From IMG/VR virus record IMGVR_UViG_3300002835_000040: a stretch of DNA of 57,396 bases. One strand, 5' to 3'. This document shows, in pieces, positions 1 to 57,396 of this stretch. The notes under the pieces were generated by a model. That model saw only the letters and a list, made by a program, of their open reading frames with translations, did no database searches and was not told the DNA's origin. This DNA is from an uncultured virus (IMG/VR IMGVR_UViG_3300002835_000040). Lineage: Duplodnaviria; Heunggongvirae; Uroviricota; Caudoviricetes. The translations under genes and the position numbers were made by a program. Within the stretch, counting starts at the first letter, position 1. Every line of letters starts with the position of its first letter.

Positions 1-60
1 ATAATACTTTAAATCGGGTGTAATTTCTTCTTCAAATTTTTCTACTAAAAACATTTTCAT
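1..60 (-). CDS. 5' end of a hypothetical protein running off the window (MKMFLVEKFEEEITPDLKYY...)
   Basis: ATG at 60-58, frame open to the window edge, TATTTAT motif 4 nt upstream. Confidence 0.6.
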   Translation of the reverse strand, partial: MKMFLVEKFEEEITPDLKYY

Positions 61-64
61 ATCT

Positions 65-71
65 ATAAATA
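65..71 (-). promoter_or_regulatory. TATTTAT putative late promoter motif
   Basis: Sense-strand TATTTAT 4 nt upstream of the ATG at 60. Confidence 0.55.
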
Positions 72-81
72 TTATGTAAAT

Positions 82-112
82 AAAAAACCCCCACTTTCGT
101 GAGGGTCTTTTT
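82..112 (-). terminator. Intrinsic terminator after the tail sheath gene (possibly bidirectional)
   Basis: ACCCCCAC-TTTC-GTGAGGGT imperfect hairpin flanked by A-run and T-run, about 15 nt past the sheath stop. Confidence 0.7.
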
Positions 113-125
113 AAATTTAAGTTAA

Positions 126-3100
126 TTAGATGTCTTCAAAAGACGCTCCTGTTGGTGTAATTAAGAACTCAATATCAATGAACTCTAATGCTTTAGTTGG
201 TTTGATATAAATCTTACCTACTAATTGGTTAGCATCTAAGTCTTCAGGAGTATTTTGTACTGTTACACGGAAGTCATATAAACCTCTGTCTCTTCTAATA
301 GCATCTAAGATTGGATTAACAGAGTCAAGGAATTGTTGTCTAACTGTATTATCATTTTGTTCAAACAACAATCTGATAGCCACCGCAGAAATCAATTTAC
401 GAGCTTGTAATAACAATCTTCTAACGTTAATTCTGTCTAATGCTGATTCAGCAATTTGAAGAGTTTTGTTACCCCAAATGACAGTTCCAACGTCGTTGAA
501 AGTTGCGATTGGGTTAATTCTTCCTTTGTAAAGAGTGTCTCTATCTTCTTGAGTTAATCTCTTTCTAGCTCTAACCGCATTTACAATACCTCTTGTGTAA
601 CCCGCAGTTGCAAACCATGGGAACGCTATGTTATCAGTTAACGCTAAGTTTCTTGTAACTTCAGCAGTTGCTGGAATATAGATTTGAGTGTTATTTACTG
701 TATCACGAGTAAGAACCCATGGATAGTAAGTTGCTGTGTAGTTAGAGTCAATTCCTGTTTGTTCTAAACTATCAACCGCTTCTTGTGGGTAAATTAAATT
801 ATCCATCGAAGTTGAGTTTTGTAATAGGTTAAAGTCAGGAGTTGTACAAACATAGATTGAATCCGCTCTTTCGTTTGTAATCATATCAATTGCAGATTCA
901 ACTAATCCACTATTATTAACATAATCAACACCAGGTGTTACAAGAACATTGATGTTTGTTACCTCAGGATTAGCAAAAGTTCTAATACCTAACAAGTATG
1001 CGTAATAGTCGGTGTTTGCGTAATCAATTGTGCCGTCTTCAATAGTGATAATTTTAAATGAACCCCATCCTGTTGATGTTGGATATGGTGCTTGTGGACA
1101 AAAACCAGCTCTAAATTTAGTCTGCCCAAGAGCGTAAGAATCATCATTTGTTCTTCTTTCATCGTAGATATCCCATCCGTCAAAACCACCTTGTACTAAG
1201 AAACTAAACTTTCTTGAGTATAGGAAGTAATATGGATTAGTTGAATCTGTTGGTTCAGAACTAAATGAACCATCACCAACTTCAAATTGTGTAACACCAC
1301 TTACCGTTACAACAGTTGCCCCACTATCCATGTGGAAACCTTTTGTTGTGTTTGGCCAGTTGTTGTAACTACCTTCTTCACACAAATCACCAACAGGTCT
1401 TTGTTTTCCTTTATAGTCGAAGAAATCTGCGTCAACACCTACTGAAGATGAAATACCTAAATAAGTTCTTCTTTTATTATCACCAGGACTAGTTACTGCA
1501 TTATCACCACCTGTAGAACTACCAAATGGAGGATTCGCAATTACTTCACCAGGGATTGCATAGTGTGTTTTATAGACAGGGAAAGGAGATGTACCATTAG
1601 TATAACTTCTTGTTATAAAACCTTCAAATCCACAAGGAAGAGCGTCTAACGGAGCTTCTTCATTCATTTCTAACATAATATATTTAGAAAGAATTGCGTA
1701 TTCACCGTCGATAGAACCTACCTTCTTAGCCACAAAACTGTTATTTGTAGCATCTAATGTACAATTAGTGAATTTCTCAATAACTGATGGGTTAGCATCT
1801 GTATCATAGAAATCTCTAACTATCAAGTCAAATGTTCCATTGTTAAATGAGATATTTGCAATAGAAACCTTAACTTCTCTGTTTGCGGCATTTCCATCAG
1901 GAATGGTATAAACACGGAATAATTTATAAACTAAATTACCTCTAAGTTCAGAAACAACCCAAGGAGATGAAGGTGTTTGGTATCTCTCTAAATAGAAACC
2001 AGTTGTATCAGTATTTGTTGAAGTTCTTGCATCACCTAAAGAAATAAAATTATTAGCGTTTAATCCACGAATAAATCCTTGATTATATCCATAATCCAAC
2101 ATTGTTGAATATCTTTCTTCAACAAACAAAGGAACTTCAGTTCTGTCTTTAGCGAAATTTGACACACCAAACACACTACTAATATAGTTAGCTTGTGATG
2201 TTGCAAATGATGTCTCAAAACTAAACGTGTCGTTTTCATAAGTTCTACCTGAAATCAAGAAAGTAGCATAAGGATTTTGACTTATTCCTGAATAACTACC
2301 TGTACCAATCATTGTTACATCAGAAGTACCTGTCACTTGATATTGTGGTCCGTGTAAGGTTGATGAATATTGAGTAATACCTCTTGAACGTAAAGTTGCA
2401 ACAACAAGATTGTTATATCCTGAATAACTTGTTCCCGAGAATCCGTAATAAAAACCTGATACCGTACCTGTAAATGAGCCTGCAACTCCGTAAGCGGTTC
2501 CCGATAAAGAAGAAACATTTGTGTAATATGAATTACCATAATATGCGTTACCGTTAGCGGGTGGAACAAAATTAGCATAGAACCAAGCGTCATTTGTACC
2601 CGAACAATAATCAATAGTTGTTGATGTAATACTATTAACACCAAATACATTAGTTGAAGCCGTTAATCCAGCAACAATATTTGCAGTTGCTTGAGTACCT
2701 GAAACTGGACCAAAATAATAAGCCGAAGTTCCTGATGTACTATTAGTAACTAAAATACTATGTAATTGTGTTTGTAAGTCGCCTAAAATTGTAGATGTTC
2801 CACCATCAAATTGTGTGTAACCATTAGTATAATATGTGTTTCCACTTATTACACTTGGAACCGCTGAGGTAAATTGTACAGATGTTGTTGAAGCAGTTGA
2901 ACCTGTGAAATCAATAGAGAAAGATGTTCCTCCTGTTATTCCAACTGTACTGCAATTAACATTTGCAACTGTGGTTATTGACCAAGACGGTCCTGCATCA
3001 TAACCTGATAGACCTAAAATTCTTGTTACATACAATTGGTTAGATTGTTGTAGATATGATTTAGCAATATATGCCGCCTCATATTTTGGGATTTGTGTAT

Positions 3101-3305
3101 TCACAAATTTTTCAGGTAACGTACCTCCAAAATAAGTTTGGAATTCATCATAATTAGTGATGAATATAGGTTCAAATGCGGGACCCTTAAGAGTTTCACC
3201 CACAATACCTAAAGTAGTTACACCAACACTTTGTGAAACAAAAGATAAATCTCTCTCTGAGGTATAAACACCTGGAGAAACGAATACTTTGTTTGCTGTA
3301 GCCAT
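126..3305 (-). CDS. Contractile tail sheath protein (T4 gp18-like) with S/T/G-rich insertion
   Basis: N-terminal SPGVYTSERDLS and GETLKGPAFEP; C-terminal WFATAGYTRG, LYKGRINPI, IWGNKTLQ, LDRINVRRLLL, IYIKPTKALEFI. Confidence 0.95.
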   Translation of the reverse strand: MATANKVFVSPGVYTSERDLSFVSQSVGVTTLGIVGETLKGPAFEPIFITNYDEFQTYFGGTLPEKFVNTQIPKYEAAYIAKSYLQQSNQLYVTRILGLSGYDAGPSWSITTVANVNCSTVGITGGTSFSIDFTGSTASTTSVQFTSAVPSVISGNTYYTNGYTQFDGGTSTILGDLQTQLHSILVTNSTSGTSAYYFGPVSGTQATANIVAGLTASTNVFGVNSITSTTIDYCSGTNDAWFYANFVPPANGNAYYGNSYYTNVSSLSGTAYGVAGSFTGTVSGFYYGFSGTSYSGYNNLVVATLRSRGITQYSSTLHGPQYQVTGTSDVTMIGTGSYSGISQNPYATFLISGRTYENDTFSFETSFATSQANYISSVFGVSNFAKDRTEVPLFVEERYSTMLDYGYNQGFIRGLNANNFISLGDARTSTNTDTTGFYLERYQTPSSPWVVSELRGNLVYKLFRVYTIPDGNAANREVKVSIANISFNNGTFDLIVRDFYDTDANPSVIEKFTNCTLDATNNSFVAKKVGSIDGEYAILSKYIMLEMNEEAPLDALPCGFEGFITRSYTNGTSPFPVYKTHYAIPGEVIANPPFGSSTGGDNAVTSPGDNKRRTYLGISSSVGVDADFFDYKGKQRPVGDLCEEGSYNNWPNTTKGFHMDSGATVVTVSGVTQFEVGDGSFSSEPTDSTNPYYFLYSRKFSFLVQGGFDGWDIYDERRTNDDSYALGQTKFRAGFCPQAPYPTSTGWGSFKIITIEDGTIDYANTDYYAYLLGIRTFANPEVTNINVLVTPGVDYVNNSGLVESAIDMITNERADSIYVCTTPDFNLLQNSTSMDNLIYPQEAVDSLEQTGIDSNYTATYYPWVLTRDTVNNTQIYIPATAEVTRNLALTDNIAFPWFATAGYTRGIVNAVRARKRLTQEDRDTLYKGRINPIATFNDVGTVIWGNKTLQIAESALDRINVRRLLLQARKLISAVAIRLLFEQNDNTVRQQFLDSVNPILDAIRRDRGLYDFRVTVQNTPEDLDANQLVGKIYIKPTKALEFIDIEFLITPTGASFEDI

Positions 3306-3338
3306 TTTTTAATTTAATTGTTTAAAATTTATTTATTG

Positions 3339-3345
3339 ATAAATA
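3339..3345 (-). promoter_or_regulatory. TATTTAT putative late promoter motif (sheath)
   Basis: 33 nt upstream of the sheath ATG, sense orientation. Confidence 0.55.
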
Positions 3346-3387
3346 TTCTATAAAACTTGAAAAACTATTGGTCTAAAGAACTATTTA

Positions 3388-3573
3388 TTGATTAGTAAGA
3401 ATAAAATCTTACTTTTTTCTACCTTGAAAATAAAGAACCTTAAGATATCTGAAGAATCACATTTGTTGTTAAAAAAACATTGCTTAAAACATGGATTGAA
3501 AATTCATAGGTTTATTGAAAAACTTATTGAATTAAATTGTTCGGAAAAAAAAGATATCTACGGAGAAAATTAA
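3388..3573 (+). CDS. Small ribbon-helix-helix-like DNA-binding protein (start may be TTG at 3424)
   Basis: KIKNLKISEESHLLLKKHC...IHRFIEKLI fits a strand-helix-helix pattern; TATTTAT at 3382-3388. Confidence 0.5.
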   Translation: MISKNKILLFSTLKIKNLKISEESHLLLKKHCLKHGLKIHRFIEKLIELNCSEKKDIYGEN

Positions 3574-4622
3574 ATCAGTATTGATTCAAGTTGGAAATTA
3601 GATTGTAAAGAATTATTTGTCTTAATAATCTGAATAGTTAAAACATCATTTGTATTAATCTGTATTTCTCCCGTAATAAGTTGTTGTATATCCGTCCCAT
3701 AAAAAAGACCATTAATATACATTGAGTATGATGTTATATTTTCAGAATCAATTAGTTTAATATTTGTTGTATACTCAAATGTTTGGGTATACGCCGTAGT
3801 ACCAACAGGAAATAAAATATCTAAAGGTATTCTATTAGGGTTTGGTGGTATTTTGTTAACTCTTCTTTTTGTTTTTCTTGGAGCAACTTCCATAAGTAAT
3901 AAAGACCTACTTACCGCAGGTTTAACTTCAAATTCATTTTCATCAATTAAAAATCCTTGTAAAGTAAAAGAATAACTTTGGATATAATATCTACGTTTTT
4001 CTAAATCCATAACTGACTCGTCAGAAACTTCGTCAAGTTGTATTGGAATATAGTGACCTTTAATTTGTGTGTAAGCTTGTCTTGATGAAAATTTTTCAAT
4101 TATAACCTGATTGAACTTATTTAATTCTCTCATTCTGTTACAAATAATTTTAACAGAATATTTTATATCAACAGGAACAGGTTGAGGTATTGTATAAATG
4201 TCCATACCTTTTCTTTGTCCATCCCATGTTGGAACTGCTGCGTAGTAATACTGTTTTCTGTTTGGGATATTATATTTTAATGACGGTATTGTCCCAAATT
4301 TAACTTCAGGAGTTCTTATTGTAGTAATAAATGGAGGTTGAACATTCTTGTCGATATTATTAAAATCCCAAGTTTGAGTAAATTGAGACCAGTTTTGAGT
4401 GGTCATCAATATATCCACAACTTTAATATCTTTACCTGAAACTGAAGTTCTCAAATCGTTTTTAACAAACTCTAAAAACCCACCATCTAAATCTTCATGT
4501 AATAATGATTTAGGCAAATATGTACCATCCCTATTGATATCCTCAAGAAGTTGTTCTCTTCGTTCATAACCAACAGGTGGGTATGTAAGTGGTAACTTTT
4601 TTTTAATTTTTGGTAATGCCAT
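3570..4622 (-). CDS. Tail completion/terminator-like virion protein (T4 gp15-like)
   Basis: PQPVPVDIKYSVKIIC segment resembles the gp15 PVP-x-(N/D)-x-x-(F/Y) core; lies between neck and sheath genes. Confidence 0.55.
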   Translation of the reverse strand: MALPKIKKKLPLTYPPVGYERREQLLEDINRDGTYLPKSLLHEDLDGGFLEFVKNDLRTSVSGKDIKVVDILMTTQNWSQFTQTWDFNNIDKNVQPPFITTIRTPEVKFGTIPSLKYNIPNRKQYYYAAVPTWDGQRKGMDIYTIPQPVPVDIKYSVKIICNRMRELNKFNQVIIEKFSSRQAYTQIKGHYIPIQLDEVSDESVMDLEKRRYYIQSYSFTLQGFLIDENEFEVKPAVSRSLLLMEVAPRKTKRRVNKIPPNPNRIPLDILFPVGTTAYTQTFEYTTNIKLIDSENITSYSMYINGLFYGTDIQQLITGEIQINTNDVLTIQIIKTNNSLQSNFQLESILI

Positions 4623-4780
4623 TATTTTTCTTCATTATTATTACCACATTTATGACAAATATATGGGTCGTTTCCTCCGTCAGATAAATCCCAAGACCAT
4701 CCACAATTACAAATCACCCTACCATCTTGTATTGATTCAACAATCATTTTTAATTGTTCTTTAGAAATAATAATTTTCAT
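4622..4780 (-). CDS. 52-aa protein missing from the ORF track: leader MKIIISKEQLKMIVE plus CxC...CxxC zinc ribbon
   Basis: Translates as MKIIISKEQLKMIVESIQDGRVICNCGWSWDLSDGGNDPYICHKCGNNNEEK*; fills the gap exactly and is coupled to the next gene by TAATG. Confidence 0.8.
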   Translation of the reverse strand: MKIIISKEQLKMIVESIQDGRVICNCGWSWDLSDGGNDPYICHKCGNNNEEK

Positions 4781-4781
4781 T

Positions 4782-5297
4782 TTATAATCCTCTAAATTCG
4801 TTTTCCATAACAGGAGATGCGTTTATTGTTCTATAAAATGGTTTGTACCCTGCGTATGTATGCTTATTATCTGAAACAACACGACCATCATTATTAACTA
4901 CATAATATCTCACTTGAGTTTCAGTTTCATAATATCCAATATAATCGCCAAGTTCTATGTCAATTTCTAATTCATCTAAATGTTTTTGATAAACTGAAAT
5001 TCTTGCATTACCCGGTTCCATTTGATTAATCTTACTTGAACCAAGAAATTTATTTTCAGGGGCAACAATTTGTAGATAAGCTTTAAACTCAATAGGTGGT
5101 AAAAATTTAATACCATCAACGGAAGCCTCACCATACACATCATCAACATTTGTCTTCTGTTTGTCAACACGATATAGTACAAGAGTGAAGTTCATATCCC
5201 CTTCTAACCACTCTCTACCCATACTAATATCTAAGCTATAATCTTCCGCTCCGAAAAATTTACCTAATCTTGTTATTGGAACTATTCTATTTGACAT
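4782..5297 (-). CDS. Neck/head-completion protein (T4 gp14-like); start revised to ATG 5297
   Basis: LYRVD...DDVYGEA...KFLPPIEFKAY resembles gp14-type neck proteins; TATTTAT 4 nt upstream of ATG 5297. Confidence 0.6.
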   Translation of the reverse strand: MSNRIVPITRLGKFFGAEDYSLDISMGREWLEGDMNFTLVLYRVDKQKTNVDDVYGEASVDGIKFLPPIEFKAYLQIVAPENKFLGSSKINQMEPGNARISVYQKHLDELEIDIELGDYIGYYETETQVRYYVVNNDGRVVSDNKHTYAGYKPFYRTINASPVMENEFRGL

Positions 5298-5301
5298 ATT
5301 G

Positions 5302-5308
5302 ATAAATA
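5302..5308 (-). promoter_or_regulatory. TATTTAT putative late promoter motif
   Basis: 4 nt upstream of ATG 5297. Confidence 0.55.
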
Positions 5309-5354
5309 TTTCTTTTTTGATTATTATTATAGTTGTATAGTTAATTAAAATAAT

Positions 5355-7115
5355 TTGACAACTTCTACAGGACATTTAAGTATTGAACAACAAGCAATAT
5401 CCATTCTTGAAAATTATCAGGGGTCAAATAACTATATCCTTAAGTTAAAGAAACAAATTGAGTCAAATAAAAAGTATCTCCCAACGAGAGCTCAATGTGA
5501 TTATGTGATTGACTTCAATTCAGTAGTTCCAAAAGTTGCTAAAAAATGGGTTGAGATTGACTCATACTTTTCTCAAAAACTTGTTGCCGACAATCCTTTT
5601 ATTAAAGAACCTGATAAAATCTATGTTGAAAAGATTTTAATTGAGAAAGATAAATCATATCACATTTGGGGTAAGATTTTTAGTGGTGAGACTATTCACG
5701 ATTTTTGGATACCTAAAGCTGCAGTTATTAAACAACACACCGAAAACTTGGTTGATGTTGATTACACAAAATATGAAAACCGACCACCACTTGCCCACCA
5801 AAAAGAAGCCATAGAAAAATTATTAAAAAACGATAAGTTCATTTTAGCCGATGACATGGGACTTGGTAAAACAACAAGTACCGTTATCGCTTCGTTAGAA
5901 AGTGGAGCTAATAAAGTATTAATTATTTGTCCAGCATCACTTAAGATAAATTGGGAAAGGGAAATTAGAAACTATACTGATAAAACAATTTACATATGTG
6001 AAGGTAAAAAGTATGAACAGGCTGATTATGTAATTCTTAATTACGACATACTTAAAAACTTCCACGACCCAAAAGATAAATTAAACTCAATAATCCTTAA
6101 TTCAAAATTTGATTTGGTTGTTATTGATGAAGCGCATTATGTTTCAAACGCTCAAGCTCAGAGAACAAAGATTATAATGGATGTAACCAAAGACATTAAA
6201 AAACTTTGGTTATTGACGGGAACACCAATGACTTCTCGTCCTATGAATTATTATAATATTTTGAAACTTATTGATAGCCCTGTAAGTCAAAACTGGCAAG
6301 CATACGCAATTAGATATTGTGGTGGTTATCAGTTTAGAGTTGGTGGTAAAAAGATTTGGAATGTAACAGGAGCATCTAATTTAGAAGAATTAAGAGAACG
6401 AACTTCTCGTCAAATTTTAAGAAGATTAAAAACTGAAGTTTTGGATTTACCTGAAAAAATTATGACACCTGTTTACCTCCGTTTAAAATCAAGATTATAC
6501 GAAGGGTTGATGGGTGAGTATTATGATTGGTATAACAACAGACAAGACGAATCAAAATCGTTATCGGTTCAGTTCACAAAACTTATGAAAGTAAGACAAG
6601 TTATTGCCGAAGAAAAAATACCAATTACAATTGAACTTGCCGAAAACATTATTGAGCAAGGCAAAAAAGTTATTATCTTCAGTAACTTCACAGAACCTTT
6701 AAAAAAGATACACGAACATTTTGGTAAGAAATCTGTTTATTTAGATGGTTCAACATCTAAACCTGCAAGACAAGATGCGGTTGATAAGTTCCAAGAGAGT
6801 GATAAAATACAAGTTTTTTGTGGTAACATGAAAGCTGCAGGTGTCGGATTAACTCTTACGGCAGGTGAAGCCGTTATTATGAATGACTTATCATTTGTTC
6901 CCGCAGAACATAGTCAGGCGGAAGACAGAGCTTACAGATACGGACAAAAAAATTCAGTTTCAATATATTACCCACTATTTGAAAATACGATTGAAGGTGT
7001 TATCTACGACATTCTTATAAAGAAGAAACAAATTATTGGTACGGTTATGGGTGATATAGATGAAAATTCTGTAGATATTGTTGAACAAATACTTAACGAA
7101 ATCAATAGTAAGTAA
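5355..7115 (+). CDS. SNF2-family helicase/ATPase (HARP/SMARCAL1-like)
   Basis: ILADDMGLGKT (Walker A), IICPASL, IDEAH, LTGTP, GVGLTLT, QAEDRAYRYGQ. Confidence 0.93.
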   Translation: MTTSTGHLSIEQQAISILENYQGSNNYILKLKKQIESNKKYLPTRAQCDYVIDFNSVVPKVAKKWVEIDSYFSQKLVADNPFIKEPDKIYVEKILIEKDKSYHIWGKIFSGETIHDFWIPKAAVIKQHTENLVDVDYTKYENRPPLAHQKEAIEKLLKNDKFILADDMGLGKTTSTVIASLESGANKVLIICPASLKINWEREIRNYTDKTIYICEGKKYEQADYVILNYDILKNFHDPKDKLNSIILNSKFDLVVIDEAHYVSNAQAQRTKIIMDVTKDIKKLWLLTGTPMTSRPMNYYNILKLIDSPVSQNWQAYAIRYCGGYQFRVGGKKIWNVTGASNLEELRERTSRQILRRLKTEVLDLPEKIMTPVYLRLKSRLYEGLMGEYYDWYNNRQDESKSLSVQFTKLMKVRQVIAEEKIPITIELAENIIEQGKKVIIFSNFTEPLKKIHEHFGKKSVYLDGSTSKPARQDAVDKFQESDKIQVFCGNMKAAGVGLTLTAGEAVIMNDLSFVPAEHSQAEDRAYRYGQKNSVSIYYPLFENTIEGVIYDILIKKKQIIGTVMGDIDENSVDIVEQILNEINSK

Positions 7116-7116
7116 G

Positions 7117-7123
7117 TATTTAT
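7117..7123 (+). promoter_or_regulatory. TATTTAT putative late promoter motif
   Basis: 5 nt upstream of the SOD-fusion ATG. Confidence 0.55.
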
Positions 7124-7128
7124 AATTA

Positions 7129-8634
7129 ATGAAATCGTTAAATTTAGTATCAGAGTCATTAGTTAGTCGTATATTAGGTGAGGAAACTCAACCTGAAACC
7201 AAATTTTTTATTAACGAAATGAAAACCATAGGTATTGATAAATTACCTTATGGTTACGCATCATTAAGAAGATTTATTGACCCTGAAACAATGAAGTTCC
7301 ATTATCAGAAACATTACAAGGGGTATGTAAAAAAATTAAATTCAGCTCTTCGTAAAAAAGATTATGGTGATGTTGAATTGGAGAATATTGTTAAACAAAT
7401 TTCAAAGTATAATACAACAATAAGAAATAACGCAGGTGGAGCATTTAATCATGCATTGTTTTGGAAAATGTTATCACCCACACCACAAAAACCAAGTGGT
7501 GAAGTATTTGAAAAGATTGTTAAACAATATGGGACGTATCGTAACTTCAAAACTAAATTTGAAGAAATCTCAAGAAAAAGATTTGGTTCAGGATGGTGTT
7601 GGTTAGTGTTAACTGATACAGGTAGATTAAAAGTTATGTCCACCTCAAATCAGGACAACCCACTTATGAATATAATAAACAAGGGTGGTTTTCCGTTGTT
7701 AGGTTTGGATTTATGGGAACACGCTTATTATTTAAAATACCAAAACAAAAGAGACGAATATATTGAAAATTTTTGGGAAGTAATCAACTGGGAATTTGTT
7801 AATGAGTTATACAAATCAAAAACTGAAAAAAAATTGAACGAGTCAACTTCACAAAAAAAACTTTTATACGAAAACGTATCTGACTACTCAGATATTTTTA
7901 GTAACAACAAAAATGTTCTTTGGACTTATAGAAGATGTATTGATAATACGTTGAAAAGAGTTTTATCTGATAAATGGCATGAAAACAATCAACACTCTGA
8001 AGGTTCATCTTCAGGTATTTACGACTTAGAACAACCAGGTCGTTCAGTAATTAATAAATTAAATACAAACTATATTGGATTTAAAATTTTAGTTGATGAT
8101 TTGAATGTTGTTCTTACAAAAATAAATAAACCTACATTAAATTTTATTGGTGTGACACCTTCACAACAAGTAGAAGAGATAAATAAATTTTGTTCTTATA
8201 TGGAGTTTTTTGGTGAAAGAATTTTTAAAGGGTCTAAAACTCTTGATAAAATTATGAAACTTTTAAAAAGAACCCATGATAAAGGTGGTCAACTTGAGGA
8301 GTATGTTGCAAAAAAAATCAATCAAGAATTTGGTGAGGGTACAGCAGTTGTAGTTGGTAGTTTAGGTTCAAAAGAGGATTTTGCGGGAACTGATTTAACT
8401 GTTAATTTTGACAACAAAATACAAAATGCTCAAGTAAAACCAATTTTAAGTATGGAAGTAATTGATGGTTTTTATAATATAAAAATCAGAGGGTTTGTTA
8501 AAAAATTTAATACCGACTTGTTAATTTTTTCAAATATTAACAAAGAAGTTTATATTTTTAAAAACAAAACTGTTGCCTTTAGTTCAAGTATGTTTAAAAT
8601 TCCAACACAAGATTTAATTTATACTGTGAATTGA
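7129..8634 (+). CDS. sodA: Fe/Mn superoxide dismutase (Mn-type signature) fused to a C-terminal PD-(D/E)xK-like domain
   Basis: LPYGY, TMKFHYQKHYKGY, NNAGGAFNHALFW, FGSGWCWL, NQDNP, DLWEHAYYLKYQN keep all four metal ligands; an extra ~250 aa carries E...D-x-x-G-x-D...QVK. Confidence 0.85.
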   Translation: MKSLNLVSESLVSRILGEETQPETKFFINEMKTIGIDKLPYGYASLRRFIDPETMKFHYQKHYKGYVKKLNSALRKKDYGDVELENIVKQISKYNTTIRNNAGGAFNHALFWKMLSPTPQKPSGEVFEKIVKQYGTYRNFKTKFEEISRKRFGSGWCWLVLTDTGRLKVMSTSNQDNPLMNIINKGGFPLLGLDLWEHAYYLKYQNKRDEYIENFWEVINWEFVNELYKSKTEKKLNESTSQKKLLYENVSDYSDIFSNNKNVLWTYRRCIDNTLKRVLSDKWHENNQHSEGSSSGIYDLEQPGRSVINKLNTNYIGFKILVDDLNVVLTKINKPTLNFIGVTPSQQVEEINKFCSYMEFFGERIFKGSKTLDKIMKLLKRTHDKGGQLEEYVAKKINQEFGEGTAVVVGSLGSKEDFAGTDLTVNFDNKIQNAQVKPILSMEVIDGFYNIKIRGFVKKFNTDLLIFSNINKEVYIFKNKTVAFSSSMFKIPTQDLIYTVN

Positions 8635-8641
8635 TATTTAT
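8635..8641 (+). promoter_or_regulatory. TATTTAT putative late promoter motif
   Basis: TGATATTTAT directly after the upstream stop, 16 nt before the neck gene ATG. Confidence 0.55.
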
Positions 8642-8657
8642 ATAGAAATATCACTTC

Positions 8658-9788
8658 ATGAATACAATAATCGCAGAACCATACAGAAGTCAACTATATA
8701 CAAAAGTTAGACACGTATTAGGAGCTCCAATTCGTTCAATTGAATTAGAAGATGAACAAATGGACTCAATCTTAGAATTTTCTATCGGGGACTATTCCCA
8801 ATATGTTCAAGATTGGTTAATTGAATCACAATGGACTTCATTATACAATTTAAATTTAGACACACAATCTTTATCAAGAGCATTCGTAACTAAGAGTTTA
8901 GATTACGAAAACAGATACGCACAAGCATACTCTAAAATAGTTGGTTTACAATCATCCCCACTTGGTGATTGGGAACTTAAAAAAGATTTTATTACATTAG
9001 TCCCAAACCAACAGATTTATGAAATTCCTGCAGGTCGTGAAATTAATGAATTACTATGGTTCACACCAGCAACTCTAAACAACGTATTATTTGACCCATG
9101 GAGTTTTGGAGCATTAGGTGGTACAGGTATAGGTGGACCTGGCGGTTTTGCTCAAATGGGAGGTTCAGGTTCTTACTTTATGATGCCGGCATTTGACATG
9201 TTATTAAGAATGCAAGAAATTAATATCCAAAGAAGAATTATTGGAGGTGATTTAACTTATAGAATTACAGGGTTACCTAATGGTAAAAAAGCAATTCATT
9301 TAATGCAAACACCGGGTGGTAAATTTGATTTTGGTAATGCGTCATTAAACCATCATCAAGTTTGGTATTGGTATTATGATGTTGGTCCTGAGGATAGAGA
9401 CGCTTGTTTAGCTGCAAACCCTGATATTATCAAACTTCCTTCAGATGTACCAATTAACGCAATTGCTTGGGCTGATTTAAATGAACCGGCACAACAGTGG
9501 GTTAGAAGATATTTTGTTGCAGGATGTAAAGAAACATTATCAAAAGTTAGAGGAAAATATTCGGGTAACTTAAAGACACCTGACTCTGAGTTAACTATGG
9601 ATTACGCCACTTTAGCAACTGAAGGTAAAGATGAAAAAACAAAATTGATTGAGGAATTAATTGGTGCCGATGGTAGATTAACAAGATTAAGACCTGAAAA
9701 AATAATGGAACGAGAAGCGTTAATTGCTGAAAATCTTAACAAACAAATGAAGTTTAGAGCGTTCCCAAGAAATCTATATGTTATTTAA
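8658..9788 (+). CDS. Neck/head-completion protein (T4 gp13-like)
   Basis: LGAPIRSIELEDEQM resembles the gp13 N-terminus; C-terminal KETLSKVRGKYSG...EGKDEKTKLIEEL. Confidence 0.8.
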   Translation: MNTIIAEPYRSQLYTKVRHVLGAPIRSIELEDEQMDSILEFSIGDYSQYVQDWLIESQWTSLYNLNLDTQSLSRAFVTKSLDYENRYAQAYSKIVGLQSSPLGDWELKKDFITLVPNQQIYEIPAGREINELLWFTPATLNNVLFDPWSFGALGGTGIGGPGGFAQMGGSGSYFMMPAFDMLLRMQEINIQRRIIGGDLTYRITGLPNGKKAIHLMQTPGGKFDFGNASLNHHQVWYWYYDVGPEDRDACLAANPDIIKLPSDVPINAIAWADLNEPAQQWVRRYFVAGCKETLSKVRGKYSGNLKTPDSELTMDYATLATEGKDEKTKLIEELIGADGRLTRLRPEKIMEREALIAENLNKQMKFRAFPRNLYVI

Positions 9789-9791
9789 ATT

Positions 9792-10127
9792 ATGAGTATA
9801 CAAAAATCAATTCCGATGAAACGTGTTATCGGGGAAGAAGTTTTATTAACATCACAAGTTTGTATGATATCTGATGAGATATACACAACTGAAGGTGAAT
9901 CAGTGATTATTACAAAAGAGTTAGGATTAATCGAAGTTATTTTAAATCACAAAAATACTGACCACGTAATAGTAAAAGCTCTTACAAATACAAAAATCAA
10001 ACCCATTGAGGGTTTGATTGATGAAGAGTATAGTGAAATTAATATTGAAAAAGGTGCTTGTGTTGAACTATATTACGCATTTGGTTCGTGGTTTATAGTT
10101 TCGTCAGACGGGTTGAAACAGTCTTAG
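9792..10127 (+). CDS. Hypothetical protein, possibly structural
   Basis: 111-aa ORF 3 nt after the neck gene; beta-rich C-terminus GACVELYYAFGSWFIVS. Confidence 0.6.
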   Translation: MSIQKSIPMKRVIGEEVLLTSQVCMISDEIYTTEGESVIITKELGLIEVILNHKNTDHVIVKALTNTKIKPIEGLIDEEYSEINIEKGACVELYYAFGSWFIVSSDGLKQS

Positions 10128-12904
10128 ACCATTTCTTCCCATCCTTCTTCTGCTAATTCATAAATATATTCAGGGTCAATCCCTCGTTTACCCCAATACA
10201 CCATTTCTTGGTCTGTAATAGTTAACAAATCTTCAATACTATCTTGGTCACCAGATTCAAAAGGAATACCATTTGTTAATCTACATTGCTCTTTAGTAAA
10301 TAAACCTCTGTCTTTAGGGTCAGTGACAATTAGATTATTTCTAACTTCTTCATTAAACACAATTAACAAAGGTTCAATTCTTTTGTTAAAGGTAACAATT
10401 GCTCTCGCAACATTATATTCACCTGTCATAGTAGGGTTATTCTCTAAATCTGACGGGTCAATACGATAACAATTAAGTTGGACGTGTGAACCTAACACAG
10501 GTTCTTTACCATGAAATAAACTATACTGTTCTTTTTCTTTTTTACTCATTTTTTCATTTACCTTCTGAACATCCCCGTGTGAAGCTTTAATTCCATTGTT
10601 TACATAGAATATTACATCACCCAAACTAACCGCGATACCATCTCTAATTGCCAATTCCATATGGGCCATCATTGACATCATATTACCCGCCTTTGTTTTT
10701 TGGCTTGAACGTTTCTTATAATCGTCAATAGATAGTTTCACTTTTGCTCTTTGAGCAATCTTCATTAACGGAATTTGTTGGTTAAAGATTACTTCCAAAT
10801 ATTCATAATACCACTCAACAAATGCCTGTCCATTACCTTCTAACAACATCTTAATACCCTTATCCAAAAAGTCCTCAATGTAAAGTGGTAGTTTCTTACT
10901 CTTGATTGAGTTACCTGTAAGTTTAATCTTACCATTATGTTCCATTGTTGCGTAGTTCTTACGAGCAATATTCATACAAGATTTCCAAGTTCCATCACAA
11001 TCAAGACCCATTGCCCCTTTCATAAACGTATCATTAAACTCTGCAACATCTGCGTCGTAACCTGTATATTCTTTACCTTCTTTAACTAACCAATTCTTAC
11101 CCTTACCGATGTATCTTCTATCGTCCACACCACCTTCAGGTAATGAGAAGTTCATACCATCCGTATCACATACAAGTGGAGTATAACCTCGTTTCATAAA
11201 GAAACGTAACATCTGACGAAGGTATTGTCGTCCTGTGCAGGTAATTTGTTCACCCATATACATATCACCCCAGTGATATACCTGTGGGGCAGATAAAGCT
11301 CCAAACATGCTGTTAATGAATATCTTAATCGGTAATTGTTTTCTATCGTAAGATGTTGCTTGTTTTTTGTCAATATCCTGATACTCCTTTGCCAAGTTTT
11401 TATACTTGATACGAGTATTACGGAAGTAATTTAACATGCCCTTCATTGCACCTGTAATATCACAAGTTGGAAATACATCATGAACAAGTTGTATTGAAGG
11501 GTAAAGTGACGAGAAGTCAAGTTTCAATACATCTGTTGAATATCCTACTTTAAGTAGTCGTGATAATCCACCAACAAACTCTGTCTTTTCATTCTTTTTA
11601 GGAATCGCTAACATGTTTTTATATGACCAAGCTCTCATTTGGATTTCCCATAATGTTGCAGTTCCCATAGTAGAAACCCTTTCATATGTTGTTGGAACCA
11701 AAGATGCGAGTAGGAATGACCCCTGATTGAATTCTTCATCAACCGTTAGAGTTTCTTCCAAGTCATCATCAAGATATCGTTCAACCAAATCATCACCTGT
11801 TGTTTTAATGTAGATACTTGAGTGTTTAGAACAAGCGTCATCAATCTTTGGGTCAACACCCACTTTCTTATATTTTCCGTTTTGAATGTTTAACCAAAAC
11901 TCTTCTTTCTTTGCGTAAAACGGACCAATGTCTGTATGGTCAATGTAAACACGGTCAGGTGCTTCCGCCTTAATGTATTGAGTAATATACTTCAAACCTG
12001 CAGATTTGATGGATGAATTGATTGCCTGAGCTCTTCTAACTGCGTGTAATGTATCAACAACGTTATAACCCCACATGGATGTTTGGTTAAATCTCTCAAC
12101 CTCATTTGCCAACTTCAACATACTTTCAGATTGTTTAATTGGATTGATTGGATTTAATGTCTTCGCAATTTTCTTAATATCTAACTTTAACGCTTTGGCT
12201 CTTTCAAATATCCAAAACCAGTCAAAGTTAAACCCGTTGTAAGATGCGATGATACTTGGTTTAAGTTCATCTATAGTATTGAAAAATTTAATAATACCTT
12301 CTCTTTCTTGGTCTTCGTCTGAACATTCAATTACTTGACTAAAACCTTTATTGGTTTTCATTCCTATCATAAAGATACGACCATCCTTTGGTTCAAGTGA
12401 GGTCGTCTCTAAGTCAAATACAAATCTTGTGATACTATTGTAATCATCAAATCCTTTGAACAATCGTTTTTCTTTTGTAACCAAAAATTGTTCTACAGGA
12501 GGCAATATTAAAACTAATCCTTTTGTTGTTTCACCCCATGGGTCAACACCACCATCTCTGAAAAACTGAATAAGTGAACGATAACCGTTCAATGATTTAA
12601 CCATAAAAGTTAAACCTTTCTCTAATCTTTCGTTACCATCAGTTCTTAATTTTTCAATGACAATTTTATGTTTTGTCATCGCCTCTTTTTGTAATGCTTT
12701 TGAGGATTTATAAAAGTTTAATCCACGCAAATCACCTACCCAAGCAAATGGGATGAAAGTATCTTTTTTAATTTGTTTTCCGTGAATTGGGTGTTCTAAA
12801 ATTTTCCAAACACAATCTTTGACGTAATCGTATTCTACACTGACGATATATTTTTCGTCATCATTTCCCTGAAGGAAATTTTCAATTTCTTCGTTTGATA
12901 TCAT
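10124..12904 (-). CDS. DNA polymerase family B (T4 gp43-like)
   Basis: ExoI FDLETT, ExoII YNGFNFD, ExoIII YLDDD, motif A DFSSLYPS, motif B KIFINSMFG, motif C CDTDG; no intein visible. Confidence 0.95.
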   Translation of the reverse strand: MISNEEIENFLQGNDDEKYIVSVEYDYVKDCVWKILEHPIHGKQIKKDTFIPFAWVGDLRGLNFYKSSKALQKEAMTKHKIVIEKLRTDGNERLEKGLTFMVKSLNGYRSLIQFFRDGGVDPWGETTKGLVLILPPVEQFLVTKEKRLFKGFDDYNSITRFVFDLETTSLEPKDGRIFMIGMKTNKGFSQVIECSDEDQEREGIIKFFNTIDELKPSIIASYNGFNFDWFWIFERAKALKLDIKKIAKTLNPINPIKQSESMLKLANEVERFNQTSMWGYNVVDTLHAVRRAQAINSSIKSAGLKYITQYIKAEAPDRVYIDHTDIGPFYAKKEEFWLNIQNGKYKKVGVDPKIDDACSKHSSIYIKTTGDDLVERYLDDDLEETLTVDEEFNQGSFLLASLVPTTYERVSTMGTATLWEIQMRAWSYKNMLAIPKKNEKTEFVGGLSRLLKVGYSTDVLKLDFSSLYPSIQLVHDVFPTCDITGAMKGMLNYFRNTRIKYKNLAKEYQDIDKKQATSYDRKQLPIKIFINSMFGALSAPQVYHWGDMYMGEQITCTGRQYLRQMLRFFMKRGYTPLVCDTDGMNFSLPEGGVDDRRYIGKGKNWLVKEGKEYTGYDADVAEFNDTFMKGAMGLDCDGTWKSCMNIARKNYATMEHNGKIKLTGNSIKSKKLPLYIEDFLDKGIKMLLEGNGQAFVEWYYEYLEVIFNQQIPLMKIAQRAKVKLSIDDYKKRSSQKTKAGNMMSMMAHMELAIRDGIAVSLGDVIFYVNNGIKASHGDVQKVNEKMSKKEKEQYSLFHGKEPVLGSHVQLNCYRIDPSDLENNPTMTGEYNVARAIVTFNKRIEPLLIVFNEEVRNNLIVTDPKDRGLFTKEQCRLTNGIPFESGDQDSIEDLLTITDQEMVYWGKRGIDPEYIYELAEEGWEEMV

Positions 12905-12927
12905 AAAATTTAAAATGGTGTATTTGC

Positions 12928-12947
12928 TTCCGAAATTAAGGTCGGAA
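12928..12947 (-). promoter_or_regulatory. 5'-UTR hairpin of the DNA polymerase gene (candidate autogenous translational operator)
   Basis: UUCCGA-CCUUAAUU-UCGGAA: 6-bp stem, 8-nt loop, 23 nt upstream of the ATG, no U-tract. Confidence 0.45.
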
Positions 12948-12963
12948 TTTACCTTGTGTGGTA

Positions 12964-12992
12964 AGTTTAACCAATTAAACTATTAATGTCAA
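12964..12992 (-). promoter_or_regulatory. Primary-sigma-type (early/middle) promoter of DNA polymerase
   Basis: TTGACA-N17-TAAACT. Confidence 0.65.
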
Positions 12993-12993
12993 A

Positions 12994-15831
12994 TTATATG
13001 TTTTCAACGTAAATTTTGTTTTCCGCAGTAAATGTTCTAGCCGAAAATGTATATAAACTTTCACCTGCGTAGTCTATAGTTTGACTCACACCATTACAAT
13101 CCACATAATTTAAAGTTAAGTCAGGTGGTAATGTTTGACAATAAGTTGTTAACTGGAAATTATAACAACTTGTTGGTGTATAAGTCCCTAAGTCAATTAA
13201 ATCAAATCCATCAGGTGATGCAGGACCTGATATCCATCTTGGTGGATAACTAGCATAAGATATAACCGTCATATAACCAATATCTGTGCGTGAACCTAAA
13301 GTTTGACTTACATAATTACCATTAATATTTCTATATTGAACTACCATACTTGAAACTGAGCAATTACCATCTTTTTGATTACCTATTACATACATTTTTA
13401 AAGGTTCTGCCGGTGATGGTGATGGAGTTATACTTAGAGTCGGTGTAACAGTCGGAGTTGGAGTTAATGTAGATGTGTTAGTAGGTGTTTGAGTAATAGT
13501 TGGTGTAGGAGTCAGAGTAGATGTTTTTGTTGGTGTTGGAGTTAATGTTGATGTTTTTGTTGGTGTTGGTGTCACTGTTTTTGTCGGTGTTGGGGTATTT
13601 GTTTCTGTGGGTGTTGGTGTTGTACCAATTGTCGCAGTTACGGATGGAGTTGGGGTATTTGTTGGTGTTAATGTTGGTGTAGGTGTTGGCAAGTTTGGAA
13701 TTACACATGTTAAAATTACAGTTTGGTCTTCTTCAATAAGATATAAATAAAAATTATTATAACAACAATTAGGTATTGTTGTATTATTTACTGTGAATGG
13801 AAATGTTTGATTTGAAGTAATTAAATATCTTGGGTTATCTTCTGAAACTTCATAATACAAATTAAATGTTTTATCCGCAAAAGTAGTTGAACTAAAAGTT
13901 AAATTATCTCCCGATACTATTATACAAATATCATTAATTAATCCATCTGAACAGTCAGGACATCCATAATCAAAAAGTAAAAACGGACTTTTTAAAATTT
14001 CAAAATTATGTATAACTTCGGGATAACTTAATGGTTCTGTATACATTCTAAATTGTGAAATAGCACCATCAAACGTACCACCAAATGTTGGTTCAATTAA
14101 AATATTAGTAGTTAATGCCGATAATGAAGTTCCCGATAAAGTTTGATTTGGCATAACCTCAGGGTCTTGCATGTAAGTCAATCCTGTTAAGGTTGTTGGA
14201 CATCCTGTAAAGGTTAAACTTTCTCTTAACCCTTGAGAACCACCACCCCATGATAAGTTAAAAGGAACACCTAATTGTTTTTCTTTTTCTGTGTTTAACG
14301 CTCTTGGAATTACTTCTTCAAATCCATTAATAACATAAAATAATCTTCCGTTAATATAAATTTTTAAAACACCTAATCTATCTTCTCTCTCAATTAACCA
14401 TCTTTCATTTAGGTTAACTATTTCAACCTCTTCAGCAGGTGCCGAACCTTCATGAGTAATAGGTGGTTGAATAAGTAAGATACTATTATTTGATAAACTA
14501 TCAACATACTCTGTATCACTAATCAATCCTAATCCACCCCTGTAATATAAATCACAAGTATCAAAGTAAGTACTTCTTTCCCACACACAATCAACTAAAA
14601 TCCAATGTTCTTTTGTTGTGTAATCTGAATTTAAATCTTCACAATAATCAAAAATTTGATTTGATGAACAATATTCTGTAATAGTATAACCTGTTTGATA
14701 AGTAATTCCTGTTGTTGGACAAGTCCCCGTTGTAATACATCCTCCTGTAAATGTTAATACTTTAACACAGACTTTTGGATTTTTAGGGTCACCAGATAAT
14801 CTTAAAGAAAACGAATTTGACATTGAGTCGTATAACGGGTCTTTATCACTATTTGGGACTTGTGTGGTTGCATTACATCCACAGTTACAATCGGTATTAT
14901 GTTGTGCTTTATAAACTAAAGGTTCGTATACCTCAACACATCTTGAATTGGTAACACCCGTGTTTGAACACGCACAAGTTTCTAAACATCCTGATAAAAC
15001 TGAAGTTACTCTTGTATATCCACTATCTGAAGATGGTGAACCTGAGTCATGATGATAAAATTTATTTTCAGCTCTAGCTCCAAAATAAAAAAATGTGTTA
15101 TCGTTTTCAGGATAAGTTAAATTTAAAGTTGTTTGAAATGATGTCGGGGCAAATTCATCAACATATCTTGGTCTAATTAACATTTCAGCAGTCCAACCTT
15201 CATTAGTTCTGGTTGGGAATGTTTCGTAGTCATATCCAAACAATTTAAAAAACCCTTGGTAAAAACCGCCGTATAATTGATTATAATATGTTATAGTTAA
15301 ACCTGATTTTGAAACCATATTATAAATGGTGTCTTTTGTATTACCCGAAAATCTTTCGTTTGGTGGATTAGTATAACCTGTTATTTGAAATAATTTTGTT
15401 CTTCTGTCAAAGTGATATCTATCCCACTTACTTGACCCAGTGAATAACCCCATCGTATAATTAATTGTTTCACCAGTCATCTGAGGAACTAAACCGTTAT
15501 CTATACCTGTTAATCCTATATCACATAATGTAGATGCGGTTAAACAATTTAAATCTTGATTAAGTGGATTGTAGTTATTTAACGAAACTAAAGTATTACC
15601 TGATAAAAAATCACCATAGTTAATCGTTAGTTTTTGTGATGATAAAGGATTATTTAAATCAAAATAAATCGGTAATCTATTACCATCATTATAACCAATA
15701 AGATTAGTTGAAAATACAACTTCTTCATTATAATCTTTTTCATCTGATGCTAAACAAATGTCAAAAATTTTTGGGACGGGTTTAACATACCACTTTTTAA
15801 AATTGAACTGATTTATATTCTGTTGAGCCAT
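12994..15831 (-). CDS. Large virion-associated protein: LamG/concanavalin-like domain, Pro/Thr stalk, Cys-containing C-terminal modules
   Basis: LKIYINGRL...FDGAISQFRMYTEPLSYPEVIHNF resembles a LamG C-terminus; ~95-aa PT tract; TATTTAT 7 nt upstream. Confidence 0.65.
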   Translation of the reverse strand: MAQQNINQFNFKKWYVKPVPKIFDICLASDEKDYNEEVVFSTNLIGYNDGNRLPIYFDLNNPLSSQKLTINYGDFLSGNTLVSLNNYNPLNQDLNCLTASTLCDIGLTGIDNGLVPQMTGETINYTMGLFTGSSKWDRYHFDRRTKLFQITGYTNPPNERFSGNTKDTIYNMVSKSGLTITYYNQLYGGFYQGFFKLFGYDYETFPTRTNEGWTAEMLIRPRYVDEFAPTSFQTTLNLTYPENDNTFFYFGARAENKFYHHDSGSPSSDSGYTRVTSVLSGCLETCACSNTGVTNSRCVEVYEPLVYKAQHNTDCNCGCNATTQVPNSDKDPLYDSMSNSFSLRLSGDPKNPKVCVKVLTFTGGCITTGTCPTTGITYQTGYTITEYCSSNQIFDYCEDLNSDYTTKEHWILVDCVWERSTYFDTCDLYYRGGLGLISDTEYVDSLSNNSILLIQPPITHEGSAPAEEVEIVNLNERWLIEREDRLGVLKIYINGRLFYVINGFEEVIPRALNTEKEKQLGVPFNLSWGGGSQGLRESLTFTGCPTTLTGLTYMQDPEVMPNQTLSGTSLSALTTNILIEPTFGGTFDGAISQFRMYTEPLSYPEVIHNFEILKSPFLLFDYGCPDCSDGLINDICIIVSGDNLTFSSTTFADKTFNLYYEVSEDNPRYLITSNQTFPFTVNNTTIPNCCYNNFYLYLIEEDQTVILTCVIPNLPTPTPTLTPTNTPTPSVTATIGTTPTPTETNTPTPTKTVTPTPTKTSTLTPTPTKTSTLTPTPTITQTPTNTSTLTPTPTVTPTLSITPSPSPAEPLKMYVIGNQKDGNCSVSSMVVQYRNINGNYVSQTLGSRTDIGYMTVISYASYPPRWISGPASPDGFDLIDLGTYTPTSCYNFQLTTYCQTLPPDLTLNYVDCNGVSQTIDYAGESLYTFSARTFTAENKIYVENI
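13405..13692 (-). repeat. Pro/Thr-rich (TPTPT) low-complexity coding repeat
   Basis: LPTPTPTLTPTNTPTPSVT...TPTPTKTSTL x2...PSPSP. Confidence 0.9.
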
Positions 15832-15838
15832 TCTATTG

Positions 15839-15864
15839 ATAAATAGTTAAATCCAAGTATTTAT
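15839..15864. promoter_or_regulatory. Back-to-back divergent TATTTAT motifs
   Basis: Minus-strand TATTTAT at 15839-15845 (7 nt before ATG 15831) and plus-strand TATTTAT at 15858-15864 (14 nt before ATG 15879). Confidence 0.6.
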
Positions 15865-15878
15865 ATGTAAAATACCAA

Positions 15879-16751
15879 ATGGAATTTAATAAAGAATATT
15901 TTTCGTCACCTTATTACTTCTATATCAAAGAGGGTAAAGATACTATTTCCGTTTATTTTAGTGTTAGCAATACTTTAACTGAAGCTAGAAAAAAAGATGA
16001 AATTGTAAAATTTGATAAAAAAAATAAAAAAGAGGTTGAAAAAACAATTTCAAAAATTCAAAAAGAAAAAAAATTAAAGAATAATTCTGATGTTAAAAAA
16101 ACTTTAACAAAAAAGAAAGATGAACTTGGTGAATTGGTTGATTACGACGGTTCTTTTTTGAGTTCAAAAATTCCAATTCACAACCCTTACTTAGCACCAA
16201 AGAGTACAATGGACCAAGAGGTTGTTGCAACAAGACAAACAAACAATCCTATTACTCGTGGATATCGTGTTTATTGGGGTGAAGGTGAAGAAGAAACAGA
16301 TGAGGTAATTAACGAAACTGACTTTTCCGATGCATTTGGTTATGAAGAAACAAAAGACAAAAATGGTCCTGAAACTTTTAAAACATTTGTTAAAGAATTA
16401 GGTTTAGATAAAGATGAGGCCGCTGAAAGAACAAGACAACAAGGTAAAGAACCTGACGCTGAAAAACATAGAAGAAAATTAAATGCAGTACCTAAAAAAA
16501 TCAAAAAACAAAAAGGTTTTATTGATAGAATGACAATTTCAGAAAAATCGGAGCTCGAAAATATTAAAAAACAACAAGCAGTTGATATGGTTGAGGATAT
16601 TGTTTTAGGTAAAAAAAGTTCGGACAAAGAGGTTGGTAAAAAGAAAAGTGGTGTTAGTAAATTATTAATGAAAAACTTAGAAAATATTAAAAAAATTGCT
16701 GAGAAAGAAGGTTTAGAATTAAATGATTTAATTAAAATATTAAAGAAATGA
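15879..16751 (+). CDS. Hypothetical protein, charged, probably late/head-associated
   Basis: 290-aa ORF with TATTTAT upstream; several (L/I)-x-E sites (LTE, INE, ISE). Confidence 0.7.
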   Translation: MEFNKEYFSSPYYFYIKEGKDTISVYFSVSNTLTEARKKDEIVKFDKKNKKEVEKTISKIQKEKKLKNNSDVKKTLTKKKDELGELVDYDGSFLSSKIPIHNPYLAPKSTMDQEVVATRQTNNPITRGYRVYWGEGEEETDEVINETDFSDAFGYEETKDKNGPETFKTFVKELGLDKDEAAERTRQQGKEPDAEKHRRKLNAVPKKIKKQKGFIDRMTISEKSELENIKKQQAVDMVEDIVLGKKSSDKEVGKKKSGVSKLLMKNLENIKKIAEKEGLELNDLIKILKK

Positions 16752-17158
16752 ACAACGAATTATACGGAAAAAAATATGAGATTCCTGAAAATGTTTTAAA
16801 TTCTTTAGAAAATCATAAAGATGAAACCACTATAAAAAATATTTTTACTAATGGGTATCTTACATACCAAAACATGAAAAAAATTCTTCACGATATTGAT
16901 AACAATAAGTTTCAGGGTAGAGATTTAAATTCATTAAAATCATTTATTACCCAAAATTTAGGTTCTGATAGAGGAAGTATTAATAGACAAAAAAGAGATG
17001 CTAGTGATTCGGGTATGCAAAACCAATATTTATCGGCACACCAAAAAAATGACCCAAGAAATATAACAGATAAACCACATTCAAAATTATATGAAAATAA
17101 TAAAGAAGTGGTTGAGAGTTTAAAAAGAATAAACGAAATAATGAGACAAATACTTTAA
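16748..17158 (+). CDS. Hypothetical protein
   Basis: 136 aa, ATGA-coupled; ends KLYEN...ESLKRINEIMRQIL. Confidence 0.7.
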   Translation: MNNELYGKKYEIPENVLNSLENHKDETTIKNIFTNGYLTYQNMKKILHDIDNNKFQGRDLNSLKSFITQNLGSDRGSINRQKRDASDSGMQNQYLSAHQKNDPRNITDKPHSKLYENNKEVVESLKRINEIMRQIL

Positions 17159-17162
17159 AATT

Positions 17163-17459
17163 ATGGCAGCAGAAAAAGAACCAGTTGACACACAACAACC
17201 ATCTAATAAGTTATCTGAAATTTCAGATAGAATTAGAAAAGATTTAATTACCAGAAATAACTATGGTGGTGATAAAAACATTTACGGAGCAACAAACAAA
17301 GATGCTATCGGTGATGGTGACCTACAAGGTAAGGGTACAGGTAGTTTCTTAGACATCTATAATGGTGGTAACATCACAGATAATGTTGAAAGAAAGAGTG
17401 AAATTAAAATAAACACATATCAACCAGGAAAAGAATACAATACTCCTCCTACGTCGTAA
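17163..17459 (+). CDS. Hypothetical protein
   Basis: 98 aa within the operon; DAIGDGDLQGKGTG segment. Confidence 0.7.
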   Translation: MAAEKEPVDTQQPSNKLSEISDRIRKDLITRNNYGGDKNIYGATNKDAIGDGDLQGKGTGSFLDIYNGGNITDNVERKSEIKINTYQPGKEYNTPPTS

Positions 17460-17863
17460 TGAAACTTTACAATATTTTAAAAAAAGTTATTGTTGAAGCA
17501 AGTACTGATGATATTACCTCTTCTATCAAAAATAAAAATTTGGTAACAATTTATTATGATGGAGATGATGATGGGAATTATACAGGAAAAGGTTTAAGAG
17601 TTATTGAACCATTCTGTTACGGAACATCAAAAAAAGGTAATATGGTAATCAGAGCTTGGGACCGTGAAGGAGCTTCGTATACTGGTTCAAAAGGTGAACA
17701 ACCTTTACCAGGATGGAGGTTATTTAGAGTTGATAGAATAGGAAATTATTCTGTTAATCCTTTAGAAAATTTCACAGAACCAAGACCACTCTACAATCCT
17801 GATGATAAAGGTATGGTAGGACTAAAAATATGTGCAAAATTTGAATTAGAAGACAATGGATAG
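17459..17863 (+). CDS. Stand-alone WYL-domain protein
   Basis: VTIYY...RVIEPFCYG...IRAWD...WRLFRVDRI matches the WYL pattern R-x-(V/I)-x-P ... R-x-F-R-x-D-R-I; no HTH. Confidence 0.75.
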   Translation: MKLYNILKKVIVEASTDDITSSIKNKNLVTIYYDGDDDGNYTGKGLRVIEPFCYGTSKKGNMVIRAWDREGASYTGSKGEQPLPGWRLFRVDRIGNYSVNPLENFTEPRPLYNPDDKGMVGLKICAKFELEDNG

Positions 17864-18440
17864 TTTAATGGAAAAATTAATGGTGTCTAAACAAATCATG
17901 GATAGACATAACGATATGGACAGAGGTTCATTACCAAAATCAAATAGACCAAGTATGTCTGAGTCGTATTCTCGTGATGAATACGAAGAGAAACCAATAC
18001 AATCAAGTTACAATATTCCTGAAGAATATTTATCTTCAGCACCCCCAACACCAAAATCACCACCTGTAGTAACTGAAGATAGAATTAAAAACTCTAAATT
18101 ACCAGATGCTATTAAAAAATTAATGATTGAACATCCTATACAACAACCACAATCATACGCACCAACATTATCAAATGAGGTTATTGAAAAAGCTGCAAGA
18201 TTAATGGGAAATAAACAACCTGTTTCTGAATCAACTCAACAACAACCAAGACAACAAAATACATCATTTAATTTATCCGCAGCTGATATAAAAAAAATTG
18301 TTAGAGAAACTATTGAAGAAGTATTAAGTGAAAATGGATTAATGGTTGAGTCGACTCAAAAATCTAATGAATTAATGACTATTAAAGTTGGTAAACATGT
18401 TTTTGAAGGTAAAATCTCTAAAATTAAGAAAGTTCAATAA
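17856..18440 (+). CDS. Hypothetical protein
   Basis: 194 aa; SKLPDAIKKLMIEHPI and DIKKIVRETIEEVLSE segments. Confidence 0.7.
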   Translation: MDSLMEKLMVSKQIMDRHNDMDRGSLPKSNRPSMSESYSRDEYEEKPIQSSYNIPEEYLSSAPPTPKSPPVVTEDRIKNSKLPDAIKKLMIEHPIQQPQSYAPTLSNEVIEKAARLMGNKQPVSESTQQQPRQQNTSFNLSAADIKKIVRETIEEVLSENGLMVESTQKSNELMTIKVGKHVFEGKISKIKKVQ

Positions 18441-18463
18441 CCTTTAATTATTATAATTAAAAT

Positions 18464-18487
18464 AAGTCTCCGTTAGGGGACTTTTTT
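18464..18487 (+). terminator. Intrinsic terminator
   Basis: AAGTCTCC-GTTA-GGGGACTT followed by T-run, after the 15879-18440 operon. Confidence 0.8.
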
Positions 18488-18498
18488 GTTTGTAAAGG

Positions 18499-18529
18499 TT
18501 GAATTATCCTATTATTTTATCTATCTTTT
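18499..18529 (+). promoter_or_regulatory. Primary-sigma-type promoter for the glycosylation operon
   Basis: TTGAAT-N17-TATCTT(TT), just upstream of ATG 18535. Confidence 0.5.
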
Positions 18530-18534
18530 TACTT

Positions 18535-19749
18535 ATGAATGCAAAAATTAAAGTTTTAGTTATCCCTTCTGACACAACAGGTGTTGGTAGATTTAGGTCA
18601 ATAACACCTCACACACATCTACAATCGTTATATAATGATGATTTTCATATTGATATTGAATTTAATCCTGATTTAAATAACTTAAATTATTTTAAAGATT
18701 ATCAAATTATTCATTATCACCGTTCTCTTGGTCAAGATATGGATAGGTCGGTACAGGTTGTACCAATTCTTAATTCTTTAGGAATTATAACAATATGTGA
18801 TTTAGACGATTATTGGTTACCAGGCAATGAACACCCACTTCACCAGTTAATTATCCAAGAAAAAATACACGAAAAAATTGTTGCAAATTTAAAAGTTGCA
18901 AAATATGTAACTACAACTACTGAGTTATTTGCGGATGAAATAAGAAAACATAATAAAAATGTTGTAATTTTCCCAAATGCAATTGACCATAAAGAAGCTC
19001 AATTTAATGAGCCCACTGAAGAATCTGACTTGGTGAGAGTTGGTTGGTTAGGTGGTTCATCACACTTACATGATTTGATGTTACTTGATGGCATGGTATC
19101 TAAACTTTCTGATATTCAGAAAAATTTACAATTTGTTGTTTGTGGTTTTGATACTCGTGGTATGATGACTGAAATTAACCAACAAACAGGGGAGAAAAAA
19201 CAAAGACCAATTAAACCACACGAGACTGTATGGTACGATTACGAAAAAATATTTACAAACAATTATTCAATTGTTACTCCCGAATATAAAAAACATTTAG
19301 AATTATTTGTTCAAACACCTTATGAAAATGAACAAAACCAATCATATAGAAGAGTTTGGACAAAACCTGTCACATCTTACGCTCGTAATTATTCTAAATT
19401 TGACATATCTTTGGCACCGATTAAACAACACATGTTTAACAAAGTAAAATCACAACTTAAAGTTATTGAGGCAGGTTTTTATAAGAAAGCGTTAATTGCA
19501 ACTAACTACGGACCGTATACAATTGATTTAAAACATTCATTAAAGAATGGTGAATTTACAGATGGAAACGCTCTTTTAGTCGATGACGTAAGAAATCATA
19601 GTGATTGGGCAAAATACATTAAAAAATTAGTCCAAAACCCAAACATGAGAATTGATATGGGAGAAAGACTATATGAACATGTTTCTAAACACTATAGTTT
19701 AGATGTAGTTACAAAAACAAGAGCAGAATTTTATAAATCAATCGTATGA
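18535..19749 (+). CDS. Glycosyltransferase (GT-B, GT4-like); start revised to ATG 18535
   Basis: GVGRFR, CDLDDYW, VVIFPNAID, VGWLGGSSH, DISLAP...FNKVKSQLKVIEAG, ALIATNYGPY. Confidence 0.85.
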   Translation: MNAKIKVLVIPSDTTGVGRFRSITPHTHLQSLYNDDFHIDIEFNPDLNNLNYFKDYQIIHYHRSLGQDMDRSVQVVPILNSLGIITICDLDDYWLPGNEHPLHQLIIQEKIHEKIVANLKVAKYVTTTTELFADEIRKHNKNVVIFPNAIDHKEAQFNEPTEESDLVRVGWLGGSSHLHDLMLLDGMVSKLSDIQKNLQFVVCGFDTRGMMTEINQQTGEKKQRPIKPHETVWYDYEKIFTNNYSIVTPEYKKHLELFVQTPYENEQNQSYRRVWTKPVTSYARNYSKFDISLAPIKQHMFNKVKSQLKVIEAGFYKKALIATNYGPYTIDLKHSLKNGEFTDGNALLVDDVRNHSDWAKYIKKLVQNPNMRIDMGERLYEHVSKHYSLDVVTKTRAEFYKSIV

Positions 19750-20444
19750 TAAAGCACCCATTACACAAAATCTTATTTATTGACATTGAAACTGTTGGGG
19801 TTTCAAGTAATTATGAAAATTTCAAAAAGGATTATCCTGAACTTCATTTCCAATTTATTAATTATTTGGATTGGTTTAAAAAAAGGTTTCCTGAAGATAG
19901 TGAATTAAGTTTGGACGAAATATTTGTTAACAGAGCCGCTCTTGTTCCCGAATTTTCAAAGATTGTTTGTGTTTCAGTAGGATTTGTTGACCCAAAGGGT
20001 GATATTAAAAAACAAAGTTTCTTTAACTCAGACGAAAAAGTATTACTTAAAGACGCTAACACATTATTAAATCGTGTAGACAAGTTAGGATTTATTCTTT
20101 GCGGACATAATCTTAAGAACTTTGATATTCCTGTATTAGCAAAAAGAATGTTAATAAATGGTATCTTACCATCATCAATACTTCCATCTTATGATACTAA
20201 ACCGTGGGAAATTAAGGCAATAGATACAAAAGAAATTTGGCAGTACGGACAATTTGGTGCTATTAGTTCATTAGAATTAATGTGTGTATCACTTGGTATT
20301 GAAAGTCCTAAAAACATGGAAGTGACTGGTAATAAAGTTCATAACGCATTTTGGAATGAAAACAAATACCAAGAAATTCAAGACTATTGTGAAAAAGATG
20401 TTGAAGTATTAATAAAAGTTTTAATAAAGTTAACAAACTTATGA
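19746..20444 (+). CDS. Stand-alone DEDDy 3'-5' exonuclease (PolB-exonuclease-like)
   Basis: FIDIETV, GHNLKNFDIP, YCEKDV. Confidence 0.88.
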   Translation: MIKHPLHKILFIDIETVGVSSNYENFKKDYPELHFQFINYLDWFKKRFPEDSELSLDEIFVNRAALVPEFSKIVCVSVGFVDPKGDIKKQSFFNSDEKVLLKDANTLLNRVDKLGFILCGHNLKNFDIPVLAKRMLINGILPSSILPSYDTKPWEIKAIDTKEIWQYGQFGAISSLELMCVSLGIESPKNMEVTGNKVHNAFWNENKYQEIQDYCEKDVEVLIKVLIKLTNL

Positions 20445-21025
20445 GTAAAGAATTAGATTTTAAAGAAGAATTAGAGACATTACAAAATTTTTTAAAACAA
20501 ATGTCCAATCCTGACACAGATGAAAATGAATTATTAATTTCGGATGAAGAGTTATCAAATTTGAGTGAAGAAATGGAAAATATGATTTATAAAGTTGACC
20601 TTAACTACTCTTCAAAAGAAGGAAGAATATTAAGTTACAATTATGAATCCGATAGTGGGTTTGACTTATATTCTATTGAACAAATCACTATACCTGCCTT
20701 TGGTAGAGCTTTAGTTCCAACAGGTATTGTTTTAGATATCCCTGAAGGATTTGAGGTACAGATAAGGTCTAAAAGTGGTTTAGCTCTTAATCAGGGATTA
20801 ATGGTGTTAAATAGTCCTGGAACAATTGACCAAGGGTACATTGGTGAAATTAAAGTAATAATCTTTAACACTAATAACCATTCAGTAATAATTGAACGAG
20901 GTATGAAAGTTGCTCAAGCTGTTTTAGCAAATGTCGTTAGTGGAAAATTTGTAACATTAAATAAAATTGAAAATGTGGACCAAAAAGAAAGAGGTTCTAA
21001 TGGTTTTGGAAGTACAGGAATATGA
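20441..21025 (+). CDS. dut: Trimeric dUTPase
   Basis: DSGFDL, RSKSGLA (K in place of the usual R), PGTIDQGYIGEI, VAQ, RGSNGFGSTG. Confidence 0.93.
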   Translation: MSKELDFKEELETLQNFLKQMSNPDTDENELLISDEELSNLSEEMENMIYKVDLNYSSKEGRILSYNYESDSGFDLYSIEQITIPAFGRALVPTGIVLDIPEGFEVQIRSKSGLALNQGLMVLNSPGTIDQGYIGEIKVIIFNTNNHSVIIERGMKVAQAVLANVVSGKFVTLNKIENVDQKERGSNGFGSTGI

Positions 21026-22659
21026 TAACAATAGGATATAGTACACGAAATTCTAACCCTGGATTTCAAGAATATTTAAAAAAATCTTCTGGACACCCCA
21101 AGGTTCAAATTATTGAAAAGGTAAACAATGGTGAAAAAAATCTTTCACAAGTTTATAACGAGATTATATCAGAATCTAATTTTGATATAATTGTATTATG
21201 TCATGACGATATCTATTTTGACACAAATAATTGGGCATCAAAATTAGTTAAACAATTTGATAAAAATCTTGATTATGGAATATTTGGTATGGCAGGTACA
21301 ACAGAAATGCCTACAAGTGGAATGTGGTGGGAAGATAGGTCAAAGATGTATGGTATAGTAAATCATGAATCTGAAGGTAAAAAATGGGAATCAAAATATT
21401 CTGAGTCATTAGGAAATGATATTAAAGAAGTAGTTGTTGTTGATGGTGTGTTTATTGCAATTAACAAACAAAAGATTAATTCTAATTTTGACGAAACAGT
21501 TAGTGGATTTCACATGTACGATGTCAATTTTTGTTTTAAAAATTTTTTAGAAAATGTTAAAATTGGTGTTTTAACTAATATCAGATTAACACATAAATCT
21601 ATTGGAATGACAAATGAAAAGTGGGAAGAAAATAAAAATTTATTTGCTAGGAAATATTCAGAATTTTTACCTAAAAAAGTAAAATTTACTGAACATAGTA
21701 AATTAAATGTATTAATATCATGTTTATTTTTTCAAAAATTTACAGGTTCTGAGATGTATGTTTTTGAACTTGCTAAAAATTTGGTAAAACAAAATTGTGA
21801 TGTCACAATTGTTGCCTCTGAAACAAATGGTCCATTAGTGTTAATGGCAACTAAATTAGGGATTAAAGTTAAAAATATTAAAGAACCACCTGGATATAAA
21901 TTAGGTGATGGACAATGGGTTGTAATGACACCTGAAGGTCCTAAACCATCAATCCCTAATAATTATTATAAAATTTCAGAAACCCATTTTGATATTATCC
22001 ATTGTCAACATAAACCTATTGTTAATATGATGAATTTGTTATATCCAAATGTTGATAAAATATCAACAATTCATTCTGAAGTAATTGAATTAGAAAATCC
22101 TGTTATTCATCCGTCAATTAAAAAATATATTGCAATTAGACCTGAGATTAAAGAACATATTATTTCTAATTTTAACATATCTGAAAATATGGTTGACGTT
22201 ATCTATAACCCAATAGATGAAACTAAATTTTTTAATAAAGATTTAAATTCTGAAAATTACGTTCTATTTGTCGGTTCAATTGATTACCTGAGAGAAAAAA
22301 CTATACGTGATTTAATTGAGTACACTAAAGAAAATAATAAAGAATTATGGTTAGTCGGTGAAAACAAATCAAATTATCTTTCAGATATAACTAAAAATTC
22401 TCATGTTAAATTTCATGGACCAACATTAGACGTGGATAAATATATTCATAAATGTTCTGAAACCGCAGGAATACTTTTAGGTAGAACTACTATTGAAGGA
22501 TGGATGTGTGGTAAAAAAGGATGGATATATGATGTGGATAATATGGGTAACGTAATTAATAAAGAATTATTTGATATTCCTGAGGACACTGATAAATTTA
22601 AATCTTTAAATGTTACTCAAAAAATTAAAAAAAGTTATTTAGATATATTAAATAAATGA
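21022..22659 (+). CDS. Two-domain glycosyltransferase (GT-A/GT2-like plus GT-B/GT4-like)
   Basis: N-half LSQVYN, LCHDDI, VVDGVF, FHMYDV; C-half TGSEMYVFELAKNL, IYNPID, GRTTIEGWMCG. Confidence 0.85.
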   Translation: MITIGYSTRNSNPGFQEYLKKSSGHPKVQIIEKVNNGEKNLSQVYNEIISESNFDIIVLCHDDIYFDTNNWASKLVKQFDKNLDYGIFGMAGTTEMPTSGMWWEDRSKMYGIVNHESEGKKWESKYSESLGNDIKEVVVVDGVFIAINKQKINSNFDETVSGFHMYDVNFCFKNFLENVKIGVLTNIRLTHKSIGMTNEKWEENKNLFARKYSEFLPKKVKFTEHSKLNVLISCLFFQKFTGSEMYVFELAKNLVKQNCDVTIVASETNGPLVLMATKLGIKVKNIKEPPGYKLGDGQWVVMTPEGPKPSIPNNYYKISETHFDIIHCQHKPIVNMMNLLYPNVDKISTIHSEVIELENPVIHPSIKKYIAIRPEIKEHIISNFNISENMVDVIYNPIDETKFFNKDLNSENYVLFVGSIDYLREKTIRDLIEYTKENNKELWLVGENKSNYLSDITKNSHVKFHGPTLDVDKYIHKCSETAGILLGRTTIEGWMCGKKGWIYDVDNMGNVINKELFDIPEDTDKFKSLNVTQKIKKSYLDILNK

Positions 22660-23339
22660 TAGTTGGTAATGGGTTAATTGCTTCAGTTTTTTTAAAAAAT
22701 GAAGAAAATTATAAAGATTATATTATTTTTGCATCAGGTGTTTCCTCATCAAAAGAGACTAAATATGAGGAATTTGAAAGAGAAAAAACTTTATTAAAAA
22801 ATGTATTAAAAAAAAATAATGATTTAAAATTAATATATTTCAGTACTATTCTTTCAGATAAAATTGATAATCCTTATTATCAACACAAATTAAATATTGA
22901 AAATTATATAAAAAAAAATTGTAACAATTATAAAATTTATAGAATACCACAAATTCTAGGTTATAGTGGAAATAATGATAATTTAGTTAATTATTTCGTA
23001 AATAAAATAAAAAAAAACGAGGAGATTAGTTTATATAAAAATGTTAAAAGGTCAATTTTAGACGTTGAGGATTTAAAAAACATTGTTGATGTAAACATAA
23101 AGAGTCCAAAAAATGAAATATTAAATATATCATCAATTGAAAAAATAAGTGTTGTTAATTTATGTAAAAAAATTGGGGATATCCTTAATATAAAACCAAA
23201 AATTAAAACTATTATTGTTGATACAAAATTAGATTGGGATACACGAAATAGTAGAAAAATTAATGAAATAATTAATAGTTTAGATTTAATTAAAAAAAAT
23301 TATACTAATAACACATTAATAAAATATATTAAAAAATAA
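22656..23339 (+). CDS. NAD-dependent epimerase/dehydratase-like (extended SDR)
   Basis: MIVGNGLIA, IFASGVS, YFST, YYQHK (YxxxK). Confidence 0.75.
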   Translation: MIVGNGLIASVFLKNEENYKDYIIFASGVSSSKETKYEEFEREKTLLKNVLKKNNDLKLIYFSTILSDKIDNPYYQHKLNIENYIKKNCNNYKIYRIPQILGYSGNNDNLVNYFVNKIKKNEEISLYKNVKRSILDVEDLKNIVDVNIKSPKNEILNISSIEKISVVNLCKKIGDILNIKPKIKTIIVDTKLDWDTRNSRKINEIINSLDLIKKNYTNNTLIKYIKK

Positions 23340-23340
23340 T

Positions 23341-24057
23341 ATGGTAATTTTAACAGGTTTTTATAACGCTGAAAAATATATTGAGCGTTCTTTATTATCA
23401 ATAATGAGTCAAAGATTTAAAGATTTTACTTGTTATATCACACATGATATGTCCACAGACAATTCAGTTAATATCGTTAAAGAATTAATTAAAGATGACA
23501 ATCGTTTCATACTTATTGACAATTATGAAAAAAAACTTTATCAAGCAGGAAATTTTGATAATGTAATTCGTTATAACAAAAATATTAGTGATAATGAGGT
23601 ATTAGTTGAGGTTGATGGAGATGACTGGTTACCAGATTCGAATGTTTTAACAAGAATCAATGAAGTTTATTCTGACCCTAATGTTTGGATAGCAAATGGT
23701 AGCTTTAAATACTCAAACGGTACTACAGGATTTGCCAAACCCCAAACAAATTTTGAAAATTTAAGGTCACAAGTTTTTACAGCATCCCATATTCGTACTT
23801 GGAGAGCTTTTTTATGGAGAAAAATTAAAGAAGAAGATTTAAAAGATGAAAATGGTAATTATTGGCAATGGAGTGGTGATTTATGTTTTATGTATCCTAT
23901 GTTAGAAATGTCAGGAGAAGAACATTATAAGTTTATGAATGAAATTAATTATGTATATAATGCTGAAAATCCGATAAATGAACATAAAGTCAATATGGGG
24001 ATGGTTACTAACCATTCGTCAAAAATAAGAGAAAAAAAACCTTATAGTAAAATTTAA
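23341..24057 (+). CDS. Glycosyltransferase family 2
   Basis: YNAEKYIERSL, HDMSTDNS, EVDGDDW. Confidence 0.88.
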   Translation: MVILTGFYNAEKYIERSLLSIMSQRFKDFTCYITHDMSTDNSVNIVKELIKDDNRFILIDNYEKKLYQAGNFDNVIRYNKNISDNEVLVEVDGDDWLPDSNVLTRINEVYSDPNVWIANGSFKYSNGTTGFAKPQTNFENLRSQVFTASHIRTWRAFLWRKIKEEDLKDENGNYWQWSGDLCFMYPMLEMSGEEHYKFMNEINYVYNAENPINEHKVNMGMVTNHSSKIREKKPYSKI

Positions 24058-24058
24058 A

Positions 24059-24781
24059 ATGAAAATGTCTAAAAACTTTAATCCAAAAATTTCAGTATGT
24101 ATTCCCTCATACGAGGCAAATGGTAGAGGTGTCGAATTTATTGATAAAAACATCCAATCAATTCTTTCTCAAACCTATAAAAATATAGAAATTATTGTTT
24201 CTGACCATTCAAAAGATGACTCAATTGAAAATTACATTAAAGAGTTGAAGTTGGATAATATAATATATTTGAGAAATACTGAGTACATCGGGTGGCCGGC
24301 ACATAACACTAACAACGCAATTAAAAACTCTACAGGAGATTATATCAAATTAATGAATTTAGACGACTTTATGGTTGGTAATGATTGCATTAAACTAATG
24401 GTTGATTTATTAGATGAAGGTAATCAATGGGTTGTCAGTGGATGCATTCACTATGATTATGGTAATGGAAATTGGATAAATCCAATAATTCCAAAAATTG
24501 ATGGTGACGGTAAACATTTAATTAAAGGTATTAATTTTGTTGGGTGTCCAAGTGTAGGTTTAATTCCTCGTAATGAATATTTTGACACCGAAGTTTTATA
24601 TATGATTGATTGCGAACTTTGGTATCGTATGTTTATAACATATGGTTACCCTGGAGTTTTAAAAGATTATAAGATTGCCGTTGGAGTTGGTGACCACACG
24701 TTAACAAGTCAATGGGAGTCAAAATATAATGAGTTACTTTATAAAGATATTGAGTATTGTAATAAAAAATTTTTAATATGA
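24059..24781 (+). CDS. Glycosyltransferase family 2
   Basis: ISVCIPSYE, SILSQTYKNIEIIVSDHS, NLDD, VGCPS, IDCELW. Confidence 0.88.
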   Translation: MKMSKNFNPKISVCIPSYEANGRGVEFIDKNIQSILSQTYKNIEIIVSDHSKDDSIENYIKELKLDNIIYLRNTEYIGWPAHNTNNAIKNSTGDYIKLMNLDDFMVGNDCIKLMVDLLDEGNQWVVSGCIHYDYGNGNWINPIIPKIDGDGKHLIKGINFVGCPSVGLIPRNEYFDTEVLYMIDCELWYRMFITYGYPGVLKDYKIAVGVGDHTLTSQWESKYNELLYKDIEYCNKKFLI

Positions 24782-25935
24782 AAAATATACAATTGTTTGT
24801 TCCAAAATTTAGGAACGAAGAAATTTTTGAACACATGTCAACTTGTTTAGATAAAGGTTGGACAGGATTAGGGTTTAAAACTGTTGAGATTGAAAATGAA
24901 TGGAAAAATTATACTGGTTTACCTCACGCTCATTTTATAAACTCAAACACGTCAGGTCTTCATTTAGCGGTAAAAATATTGAAGGATACAAATAAATGGT
25001 CAGATGATGATGAAATCATCACAAGTCCATTAACATTTGTATCATCAAATCATGCAATAATGTATGAAAATTTAAAACCTATATTTGCAGATATTGATGA
25101 GTATTTGTGTTTAGACCCTGTATCAGTTGAATCAAAAATAACTAAAAAAACAAAAGCGATTTTATTTATTGGTATTGGTGGTAACACTGGTGAACTTTAT
25201 AAAATTATTGATTTATGTAAAAAACATAAATTAAAATTAATTTTAGACGCCGCTCACATGTCGGGTACATTTGCAAAAAATCCATCTACAGGTGAAATTG
25301 AGCATGTTGGTCATGGGGCAGATGTAACTGTATTTAGTTTTCAAGCAGTTAAAAATTTACCAACTGCTGATTCAGGTATGGTTTGTTTTGCAAATGAAGA
25401 CTACGATACTTTAGTTAGAAAACTATCATGGTTAGGTATTGATAAAGACACATACCAAAGAACTAATGATAAAGGCAATTACAAATGGGAATATGATTTA
25501 GTTGATGTCGGTTACAAATACCATGGAAACTCAATGATGGCTTCAATGGCATTAGTTGGTTTAAAATACCTCGACAAAGACAATAATAGAAGACGAGAAA
25601 TCTGTGAAAAATACGAAAAAGAGTTAACTAAACACGGGATTCAAACAATAAAGACTCAAAAAGATTGTGTTTTATCGTCAAGACATTTATTTCAAATTGT
25701 AGTTAATCAAAGAAATAAATTTATGGAATTATTAAATTCAAGTGGGATTTATCCGGGGGTTCATTACAGAGATAACACACATTATAAAATGTATAAATAC
25801 GGACTAGGAACTTGCCCAAACTCTTTAACTATTTCTGAAAAATTAATAACATTACCTTTACACATGAATTTAACTGAAAATGATATAGAATATATTATAG
25901 AAAAGGTTATTGAAATAAATAAAAATTTAAATTGA
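24778..25935 (+). CDS. DegT/DnrJ/EryC1/StrS PLP-dependent sugar aminotransferase
   Basis: NSNTSGLHLA, LTFVSS, LDAAH, FSFQAVKNLPTADSGM (catalytic Lys present), GYKY. Confidence 0.92.
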   Translation: MKNIQLFVPKFRNEEIFEHMSTCLDKGWTGLGFKTVEIENEWKNYTGLPHAHFINSNTSGLHLAVKILKDTNKWSDDDEIITSPLTFVSSNHAIMYENLKPIFADIDEYLCLDPVSVESKITKKTKAILFIGIGGNTGELYKIIDLCKKHKLKLILDAAHMSGTFAKNPSTGEIEHVGHGADVTVFSFQAVKNLPTADSGMVCFANEDYDTLVRKLSWLGIDKDTYQRTNDKGNYKWEYDLVDVGYKYHGNSMMASMALVGLKYLDKDNNRRREICEKYEKELTKHGIQTIKTQKDCVLSSRHLFQIVVNQRNKFMELLNSSGIYPGVHYRDNTHYKMYKYGLGTCPNSLTISEKLITLPLHMNLTENDIEYIIEKVIEINKNLN

Positions 25936-25936
25936 T

Positions 25937-26356
25937 ATGTTAATTATTCGTGATTTTAAAAGAGATGACTCAACGTGTGAACTATTAGAAGTACTTAAAG
26001 AAGTTTGGTCAGTAGATGAAATAAGTGAATTAACATTAGACAATTGGTTTAAAAATGATAATTACATGGTAATTGCTGAATTTGACGGTAAAATTATTGG
26101 TTCAGCAACTTTACATTTACAACAAAAAATTATTCGTAACGGAGGTATTGCTGGTTGTATTGAGGATGTTGTGGTTAAACAATCTTATAGAGGAAATAAT
26201 ATTGGCACCCAATTAATACAAGAATTAATTAAAAAAGCCGAAAATCTTGGGTGTTATAAAGTAATACTGTCTTGTTTTCCTGATAGAATAAATTTTTATA
26301 AAAAAAATGGTTTTTTTGTGGAATCAACCACCATGAGATATAATTTTAAAAAATGA
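25937..26356 (+). CDS. GNAT acetyltransferase, glucosamine-6-phosphate N-acetyltransferase (GNA1)-like
   Basis: KIIRNGG..GCIEDVVV..YRG..IG..LI....LGCYKVILSC...FY.KNGF. Confidence 0.85.
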   Translation: MLIIRDFKRDDSTCELLEVLKEVWSVDEISELTLDNWFKNDNYMVIAEFDGKIIGSATLHLQQKIIRNGGIAGCIEDVVVKQSYRGNNIGTQLIQELIKKAENLGCYKVILSCFPDRINFYKKNGFFVESTTMRYNFKK

Positions 26357-27066
26357 AATTTGCAATTATTATAAGTACGTACAAAAGGGATGATGGTAAT
26401 ACACCTTTTTTACTTAAAAGATGTTTAAATTCCATATCAAATCAATTACATGATGATTATAAAATTTTTTTAATAGGAGACCGTTATGAAAATAACGAAG
26501 AATTTATAGAAATTTGTAATACTTTTGAAAACAAAGATAAAATATATTTTGAAAATTTAAATATTGCGTCAGAAAGAGACGTTTTTAATAATAAACTTAA
26601 CATTTGGAAATTTGGGGGAGTAAACGCTGTAAATCACGCCATAGATATTTCTAAAAATGAAGGATTTAATTATATTGTTAGGATTGACCATGATGATTTT
26701 TGGGAAAATAATCATTTAAAATCAATTAATGATTGTATTGAACTAACTAATTCAGCGTTTGTTTGTACAAAAAGTAAATATTATGGTGAAGTTTTACCAA
26801 GTACCCCAAGCCATGAAAAATATATAGAATTTAAACCGTCTCCAGGAAATTTAGTTCACTCATCGATATGTTTTGATTTAAATCAACTACCATTAAAATA
26901 TAGAACTTTAGGAGATATAAAATGTGGTGTATACGCCGCAGATGGATGTTTATATTTAGAAATTGCAGAATTAGTTGAAAAAAATAATTTAAAGTCTATA
27001 TTGATAAATGAAATTACTTGTAATGTAGAAAGTGATTCATTTTTTATAAGAAATGGTCGTAATTAA
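26353..27066 (+). CDS. Glycosyltransferase family 2
   Basis: IIISTYKR, LKRCLNSISNQ, RIDHDDFW, ADG. Confidence 0.8.
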   Translation: MKFAIIISTYKRDDGNTPFLLKRCLNSISNQLHDDYKIFLIGDRYENNEEFIEICNTFENKDKIYFENLNIASERDVFNNKLNIWKFGGVNAVNHAIDISKNEGFNYIVRIDHDDFWENNHLKSINDCIELTNSAFVCTKSKYYGEVLPSTPSHEKYIEFKPSPGNLVHSSICFDLNQLPLKYRTLGDIKCGVYAADGCLYLEIAELVEKNNLKSILINEITCNVESDSFFIRNGRN

Positions 27067-27080
27067 TATTAATTAAAAAA

Positions 27081-27884
27081 ATGTATACTGTAGAAAAAAT
27101 ATCAAATTGGGATATTAGAGTTGATATCCAAACAAATAAACCGTGTCAGCTATACGTAGACACGTTTCCGTCATCACCTAAACAATGTTTAAGAGTTCTT
27201 TGGTCTGTTGAACCAAATGAAATTGCAGGATTAAGAGATATTGTAATTAATAGACATAAAGAGTTTGATTTAATATTAACTTGGCACAAAGAAGTATTGG
27301 ATAATTGTTCAAACGCCAGATTATTCCCACACGGGATGTCTTGGATTTTAGATTTTGATTTAACAAAAGAAAAAGAATATTGTGTAACCTCTATTGTTGG
27401 TGGTAAAAAGTTAACCCTAAATCATATTGTTAGACAAGAATTACCAACAGTAATAAACCAAGTTACTTCAGTACCATTACATTTATTTAATAGTAAAAAT
27501 AATCCATATAACGGAAAACCTACAATTGATAGATTTATACAAAATAGTGATATAAAAAATGAATTATTTTATTCTCAATATCATATATCTATTGAAAACG
27601 TATGTCAACCAAATTATTTCAGTGAAAAACTTATTGATTGTTTTCAAACCAATACTATCCCAATTTATTTAGGATGTCCAAACATTGAAAATTTCTTTGA
27701 TGTTAGAGGTATGTTTATAGTTAAAACTTTGGATGACATTGTTAATGTTTGTAATTTAATTACACCTGAAACATACAATGAAATGTTACCTTACGTTAAA
27801 GAAAATTACAAAAGAAGTATCAAATACGCTAAGTTCAGAGAAACATTAAGAGATGAAATAATTGAATTTGTTAAAAATTATTAA
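27081..27884 (+). CDS. GT10 (alpha-1,3-fucosyltransferase-like) glycosyltransferase
   Basis: YHISIEN...YFSEKLIDCF...IPIYLG, the alpha-1,3-FucT motif. Confidence 0.82.
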   Translation: MYTVEKISNWDIRVDIQTNKPCQLYVDTFPSSPKQCLRVLWSVEPNEIAGLRDIVINRHKEFDLILTWHKEVLDNCSNARLFPHGMSWILDFDLTKEKEYCVTSIVGGKKLTLNHIVRQELPTVINQVTSVPLHLFNSKNNPYNGKPTIDRFIQNSDIKNELFYSQYHISIENVCQPNYFSEKLIDCFQTNTIPIYLGCPNIENFFDVRGMFIVKTLDDIVNVCNLITPETYNEMLPYVKENYKRSIKYAKFRETLRDEIIEFVKNY

Positions 27885-27890
27885 TTTATT

Positions 27891-28673
27891 ATGAATTTCG
27901 TTTCGACAAAATTAATGGGTGGTTTGGGAAACTATCTATTCCAAATAGCGACAGCGTATTGTCTATGTTTAAGGGACAATAAAGAATTATTATGTGATGT
28001 GTCAGATTCTATAGTACCACATAAACCATATGTATATTATTTATCAAATATTTTCAGAAAAATTAATTTTATTAATGGTTTTAGTAATTTTACACCATTA
28101 GGGGAAAATGGGTTTTCATACAGTCAATTACCTAAAATTGATGGGAATGTAAAATTGTACGGTTATTTTCAAAGTGAAAAATATTTTATGGATTATAGAA
28201 ATGAAATATTAGAACTTTTTAAAATAGATGATGAAACAAACCAAAAAATAACTGATAAGTATAATGAATTATTAACACTTAATACTTGTTCTATTCATGT
28301 TAGACGTGGTGATTATTTGGGTTTACAAAATTATCATCCAATACAGACTATCGAGTATTATCAAAATGCAATTAAAATTATTGGAGAAGAAAACCATTTT
28401 GTAATATTTTCTGATGATATAAAATGGTGTGAAGAAAACTTTAATTTCCTAAAAAACAAAACATTTATATCAGGTAATACGGATTATGAAGACCTATATT
28501 TAATGTCAATGTGTAAACATAACATAATAGCCAATTCAACATTTAGTTGGTGGGGTGGATGGTTAAATTGTAATATTGATAAAAAAGTAATAATACCATC
28601 TAAATGGTTTGGGATTTCCAATTCACATTTAAATACTAATGATTTATATTGTAATAAATGGATTAAATTATGA
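27891..28673 (+). CDS. GT11 alpha-1,2-fucosyl/colitosyltransferase
   Basis: GGLGNYLFQIA, GYFQSEKYF, SIHVRRGDY, FSDD, NSTFSWW. Confidence 0.92.
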   Translation: MNFVSTKLMGGLGNYLFQIATAYCLCLRDNKELLCDVSDSIVPHKPYVYYLSNIFRKINFINGFSNFTPLGENGFSYSQLPKIDGNVKLYGYFQSEKYFMDYRNEILELFKIDDETNQKITDKYNELLTLNTCSIHVRRGDYLGLQNYHPIQTIEYYQNAIKIIGEENHFVIFSDDIKWCEENFNFLKNKTFISGNTDYEDLYLMSMCKHNIIANSTFSWWGGWLNCNIDKKVIIPSKWFGISNSHLNTNDLYCNKWIKL

Positions 28674-29590
28674 AAGTATTAGTTACAGGTTCAAATGGAT
28701 TATTAGGACGAGCATTAAAAAAAGTTTTAGGAGATGGTCACGTCTACCATACACGAGAAGATGTTGATTTAACAAATTACGAAGAAACATTCAAGTTCTT
28801 TCAAGATAAAGTTTTAAATGAAGGTGTTGATACTATTATCCATACCGCAGCAAGAGTTGGCGGGGTTAACGCAAACATGAATAATAATCAATTATTTTTT
28901 GATGATAATTACATTATTAATAGTAATGTAATTAAAGTATGTTCACTTTTAAAAGTTGATAATTTTGTTAATATATTATCTACTTGTATTTTTCCTCATG
29001 AAAATATTGTTTACCCATTAACTTCAGAACAAATTGATAACGGGCCTCCCCACCCGTCAAATTACGGGTATTCATATGCGAAAAGATTATCAGGTTATGA
29101 AACACAAATTTTTAGAAATGTTTTAAATAAAAATTGGTATTCAGTTGTTCCTACAAATTTATATGGTCCTTATGATAATTTTAATTTAGAGGATAGTCAT
29201 TTAATACCTGGTATGATTCATAGAGCGTATTTGGCTAAACAAAATAATGAAAAATTTGTGATTTGGGGAGATGGTTCACCATTGAGACAATTTGTATATT
29301 CTGAGGATATGGCAAAATTAATTGTTTGGTCTTTAACTAATTGGGTGTCGGAAAAACATTGTATGATGATTGACGAAACCGAAATTTCAGTTATGGAAGT
29401 TGCAAACATTATTAGTAAAAAATTTGGGTTTAATGATGACGATTTAATTTTTGACGAAACAAAACCTAAAGGTCAATTTAAAAAACCTGCATCATCAGAC
29501 ATTAAAAATTTTAATTTTAAATCAATTGAAGACGGTATTAATGAAACTATTGATTGGTTTATACAAAATTACAAAACTGCCAGAAAATGA
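28670..29590 (+). CDS. fcl: GDP-L-fucose synthase / GDP-colitose synthase (Fcl/ColC family)
   Basis: VTGSNGLLG, AARVGG, STCIFP, YSYAKR, PTNLYGPYDNF, SHLIPG, WGDGSPLRQF. Confidence 0.9.
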   Translation: MKVLVTGSNGLLGRALKKVLGDGHVYHTREDVDLTNYEETFKFFQDKVLNEGVDTIIHTAARVGGVNANMNNNQLFFDDNYIINSNVIKVCSLLKVDNFVNILSTCIFPHENIVYPLTSEQIDNGPPHPSNYGYSYAKRLSGYETQIFRNVLNKNWYSVVPTNLYGPYDNFNLEDSHLIPGMIHRAYLAKQNNEKFVIWGDGSPLRQFVYSEDMAKLIVWSLTNWVSEKHCMMIDETEISVMEVANIISKKFGFNDDDLIFDETKPKGQFKKPASSDIKNFNFKSIEDGINETIDWFIQNYKTARK

Positions 29591-30747
29591 AAAAAATAGA
29601 TTTAATTCAAGATACAATTGATAACCAAGATATTGATAATCTTATTCAATGGTTAAAAGAATACCCAAGATTAACAAAAGGACCTAAAACGATTGAGTTT
29701 GAAAATAAATGGTGTGAATGGTTAGGGTCAAAATATTCTGTATTTGTTAATTCAGGGTCATCCGCAAATTTACTTATGTTATATGCTCTTAAAGCTCTTA
29801 ACATGTTAAAAAATAATAAAATTTGTGTACCATCATTATGTTGGGCAACAGATTTATCACCTGTACTTCAGTTTGATATGCACCCATTATTAATTGATTG
29901 TAATTTAGATAACTTGTCAGTTGATTTAAAACATTTGGAAGAAGTGTTCAAACATGAACAACCATCAGTATTAATCTTAGTTTCTGTACTTGGATTATCT
30001 CCTGACATGGATTCGATTGTTAAGTTATGTAAAAAATATGATGTTATTTTACTTGAAGATAATTGCGAATCTCAAGGAACTAAATTTAAAGGAACTAAAC
30101 TTGGTAACTTTGGTTTGATGTCGTCATTTTCAACGTATTTTGGGCATACTATGTCAACAATTGAGGGTGGTGTTATTACAACAAATAGTGAGGAAATTTA
30201 TCAGATATTATTACAACTTAGAAGTCATGGGTGGGATAGGGATTTACCTGAATCAAAACAAAAAGAATTGAGAAACAAGTGGGAAGTTTCTGATTTTTCA
30301 TCCCTTTATACGTTTTATGTTCCAGGGTTTAATTTAAGGAGTACTGATTTACAAGCTCAACTTGGGATTCAACAATTATTAAAAGTTGATAAAATGATTG
30401 ATAATAGATATAAAAACTTTTTATATTACAAATCTAAGTTAGAAGGTAAAACATGGTTTCCAGTAACTTTTGATGACAGTTATACGTCAAATTTTGCAAT
30501 ACCTTTTATCACTAAAACTATTGAAGATAAAAAAAGTTTAATTAAAGAGTTAGAAGAAAATAATATTGCTTGTCGTCCATTAATTTCGGGTTCAATGGGA
30601 ACACAACCATTTTATAAAAAAATATATGGTGAAAATAAACTACCTAATTGTTCAATTATTGATGATAGAGGAGTTTACGTACCAAATCATGATAAAATGA
30701 CAGTTGAGGATATTAATAGAATTTGTGACATCTTATTAAAATATTAA
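29587..30747 (+). CDS. ColD-like GDP-4-keto-6-deoxymannose 3-dehydratase (PLP fold, His in place of Lys); start revised to ATG 29587
   Basis: VNSGSSANLL, EDNCES, FSTYFGHTMSTIEGG (His at the catalytic-Lys position), LRSHGWDRDL, PGFNLR. Confidence 0.8.
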   Translation: MKKIDLIQDTIDNQDIDNLIQWLKEYPRLTKGPKTIEFENKWCEWLGSKYSVFVNSGSSANLLMLYALKALNMLKNNKICVPSLCWATDLSPVLQFDMHPLLIDCNLDNLSVDLKHLEEVFKHEQPSVLILVSVLGLSPDMDSIVKLCKKYDVILLEDNCESQGTKFKGTKLGNFGLMSSFSTYFGHTMSTIEGGVITTNSEEIYQILLQLRSHGWDRDLPESKQKELRNKWEVSDFSSLYTFYVPGFNLRSTDLQAQLGIQQLLKVDKMIDNRYKNFLYYKSKLEGKTWFPVTFDDSYTSNFAIPFITKTIEDKKSLIKELEENNIACRPLISGSMGTQPFYKKIYGENKLPNCSIIDDRGVYVPNHDKMTVEDINRICDILLKY

Positions 30748-30761
30748 TAATTAATGTAAAA

Positions 30762-31538
30762 ATGTTAAAATTTTTTAAACCAATAAGAGGTCATAGAGGT
30801 TATTTTTCATATATGACTGAATCAGTTGTTAACATGCTTAATGTATTGTTAATCTATCCAAATGAAGAATTTAAAGTATATCATGATTTATCAAATATTG
30901 ATGGGTATGGTAGTCATAATATTTATGATGTCTGTTTTATACAAGATAAAAATGATTATTTTTTAAATAAAAATGAGTATTCTAATATTGAGTTAGTAAA
31001 TAATATAGCACAATTAAATCCTTATGACAAGGATACATTTACTAAAGAAAAATTAAAAATGTGTGAATCAATAATAAAAGATAATTTTGTATTAAATGAT
31101 GAAATGAAACAATTGTTTTCATCAAGACACCCTCAAATTGATTTTACAAAAACTATAGGTTTTCATAGAAGGGCAACTGATATGTCAATAATACATGGTT
31201 TACCAACAATAGATTTATCCATAATATTTGAAACATTAGAAAAAGAAGAATTTGAAAATATATTTTTAATGTGTGATAATCTTAATGATTTAATTAAATT
31301 TAAACAAAGATATGGAAATAAATTAATAACTTTTGACGAGTTAACAGCTTCAACAATTGAAAATAAACCATTTTTTAATTTAAAAAATGATGAAGAATTA
31401 ATTAAAAAACATATACAAGAAATTGTTTTTGGAGTATACACTTTAGGTATGACAAAAAAATTAATATGCACTATGTCTAACTTATCAACATTTTCTATTT
31501 TTTCAAACTCAAATTTAGATTATATAAAATTAAATTAA
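30762..31538 (+). CDS. NodZ/GT23-like GDP-sugar (fucosyl) transferase
   Basis: RGYFS, IGFHRRATD, IFLMCD, SNLS resemble fucosyltransferase motifs I-III. Confidence 0.6.
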   Translation: MLKFFKPIRGHRGYFSYMTESVVNMLNVLLIYPNEEFKVYHDLSNIDGYGSHNIYDVCFIQDKNDYFLNKNEYSNIELVNNIAQLNPYDKDTFTKEKLKMCESIIKDNFVLNDEMKQLFSSRHPQIDFTKTIGFHRRATDMSIIHGLPTIDLSIIFETLEKEEFENIFLMCDNLNDLIKFKQRYGNKLITFDELTASTIENKPFFNLKNDEELIKKHIQEIVFGVYTLGMTKKLICTMSNLSTFSIFSNSNLDYIKLN

Positions 31539-31543
31539 AAAAT

Positions 31544-32359
31544 ATGATTATACAAAATAAATTACCAAAACATTATTGTGAACTTAGTTATATACAACTA
31601 ATTGAAGAACAATTAGTTAAAGAATTTAACAACGACTATAGCCTGTACATTATTCATTCTGATTTAGATGTGATTGAGGGATTAGATTTTGGAGAAAAAA
31701 TTAAAAATGATACAAATTATAAAATAGCCATTCATGTTGGTAACGAGGTATCATATAACCCAAAATATTACGAATTTTTTGATATTATATTTAGATTTTA
31801 TTTACAAGAAAAATGTGATTATAATAAAATATTCCCAATTAATATTGGATTTAATTCTAGTGGTGAATATAACATTTTTCCTAATAAGGGTGAAACATTA
31901 TCTGAAAGAACTAATGATGTATTTTTTATGGGTAATAAATCAGTTAGATACGGATTTTATAATTCTATAAATAATTTATCTAAAAAATATGATATAAATT
32001 TTACAGATGGTTTTAGAAGTGGTTTAGTAATCGAAGATTATTACAATAAATTATCAAACTCTAAAATATGTTTAGTTCCTAATGGAATGAGCCCCGAAAC
32101 TTTTCGTTATAGTGAATCTTTAGGGTCAGGATGTATTGTCATAACAAAGGATAAAATTAATTCTTGGTTTTACGAAAATAGCACAGCAATTTTTGTTAAT
32201 GATTGGTCTGAAGTTACAGAAGAATTTATTAAAAATATATTATCATCTAATATTGATTTAAAATATGAAGAAAATCTGAATTATTATGAAAGATGTTTAA
32301 GTCCTGATGCTAATGCCAAATATATTATTAAAACAATAAAAGAAAAAAAAATAAATTAA
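31544..32359 (+). CDS. Exostosin/GT47-like glycosyltransferase
   Basis: DVFFMG, YYNKLSNSKICLVPNG.SPETFRYSESLGSGCI. Confidence 0.7.
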   Translation: MIIQNKLPKHYCELSYIQLIEEQLVKEFNNDYSLYIIHSDLDVIEGLDFGEKIKNDTNYKIAIHVGNEVSYNPKYYEFFDIIFRFYLQEKCDYNKIFPINIGFNSSGEYNIFPNKGETLSERTNDVFFMGNKSVRYGFYNSINNLSKKYDINFTDGFRSGLVIEDYYNKLSNSKICLVPNGMSPETFRYSESLGSGCIVITKDKINSWFYENSTAIFVNDWSEVTEEFIKNILSSNIDLKYEENLNYYERCLSPDANAKYIIKTIKEKKIN

Positions 32360-32360
32360 A

Positions 32361-33341
32361 ATGTCTAATAAAATCGCACTAATAACAGGAATAAATGGTC
32401 AAGATGGTTCGTATTTATCTGAATTTTTGATTAAAAAGGGATATGAAGTTCATGGTACATTAAAACGAAATTCCGTTGCCGAAAACCAAACTTCAAGATT
32501 AGATAATATATTTAACCAAATTAAATTACATTATGCCGATTTGACAGATTTATCGTCATTAATTTCTGTTATCCAAAAAACAAATCCTGATGAAATTTAT
32601 AATTTGGCGGCTCAGTCTCACGTTAGAATTTCATTTGACCAACCAATTTATACCGCAAATGTAACAGGGTTAGGTACTTTAAATTTGTTAGAGGCTGTTA
32701 AATTAATAAAACCTAATACTAAAATTTACCAAGCGTCGTCATCTGAAATGTTTGGTAATTCAATTGATTCTGACGGATACCAAAGAGAAACAACACCTCT
32801 TAATCCTGTTTCTCCATACGGATGTGCTAAAGTATTTAGTTATAACATTTGTCGTAACTACAGAAACTCATACGGTATGTTTATTTCCAACGGTATTTTA
32901 TTTAACCACGAATCACCAAGAAGAGGAACTAACTTTGTGACCAATAAAGTATGTAAAGAAGCGGTTAAAATTAAATTAGGACTATCTAATGAATTAAAAT
33001 TGGGTAATCTTGATGCAACACGAGACTGGGGACATGCGAAAGATTACGTTAGAGCAATGTGGGAAATTTTACAATTAGAAAATCCTGATGATTTTGTTTG
33101 TTCGACAGGTATATCTCATTCAGTTGGTGAACTTTGTGATTATGTATTTTCATCGTTAGGATTGGACTACAAACAATATGTTACTCAAGATGAAAAGTTC
33201 CTAAGACCTGAAGAATTACACGATTTAAAAGGTGATTCATCTAAATTAGTTAATACTACAGGGTGGTCACACGATTACACATTTGAAACGATGTTAGACG
33301 AAATGATTGACTACTGGATGGATTATTATACAATTAAATAA
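32361..33341 (+). CDS. gmd: GDP-mannose 4,6-dehydratase
   Basis: ALITGINGQDGSYL, YNLAAQSHV, QASSSEMFG, SPYGCAK, FNHESPRRG, RDWGHAKDY. Confidence 0.96.
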   Translation: MSNKIALITGINGQDGSYLSEFLIKKGYEVHGTLKRNSVAENQTSRLDNIFNQIKLHYADLTDLSSLISVIQKTNPDEIYNLAAQSHVRISFDQPIYTANVTGLGTLNLLEAVKLIKPNTKIYQASSSEMFGNSIDSDGYQRETTPLNPVSPYGCAKVFSYNICRNYRNSYGMFISNGILFNHESPRRGTNFVTNKVCKEAVKIKLGLSNELKLGNLDATRDWGHAKDYVRAMWEILQLENPDDFVCSTGISHSVGELCDYVFSSLGLDYKQYVTQDEKFLRPEELHDLKGDSSKLVNTTGWSHDYTFETMLDEMIDYWMDYYTIK

Positions 33342-34081
33342 TGACAAGAAAAAAAACAATTAGCAAAGACGGTCAGTATATTCCTACTGATGCTAAACCA
33401 AAAATGTCTAAGAAAGACCAAATTAGTGGTATGATTAAAAAGAGTAAGGATAAATTCTTAACTCAAAGTCAACGAGAGTATTACGATAAATTAGTTAGAA
33501 ATCAAATTACAATTTGTTCAGGTCCTGCAGGTGTTGGTAAAAGTTTTATAGCGATGAAAGCTGCGGTTGACTTAATTGCTGACCACACATCTCCTTACGA
33601 AAAAATTATCATTGTTAGACCGGCAGTTGAAGCTGAGGAAAAACTTGGTTCCTTACCTGGTAATGTTGAAGAGAAATTAGACCCCTATATTTTTCCATCG
33701 TATTATCTATTAAATAAGATTATAGGTAAAGAGGCAAGAGAAAAATTAAAACAAATGGAGGTTATTGAAGTTTTTGCTTTGGCATATATGAGAGGAATGA
33801 ACATTGATAATTCTATTCTAATATTTGAGGAAGCTCAAAATGCTACACCAAAACAAATGAAATTATTATTAACTCGTATTGGTACTGATAGTAAATTTTT
33901 TATATCAGGTGACTTGGAGCAAACTGACAGATATAAAGATAAAAAACATTCAGGTTTATGGGACGCTATTGAGAAATTTAAAAATATCTCTGAAATTGGT
34001 GTTCATGAATTTGGAGATGATGATGTTGTTAGAAACCCATTGATTACTGAAATCTTAAAAAGATATGAAGATAGGAATTGA
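33341..34081 (+). CDS. phoH: PhoH-like ATPase
   Basis: GPAGVGKS, RPAVEAEEKLGSLPG, LAYMRG, EEAQN, LLTRIG, GDLEQTD, VVRNPL. Confidence 0.95.
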   Translation: MTRKKTISKDGQYIPTDAKPKMSKKDQISGMIKKSKDKFLTQSQREYYDKLVRNQITICSGPAGVGKSFIAMKAAVDLIADHTSPYEKIIIVRPAVEAEEKLGSLPGNVEEKLDPYIFPSYYLLNKIIGKEAREKLKQMEVIEVFALAYMRGMNIDNSILIFEEAQNATPKQMKLLLTRIGTDSKFFISGDLEQTDRYKDKKHSGLWDAIEKFKNISEIGVHEFGDDDVVRNPLITEILKRYEDRN

Positions 34082-34658
34082 GGTTAATGGTGTATTAAGA
34101 GATACCATAGGTAAGTTTAAAACAACTTACGAAAAATTTTTAATAGATAATAATTTAGAGAATTCTGAGTCTGAAACACCATTTGAATACAAAATTAATG
34201 AACCTATAGATACGTTAGATTTAATCAATCATTTTTCATTTCAATCTAAGGAAGAATTTTTTAGTTTTTTGTATGAGGAGTTCCCTATGGAAATTTTTGG
34301 TCATTCACCTTCAACTGAATTATCGTCATTTAATGATTTAAATGATTTATATATTAATTTAAGAGATAAAGTTGAATTTATTATAATTTCTGATGAGATG
34401 TCAAAATCAAAACCAGCAACTTTATTTTTCTTATCAAAATTTGGTTGTCTAATAGAAAAAATATTTTTTTATAATGAGGTGACAAAAAATAAACTATTAG
34501 ATGAATTAGATTTAATAGTTACTTCTAACCCTGATATTATTATTAATTACAAAGATAAAGTTGTTAAATATGATACAACTTATAATGATAAACTTAGTTC
34601 TGAAGTTTCAATAACAAAACTAAAAGAATTAGAACCAATAATTGCTGAAAAACTATAA
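34065..34658 (+). CDS. HAD-fold 5'(3')-nucleotidase-like protein with degenerate catalytic motif
   Basis: MKIGIEVNGVLRD aligns to the IGIDxDGVL motif I, but DxD is ExN. Confidence 0.55.
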   Translation: MKIGIEVNGVLRDTIGKFKTTYEKFLIDNNLENSESETPFEYKINEPIDTLDLINHFSFQSKEEFFSFLYEEFPMEIFGHSPSTELSSFNDLNDLYINLRDKVEFIIISDEMSKSKPATLFFLSKFGCLIEKIFFYNEVTKNKLLDELDLIVTSNPDIIINYKDKVVKYDTTYNDKLSSEVSITKLKELEPIIAEKL

Positions 34659-34924
34659 TGTTACCAATTTTAAACGAAAATTATTATATTGATTTAGAGG
34701 AGATTAATTCTTTAATCAATATTGAACCAACTGAACCAATATCAGGAGAAACCGGACAACATATTAGTGTTGTTCAGTATGAACTTATTAAAATAATGAT
34801 AGAAGTCATTATGAGTGAACAAGAAGAAGTTGATGAAAAATTGGGTAATAAATCTCAATTATCAATCCCATTTAAATTAGCATTTAATACACTATTAAAT
34901 AATAAAACTATAAAAAAATACTAA
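34658..34924 (+). CDS. Hypothetical protein
   Basis: 88 aa, TAATG-coupled to the upstream gene. Confidence 0.7.
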   Translation: MLPILNENYYIDLEEINSLINIEPTEPISGETGQHISVVQYELIKIMIEVIMSEQEEVDEKLGNKSQLSIPFKLAFNTLLNNKTIKKY

Positions 34925-34927
34925 AAT

Positions 34928-35986
34928 ATGGAAGATAGAATTTTAAAAATTAAAGAATCAATCTTAAATTTAAAAGACAAAAAAAATAAAATATATTTTT
35001 TTGTACAAGACACTAAAGGTAATGCTAAAGCATCTATAAGATACATTTATCAAATAGCAAATACGTTACTTAAAGAAGGATATAACCCAATAATTTTACA
35101 TGAAAAACCTGATTATTTTGGTGTTTCAAGTTGGCTCGGTGAACAATACTCTAAAATCCCACATCAATCAGTGGAAGGTCAAAATTTACAAATAGCACCT
35201 GAAGATTTTATTATTGTACCTGAAATTTTTGGTTATGTTATGGCTCAATTGACTAACATTAAATGTACTAAAATTGTGTTGTCTCAATCATATGACCAAA
35301 TTTTTGAAACTTTACAACCAGGACAAATATGGTCTCAATTTGGTTTCACAAAATGTATTACAACTTCAGAAATACAAAAAAAATATATCTCTCAATTTAT
35401 GAGAAATGTCCCAACTGATATTATTGAACCTGTAATATCTGACGTTTTTGAAAAATCAAAATACCCGGCAAAACCAATTATTGCAATCTCTTCAAGAGAA
35501 CAAAGAGATTCAATTAATTTAATTAAATCATTTTATCAAAAATATCCTCAATTTAGATGGATAACTTTTAGAGATATGAGAGGTATTTCTGAAGAAGAAT
35601 TTGCAAATACATTAAAAGAGTGTATGTTATCAGTATGGGACGATAGAACAAGTGCGTTTGGTACATTCCCATTAGAGTCAATGAAATGTGGTGTCCCTGT
35701 AATTGGTGTAGTTCCTAAAATGGTACCTGAATGGATGAATGAAGATAACGGAATTTGGATTCAAGACGAATTAAATTTAGCCAATTTTATTGGTGAATAT
35801 ATCCAAAATTGGTTAGAAGATAACATTTCGGAAGACATCTATAATGGAATGGAAAAATCTTCATTACAATACAGTGATATAAATGACTTTGAGAATAAAA
35901 TTATATCGTTATTTAACGAATATACTAAATCAAAACTAAATGTTTTTGAGACAGAATATAATAAATTACAACCTATAGAACAATAA
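34928..35986 (+). CDS. Glycosyltransferase (GT-B, GT4-like)
   Basis: DFIIVPE, AFGTFPLESMKCGVPVIG. Confidence 0.8.
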   Translation: MEDRILKIKESILNLKDKKNKIYFFVQDTKGNAKASIRYIYQIANTLLKEGYNPIILHEKPDYFGVSSWLGEQYSKIPHQSVEGQNLQIAPEDFIIVPEIFGYVMAQLTNIKCTKIVLSQSYDQIFETLQPGQIWSQFGFTKCITTSEIQKKYISQFMRNVPTDIIEPVISDVFEKSKYPAKPIIAISSREQRDSINLIKSFYQKYPQFRWITFRDMRGISEEEFANTLKECMLSVWDDRTSAFGTFPLESMKCGVPVIGVVPKMVPEWMNEDNGIWIQDELNLANFIGEYIQNWLEDNISEDIYNGMEKSSLQYSDINDFENKIISLFNEYTKSKLNVFETEYNKLQPIEQ

Positions 35987-35990
35987 AATT

Positions 35991-36797
35991 ATGGAAAATA
36001 TTTTAGACTTAAGTATCATCTTACCAATTAAGACAAATTTAGTTAAGGACTTTGTGGAACTTTTTACTAAATCAATTGAATCAATCCAATTACAATCAAT
36101 TAAACCTAAAGAACTGATAATTGTTCATTCAAGTGAAGAAAAATTAATTGAGTTTTTAGAATCTTTTGATTTTGGGGATTTAAATGTTAAAAAAATTAAA
36201 TTTGAAAGTGAACCTAACTTTTCATCTCAGGTTAATTTAGGTATTGAAAGTTCATCATCTAAATGGGTAAGTATTTTAGAATTTGATGATGAATATGCTA
36301 AAATTTGGTTTAAAAACGTTAAAAAATATATTGAAGTTTATCCTGAAATAGATGCGTTTTTACCAATTGTTGTTGATGTTGATAATAAAACAGTATTTGC
36401 AGGATTTACTAATGAAGCAACATTCGCCGCAAATTTCAGTCAAGAAATGGGTTATTTAACTAACGAAACGTTATTAAATTATCAAAATTTTCAAACATCG
36501 GGTATGGTATTTAAAAAATCAATTATTGAGGATTTTGGTGGTTTTAAGGCTAGTTTTAAATTAACATTCCCATATGAATTTTTATTAAGAATGACTTATA
36601 ATTCTGTAAAAATTATGACTATACCAAAAATTGGTTACAAACATATGAACCTTAGAGAAGGGTCAATATTTTGGGAATATAAAAATGGTGAAAATAAAGT
36701 GAGTGACAGTGAAGTTCAGTTTTGGGTATCTTCTGCAAAAAAAGAATATTTCTTTAATACCGATAGAAACATAAAATATACTCAAGAAAATGCTTGA
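35991..36797 (+). CDS. Glycosyltransferase family 2
   Basis: LSIILPI, SIESIQLQ, QVNLGI, ILEFDD, DFGGF, YEFLLR. Confidence 0.8.
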   Translation: MENILDLSIILPIKTNLVKDFVELFTKSIESIQLQSIKPKELIIVHSSEEKLIEFLESFDFGDLNVKKIKFESEPNFSSQVNLGIESSSSKWVSILEFDDEYAKIWFKNVKKYIEVYPEIDAFLPIVVDVDNKTVFAGFTNEATFAANFSQEMGYLTNETLLNYQNFQTSGMVFKKSIIEDFGGFKASFKLTFPYEFLLRMTYNSVKIMTIPKIGYKHMNLREGSIFWEYKNGENKVSDSEVQFWVSSAKKEYFFNTDRNIKYTQENA

Positions 36798-37534
36798 TGA
36801 CTATAAGTTCAAGCACAATACAGATTGAGGTTACTAAAAAAAAGAAACCAAGTTCTGAAAATTATTTTGACATAAGAGAAGAAAATGCGGTTAGAATGTT
36901 TTTAACCGCATCTACTTTTGATGAAAAAAACAAAATATATAACGATTATTTGAGACATCCTTTAGATAAAATGATATCCTCAATTATTCGAAGATATAAA
37001 TTGTATAGAAAAGATATGGATTTTATTGAAATTCATACTGATACACATTCTTTTTTGATGACAAAAATTGATAAGTTTAGTCCGTCAAAAGAAAAGAAAG
37101 CGTATTCTTATTTTGGTACCATTTGTAAAAATTATCTGATGGGACAAATTCTGAAAGACCAAAAAGAAATGAATCGAAAAGTGTCTTATGAAGATATATC
37201 TAGTGATTTAGAAAATAGGTCAGAAATGGTTTATTACTTAGATATTGAACCAGAGGTTGAGGTAAATATTATACCAATTTTAAAATCATATATTAAAGAC
37301 GTTTTAGAAGAAAATGATTTAAATGATAATGAAATAAAATTGGGTATTGCTTTAATTGAGGTACTTGACAATTATGAAACAATATTTCCAGCAACTGATA
37401 ACAATAAGTTCAATAAAAATGTAATTCTTTTATCTTTAAGAGAAATGACTAATCTTTCAACTAAAGAAATAAGAGCTTCCATGAAAAAATATAAAAAAAT
37501 ATATTTAGGTCTTATAGAAATCAAACCAGATTAA
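36797..37534 (+). CDS. Phage RNA polymerase sigma factor (T4 gp55-like, late)
   Basis: ENYFD near the N-terminus and KIDKFSPSKEKKAYSYFGTICKNYL resemble gp55 region 2 (F-D-P-x-K...F-A-Y-F-T-x-I). Confidence 0.7.
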   Translation: MTISSSTIQIEVTKKKKPSSENYFDIREENAVRMFLTASTFDEKNKIYNDYLRHPLDKMISSIIRRYKLYRKDMDFIEIHTDTHSFLMTKIDKFSPSKEKKAYSYFGTICKNYLMGQILKDQKEMNRKVSYEDISSDLENRSEMVYYLDIEPEVEVNIIPILKSYIKDVLEENDLNDNEIKLGIALIEVLDNYETIFPATDNNKFNKNVILLSLREMTNLSTKEIRASMKKYKKIYLGLIEIKPD

Positions 37535-37550
37535 ATTTTTTTTTAAAAAC

Positions 37551-37557
37551 TATTTAT
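37551..37557 (+). promoter_or_regulatory. TATTTAT putative late promoter motif
   Basis: 4 nt upstream of ATG 37562. Confidence 0.55.
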
Positions 37558-37561
37558 TGGT

Positions 37562-37924
37562 ATGACAAAACCCAAAAAAAAACAAATTAATTTTACTAAA
37601 GACTCAATTCTTGTTTTAATGCAAGAAATTTACAATGAGTTAGTAGAACAACGCTCAACGGCTATTAGAATTCAAAATAAAATGGTTGCCATGATGAAAG
37701 AACCTGAAGACATGACTCTAATTGGACCTGTTATTGAAAAACAACAAAAAATAATAAATGATTGTGTTGAGAAAAAATTACAACTTTCAAAGTTACAATC
37801 AGGTATTTGGGAAAAACAAAGTTCAAAAGAAGAATCATTTGATATTTCAAATATGGATGATGATGTTTTGCAAGGTTTATTAGATAAAGACATAAATTCT
37901 GATAATCAAAAATTTAGTTTATAA
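37562..37924 (+). CDS. Hypothetical helical protein
   Basis: 120 aa, coiled-coil-like, first gene of a putative late operon. Confidence 0.75.
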   Translation: MTKPKKKQINFTKDSILVLMQEIYNELVEQRSTAIRIQNKMVAMMKEPEDMTLIGPVIEKQQKIINDCVEKKLQLSKLQSGIWEKQSSKEESFDISNMDDDVLQGLLDKDINSDNQKFSL

Positions 37925-39846
37925 TGGCAATTAGTATTGACGAAGGGTTTGAACAAAGTAAGAATAAACTTAAAGTTTATAAGACTTTTCTGCAATCAAA
38001 ATCGGAAATTAAAAAACAAAAACTAAAAAACAAACTTGACGAAAAAAAACTTTCAAGACAACAAAAATCTTTAGAAAGGGCTAAAAAAAATCAAGAACGA
38101 AAAGAAAGAGCTCAATCAAGTTATGAACAACTTATTGATATTTTACAAATGGCCAAAGGTGCCGCAAAACCTAAAGATAATTACATTACAAATCTTTTAG
38201 TCAAAGTTACTAAACAAATTAAACCAAAAATTTCTGAAATAATTTCAGAAGAAATGTTAAAATCTTTAAATTGTTCCGAAGAAAGTACGTTTAACAACCT
38301 TGCAATTTATATTAAAGTAAGTAGTTTAGATTTAGGTAAAATTTTACTTATAAGTCCTACGGATACATGGGGAAAATGTATTTACGAACAAAATCCTTAC
38401 GACTATTCTTCACCAAAAAAATCAACTAACCAACTTTTATATTACCTAATACAAACTCCAACGGCTCTGTCTCAAGGTGGTATTAATGGTATTACTAACC
38501 CTGTTAATACTAAGTATAAAGGACAAAGTGGACAGGACCTTTTTGACATACAATTTGTTACCGTAGATAATACCGGTACACCAGGTCAATATTATAAAAT
38601 TACCTTATCAAATAGGGTTTTAGGTTTAAATAGAGTTTCCGATTTTATTAATGATTATTTTAAAACTAATTCATTATTAGATTTACGATATCTACTAACA
38701 ACTTTAACTGACATTATTTTAGGTTGTGTTTCCGCAGATTTAAAACTTGGGGATAATCAATTAGATGACTCAACAAGATTTGGTTTAATCATACAACGAA
38801 TATTAGGTCAATGTCAGGATTACAACGTTGAAATTGATGTCGGGGGACAAGCAAAATATCCCGAAGTAGATAATTCAACAGACACTATTTTTGAAATGGA
38901 ATCTAATGATTTAGAGTTTATTAACGAAAGGGTTCAATCAATTAAAGTAGGGATTAGAGAATTTGTTGATTGTAATAATATTGCGTTACCAATATCGGAC
39001 ACAAATTATTTATCTAACAATATATCTAACGTTGGTGACGATGGTGAAAATTTAGATAATGAAATAAATAATATTATAACTAATTTAGTTAATGACCCAA
39101 GATGGGTTGCCAATTTTCCATTTCCTGACGCAATATCTTTAAGTTTAAATAAAGATTTTATAAGTCAATTACCTATGGCGATTATAAAATCAATTTTTTC
39201 TCCAAAAGTTTTATTACCATATATTATTATGGCAAAGGCTATTGGTAACATGTACGATGAAGGAATTGAGGGATATAATAATTTTTTAAGAAACAACAGG
39301 GCGTTAGTTCAGGCCATCGGTAGTCGAATAATGGCTTTGTTTTTAGAAGCTCTACTGATTGAGATTAAAAAAATTGTTATAGCATTGGCCAAAGCAATAA
39401 TACAAGACATGACTGCGGAAAAAAAGGCAACAATTGCTACAGTAATAAATAAGATTGTTTCACTTTCAGTTTTAATTGCTCAAACAATCAATGATTTTCG
39501 AGAGTGTAGGAGTTTAGTTGATTATTTGTTGAAATTATTTCAATTAAGAATTCCTTTACCAAAACAAATTACACCAACACCAATTTTAGCATTATCTGAC
39601 ATATTAGATGGTGCGTCGACAAATAGGGCATATATGAATCATTTAGAGTTTTTACAAAGCCTTGGGTTACCAACAGGACCAAATCCTAATGGAACACCAA
39701 TGTATTCAAACATGGAAGGATTTTCAATAATGCAAGGTTTAAATAAAGAAAAGGAAGAAAATGGTAAAACAGAAATGTTTATTAAACCAATACCTATAGC
39801 GGGATATGCAACCAGCCCAATTAGAGTTACAGGAAAATACTTTTAA
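37924..39846 (+). CDS. Hypothetical protein, probably tail/baseplate-associated
   Basis: 640 aa, TAATG-coupled, upstream of the spike gene. Confidence 0.65.
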   Translation: MAISIDEGFEQSKNKLKVYKTFLQSKSEIKKQKLKNKLDEKKLSRQQKSLERAKKNQERKERAQSSYEQLIDILQMAKGAAKPKDNYITNLLVKVTKQIKPKISEIISEEMLKSLNCSEESTFNNLAIYIKVSSLDLGKILLISPTDTWGKCIYEQNPYDYSSPKKSTNQLLYYLIQTPTALSQGGINGITNPVNTKYKGQSGQDLFDIQFVTVDNTGTPGQYYKITLSNRVLGLNRVSDFINDYFKTNSLLDLRYLLTTLTDIILGCVSADLKLGDNQLDDSTRFGLIIQRILGQCQDYNVEIDVGGQAKYPEVDNSTDTIFEMESNDLEFINERVQSIKVGIREFVDCNNIALPISDTNYLSNNISNVGDDGENLDNEINNIITNLVNDPRWVANFPFPDAISLSLNKDFISQLPMAIIKSIFSPKVLLPYIIMAKAIGNMYDEGIEGYNNFLRNNRALVQAIGSRIMALFLEALLIEIKKIVIALAKAIIQDMTAEKKATIATVINKIVSLSVLIAQTINDFRECRSLVDYLLKLFQLRIPLPKQITPTPILALSDILDGASTNRAYMNHLEFLQSLGLPTGPNPNGTPMYSNMEGFSIMQGLNKEKEENGKTEMFIKPIPIAGYATSPIRVTGKYF

Positions 39847-39847
39847 T

Positions 39848-40045
39848 ATGGACCCAAAAATATTTAATATAATAAAAGAAAATAAAGATAGACCAAACAG
39901 AGATTTGGAGACCGCAATGAACTATCTAAATGAAGAATTTGAAAAAACTAAAGATTTAATAGTTAAATTATCTAAACATTTAGATAATGTTGAATTTAAC
40001 TATAATAAGGTTTTAAAAGAATACGAATCTCGTAAAAAATCATGA
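39848..40045 (+). CDS. Small coiled-coil hypothetical protein; start revised to ATG 39848
   Basis: MDPKIFNIIKENKDRPNRDL..., begins 1 nt after the upstream stop. Confidence 0.7.
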   Translation: MDPKIFNIIKENKDRPNRDLETAMNYLNEEFEKTKDLIVKLSKHLDNVEFNYNKVLKEYESRKKS

Positions 40046-41604
40046 TGAAAAAAATAATATATGGTGGTAGAGTAATTGCCAATAATGACCCATGGATGAT
40101 TGGTCGTGTTAGAATTTTTCCTGATGATGAAGCGATTCAACAGATATTAATTTCTAAAAAAGATGAATATGATTCTCAAGGTGTATCAATATTAAATGAT
40201 AATCAAAGTGATGTTAGGGATGTTTATCAATTCACGTCTAAAGACCCATTTGTTTATCTACCTCTATTACCAATAAATCTTTCAATTTTACCTGAAATAA
40301 ATGAGTATGTTAATATAATTTACTCTAACAAAGAAGAAAATACAGGTAGAAAAAATCAATATTATGTTGCAAGTACTAAAAGTACTGTAATGAATATTGC
40401 ATATGAACAAAATTCTGCAACAAAGTCAATTTTAGCTGAAGGAGCTAACATTGCTCAAAATTTACCAATTAAAAACTATGATGGAACATATCCAAATAGT
40501 AAATCTAAAGGTGTTTTTGCTGAACCTCAAGATATTGGAATTTATTCGAAAGGAAGGTCTGATATTATTTTAAAAGATGGTGAAGTTTTAATTAGAGCGG
40601 TAAAAACACTATCCCTTGAGCAAACACAAAGACCTCAGGTTAATCAAAAAAGGACTTTTTTACAACTATCATATTTTGATAAAAAATTAACTTATTTACC
40701 TGAAAAAACTGTTCAAGTACCATTTTTGGTCGATAATAATGTAAAAAAATTGTTAGAGTATGATGTTATTAATATTAATAACTCATCACAAGGAAATTAT
40801 ACTGGTAGTATTAAAATTTACAATTTACCACCTATAGATTTAACAAAAGTTTCTGTATTTAATCAAGATACTTCATTGCCGGCAACAGTTACTACACCGG
40901 CTTATATTGACGAATTTATTAATGTATCTGAAGAAGAATTAGTGTTAAGAATAAATAACGCAATAGGAGGTTTAAATAAAGGTAAAGTTGATGGGTATAA
41001 TAAACCTGATTATTTTGCATCTGATGGTGAAAGATTTCCATTTTATTACAGACCTGGTGTTAATTTAAAAATGGCATTACAAAACCCAATAGTATCAAAT
41101 AGTTACATAAACGCTGCTTCAATAACTAATAAAATTAAATTTATTGGTTCAACACTAAATAAAGGTTATGATTTAGTTTCCGCTGAAAATCGAACTGGAA
41201 GAATTACAGATTATAATAGAATTAAAACACAAGCCGTTCAAGTTTCACCAATCCAAGAAGGTTATGCTGTTTTAGGTGGCGATAATGTTTATTTATTATC
41301 ACATAATTCTTCAATACCAGGAAAGAAAAAATTAAATCTTGGTGATGACACAGTTTATGGAATTCCTGTTGATGAATTATCGTTAAATTATATTAGTAAC
41401 ACTTCTGGGATTGTTAGAGGAGACCAATTAAAAGAACTTTTAAATTTAATTATAACATTTTTAACAAATCATACCCACCCTTGGCATAACTTATCCCCCG
41501 ATGAAAAACCTTTTAGTGGGGACGGTCCTTCTAAGTCATCAATAACAAGTGAACTTGCTTTATTTGATTCTAAAGTAATTAATCAAAATATTAGAACGAA
41601 TTGA
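40042..41604 (+). CDS. Baseplate central spike protein (T4 gp5/gpV-like OB fold, HxH tip)
   Basis: GRVIANNDPWMIGRVRI and LPEINEYVNII OB-fold motifs; C-terminal VRGDQL...NHTHP. Confidence 0.75.
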   Translation: MMKKIIYGGRVIANNDPWMIGRVRIFPDDEAIQQILISKKDEYDSQGVSILNDNQSDVRDVYQFTSKDPFVYLPLLPINLSILPEINEYVNIIYSNKEENTGRKNQYYVASTKSTVMNIAYEQNSATKSILAEGANIAQNLPIKNYDGTYPNSKSKGVFAEPQDIGIYSKGRSDIILKDGEVLIRAVKTLSLEQTQRPQVNQKRTFLQLSYFDKKLTYLPEKTVQVPFLVDNNVKKLLEYDVININNSSQGNYTGSIKIYNLPPIDLTKVSVFNQDTSLPATVTTPAYIDEFINVSEEELVLRINNAIGGLNKGKVDGYNKPDYFASDGERFPFYYRPGVNLKMALQNPIVSNSYINAASITNKIKFIGSTLNKGYDLVSAENRTGRITDYNRIKTQAVQVSPIQEGYAVLGGDNVYLLSHNSSIPGKKKLNLGDDTVYGIPVDELSLNYISNTSGIVRGDQLKELLNLIITFLTNHTHPWHNLSPDEKPFSGDGPSKSSITSELALFDSKVINQNIRTN

Positions 41605-41611
41605 TATTTAT
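41605..41611 (+). promoter_or_regulatory. TATTTAT putative late promoter motif
   Basis: TGATATTTAT directly after the spike stop, 12 nt before ATG 41624. Confidence 0.55.
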
Positions 41612-41623
41612 TGAAAAAAGATA

Positions 41624-43117
41624 ATGTCAATTCATCGCTCATATTTTAATAGAAACAATACAATTCAATATAACAGTTTCACAAACACTGGTAAATCACC
41701 GTGGACTGAACTGTATTTTGGGTCGGCAAACGATTCTATAAGTCCGTCAGGATTTAGTCGTTTTATATTTGATTTAAATTTATCAGGTCTTACCCAAAAA
41801 ATTCAAGACGGAATCATATCTACAGGATGTACAGGATTTTCGGGTATAACTCATACTTTAAGAATGACAAATACTTCGTCATTTGATAACGAGTTATTAA
41901 ATGATACAACCTCAACAGGTAGAAGAAGAGCAACTTCTTTTGATTTAATATTATTTAGAATACCTTTAACTTCAGGTTCAACAGGTAATGCTCAATCTTG
42001 GGATGAGGGTGTTGGATACGATTACTATAATATAACAAAGACCTTAAATACTTCTAACGGATTATTAACACCAATAGCTCTACCTCAAGATAAATCATCG
42101 TCACAAAGACCTTCCAATTGGTTTCAAACTACAACATTAAGTGGATGGAGTACTAATGGAATATATAATAATACAACTGGAGGTAATGTTGATTATTCGG
42201 ATTTAATTATTGTTGATACTCAACATTTTGAATTTGGTAATGAAGATATTGAGTTTAATATGACAAATGAAATTAATCAATATCTTACAGGTTCCACATC
42301 AGGATTTACAGGATGGGGTATTGCGTATTTACCTCAATTAGAAAATTTAACAGGGTTAACTGAAAATTATTCTGTTGGATTTTTTACAAGACACACTCAA
42401 ACATTTTATGAACCGTTTTTGGAAACATCATATAACGATTTAATATTAGATAATAGAAATTCATTCTATTCTTACAATAATAATAATCTTTATTTATATT
42501 CTTATATTGGAGGGGTTCCAACGAGTTTAGACAATTTACCGTTGGTTACAATTAGAAATAACCAGGACAGTGTTATTGGTACTTATACAAGTTGTCAAAT
42601 AACACAGGGTGTTTATCAAATAACAACAAGTGGGATAACTGTAACAACTCCATGTATGTTTACTGATACTTGGTCTAATTTAGTATATAATGGTGTTTCA
42701 TTACCTAATGTGGTTAATGATTTAACAGTATTACCTTATCAAGGGTATTTTACATTAGGAACACAAAGTAAAGACCCTGAATTATTTGGATTTGATTTTT
42801 ATGGTATTAAACAAGATGAAAAAATATTAAACACTGATTTACGAAAAGTTGGTGTAATTGTTAAAAAAGCATATTCTTCAAATGAAGTTTTAACACCTGT
42901 AACAGTATATTATAGAGTTTATGTTCACGAAGGCCAGACAGAAGTACAAGTTCAAGATTGGACGTTAGTTAATAGAGCGTCAAATGAGTACTATTTTATA
43001 TTTGACACAAGAGATAAAATCCCTAATGAATATTTTATTGATTTAAAAGTATTAACATCAGGTGAAGTAGATACTTATAAAAGAACAATTAAATTCCAAA
43101 TTGTTAACAAAAAATGA
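41624..43117 (+). CDS. Probable virion structural protein (S/T/G-rich)
   Basis: 497 aa, late motif upstream, SRFIFDL and SWDEGVGYD segments, eight [S/T]GxT motifs. Confidence 0.6.
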   Translation: MSIHRSYFNRNNTIQYNSFTNTGKSPWTELYFGSANDSISPSGFSRFIFDLNLSGLTQKIQDGIISTGCTGFSGITHTLRMTNTSSFDNELLNDTTSTGRRRATSFDLILFRIPLTSGSTGNAQSWDEGVGYDYYNITKTLNTSNGLLTPIALPQDKSSSQRPSNWFQTTTLSGWSTNGIYNNTTGGNVDYSDLIIVDTQHFEFGNEDIEFNMTNEINQYLTGSTSGFTGWGIAYLPQLENLTGLTENYSVGFFTRHTQTFYEPFLETSYNDLILDNRNSFYSYNNNNLYLYSYIGGVPTSLDNLPLVTIRNNQDSVIGTYTSCQITQGVYQITTSGITVTTPCMFTDTWSNLVYNGVSLPNVVNDLTVLPYQGYFTLGTQSKDPELFGFDFYGIKQDEKILNTDLRKVGVIVKKAYSSNEVLTPVTVYYRVYVHEGQTEVQVQDWTLVNRASNEYYFIFDTRDKIPNEYFIDLKVLTSGEVDTYKRTIKFQIVNKK

Positions 43118-43632
43118 AAAAAGTAACATTAAAAGAAAACGAATACGTTAAATTATTAAAATTTGTTTTATCCGAAGCTTTTACGGCAGGGGAAGATAAG
43201 ATTGACGCAATTTTAGATAAAATTAGTCAATCAGGTATGGAATCAATCACACCTGAAGAAAGAGAAACTCTTGAAAAATTTACTAAGGGTATTTCAATAG
43301 AAGATGAGTCATCATCTAAAGAAGATTTTATGACAAAAGCGGGTGGTTTTTGGTCTTTTGAATTTCCAGGAATGCCATCGTTTAAATTTAGATATGAGTC
43401 AACTGAAGATACTGAAGATGAAAAAATACATACAGGATATCTAACAGTTGATGATAGTGATTACTATGGTGAAATTTATTGTGATACGGAAGGTAATTTC
43501 CAAACTTGTATGTTTGAAAATACAACTGAAGGAACCAACGTATTTGAGGATTATGAAGGTTTAGAACACGATATTGAAGTGTTTTTAGATGTTGTCTGTA
43601 ATGACCTAAAAGAAGATGATATGATGGCGTAA
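43114..43632 (+). CDS. Hypothetical protein with DUF6576-like helical motif
   Basis: IDAILDKISQSGMESITPEERETL resembles the C-terminal motif of Bacteroidota rhomboid proteases; leader MKKVTLKENEYVKLLKFVLSE. Confidence 0.6.
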   Translation: MKKVTLKENEYVKLLKFVLSEAFTAGEDKIDAILDKISQSGMESITPEERETLEKFTKGISIEDESSSKEDFMTKAGGFWSFEFPGMPSFKFRYESTEDTEDEKIHTGYLTVDDSDYYGEIYCDTEGNFQTCMFENTTEGTNVFEDYEGLEHDIEVFLDVVCNDLKEDDMMA

Positions 43633-43633
43633 T

Positions 43634-44077
43634 ATGAAAAATTTAAATAACATAATTAAAAAAGTTCTTAAAGAGGAAAATCAAAGATACATGTTTTTCT
43701 CTAACTTAGAACAAATGAAACGCCAATGTGAAATACTACTTGGTAAAGATAAACAAATGATAGAATCAATTTTAGATAATGGACACGATTGGGCTCAAGA
43801 CCATATTGCCGAAGCTAAAAATAATATGGACCAAGTATTTGATTTTATCATGAATGAAATCGAGGGTGAAGATTTTAGTAGTGATGACGCTGTAGAAGTA
43901 ATGTATGAAGGTCGTAAAAAAGCGGGTACTAAATTATGTGCTCGTGGTAAAGCAGCGGCCGAGTCAAAATATGACGTGTATCCCTCAGCTTACGCTAATG
44001 GTTATGCGATTCAAGTATGTAAAGGTAAAAAACCTGGTTTAGACGGAAAAAAACGTTGTTCAGGAGCATATTGTTAA
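43634..44077 (+). CDS. Two-module hypothetical protein
   Basis: Leader IIKKVLKEE; module 1 YMFFSNL...HDWAQDHI; linker VMYE; basic Cys-containing module 2 LCARGK...YPSAYANGY..VCKG. Confidence 0.7.
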   Translation: MKNLNNIIKKVLKEENQRYMFFSNLEQMKRQCEILLGKDKQMIESILDNGHDWAQDHIAEAKNNMDQVFDFIMNEIEGEDFSSDDAVEVMYEGRKKAGTKLCARGKAAAESKYDVYPSAYANGYAIQVCKGKKPGLDGKKRCSGAYC

Positions 44078-44085
44078 TCAAAAAT

Positions 44086-44116
44086 TTTGAATTATTAAAA
44101 AATCATAGTATGTTTG
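44086..44116 (+). promoter_or_regulatory. Bacteroidota primary-sigma (-33/-7) promoter
   Basis: TTTG-N19-TATGTTTG, an exact match to TTTG-N19-21-TAnnTTTG, 19 nt before ATG 44136. Confidence 0.7.
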
Positions 44117-44135
44117 TAGTCAAATCATAAATAAC

Positions 44136-44540
44136 ATGACTATAATTAAAAAACTGTGGATTAAATATCGTCTATATCTACGTCGATTAGACCGAGAAAG
44201 TACCGAATTTGACATTTATATGTCTAACGTGAGGAAATGTTCCACCATATGTAGAAAACTCATTCATTCGGAAGATTCTGAACTCATAATTGCTCCAATA
44301 TCAGACAAAAAATATATCCGTAATGATAAATTAGGTATTTTTGTTACTATGGATGGTGGACAAGTTACAGTAACTAATCATACATACAGTTATTTTATTA
44401 AATTGAGTAAAATTCAATGGGATAAATTGGTCGGTACATTTCGTAAAGAAATGGAATTTAGAGCAATGGAGATTGAAAAAGAATTAGAAACTCAAATTAA
44501 TCACTCACTTGATAATATTTATAATAAAATAAATTGTTAA
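44136..44540 (+). CDS. Hypothetical protein (probably early)
   Basis: 134 aa downstream of a host-type promoter. Confidence 0.7.
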   Translation: MTIIKKLWIKYRLYLRRLDRESTEFDIYMSNVRKCSTICRKLIHSEDSELIIAPISDKKYIRNDKLGIFVTMDGGQVTVTNHTYSYFIKLSKIQWDKLVGTFRKEMEFRAMEIEKELETQINHSLDNIYNKINC

Positions 44541-44550
44541 TATTAAAGTC

Positions 44551-44796
44551 ATGTCAAAGTTAGATACACAAATTAAAAAAGTATTAAGAGAAATGTCTGA
44601 AGAACCTGAATACGGAAGATTGGATAGAAGTTTAATTCAAGATGTTATCGATAGAATATTATCTGATGAAACGGGTGAATATAAAAATGCGTTAAGAGAA
44701 TTAAATTCTGAATACAATACAGGACAATACTCAAGACCTGAAAGAACTTATGAACCTCTTAAACCAGGTATTAGAGTTAGTAAAAGTATTTATTAA
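44551..44796 (+). CDS. Hypothetical protein with IKKVLRE leader
   Basis: 81 aa, MSKLDTQIKKVLREM. Confidence 0.7.
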   Translation: MSKLDTQIKKVLREMSEEPEYGRLDRSLIQDVIDRILSDETGEYKNALRELNSEYNTGQYSRPERTYEPLKPGIRVSKSIY

Positions 44797-45536
44797 TCTA
44801 AAGCCTTCCTAATTAAAGATATTAAGACCGATTCGTTGGTCTTTTTCTTTTTTGGTTTGTATGAAGTCATAACAGGTTTTTGACCTTTTCCTGTTTGAGT
44901 ATCTTTCTTTTCGGCCTTTCTTTTTTGTTGACAAGCCGCTTGTTTTTGAGAATCGGACATTTTAGCAGCCACACCAACCGCTCTACATTTAGGATAACTT
45001 TTTTCACTACCCTCAGGTCTACCACAAGGTGGATGTTTACCATCTTTTTTACTACAAATATTAACCCATGGACCTTTAGGTTGTTTACTACCCTTTGGTT
45101 TTTTCTTAGTTCCAAACCAAACACCTAAATCTTCATTAGTATCTTTTTTTGATTCATTCACCGAATCTACTTGATAATGTGGTTCGAGTCTCTTAAATGG
45201 AGCATACGCATATTCATCATCTCCTTCATCAGGAGCATCTTGTCTATAATCTTTATCTCTAATATGTTTTGCTAATTTTTCTCTTTTTTGAATTTCTTTT
45301 TTAGATTTTTTAACATGACCATCTAATGAATCGTAATTTATTTCAGCGTCAACATAATCAGATACAGGGTCAATAAATGGCATTAAATTTTTATCAAACC
45401 ATTTTCTAATTCCTGGTCTAATTGGTGGTTTGTATGTGCCACCAACAGTTGATGTCGTAGAGGCTTCATTTAAATATTTCTCATATTCAGTTAATTTTTT
45501 AAAAATATCTAATAAGTTCGTGCTTTCCATAATCAA
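44793..45536 (-). CDS. Hypothetical multi-module protein with a basic Cys-containing domain (start may be ATG 45530)
   Basis: EDLGVWFG...GPWVNIC...PPCGR...YPKCR...ACQQKRKAE; several xNE sites; TATTTAT at 45556-45562. Confidence 0.7.
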   Translation of the reverse strand: MIMESTNLLDIFKKLTEYEKYLNEASTTSTVGGTYKPPIRPGIRKWFDKNLMPFIDPVSDYVDAEINYDSLDGHVKKSKKEIQKREKLAKHIRDKDYRQDAPDEGDDEYAYAPFKRLEPHYQVDSVNESKKDTNEDLGVWFGTKKKPKGSKQPKGPWVNICSKKDGKHPPCGRPEGSEKSYPKCRAVGVAAKMSDSQKQAACQQKRKAEKKDTQTGKGQKPVMTSYKPKKKKTNESVLISLIRKALD

Positions 45537-45571
45537 TTTAAATTATTATCATTATATAAATATTACAAATT

Positions 45572-45826
45572 ATGGAACATTCTAATGAAGATATATTAAA
45601 AGAAGAAATTATTGAAAAATTCAAAAATTTAAATCCTATTGGAAGTTTATTTGATGCTATTAATTATACTTCTTATGAAGATTTAGACAAATTCATAGTT
45701 AATATGTCTCAAGAACAATCTCTTTATTGTTTAATGGAGGCAGTTAAATGCTCATACAGAAGAGGTGTATTTACTCTTGAGGAAAGTGAAGCTATATCTA
45801 AATCACTTAGGATTTTATCTAAATAA
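45572..45826 (+). CDS. Hypothetical protein
   Basis: 84 aa, followed by a bidirectional terminator. Confidence 0.7.
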   Translation: MEHSNEDILKEEIIEKFKNLNPIGSLFDAINYTSYEDLDKFIVNMSQEQSLYCLMEAVKCSYRRGVFTLEESEAISKSLRILSK

Positions 45827-45855
45827 AAAAAGGTCAGATTTCTCTGACCTTTTTT
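45826..45855. terminator. Bidirectional intrinsic terminator (capsid gene and convergent ORF)
   Basis: AAAAAAGGTCAGA-TTTC-TCTGACCTTTTTT perfect inverted repeat. Confidence 0.88.
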
Positions 45856-45874
45856 ATTATCGATTAAGATAAGA

Positions 45875-47767
45875 TTATCTTAACTCATTCAAATCGAATG
45901 TACGAACACCATCAACGATGATACGTCCATAGAAACGGTTATTAACCATCTTCTTAGCGTAACGTGTCATAATACCCTTGATAGGAGTAAAGTTGAATGG
46001 GTTATACATTGTTGGAGTTAATTGTAACGGTACGTATGGAGCGTAGATGTAACCAGTATCCAATAAAGAAGTACCTTTATGACCAATCAACACAGTGTTA
46101 GCTGGGAAGTATGGGTCACGGTATACTTGGTAACGACCACTTAATGTACCAACTCTCTCAATACCCATGTTGAATTGGTCCTGCTCAGGAGCCGCATTTG
46201 ATACGTGGAAGTATTCCAAGTCATCAAAGATAGCACTGATTTCAGAAGATACAACAATCCAGTTAGCTCCACCTCTTAAAGTAGACTTATGGATTTGAGC
46301 TGAAATTTGGTTGATTGCAGTAATCAACGTTTGATTCCAGTCCTTTTGAGTGTAAGGAGTTGATTGGTTGTTCAGACGCTTCCATCCGTTGTAATCCCAA
46401 CGTAATGTCCAAGCCGCACCTTTACGTAAGTCACGTAAAATTTCACGGTCAATTTCAGCCGCCACTTGCTCAGATAATAAAGCTGTTAATTCAGCTTCAG
46501 CATCGATGTTGTGGAATGCCGCAACGTCTTGTGCCATTTCTGGAGACCATTGTGCTCTTAATTTTCTTTCTGTTACAGAAACAGTTACTGACTCAAGGTC
46601 AAAAGAAACTTCACCAATCTTATCTTCAAATTCTAACTCTTCGTAACGTCTCCAAGCAGCTTGGATGTTAGTATATGCATTACCAGTACCAGCAGTAGCT
46701 CCTGACCAATATTGGTTAGTCAATGAAGAACCTGAATATCCATCAGGAGTTGATTGTCCACATGCGATACATGCTGGAACTTGTAAATCAACTTCTAAAT
46801 AGATAAATCCTTTTTGGTCACATACGTTATCATAATAACCACCATTACCACCTGTAGTTTGAGCTCCAGGGAATGCAGCTTGTGTTGAAGTGTATTGAGG
46901 ACCATACATAGCCTGACCATACTTCTGAGTTACAACACGATATAAAAGTGGAGTATATGTTGCAACACCCAAGTCGGTAGCAACGTTTGTGTTATTAGTA
47001 TAAAGAACCAAATTAGATAAGAAAGATTCAGTATCTTGCTCTTGTCCGTCAGGTCCGATTAATTTACCTATACCACTAGCACTTAAACCTGAAAGTGCAA
47101 CAATAACTTTACGATATTCAGTTTTTGAAGCCGCAACTTGTCCAAGAAGAGTATAACCTGAAGCAATTAACGCACCATTAGACCAAGCAACTGTCGGTGT
47201 GTTTGCAGTATAAGTTACAAAACGTCCTTTAGAATAATCGAATAAACCTGCTGGGTCAAGACCTGGCTCAGTTCCTTCGTAGAATAAATCATAAAGATTT
47301 TTTGTATATGCTCCTGAAGATGTACCATAACCTGCGTTAGGGTCACCAGGATAGTTTCCAGGAGAACCTACAGGTGCGTAGTGGTCACCTGAAGTAACGT
47401 TTACACCATTGATTGAAGAACCTCCAGAATAACCTTGGATTTGAGGTACAAAGTAGAACAATTTACCGATTGGTAAGTTCATAGCTTGTACAGAAACGAT
47501 TTCGTTAGACAATAATTTAGAGAACACACGTCTGATGATAGGGAATACCACAGTCTCGAATGAACCTGAATCTGCCGTAGAAGATGCTTCGTTAATTAAA
47601 TGTGACGCTTGGTTTTCATACAATTGTGCAACATTTTCTTTTAGGTGGCCTTTAAGACCTTCAAGGAACCCTAATTTGTCCCATTTGTTTATAGTGTCTT
47701 CTTTGATAACTTTCAAGTGCTTAAGACCGATGTTACCTACTAATCCACTTTCTAATAATGCTCCCAT
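45875..47767 (-). CDS. Major capsid protein (T4 gp23-like) with a large central insertion
   Basis: PIIRRVF, IVSVQAMNLPIGKLFY, RKLRAQWSPEMAQDV.AFH.IDAEAEL, EIDREI, GYIYAPYVPL, GIMTRYA. Confidence 0.96.
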   Translation of the reverse strand: MGALLESGLVGNIGLKHLKVIKEDTINKWDKLGFLEGLKGHLKENVAQLYENQASHLINEASSTADSGSFETVVFPIIRRVFSKLLSNEIVSVQAMNLPIGKLFYFVPQIQGYSGGSSINGVNVTSGDHYAPVGSPGNYPGDPNAGYGTSSGAYTKNLYDLFYEGTEPGLDPAGLFDYSKGRFVTYTANTPTVAWSNGALIASGYTLLGQVAASKTEYRKVIVALSGLSASGIGKLIGPDGQEQDTESFLSNLVLYTNNTNVATDLGVATYTPLLYRVVTQKYGQAMYGPQYTSTQAAFPGAQTTGGNGGYYDNVCDQKGFIYLEVDLQVPACIACGQSTPDGYSGSSLTNQYWSGATAGTGNAYTNIQAAWRRYEELEFEDKIGEVSFDLESVTVSVTERKLRAQWSPEMAQDVAAFHNIDAEAELTALLSEQVAAEIDREILRDLRKGAAWTLRWDYNGWKRLNNQSTPYTQKDWNQTLITAINQISAQIHKSTLRGGANWIVVSSEISAIFDDLEYFHVSNAAPEQDQFNMGIERVGTLSGRYQVYRDPYFPANTVLIGHKGTSLLDTGYIYAPYVPLQLTPTMYNPFNFTPIKGIMTRYAKKMVNNRFYGRIIVDGVRTFDLNELR

Positions 47768-47796
47768 TTATTTTATAGGTTTTTTATTTTTTAAGT

Positions 47797-49227
47797 TTAT
47801 TTTATTATTTTTGACATAATGTCTTTCATTCTCAAGAATTGAGGATTCTCATAAGTCTTAGATTCAATCAGATTAACTGCTGAACCTGACTGTGGAGCTT
47901 TATCAATTACTCTTTCGATTGACTCAGTCATGAACTTTTTGGTTTCCCCTCCAAGTTCGTCTTTTATTGTTTTATACAAAGCTTTAGACTCTTTAAGAGT
48001 TTCAGCAGAATCAAATCTTCTTAAAACGTTAATTTTTTCCTGCTTTGATGTAGAATGTTCTGTGAACAATCTTGTAGCATATGCTAAATTTGAATTAAAT
48101 ACGGCAACTTCGTTAAGTTTATCTCTAAACATATTTAGAGCCTTTCTGTATTCTTCATTTTTAGCCTTTAACATTTCAACTTCTTCCATGATTTCACGGT
48201 TTTCAAAAGTTAGATTTCTGTTAGGTGTAACACCTTTTCTTAAACCACGTCCTTCTTTAGAACCGAATCCATAAGTACGAGATGCTTCTTTAGCTTCTTC
48301 CTTAGTGAATTTTTTTACACCCTTTGGACTTGGCATGTCAAACATTTCACCTTCTTTGAATTCAAACTTTGGTTTAGATGTTCCTTTAGTAGGGTTAGCG
48401 TGTGATTTCTTTTCGTTAAAACCACCTTTAGATTTTTCATAATTAAATTTGGCTTTACCTACAGAACCTTTTGTACCAACTTTTGGTTTAATAACAGATT
48501 TAGATTCGTACATTACGTCTTCTTCAAACGTGTATTCCTCTTCTTCTTCACCTTCTTCCATGGTTTCAAAATCTTTGTAATGACCATCAACGTCTCCGAT
48601 TTTATGACCATCTCGTCTTTTATAATCGTGTTCGTCTCCGCCATACATTTCATCTAATTCTTCTTCAGCTTCATCATCCATTTCAATTTCGTAAACGATT
48701 TCTTCTGATTCTTCTTCATTATCTTCTTCCATTCCAAACTCCTCTTCTTCAGATTCTGTTTGAATAAGGTATTCATCTTCTTCATCTTTTAAATGAATGA
48801 AATCACCTTCTTTTTTAATTTCAAAAGAATCATCTGGACTCATTTGTTTGTAAGCCTTTAAGACATCTTCTAATGAATGGTTAGATAAATCCATGATTTC
48901 ATCAGATTCGAAATCATCTCCACCACTGATATCAGAAAAATTTGACATGTCGAAACTTTCTTCAGAATCTTCGTCTTCAGACTCGTCTTCTTCAGACTCG
49001 TCATCAAATTCAAATTCGTCTTCCTCAGAATCATCTTCAGATTCTAATTCGTCTTCAACTTCAAATTCATCTTCTTCTTCAGCCTCATTTTTCATAGACT
49101 CTTTTACTAATTCGCTAATTTCTTCTTTCATTGTAGAATGAAGTATTTCTTTTGCATTTTCATTGATTGCTTCTTCCAAATTTTGTATTTGGATTAATGC
49201 TTCTTCAACTAAGTTTTTTTCTGCCAT
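47797..49227 (-). CDS. Prohead core/scaffolding protein
   Basis: Very acidic, coiled-coil, immediately upstream of the capsid gene; C-terminal LNEVAVFNSNLAYATRLF. Confidence 0.75.
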   Translation of the reverse strand: MAEKNLVEEALIQIQNLEEAINENAKEILHSTMKEEISELVKESMKNEAEEEDEFEVEDELESEDDSEEDEFEFDDESEEDESEDEDSEESFDMSNFSDISGGDDFESDEIMDLSNHSLEDVLKAYKQMSPDDSFEIKKEGDFIHLKDEEDEYLIQTESEEEEFGMEEDNEEESEEIVYEIEMDDEAEEELDEMYGGDEHDYKRRDGHKIGDVDGHYKDFETMEEGEEEEEYTFEEDVMYESKSVIKPKVGTKGSVGKAKFNYEKSKGGFNEKKSHANPTKGTSKPKFEFKEGEMFDMPSPKGVKKFTKEEAKEASRTYGFGSKEGRGLRKGVTPNRNLTFENREIMEEVEMLKAKNEEYRKALNMFRDKLNEVAVFNSNLAYATRLFTEHSTSKQEKINVLRRFDSAETLKESKALYKTIKDELGGETKKFMTESIERVIDKAPQSGSAVNLIESKTYENPQFLRMKDIMSKIIK

Positions 49228-49246
49228 TGCGTAGTTATTTTATTAA

Positions 49247-49253
49247 ATAAATA
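49247..49253 (-). promoter_or_regulatory. TATTTAT putative late promoter motif (scaffold-capsid operon)
   Basis: 19 nt upstream of ATG 49227, just downstream of a terminator. Confidence 0.55.
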
Positions 49254-49294
49254 TGCAGATGTTTAGAAAAATTAATTTTTTTTGGTTTTTAAAT

Positions 49295-49322
49295 AAAAAA
49301 AGGGGACTTTTGTCCCCCTTTT
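49295..49322 (-). terminator. Intrinsic terminator
   Basis: GGGGAC-TTTT-GTCCCC hairpin; the A7 run on plus gives a U-tract on minus. Confidence 0.8.
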
Positions 49323-49344
49323 AAATTCTTTTTAAACTTTGTGA

Positions 49345-49560
49345 TTACTCAAACACTTCGTCAATTTTACTTTCACTTACTGAAGTAATTCTCCAATCAT
49401 AACTAAATGATTTGTAAGCCTCAGTAACTTTAGCTTCTACATCAGTAACAGAATAACCTTTTACAAGTTTTTCTTCTCTTACCTTTTTAATTTTTCCTGT
49501 GTTTTCATCTGGCAAATCGTATTGGATTTTAGCCACAAAGTATTTTTCGTCCATTTCCAT
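49345..49560 (-). CDS. DUF4494-like small protein
   Basis: YFVAKIQY..DENTGKIKKVREEKLVKGYSVTDVEAKV...WRITSVSESKIDEVF resembles the Bacteroidota DUF4494 pattern. Confidence 0.65.
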   Translation of the reverse strand: MEMDEKYFVAKIQYDLPDENTGKIKKVREEKLVKGYSVTDVEAKVTEAYKSFSYDWRITSVSESKIDEVFE

Positions 49561-49566
49561 AATTGT

Positions 49567-50286
49567 TTATTTTCCTAAATAATCGGAAAGTCTTCCCATT
49601 AAATCAAGCGATTTGTTAACTGTTCTTGATGCTTTCATCTCATTTTCTTCTTGTAGGTTCTCCTCAAACGCAAATCTTCCATCAGGTTCAGTAAATAAAT
49701 AAGCTCCTGGTGTTGATGGTGAAGATACCAAGTCAAAACAAATTAATTCAAAATCATCTTGAACTTCATTTTGGTCACCTACCTTCTTTAAGGAACCTAC
49801 CCCTCTTGACGATATACCTAACGTTACACCTAATCTTAATAGATTTGCCGCTTGGTCACCCTTTGTTGATACGATACCTCTTTCATGGAACCCTGGTGAA
49901 GTTAGAAGTAATAACTTACCTAATAGAACATTACCATCCCACCACATCTCTGTAATCATGTGTGATACTCTATCTAAATCTATCAATGAAGACTCAGGGT
50001 GGTTAAGTTCTGATAAAGCGGTTTTCTTACCGATATAATTTTTTATATAATTTTCAGATTCTCTCTTTAAAATTCTTTCAGGATATATTCTACCGTTTCT
50101 ATTGGGTGTATTATATTTTTGTAGAACGGCATAGAACTCAAATGGTTTTGAATAATCTTTAAAATCCCTACTTTCTTGTAAGAATGTTTGATTATGTTTT
50201 TCTGTCGGGGAAACATATCCCGCATCCATCTCAATTAAAATACCTTTTCCTGTCTCTTTTGGACCTAATATTTTGTAATTTTGCAT
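49567..50286 (-). CDS. Prohead (maturation) protease, T4 gp21-like
   Basis: NRNGRIYP, ELNHP, VSH, LGISSRGVGS, FDLVSSPSTPGAY; TATTTAT at 50302-50308. Confidence 0.93.
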   Translation of the reverse strand: MQNYKILGPKETGKGILIEMDAGYVSPTEKHNQTFLQESRDFKDYSKPFEFYAVLQKYNTPNRNGRIYPERILKRESENYIKNYIGKKTALSELNHPESSLIDLDRVSHMITEMWWDGNVLLGKLLLLTSPGFHERGIVSTKGDQAANLLRLGVTLGISSRGVGSLKKVGDQNEVQDDFELICFDLVSSPSTPGAYLFTEPDGRFAFEENLQEENEMKASRTVNKSLDLMGRLSDYLGK

Positions 50287-50308
50287 TTTACCTTTTTATA
50301 GATAAATA

Positions 50309-50773
50309 TTAAATACTTTCTATTTTATCGGTTGTTTTTATTTTGTTCGATTTTGTAAGATAAAATTTGAAATATTTTGATTTTTTAAAAGATTCTTTTT
50401 CTACATAATTTATGATATTTTTAATAGAATTTTTTAGTTCTACAGATTTAAAATCAATATCTTTTTTCAAAAAGAATGTTACTTCTAAATTCATAAAAGA
50501 CCTTTTCTTAATTGTTATTCCACTTGTCCTTAAATCTAAATCAACTATAAATTTTTCATTTAGTAAGTCATTGTCGATAATTTCTATTAAGTTTGTTTTA
50601 ATATTTTTATTAAATACTGATACAATTCTATTCCAACTTTCTTCGTGTGTCTTTGGTTCAACCCAAGATTGGATATTTAAATAAATTGATTTTAAATTTT
50701 TTGAGTCAACCGTACCATAAGAACATTTTATTTGTTTATATCCTCTAACCACACAACTTTTTCCTTTTTTCAT
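50309..50773 (-). CDS. Hypothetical protein
   Basis: 154 aa; YGTVDSKNLKSIYLNIQSW, IVDLDLRTSGI. Confidence 0.75.
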   Translation of the reverse strand: MKKGKSCVVRGYKQIKCSYGTVDSKNLKSIYLNIQSWVEPKTHEESWNRIVSVFNKNIKTNLIEIIDNDLLNEKFIVDLDLRTSGITIKKRSFMNLEVTFFLKKDIDFKSVELKNSIKNIINYVEKESFKKSKYFKFYLTKSNKIKTTDKIESI

Positions 50774-50811
50774 TTACAAGTTTTTCATATCTTCGTTTAT
50801 TTATGTAAGTA

Positions 50812-50840
50812 ATATTAATCAACAAAAACCGAGTTGTCAA
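50812..50840 (-). promoter_or_regulatory. Primary-sigma-type promoter for ORF 50773
   Basis: TTGACA-N17-TAATAT. Confidence 0.55.
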
Positions 50841-50841
50841 A

Positions 50842-51027
50842 ATGCTAATAATTCCCGTAAAAAATAACGATTTAGAAAAATCTTTAAAAAACTTTAAATC
50901 AAAAGTTTTAAAAACCAAAATGATTGTAGAGTTACAAAACAGAAAAAACTACAAAAAAAAATCTGACATAAAACGTCAGATTTTAAATGATGCTATTTAT
51001 AAAAATTCAAAAAATAAAGATTTATAA
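50842..51027 (+). CDS. rpsU: Phage-encoded 30S ribosomal protein bS21
   Basis: MLIIPVK..DLEKSLKNFKSKV.KT..I.EL..R..Y.K.S..KR.....AIY follows the Bacteroidota bS21 pattern; antisense inside the head module; TATTTAT at 50798-50804. Confidence 0.85.
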   Translation: MLIIPVKNNDLEKSLKNFKSKVLKTKMIVELQNRKNYKKKSDIKRQILNDAIYKNSKNKDL

Positions 51028-51732
51028 ATTTTGTGTTAAATTCATTAATTTAATATATTCTTTTTTAGAATGTTTTACATTTGTAAGTCTTTCTTTTGTT
51101 TCTAATAAAACTTTTGATAGTTCTTCATCAGACTCTGAAATAAGAGTGTCAATTTTTTGAATTGCAGTTTCTTTTAATTCTGTAAATTTTGTTTTTAAAT
51201 TTTCATCATTTGATGATAAAATTTCTTTAACAGAATTTCTTTCAGATTCAGTTAGGTTTTCTAAATATTTTTCAGCCGTTTTATTAGCAACTTTTAACAT
51301 TGAACTAATTGGTACGTTTGTAGATTTAGTTTCTTTTATTATTGGTTTTTTACCTAAAGACTCAACGATTGATTTTTTAGCAATTGATTTCTTTTCAGGT
51401 TTTAGTAAATCACCATAAAATAATTCATCAATTGTTTTGTATTTGTTTTCAAGTACAATATCCTTAGTCCAACTTTTAACAAAATTTACTGTATTTTCAG
51501 ATAATTTAATTTGTCTAAATTCATTAGATAAATCATCAACCAAATAAGTTGCGGTTTCTTTATCTAATTCTTTATTTTCTTTTAAATTATCATATATCGA
51601 CATTAATTTACAAAAATCACTATTTTTAAGTAATTTTCTTTCAAAAAGTCGCATATCAGTTTTAAGAGTTCCTTTAACAAAGGAATCAATTAATTTATTT
51701 TCTACTAATGTTTTTATTAATCCAAATCTCAT
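51022..51732 (-). CDS. Hypothetical head-module protein (possible prohead core component)
   Basis: 236 aa, helical, downstream of portal, many (L/I)-x-E-(S/N/T) sites, TATTTAT at 51749-51755. Confidence 0.65.
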   Translation of the reverse strand: MRFGLIKTLVENKLIDSFVKGTLKTDMRLFERKLLKNSDFCKLMSIYDNLKENKELDKETATYLVDDLSNEFRQIKLSENTVNFVKSWTKDIVLENKYKTIDELFYGDLLKPEKKSIAKKSIVESLGKKPIIKETKSTNVPISSMLKVANKTAEKYLENLTESERNSVKEILSSNDENLKTKFTELKETAIQKIDTLISESDEELSKVLLETKERLTNVKHSKKEYIKLMNLTQNL

Positions 51733-51755
51733 GTCTATATTTTTTTATATAAATA

Positions 51756-53612
51756 TCAATTCTTTAGTAGTTTATCTAATTCGGTACCCATTTCACCTAA
51801 AGAATTTTGAACTTTTGACAAATCAATCAATTCATCCTCATTTAACATACCTCTATTTTCTAATAAAATATTTAAATTTTCTTTATTTCTCTCATCGTTT
51901 TCAGGTACAGTCCCTCCTTCTGCAGGTGGTGCTGGTGATGGTGATTCAGGTGGTGCCGGTGACTCTCCTCCCATATCACCCATTCCTCCTAAATCAGGTG
52001 GTGCTCCTAATCCTCCTCCTGTGTCAGTTGCCCCACCTTCAGTAGGTGTTCCAGCCGGTTCACCTTCTTTTTTACCATACAACTTGTCTATGTTATCAAA
52101 TATACCTGTGTGAGTAATAACTTCAGCAGTTTTCTTAAGTTCTTCACCAACGGCTCTTTCGATACGTTGTTGTTGTAAATCAAGTTTAATTTCATCATCA
52201 GAAAATCCAAGAATATGTTTCTTAGCCCATGACATAGAAACTGCCGCAATACCACTTCCTGGGTCGGCAACCATATCTTTAAATAATAGTATTTTTTCTT
52301 TCCATACATCAATCTTTAGTAAATCCGCTTGTGTTGAAGGATTTGTTAAACTTAATGTAAAGTTTGATATTTCATCCTCAAACCCTAATATGAATAAATG
52401 TATTATCGCAATTTTATTTAATTCAGAAATCATATTCTTTTGAATACGATTGATGGTACGAGCGAAACGAATATCTTGTAATGATAAATTCTTACCATCA
52501 CCAACAGTTTCTTCAAAACCTAAAAATGCTTTAGGAACACGAAGAGCTGTTAACAATTTCTTTTGGATATACTCAATATCGGCAATCTCTGATAAGTTCG
52601 CAGCTCCCGGTAATGTCTCAATCGGCATTGTTTGTGTAGTATCTCTAACAGGAACGAAATAATCTTGGTCAACCGCCATCTGATTAAATCTCATATCCAC
52701 ATTACCTGTCTTATGGTCAACCGTTTGACTTCTCTTAAACTTATTAGCAAATCTTTGGATATATGGTTCAACATCCGCATCATCCATGTTACCAACAAAT
52801 ACTTTAAATACACGTCTTTCAGGTGCTCTTGATGTTCTGTAAATTAACATAGCATCTTCAGATAACAATAATTGTTTCCAAATACGACGAGCCTTTTCTA
52901 ACATAGAAGTTCCATAAGGAAGTCTTCTATCATCACCAAGTAATCTAAAGTGTGCAACTTCCCAAGTATTAAACTCTAAATCCTTTTGTTTCCATTTGAA
53001 TTTTAAATGTTTCTTTTCAGGATTTGTTGTCGAATCTGTTGAGTGAGCACCCATACCTGCTTCCAATCTTTCAATCTCGATGACTGGTAATTGCATACAT
53101 CCTATAATACCTTTTTCAGGGTCTAATTTAAGATATACAAAATTATCACCATACTTACATGTGTTTCTTATCCACATAGGTAAGTTAGTATTAATATCTA
53201 ACGCATTGTTAAATAAATCACCTAAAATAGATTTAATTCTTGTTGACTCAGAATAGATTTGTAACATAAAACCATCCTGATTAATTGTTGTTGACTCTTC
53301 AGCATAAATGTCTAAAGCCGCACCAATTTCAGGTGTAAATTCCATTGACTCGTAGTCATAAAAAGACGCTAAACGAGTTGGTTCATAGTAAACTGCCTGT
53401 GTATATAGATTATTCTCAACCCTACCCCATTGGTTTGCTAAGTAATATGTTTGTTGAGCTTGTAATTTCTCTCTATCATATTCAGATTTAGAAGTTGTCT
53501 TTAAAAGTTCCTTCTTATCATATTTGTACGTAGGATAATCCTGACCCAAAAGAGAATTGGGTCCAAATGTTTGGGATAACCGTTGCCATACCGTTAGTTT
53601 ATTTTCACTCAT
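51756..53612 (-). CDS. Portal protein (T4 gp20-like)
   Basis: YESME.TPEIGAALDIYAEE, LLLSEDAMLIYRTSRAPERRVFKV.VGN, DYFVP, IETLPG, ALRVPK, DIRFARTINRIQ; TATTTAT at 53622-53628. Confidence 0.95.
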   Translation of the reverse strand: MSENKLTVWQRLSQTFGPNSLLGQDYPTYKYDKKELLKTTSKSEYDREKLQAQQTYYLANQWGRVENNLYTQAVYYEPTRLASFYDYESMEFTPEIGAALDIYAEESTTINQDGFMLQIYSESTRIKSILGDLFNNALDINTNLPMWIRNTCKYGDNFVYLKLDPEKGIIGCMQLPVIEIERLEAGMGAHSTDSTTNPEKKHLKFKWKQKDLEFNTWEVAHFRLLGDDRRLPYGTSMLEKARRIWKQLLLSEDAMLIYRTSRAPERRVFKVFVGNMDDADVEPYIQRFANKFKRSQTVDHKTGNVDMRFNQMAVDQDYFVPVRDTTQTMPIETLPGAANLSEIADIEYIQKKLLTALRVPKAFLGFEETVGDGKNLSLQDIRFARTINRIQKNMISELNKIAIIHLFILGFEDEISNFTLSLTNPSTQADLLKIDVWKEKILLFKDMVADPGSGIAAVSMSWAKKHILGFSDDEIKLDLQQQRIERAVGEELKKTAEVITHTGIFDNIDKLYGKKEGEPAGTPTEGGATDTGGGLGAPPDLGGMGDMGGESPAPPESPSPAPPAEGGTVPENDERNKENLNILLENRGMLNEDELIDLSKVQNSLGEMGTELDKLLKN

Positions 53613-53650
53613 ATTTTAATTATAAATATTCTTATAGATTATTAAACAAT

Positions 53651-55114
53651 TTATCCAATATTATATGGACATGAACCTAAATTAGTAACACTTAGATTAC
53701 TTCCAGTAGGTTCTGAACACAAACACATATATACTACATAGTTTTTAGGTAATGTAAACGATGTCGGAGCATCAACAAATGGAGGTGACATACTAACTGT
53801 TGCAGTAGCTCCTGTTGCTTCAAGTCGATATTGATTAGTAACACAAGTTCCACTATTTCTAGTACAAGCAGATGCACTAGTCGAAACCACACCTTCTACA
53901 ACTTGATAAAAATATGGTGGTATTGTATTTCTCGTATTATTTCTTAAGTTAAAGTTTACATCTAAAAATGCAGTTCCTCCACTAAATAATCCTTGACTAC
54001 TTGGTGGGTTATTTGTAAAAGTAATTGCTGAGTATGAATTACAATACCCTGTATTAAAAGGTACTGTATTACCAAAAAATCCATAAAATGTCTCATTATT
54101 ACAAGTACCACCAGTACATGGACCATAATTAGCTTTAATTATTGATATATCTTCATTAACAATTCGTGCACATACTTGGATTGATTCTCCAGCATTTATA
54201 TTACCAATAAATACTGTCCCCGAACAATCGTTATAATTATAATTTAAGGCACCTGCAGTAGGGTTTGTTAAATACCAACAACGACATTCTGGTATTGTCG
54301 GTGTCGGTGTAGTAGTTTGGGTAGGAGTGATTGTTGAAGTTATTGAAGGTGTTGGAGTTTGAGTATTAGTAGTGGTTTGAGTATTAGTAGGGGTTTGAGT
54401 TTGAGTTTGAGTTACTGAAGGTGTTGGTGTTGGTGTTTGGGTTTGCGTATTAGTCAGAGTTATTGAAGGTGTTGGTGTTGGGGTAGGTGTCGGACAAACT
54501 CCTGCATTACAAAAAGGTGTATCTATACCTATTGAAATACCAGGTGCACTAATTGAATTTTGTTTAGCACAGAACCTTGTTGTTGTATTAGGTAACATTG
54601 ACCCTGTAATTGTACCTCCCGAACATGAAATACCACTATATGATAGTGGAGGAGCGAGAGGAGCTCCTGTAATATAACTTAAATCATAACAAACACAAGA
54701 TATTTCAGTTGGTGTTACAGTTTGAGTATTGGTTGGTGTTATAGTATTAGTTGGTGTTTGTGTCGGAGTTTGAGTGTTTGTAGTCGTTACGGTTTGAGTT
54801 ATTGATGGTGTCGGTGTTTGAGTTTGAGTGTTTGTAGGTGTTTGAGTTTGGGTTAAAGATGGCGTCGGTGTTTGAGTTTGGGTTAAAGATGGCGTCGGTG
54901 TTTGAGTTTGAGTTAAAGAAGGTGTTGGAGTATTGGTCGGGGTTACAGAAGGTGTTGGAGTTAAAGGAGGTCCAGGTTCACCCTTTGTTTGTTTTATTAA
55001 AAAAACAAACTTTTTTAATTTACCGGTTAATGAACCGAAATTTTCTTGGCCCTCAACAATTAATTTTGAGCCGGTAAATATTCTACCTGATTTTTTTCTA
55101 TCTCCTGTTCCCAT
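53651..55114 (-). CDS. Mucin-like Pro/Thr-repeat protein with Cys-rich modules (putative head fibre/decoration)
   Basis: Two TPT/TQT tracts alternate with Cys-rich modules (CxC-(Y/W)-x-L...C-S-G...CA); located between terminase and portal. Confidence 0.7.
   Translation of the reverse strand: MGTGDRKKSGRIFTGSKLIVEGQENFGSLTGKLKKFVFLIKQTKGEPGPPLTPTPSVTPTNTPTPSLTQTQTPTPSLTQTQTPTPSLTQTQTPTNTQTQTPTPSITQTVTTTNTQTPTQTPTNTITPTNTQTVTPTEISCVCYDLSYITGAPLAPPLSYSGISCSGGTITGSMLPNTTTRFCAKQNSISAPGISIGIDTPFCNAGVCPTPTPTPTPSITLTNTQTQTPTPTPSVTQTQTQTPTNTQTTTNTQTPTPSITSTITPTQTTTPTPTIPECRCWYLTNPTAGALNYNYNDCSGTVFIGNINAGESIQVCARIVNEDISIIKANYGPCTGGTCNNETFYGFFGNTVPFNTGYCNSYSAITFTNNPPSSQGLFSGGTAFLDVNFNLRNNTRNTIPPYFYQVVEGVVSTSASACTRNSGTCVTNQYRLEATGATATVSMSPPFVDAPTSFTLPKNYVVYMCLCSEPTGSNLSVTNLGSCPYNIG
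54292..54495 (-). repeat. Pro/Thr/Gln low-complexity coding repeat
   Basis: PTPTPTPTPSITLTNTQTQTPTPTPSVTQTQTQ... Confidence 0.9.
54710..54975 (-). repeat. Pro/Thr/Gln coding repeat including a 30-bp tandem unit
   Basis: GGTGTTTGAGTTTGGGTTAAAGATGGCGTC occurs exactly twice (54837-54896), plus a degenerate third copy; encodes TPSLTQTQTP. Confidence 0.9.
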
Positions 55115-55120
55115 ATAATG

Positions 55121-56866
55121 TTATCTTCGTCCCCCGAATAACCATAAATAGTTTTCGTAGTCACTTTTTGTTGCCTCTCGTTTAATGTTTTCTTGTTGTT
55201 GTGAAATTACCGGGTCCATGAATTGTCTTCTGTTAAATTCATTTGTATTAACAGTCCATGAGTCAATCATCGCTTTTGTTTGATTTGTAACCTTATTAAG
55301 TGATGAAAATGATGTTTCACCAACATAAAGAGCCATGGCAACAGACATAATCAAGTCATCATGTTGTCCCTTTTGGTGGTCAGGTCTTCCATTCACATAA
55401 ATAAATGTGTTCATCTCATTTAATAAACGAGTTGAGTTTATTCTAAACCCATGTCTTAAATATTCCTCAAATGTTGCAATAATTTGAACTCGTTTAGCAT
55501 TAAAGTTAATTCCTGGTATTTTTTCAGTCGCCTTTGGGTCATATTGCCACTTATTTGAAATATCAACTCCATCAACATATACATTTCTATATCCTAACTC
55601 TCTCAATCTTAAAGATGTCGTAACTCCCATACCACCAGTGATATCCACAACAATAAATGCATTATACATATTACCCCATTTATAACATATTTCAGCTAAA
55701 GTGTCAGGAGGAAGTTTACCAACGTACTCAGCAACCTGTTCTCTTGAGTCAAAATCAACAATTTGGAATGTTGAAAAGTCTTCACTATCACCACGAGATA
55801 CGTCAACACCCATAATATATTTTTTACCTATTTCAGGTTCTTTCCAAATCCATAGTCCACCACCCATCATTTTTGTAGGAGGTTCCTTAACCATATTTAT
55901 CCTTAAATCTTCCAACATATCAGAATTAAATACGTTATCCCCCGAACCAAGAAACGCACATTCCAACTCCTGATTGACCTTACGTTTATCGTACTTAAGT
56001 TTTTTAACCATTGACTCATACCAAGATGAGTTTGGTTTATAACCCTGTGAAATTAGTTGTCTTATCTCATCAAAGTTTTTTTCTTTATTGTTATATTCAA
56101 TAATTTCAACATCAGGATATTCATTACGATTTAAGTAATAATGAATAATATCTTTAACATTAACTAATGATAAATCTTTTGCATATCTTGGGTCTTTCCA
56201 CCAAACCATTTCGGAAACTTTAAATTCATTCATTCCCTTTAACGCTTGGTCGTATATTTCATAATAAATTGCATCATATCCGTTTGGTGTTGATACAACT
56301 ATCACCTTACCACCTGTGGATAAAGATGCCATACAAGCCGCCCAAAAATCACTATCTGCTTCAATATATGCAGCCTCGTCAAATATTAATATTGTCGGTG
56401 TATAACCACGAAGAGCATCCTTAGATGTTGCAACCGCCTTAACTTCACATCCGTTAGTTAATTTAAAATGTCTTTGTGAGTTTTTTTCAGATGAAAATCC
56501 AACACCAACCCAACTAGGCCATTGGTCAGTAAATCCTCTAATCTTATTTGCAACCTCAACCGCAGTATCTAACTTATTTGCAATAATTAAAACTTTTTCA
56601 GGACTATTCTTTTTAGCAAAAACAAGTTTTTTTGATGACCAAGCAGCTGTTACCGTAGATACTCCGGCTTGTCTATACTTTAGTGCAATATTTTCATTAT
56701 AATTCTCGTAATCCTCAACCAGACTAATTTGGTCAGGAAATAACTCTAATGGGACATACTTTGAAACAGTGTTGTCATACGTCTGTAAATAAGTTTTAAG
56801 GGCGTATGGTGTTGATTTCATACACTTGGCATACTCCATTAAAACGGCTTCTTTAGATAAACTCAT
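55121..56866 (-). CDS. Terminase large subunit (T4 gp17-like)
   Basis: LKYRQAGVST (Walker A), ILIFDEAA, VSTPNG, QELEC.F, GVDVSRG..EDFS, HDDLIMS; TATTTAT at 56872-56878. Confidence 0.95.
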   Translation of the reverse strand: MSLSKEAVLMEYAKCMKSTPYALKTYLQTYDNTVSKYVPLELFPDQISLVEDYENYNENIALKYRQAGVSTVTAAWSSKKLVFAKKNSPEKVLIIANKLDTAVEVANKIRGFTDQWPSWVGVGFSSEKNSQRHFKLTNGCEVKAVATSKDALRGYTPTILIFDEAAYIEADSDFWAACMASLSTGGKVIVVSTPNGYDAIYYEIYDQALKGMNEFKVSEMVWWKDPRYAKDLSLVNVKDIIHYYLNRNEYPDVEIIEYNNKEKNFDEIRQLISQGYKPNSSWYESMVKKLKYDKRKVNQELECAFLGSGDNVFNSDMLEDLRINMVKEPPTKMMGGGLWIWKEPEIGKKYIMGVDVSRGDSEDFSTFQIVDFDSREQVAEYVGKLPPDTLAEICYKWGNMYNAFIVVDITGGMGVTTSLRLRELGYRNVYVDGVDISNKWQYDPKATEKIPGINFNAKRVQIIATFEEYLRHGFRINSTRLLNEMNTFIYVNGRPDHQKGQHDDLIMSVAMALYVGETSFSSLNKVTNQTKAMIDSWTVNTNEFNRRQFMDPVISQQQENIKREATKSDYENYLWLFGGRR

Positions 56867-56898
56867 ATACTATAAATATAAAATTTATCATAAAATAG

Positions 56899-56924
56899 AA
56901 AACCCTTCATCTCTGAAGGGTTTT
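56899..56924 (-). terminator. Intrinsic terminator upstream of the terminase late motif
   Basis: AAAACCCTTCA-TCTC-TGAAGGGTTTT perfect inverted repeat 8 nt after the upstream stop. Confidence 0.8.
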
Positions 56925-56931
56925 AAAGTTT

Positions 56932-57396
56932 TTAGTTAATACCTAATCCTTTTAAAAAGTCATCAAAATCCTCATCATCATCGTCGTCATCATCCTCATA
57001 TTTTTTCATAGTATCTTCATATTCTTCTTCTTTAAGTTCGGCAATGATTTCATCAACCATATCTTTTACCATTTTCTTTCCTTTTGGTGAACTTGATAAA
57101 ATTTCACGAGCCATTGCAAAGAATTCATTTGGGGTAAGTTCTGCAAACTTAACAAGGAAATATTGTTGTAAGTTTCTCTTATCATCATCAAATAATTCAT
57201 CAGGATAAGCTTCACGGAACTTTTGCCAAATAACAGGACCTAGTCTCATATCCCATATTTCACCAACAACAGTGTCTTGTGAATTGATTACAGCTTCTTG
57301 TCTTGTTTTATCTTTTGGTAATCCGTATGTTCCTGCAATTTCCATAACACCTTTAGCAAGTTCATGAATAAGGATTGGTAAGTTAACACCACGAGC
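56932..57396 (-). CDS. 3' part of a hypothetical protein entering from beyond the window
   Basis: Frame is open from the window edge (ARGVNLPILIHELAKGVMEIAG...) to TAA; acidic tail. Confidence 0.7.
   Translation of the reverse strand, partial: ARGVNLPILIHELAKGVMEIAGTYGLPKDKTRQEAVINSQDTVVGEIWDMRLGPVIWQKFREAYPDELFDDDKRNLQQYFLVKFAELTPNEFFAMAREILSSSPKGKKMVKDMVDEIIAELKEEEYEDTMKKYEDDDDDDDEDFDDFLKGLGIN

Follow-up and report, generated by a model that had tools for sequence, protein, structure and literature searches.

The general O-glycosylation motif of Bacteroidota is D-(S/T)-(A/I/L/V/M/T). In E. coli, the cytoplasmic heptosyltransferases Aah and TibC O-glycosylate Ser/Thr residues of beta-rich adhesins (AIDA-I, TibA), and no defining tetrapeptide is known for Aah. 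A dedicated enzyme of Clostridioides difficile, SgtA, which is active as a recombinant soluble fusion protein, is described as transferring beta-O-GlcNAc onto Thr of the GPT triplets of BclA3, a collagen-like glycoprotein of the spore (PMC7157674). Members of the GT60 family (PF11397), such as TcOGNT1 of T. cruzi, make GlcNAc-alpha-1-O-Thr on proteins, and the acceptors documented in the accessible text of the source are Thr residues of mucin-like tracts, not [ST]-G-x-T (PMC9472816). Among phages, self-glycosylation of the particle is documented, in the accessible literature, only for mycobacteriophages, whose phage-encoded glycosyltransferases (GTs) modify their own capsid and tail proteins (Freeman et al. 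2023, summarised in PMC12619734); the glycan sites lie at the C-termini of capsid and tail-tube subunits, and no internal tetrapeptide is described in the accessible sections of that summary (PMC12619734). No sequon of phage virions was found in the literature searched.

The stretch of DNA analysed here (57,396 nucleotides from an uncultured virus, referred to below as the window) encodes two proteins with many copies of the tetrapeptide [ST]-G-x-T. The 945-aa protein p945 (12994..15831, minus strand) comprises a ConA/LamG-like jelly roll, a Pro/Thr linker and a variable C-terminal domain, its conserved N-terminal part spanning approximately 700 residues. Its BFVD matches are LamG/ConA-like proteins and virion structural proteins of S-PM2 (E 1e-4 to 1e-2), and a fold search against the PDB gave at most weak lectin-like jelly-roll matches (E>1e-3). 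The ten copies in p945 are at residues 77 (15592-15603), 119 (15466-15477), 151 (15370-15381), 162 (15337-15348), 176 (15295-15306), 270 (15013-15024), 291 (14950-14961), 374 (14701-14712), 380 (14683-14694) and 549 (14176-14187). The 497-aa protein p497 (41624..43117, plus strand), which by fold matches consists of a beta-sandwich N-terminal half and tandem Ig/FN3-like domains, has eight copies, at residues 54 (41783-41794), 67 (41822-41833), 73 (41840-41851), 117 (41972-41983), 222 (42287-42298), 226 (42299-42310), 243 (42350-42361) and 336 (42629-42640). Six strict sites occur in the tail sheath (1059 aa; 126..3305, minus strand), which matches sheath families and carries large insertions; they are at residues 124, 134, 154, 352, 661 and 669, and none is in the conserved C-terminal core. 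The 487-aa PT-rich protein with long TP tracts (53651..55114, minus strand) has four, the gp23-type major capsid protein with an insertion (45875..47767, minus strand) has two (residues 203 and 355), the helicase has one and the polymerase none. The sequence-only reading of this DNA had reported the same counts, together with a list of motif peptides and [ST]-A-x-T examples, and all of them are present in the translations. Our preferred reading, with a probability of approximately 0.4, is that [ST]-G-x-T is a lineage-acquired acceptor tag for phage-encoded O-glycosylation.

The enrichment of the motif is real and strong in p945 (10 copies vs 1.7-1.95 expected from shuffles) and p497 (8 vs 1.0-1.3). 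Among 20,000 composition-preserving global shuffles per protein, none attained the observed counts (means of 1.86 and 1.01, respectively), and local shuffles within blocks of 20 or 40 residues, which keep the local composition, gave P<=1e-4 for p945 and 0/20,000 for p497, i.e. at most 2 of 20,000 shuffles of either kind reached the counts of these two proteins. In an unbiased scan of gapped tripeptides, SG.T ranked first in p497 (5 vs 0.43 expected), and the p945 excess recurs in 80 of 80 related loci (pooled, 919 motifs vs 175.4). Several non-homologous outer particle proteins exceed expectation five- to nine-fold, and the remaining 51 window ORFs with a length of 80 aa or more have 4 copies between them vs 5.1 expected. 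The enrichment is weak in the sheath, where it is borderline (P=0.015 global, P ~0.05 local), and in the PT-rich protein it appears with local shuffles only (P 0.014-0.023; P=0.20 global). It is not established for the strict motif in the capsid protein (P=0.14 global, and likewise not significant locally), where the broader motif [ST][GA]x[ST] is in excess (8 vs 2.7, P 0.003), with 7 of the 8 copies within residues 100-360. Across four sheath orthologues there are 14 motif columns, and G/A and T/S replace each other within the same columns.

Specificity was assessed over residues 1-700 of p945 pooled with p497, where [ST]G.T occurs 18 times vs 1.98 expected and its same-composition permutations are flat (0.5-1.5 times expectation). 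At +1, Ala is enriched 4.1-fold, and Asn, Asp, Ser, Thr or Pro show no enrichment; Asp and Asn do not replace Ser/Thr at position 0 ([NDAQ]G.T, 0 vs 2.0), and GG.T is absent as well (0 vs 0.75). At +3, Ser is accepted ([ST]G.S, 4.2 times expectation) and Val/Ile are not favoured ([ST]G.[VI], 0.5 times), while position x is in most cases occupied by a hydrophobic residue, Asn, Ser or Gly. This substitution pattern at 0, +1 and +3 indicates a requirement for a pair of hydroxyls and a small residue, unlike a generic Asx/ST cap or positive-phi turn, which would accept Asp or Asn. The earlier proposal that selection acts at the protein level is supported, since the codons of the sites vary, and the excess holds up under the composition controls. 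Repeated DNA in the p945 gene is confined to the mucin-like Pro/Thr-rich linker (13417..13695, minus strand; residues ~713-805), apart from a single 19-nt family, which reflects no more than the TGYT peptides, and a DNA-level origin of the motif is therefore rejected. The two motif-rich proteins are also unrelated, as had been asserted: a BLASTP match (E 8e-4) might have indicated a common domain, but profile comparison by hhalign gave a probability of 0.13%.

The motif might instead be a purely structural idiom, in which hydroxyl-small-x-Thr caps a loop-to-strand (or helix) transition or forms a hydroxyl ladder, with nothing attached. Such an element would serve folding or oligomer packing in beta-rich outer proteins and fibre repeats, and any sugars of the particle would go on the Pro/Thr linkers instead. 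We consider this a serious possibility, although one short of even odds. It is favoured by the predicted setting of the sites: according to DSSP on the AF2 models of p945 (pLDDT 83) and p497 (pLDDT 71.6), used for secondary structure only, 14 of the 18 sites have Gly(+1) in coil, a strand or helix would start within 2-8 residues of most of them, and the predicted strand opens with T(+3) at sites 77 and 119 of p945 and at site 73 of p497. The coil setting of Gly(+1) is also counted in favour of an acceptor tag. Moreover, p945 sites 270, 291, 374 and 380 are nearly invariant in 121 sequences together with their flanks, and in the stretches DSGYTRV (270) and TTGITYQTGYT (374/380) this extends to x. 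The near-invariant p945 sites and site 380, which is embedded in a predicted strand, look structural and count against an acceptor tag. Mucin-like Thr tracts of the kind described as GT60 acceptors in the accessible text (PMC9472816) also exist here, in the p945 linker and the 487-aa protein; these are linkers, distinct from [ST]-G-x-T. On the other side, the intolerance of D/N at position 0 and of N/D at +1 is unlike that of generic caps and turns, and the same folds occur without the motif. Three of four p497 homologues from distant phages have no site, and neither have three of eight p945 homologues (summed expectation 0.77), in which the counterpart of site 151 reads D/R-G-N-N; the fold thus does not need the motif. 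Site 243 of p497, the best conserved in that protein (present in 120 of 121 sequences), is in a loop that the model leaves unplaced (pLDDT ~41), which also argues against a purely structural role. Site turnover favours an acquired tag: sites outside conserved columns numbered 2.0, 5.9 and 1.9 per homologue vs whole-region expectations of 1.0, 1.1 and 0.7, and the 14 motif columns of the four sheath orthologues point the same way.

The enrichment is restricted to one lineage. At P<1e-3, enriched ORFs number 2 of 56 in the window and 7 of 306, 4 of 254 and 4 of 245 in the relatives G002, G003 and G004, vs 0 of 993 in four control genomes, namely T4 (99 kb), Flavobacterium phage immuto, Microcystis phage Mel-JY01 and LR756508 (first 400 of 484 kb). 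The particle proteins of these controls, fibres and sheaths included, are not enriched, which is difficult to reconcile with a general structural idiom. Within the lineage, the fibres of relatives carry the motif in periodic tandem repeats (e.g. ...PLSGGTVTGAT... and ...TGGTF.V.G..TGLT...), and some enriched ORFs bear SprB, YadA-like or PA14 adhesin modules; both the fixed period and the adhesin modules suit a structural role, and membership of periodic repeats counts against an acceptor tag. A kinship with the classical tail-fibre repeat of phages is unsupported, as Pfam gave no family for six of seven motif-rich neighbours. Two fibres have no sequence relatives among solved structures. No homologues in cultured phages were found for p945, p497, one relative's fibre and the L261 protein, and p945, p497 and the fibre had no match among 50,697 phage records. 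The host is likely of Bacteroidota type, given the SprB repeats in relatives' fibre proteins and the Flavobacterium phage that is the closest cultured relative of the capsid protein.

The motif is not avoided in non-virion proteins, either in the window (the 4 vs 5.1 given above) or in G002 (56 vs 46, with 12 enriched ORFs and one collagen-like ORF excluded). This absence of avoidance agrees with a structural idiom and is a further observation against an acceptor tag. An apparent depletion in G002 was caused by one collagen-like ORF (12 vs 79 expected), and the low O/E of enzymes in related loci came from non-independent homologues; whole-genome counts give no sign of avoidance in enzymes.

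Returning to the acceptor-tag reading, GTs stand out most among the conserved non-structural genes that adjoin these loci in the lineage. GT18499 (18499..19749, plus strand) is a GT-B-type enzyme with a weak GT1 match and no sequence relative among solved structures. GT34928 (34928..35986, plus strand; GT1-type) and GT35991 (35991..36797, plus strand; GT2-type) are members of a conserved GT trio and have at most weak relatives among solved structures. GT21022 (21022..22659, plus strand) combines Glyco_tranf_2_5 with a GT4 N-domain. It is followed by the variable middle of a glycan island (22656..32359, plus strand), which encodes three GT2 enzymes, GT10-, GT11- and GT47-like enzymes, two DegT aminotransferases, a GNAT protein and an Fcl-like epimerase/reductase. 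None of these middle genes has a homologue in G002, in which the GDP-mannose 4,6-dehydratase (32361..33341, plus strand) is conserved. In 80 related loci, GT18499 is the best match of 71 ORFs and GT21022 of 64. Beyond the close clade, homologues of GT18499 (42-47% identical) occur in four distant genomes, and GT21022 was not found in five distant genomes. The gene order GT35991-GT34928-34065-GT18499-17459-p945 is kept by the homologues in a phage contig of 30-46% identity that has no sugar island, and on contig 34 of G006 the GT18499 homologue is 3 kb from that of p945. The four flanking GTs that the sequence-only reading had put forward therefore differ: those at 18499, 34928 and 35991 are deeply conserved neighbours of structural genes, whereas that at 21022 is limited to the close clade.

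The presence of GT18499 tends to follow the motif in p945. A GT18499 homologue is present in all four distant genomes whose p945 homologue has at least two sites and was not found in two with zero-site p945 homologues (incomplete assemblies), one of these two having the syntenic slot without it. This association covers six informative, incomplete assemblies, two more being indeterminate because their contigs end at the relevant place; G012, considered as a counter-example, is indeterminate, its contig ending directly after the GT34928 homologue. Judging from sequence comparisons, GT18499 is the best candidate in the window for a reader of the p945 sites. However, the p497 homologues of G006 and G010 have no sites although both phages carry a GT18499 homologue; the presence of this enzyme is thus not enough, the p497 sites cannot be put down to it, and a simple version of the proposal, in which a flanking GT reads the motif, is disfavoured. 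Another candidate, outside the window, is the GT60 homologue (PF11397, E 1e-66 to 1e-68) that is found among the motif-rich fibre genes of G002 and G004, where it adjoins motif-rich and Pro/Thr-rich ORFs. GT60 also occurs in G005, i.e. in three of five relative records; the remaining two are either 16% complete or cut off within the fibre module. It appears to be a better-precedented candidate for protein O-glycosylation. No PF11397 enzyme is encoded among the window ORFs, and a universal role of GT60 as reader is unsupported, as searches of distant genomes in which p945 homologues are enriched (incomplete assemblies) did not reveal it. That neither GT60 nor GT21022 was found in distant genomes still showing p945 enrichment counts against an acceptor tag.

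In comparison with the described systems, the motif may resemble the substrates of Aah and TibC in that it is mostly in predicted loops beside strands of adhesin-like proteins. It differs in being a definable tetrapeptide, and the substrates would be phage particle proteins; a GT9-type heptosyltransferase was absent from the Pfam matches of 52 window ORFs at E<=1e-3. As in BclA3, whose GPT triplets read through as T-G-P-T, Thr stands in a Gly-x-Thr context, but BclA3 as described consists of collagen repeats in which Pro occupies x, and p945 and p497 are non-collagen. SgtA couples a GT-A domain with TPRs, unlike the GTs of the window, which gave no TPR match (the GT2 proteins are 237-268 aa long), and the collagen-like ORFs of relatives are (G-T-[N/S])n and not G-x-T (660 GT. 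vs 20 G.T). Mycobacteriophages differ in host phylum and phage type. The motif shares with Bacteroidota O-glycosylation a short Ser/Thr-centred pattern and a likely Bacteroidota-type host, but it has no Asp requirement and takes only Gly or Ala at +1. Its distinctness from the Bacteroidota motif, as claimed earlier, is upheld, the latter not being enriched (6 vs 4.5 and 25 vs 25.6; O/E 1.3 and 1.0), and N-x-[ST] is not enriched in the same proteins either (O/E 1.1 and 0.9).

As an acceptor tag, the short element [ST]-[G/A]-x-T(>S) would have arisen repeatedly in this lineage, in positions that do not correspond by homology, and on loops of proteins of the particle exterior (p945, p497, the insertions of the sheath and, in relatives, also fibre and adhesin-like proteins). 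It may act as the acceptor or recognition element of a phage-encoded GT that would O-glycosylate folded virion proteins in the cytoplasm, without sign of lipid-carrier machinery: no flippase, polymerase, priming phosphoglycosyltransferase or oligosaccharyltransferase family was detected among the window ORFs (52 ORFs; 24 island ORFs). By analogy, it may be likened to the strand-loop-strand "structural sequon" of the Aah/TibC adhesin heptosyltransferases. Enrichment, specificity, restriction to the lineage, fold independence and GT synteny are observed; the attachment of a sugar, the hydroxyl that would carry it and the enzyme responsible are inferred. The candidate readers would be GT18499 for p945 and, second, the GT60 homologue that relatives carry in their fibre module. 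A bolder form of the proposal, somewhat doubtful at present, is that [S/T]-[G/A]-x-T is a defined O-glycosylation sequon on folded proteins, read by phage-encoded GTs without a lipid carrier. Convergent gain would have distributed it across the outer proteins of the particle in a jumbo-phage lineage that is abundant and uncultured. The lectin-like p945 would then be the substrate of the deeply conserved GT18499 family, other GTs, GT60 among them, would contribute in the aquatic clade, and the swappable sugar island would diversify the glycan built on the sequon.

A tag read by a partner other than a GT, such as a kinase, an acyl- or methyltransferase or a chaperone of assembly specific to the lineage, is unlikely, and so is a surface of paired hydroxyls with which receptor-binding proteins would bind a ligand. 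Lineage-specific, fold-independent selection of two hydroxyls beside a small residue would also fit such a reading, the p497 sites do not track the GT18499 homologue, and the enriched proteins are lectin-like or adhesin-like; against this, no such enzyme or chaperone was identified in the window, and the conspicuous conserved neighbours in the lineage are GTs. Finally, an artefact of statistics or ascertainment (choice of the motif after the fact, a composition rich in S/T/G, undetected homology or repeated DNA) is very improbable and not supported for p945 and p497, for although the motif was picked by eye after reading the sequence and its strict counts are globally insignificant in the PT-rich and capsid proteins and marginal in the sheath, the excess passes both kinds of shuffle, is lost on permutation, tops the unbiased scan and is replicated in the related p945 loci and three further genomes, with varied codons and no profile homology between the two proteins.

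If the motif is purely structural, it would be a lineage-specific folding idiom of modest interest. If the acceptor-tag reading is true, [ST]-G-x-T would provide the glycosylation of phage particles with its first sequence rule. The retention of hypervariable sugar islands without sign of lipid-carrier machinery in abundant aquatic jumbo phages would be explained, and glycan sites would become predictable from metagenomes.

The word [ST]-G-x-T (Ser/Thr at position 0, Gly at +1, Thr at +3) recurs in several proteins of the window, and all copy numbers given by the sequence-only reading were reproduced on recount. Against global and block shuffles (20,000 per protein), p945, the 945-aa protein at 12994-15831 (-), holds 10 copies (global mean 1.86, 0/20,000 with at least 10; block means 1.7-1.95, P<=1e-4), and p497, the 497-aa protein at 41624-43117 (+), holds 8 (global mean 1.01, 0/20,000 with at least 8; block means 1.2-1.3, 0/20,000). 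Six copies in the sheath gave a global P of 0.015 and a block P of ~0.05, four in the 487-aa Pro/Thr-rich (PT) protein (53651..55114, -) gave 0.20 and 0.014-0.023, and two in the capsid gave 0.14 and non-significance, while the remaining 51 window ORFs carry 4 copies (5.1 expected). The broader word [ST][GA]x[ST] takes in more proteins, occurring 8 times in the capsid insertion (2.7 expected, P 0.003), 7 in the PT protein (2.9, P 0.02), 15 in p945 (4.0) and 12 in p497 (2.5), and is flat in all other window ORFs (22 versus 23.1).

Residue specificity was assessed on p945 residues 1-700 pooled with p497, where [ST]G.T occurs 18 times against 1.98 expected and permutations of the same composition (T.G[ST], [ST]GT, [ST]G..T, G[ST].T, [ST].GT) stay at 0.5-1.5x. 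At +1 enrichment is confined to Gly or Ala (Ala 4.1x), with none for Asn, Asp, Ser, Thr or Pro; Ser/Thr is near-obligatory ahead of G.T ([NDAQ]G.T 0 versus 2.0, GG.T 0 versus 0.75), and at +3 Ser is tolerated (4.2x) and Val/Ile is not (0.5x). In the same pool neither N-x-[ST] nor the Bacteroidota word D-[ST]-[AILVMT] is enriched, and the earlier view that the motif is distinct from the latter is thus upheld. The claim that the proteins are non-homologous and their DNA unrepeated also stands, as p945 and p497 show no homology (hhalign probability 0.13%) and repeated DNA is confined to the PT linker; codons of the motif residues vary.

The window represents a T4-related myovirus (57.4 kb, G+C ~30%) with a T4-type gene set (gp23-type capsid protein, portal, prohead protease, large terminase), a 1059-aa sheath and a family-B polymerase. 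Its closest cultured capsid relatives, Flavobacterium phage immuto (38%) and Microcystis phage Mel-JY01, are distant; the capsid of an uncultured 484-kb phage matches at 44%. The true relatives, all uncultured, are contigs reaching ~300 kb, such as the syntenic genome G002 (291,867 bp, rated 99% complete). Two findings together hint at a Bacteroidota host: phage fibre-module proteins (L085/L086, G002 56706-58295 and 64790-67099; L163, G004 156784-158946) contain SprB repeats (PF13573), which are characteristic of gliding adhesins in Bacteroidota, and two clade contigs (L249, L250) were binned in a Bacteroidetes MAG. The lineage may be related to the 'moraphages', reported in PMC12619734 as freshwater jumbo phages with four core glycosyltransferase (GT) orthogroups and predicted Bacteroidota hosts. 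Elsewhere in the window, residues 1-230 of a 501-aa protein (7129-8634, +) form a complete Fe/Mn superoxide dismutase (Sod_Fe_N, E 1e-22; Sod_Fe_C, E 1e-40), its C-terminal half matching no family and its G002 counterpart having 244 aa only; a 172-aa protein with a DUF6576 match (43114-43632, +; E 5e-9) has no counterpart in G002.

At an ORF-level threshold of Poisson P<1e-3, enriched ORFs number 2/56 in the window and 7/306, 4/254 and 4/245 in its close relatives G002, G003 and G004, respectively, versus 0/113 in T4 (99 kb), 0/184 in immuto, 0/223 in Mel-JY01 and 0/473 in the first 400 of 484 kb of LR756508. The named particle proteins of T4 total 18 copies (15.3 expected), gp34 having 0 versus 2.0. 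Enriched in G002 are the orthologues of p945, p497 and the sheath, together with a 54-72 kb cluster and two small proteins close to 170 kb; several of these ORFs carry SprB, YadA-like, Y_Y_Y or PA14/GLEYA modules. With the 12 most enriched ORFs and a single collagen-like one set aside, G002 retains 56 copies, where 46 are expected. Pooled over 80 related loci, p945 orthologues hold 919 copies (175.4 expected), and adjoining fibres carry the motif in periodic repeats. Two giant ORFs are candidate Thr-rich fibrils: one in G002 (181308-190067, -; 2919 aa) with (Gly-Thr-Asn/Ser)n triplets and a fibre-type N-terminus, and one in G004 (168785-183085, +; 4766 aa) called collagen-like from size and motif expectation alone. 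A related phage was also found on two contigs of a single-cell assembly labelled Prochlorococcus (L267-L269, G012 contig 12; L275, G012 contig 9), with polymerase 49% and portal 62% identical, very strong enrichment (37 versus 8.1, 33 versus 7.0 and 12 versus 0.98) and a p945 homologue without a match among cultured phages.

Judging by fold and gene position, p945 and p497 are probably particle proteins. The N-terminal 700 residues of p945 are predicted to fold (pLDDT 83) and match viral LamG/ConA-like jelly-roll proteins, including S-PM2 'virion structural proteins' (E 1e-4 to 1e-2), with weak PDB matches; the p497 model (pLDDT 71.6) ends in tandem Ig/FN3-like domains. In these models Gly(+1) lies in coil at 14/18 sites, usually 2-8 residues before a strand or helix onset; p945 site 380 lies within a strand, and p497 site 243, the best conserved there, is in a loop that the model does not place. 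A Cys-rich insertion in the lectin-like domain of p945 (residues ~280-400, 14640-15000), with many C-x-C and C-x2-C spacings, holds four of its best-conserved sites and could bind metal or form disulfides. Among the candidates scored, 1,987 matched p945 and 3,265 matched p497 at E<=1e-3. Over 121 sequences, p945 sites 270, 291, 374 and 380 are near-invariant together with their flanks and sites 77 and 176 vary; six p945 sites persist across a 58-sequence alignment with identity down to 30%. Site 243 of p497 is retained in 120/121 sequences and site 117 in 108/121, few sequences have sites 54 and 336, and homologues have novel sites at 192, 319, 339 and 351. Per homologue, 2.0, 5.9 and 1.9 motif sites fall off conserved columns, where 1.0, 1.1 and 0.7 are expected for the whole region, and the sheath has 14 motif columns over four orthologues (60-78% identical) with G/A and T/S swaps within columns. 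Distant p945 homologues were detected at 13 loci among 185,579 species genomes scanned; five of the eight full-length ones are enriched (5 versus 0.43, 6 versus 0.17, 3 versus 0.31, 2 versus 0.19, 12 versus 0.98), and three have no motif (summed expectation 0.77), reading D/R-G-N-N at the position equivalent to site 151. The p497 homologues that are 30-37% identical lack sites in three phages (expectation ~0.2 each) and have 4 versus 0.44 in one. The p945 and p497 folds do not need the motif.

A glycan island at 18.5-37 kb of the window encodes GT1/GT2/GT4/GT10/GT11/GT47-like transferases, a GDP-mannose dehydratase, an Fcl-like enzyme, two DegT aminotransferases and a GNAT; flippase, polymerase, priming and oligosaccharyl-transferase families are absent among the family matches of window ORFs. 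It is bordered by GT18499 at one end and GT34928 and GT35991 at the other (GTs named by start coordinate). Its middle (22.6-32.3 kb; 22656-32359, +) has no homologue in G002 (130.7-138.4 kb compared), where the flanking GTs, the dehydratase and PhoH are conserved, and resembles an exchangeable cassette of the kind seen in O-antigen loci. A distant rumen-MAG phage contig (shared proteins 30-49% identical) has no sugar island and retains the order capsid, p497h, ..., GT35991h, GT34928h, 34065h, GT18499h, 17459h, p945h, ..., polymerase, ..., sheath (h, homologue). GT18499 homologues (42-47% identical) were found in each of the four distant genomes with two or more sites in the p945 homologue and were not found in two with zero-site homologues, in one of which the syntenic slot lacks the gene; two further distant genomes are uninformative, their contigs stopping at the relevant spot. 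The p497 homologues of two GT18499-positive phages are motif-free, and searches of five distant genomes gave no GT21022. A tandem pair of GT18499 homologues lies on G010 contig 12 (32830-35294), the first copy with one in-frame TAA. Two window GTs are separated by genes for a dUTPase and a 3'-5' exonuclease of PolB type (19746-21025, +), so that some GTs may alternatively act in DNA glycosylation; in the distant contig G006 C34 the two genes do not occupy that place. Genes of the polypeptide GlcNAc-transferase family GT60 (PF11397), absent among window ORFs and not found in the distant genomes searched, occur amid motif-rich and PT-rich fibre genes in G002, G004 and G005, for instance in the fibre modules of G002 (L086, 62747-63943, -; outside the window) and G004 (L164, 162128-163372, +; followed by a GT2-like and then an HtrL/YibB-like protein). 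GT60 relatives are present on at least 415 viral contigs, and in 33 of the 80 loci examined one or more ORFs within 10 kb reach P<1e-3.

Among the explanations of the motif, a structural idiom is somewhat less probable than an acceptor tag and is kept close to it because some sites are invariant together with their flanks and the motif recurs periodically in the fibres. A generic turn or cap is argued against, since Asp and Asn do not substitute, the same folds occur motif-free, and beta-rich particle proteins of other phages lack the motif. For p945 and p497, shuffles, permutations, and repeat and homology tests rule out chance, residue composition, repeated DNA and common descent as its source. 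What is left is selection, specific to the lineage, that favours two hydroxyls next to a small residue in the loops of outer proteins. The motif-bearing genes remain linked to GT genes, for which there is no sign of lipid-carrier machinery. The precedents that come closest to an acceptor tag are Aah/TibC, reported to recognise a strand-loop-strand element in which the loop begins with the residue that is modified (PMC3835316), SgtA, for which modification of Thr in G-P-T repeats is described (PMC7157674), GT60 enzymes, with GlcNAc-O-Thr as the reported product (PMC9472816), and mycobacteriophage particles, described as glycosylated by phage-encoded GTs (PMC12619734). Given the selection on outer loops, the GT linkage and these precedents, the reading placed first, tentatively and at a probability of about 0.4, is that the motif may serve as an acceptor tag for glycosylation.
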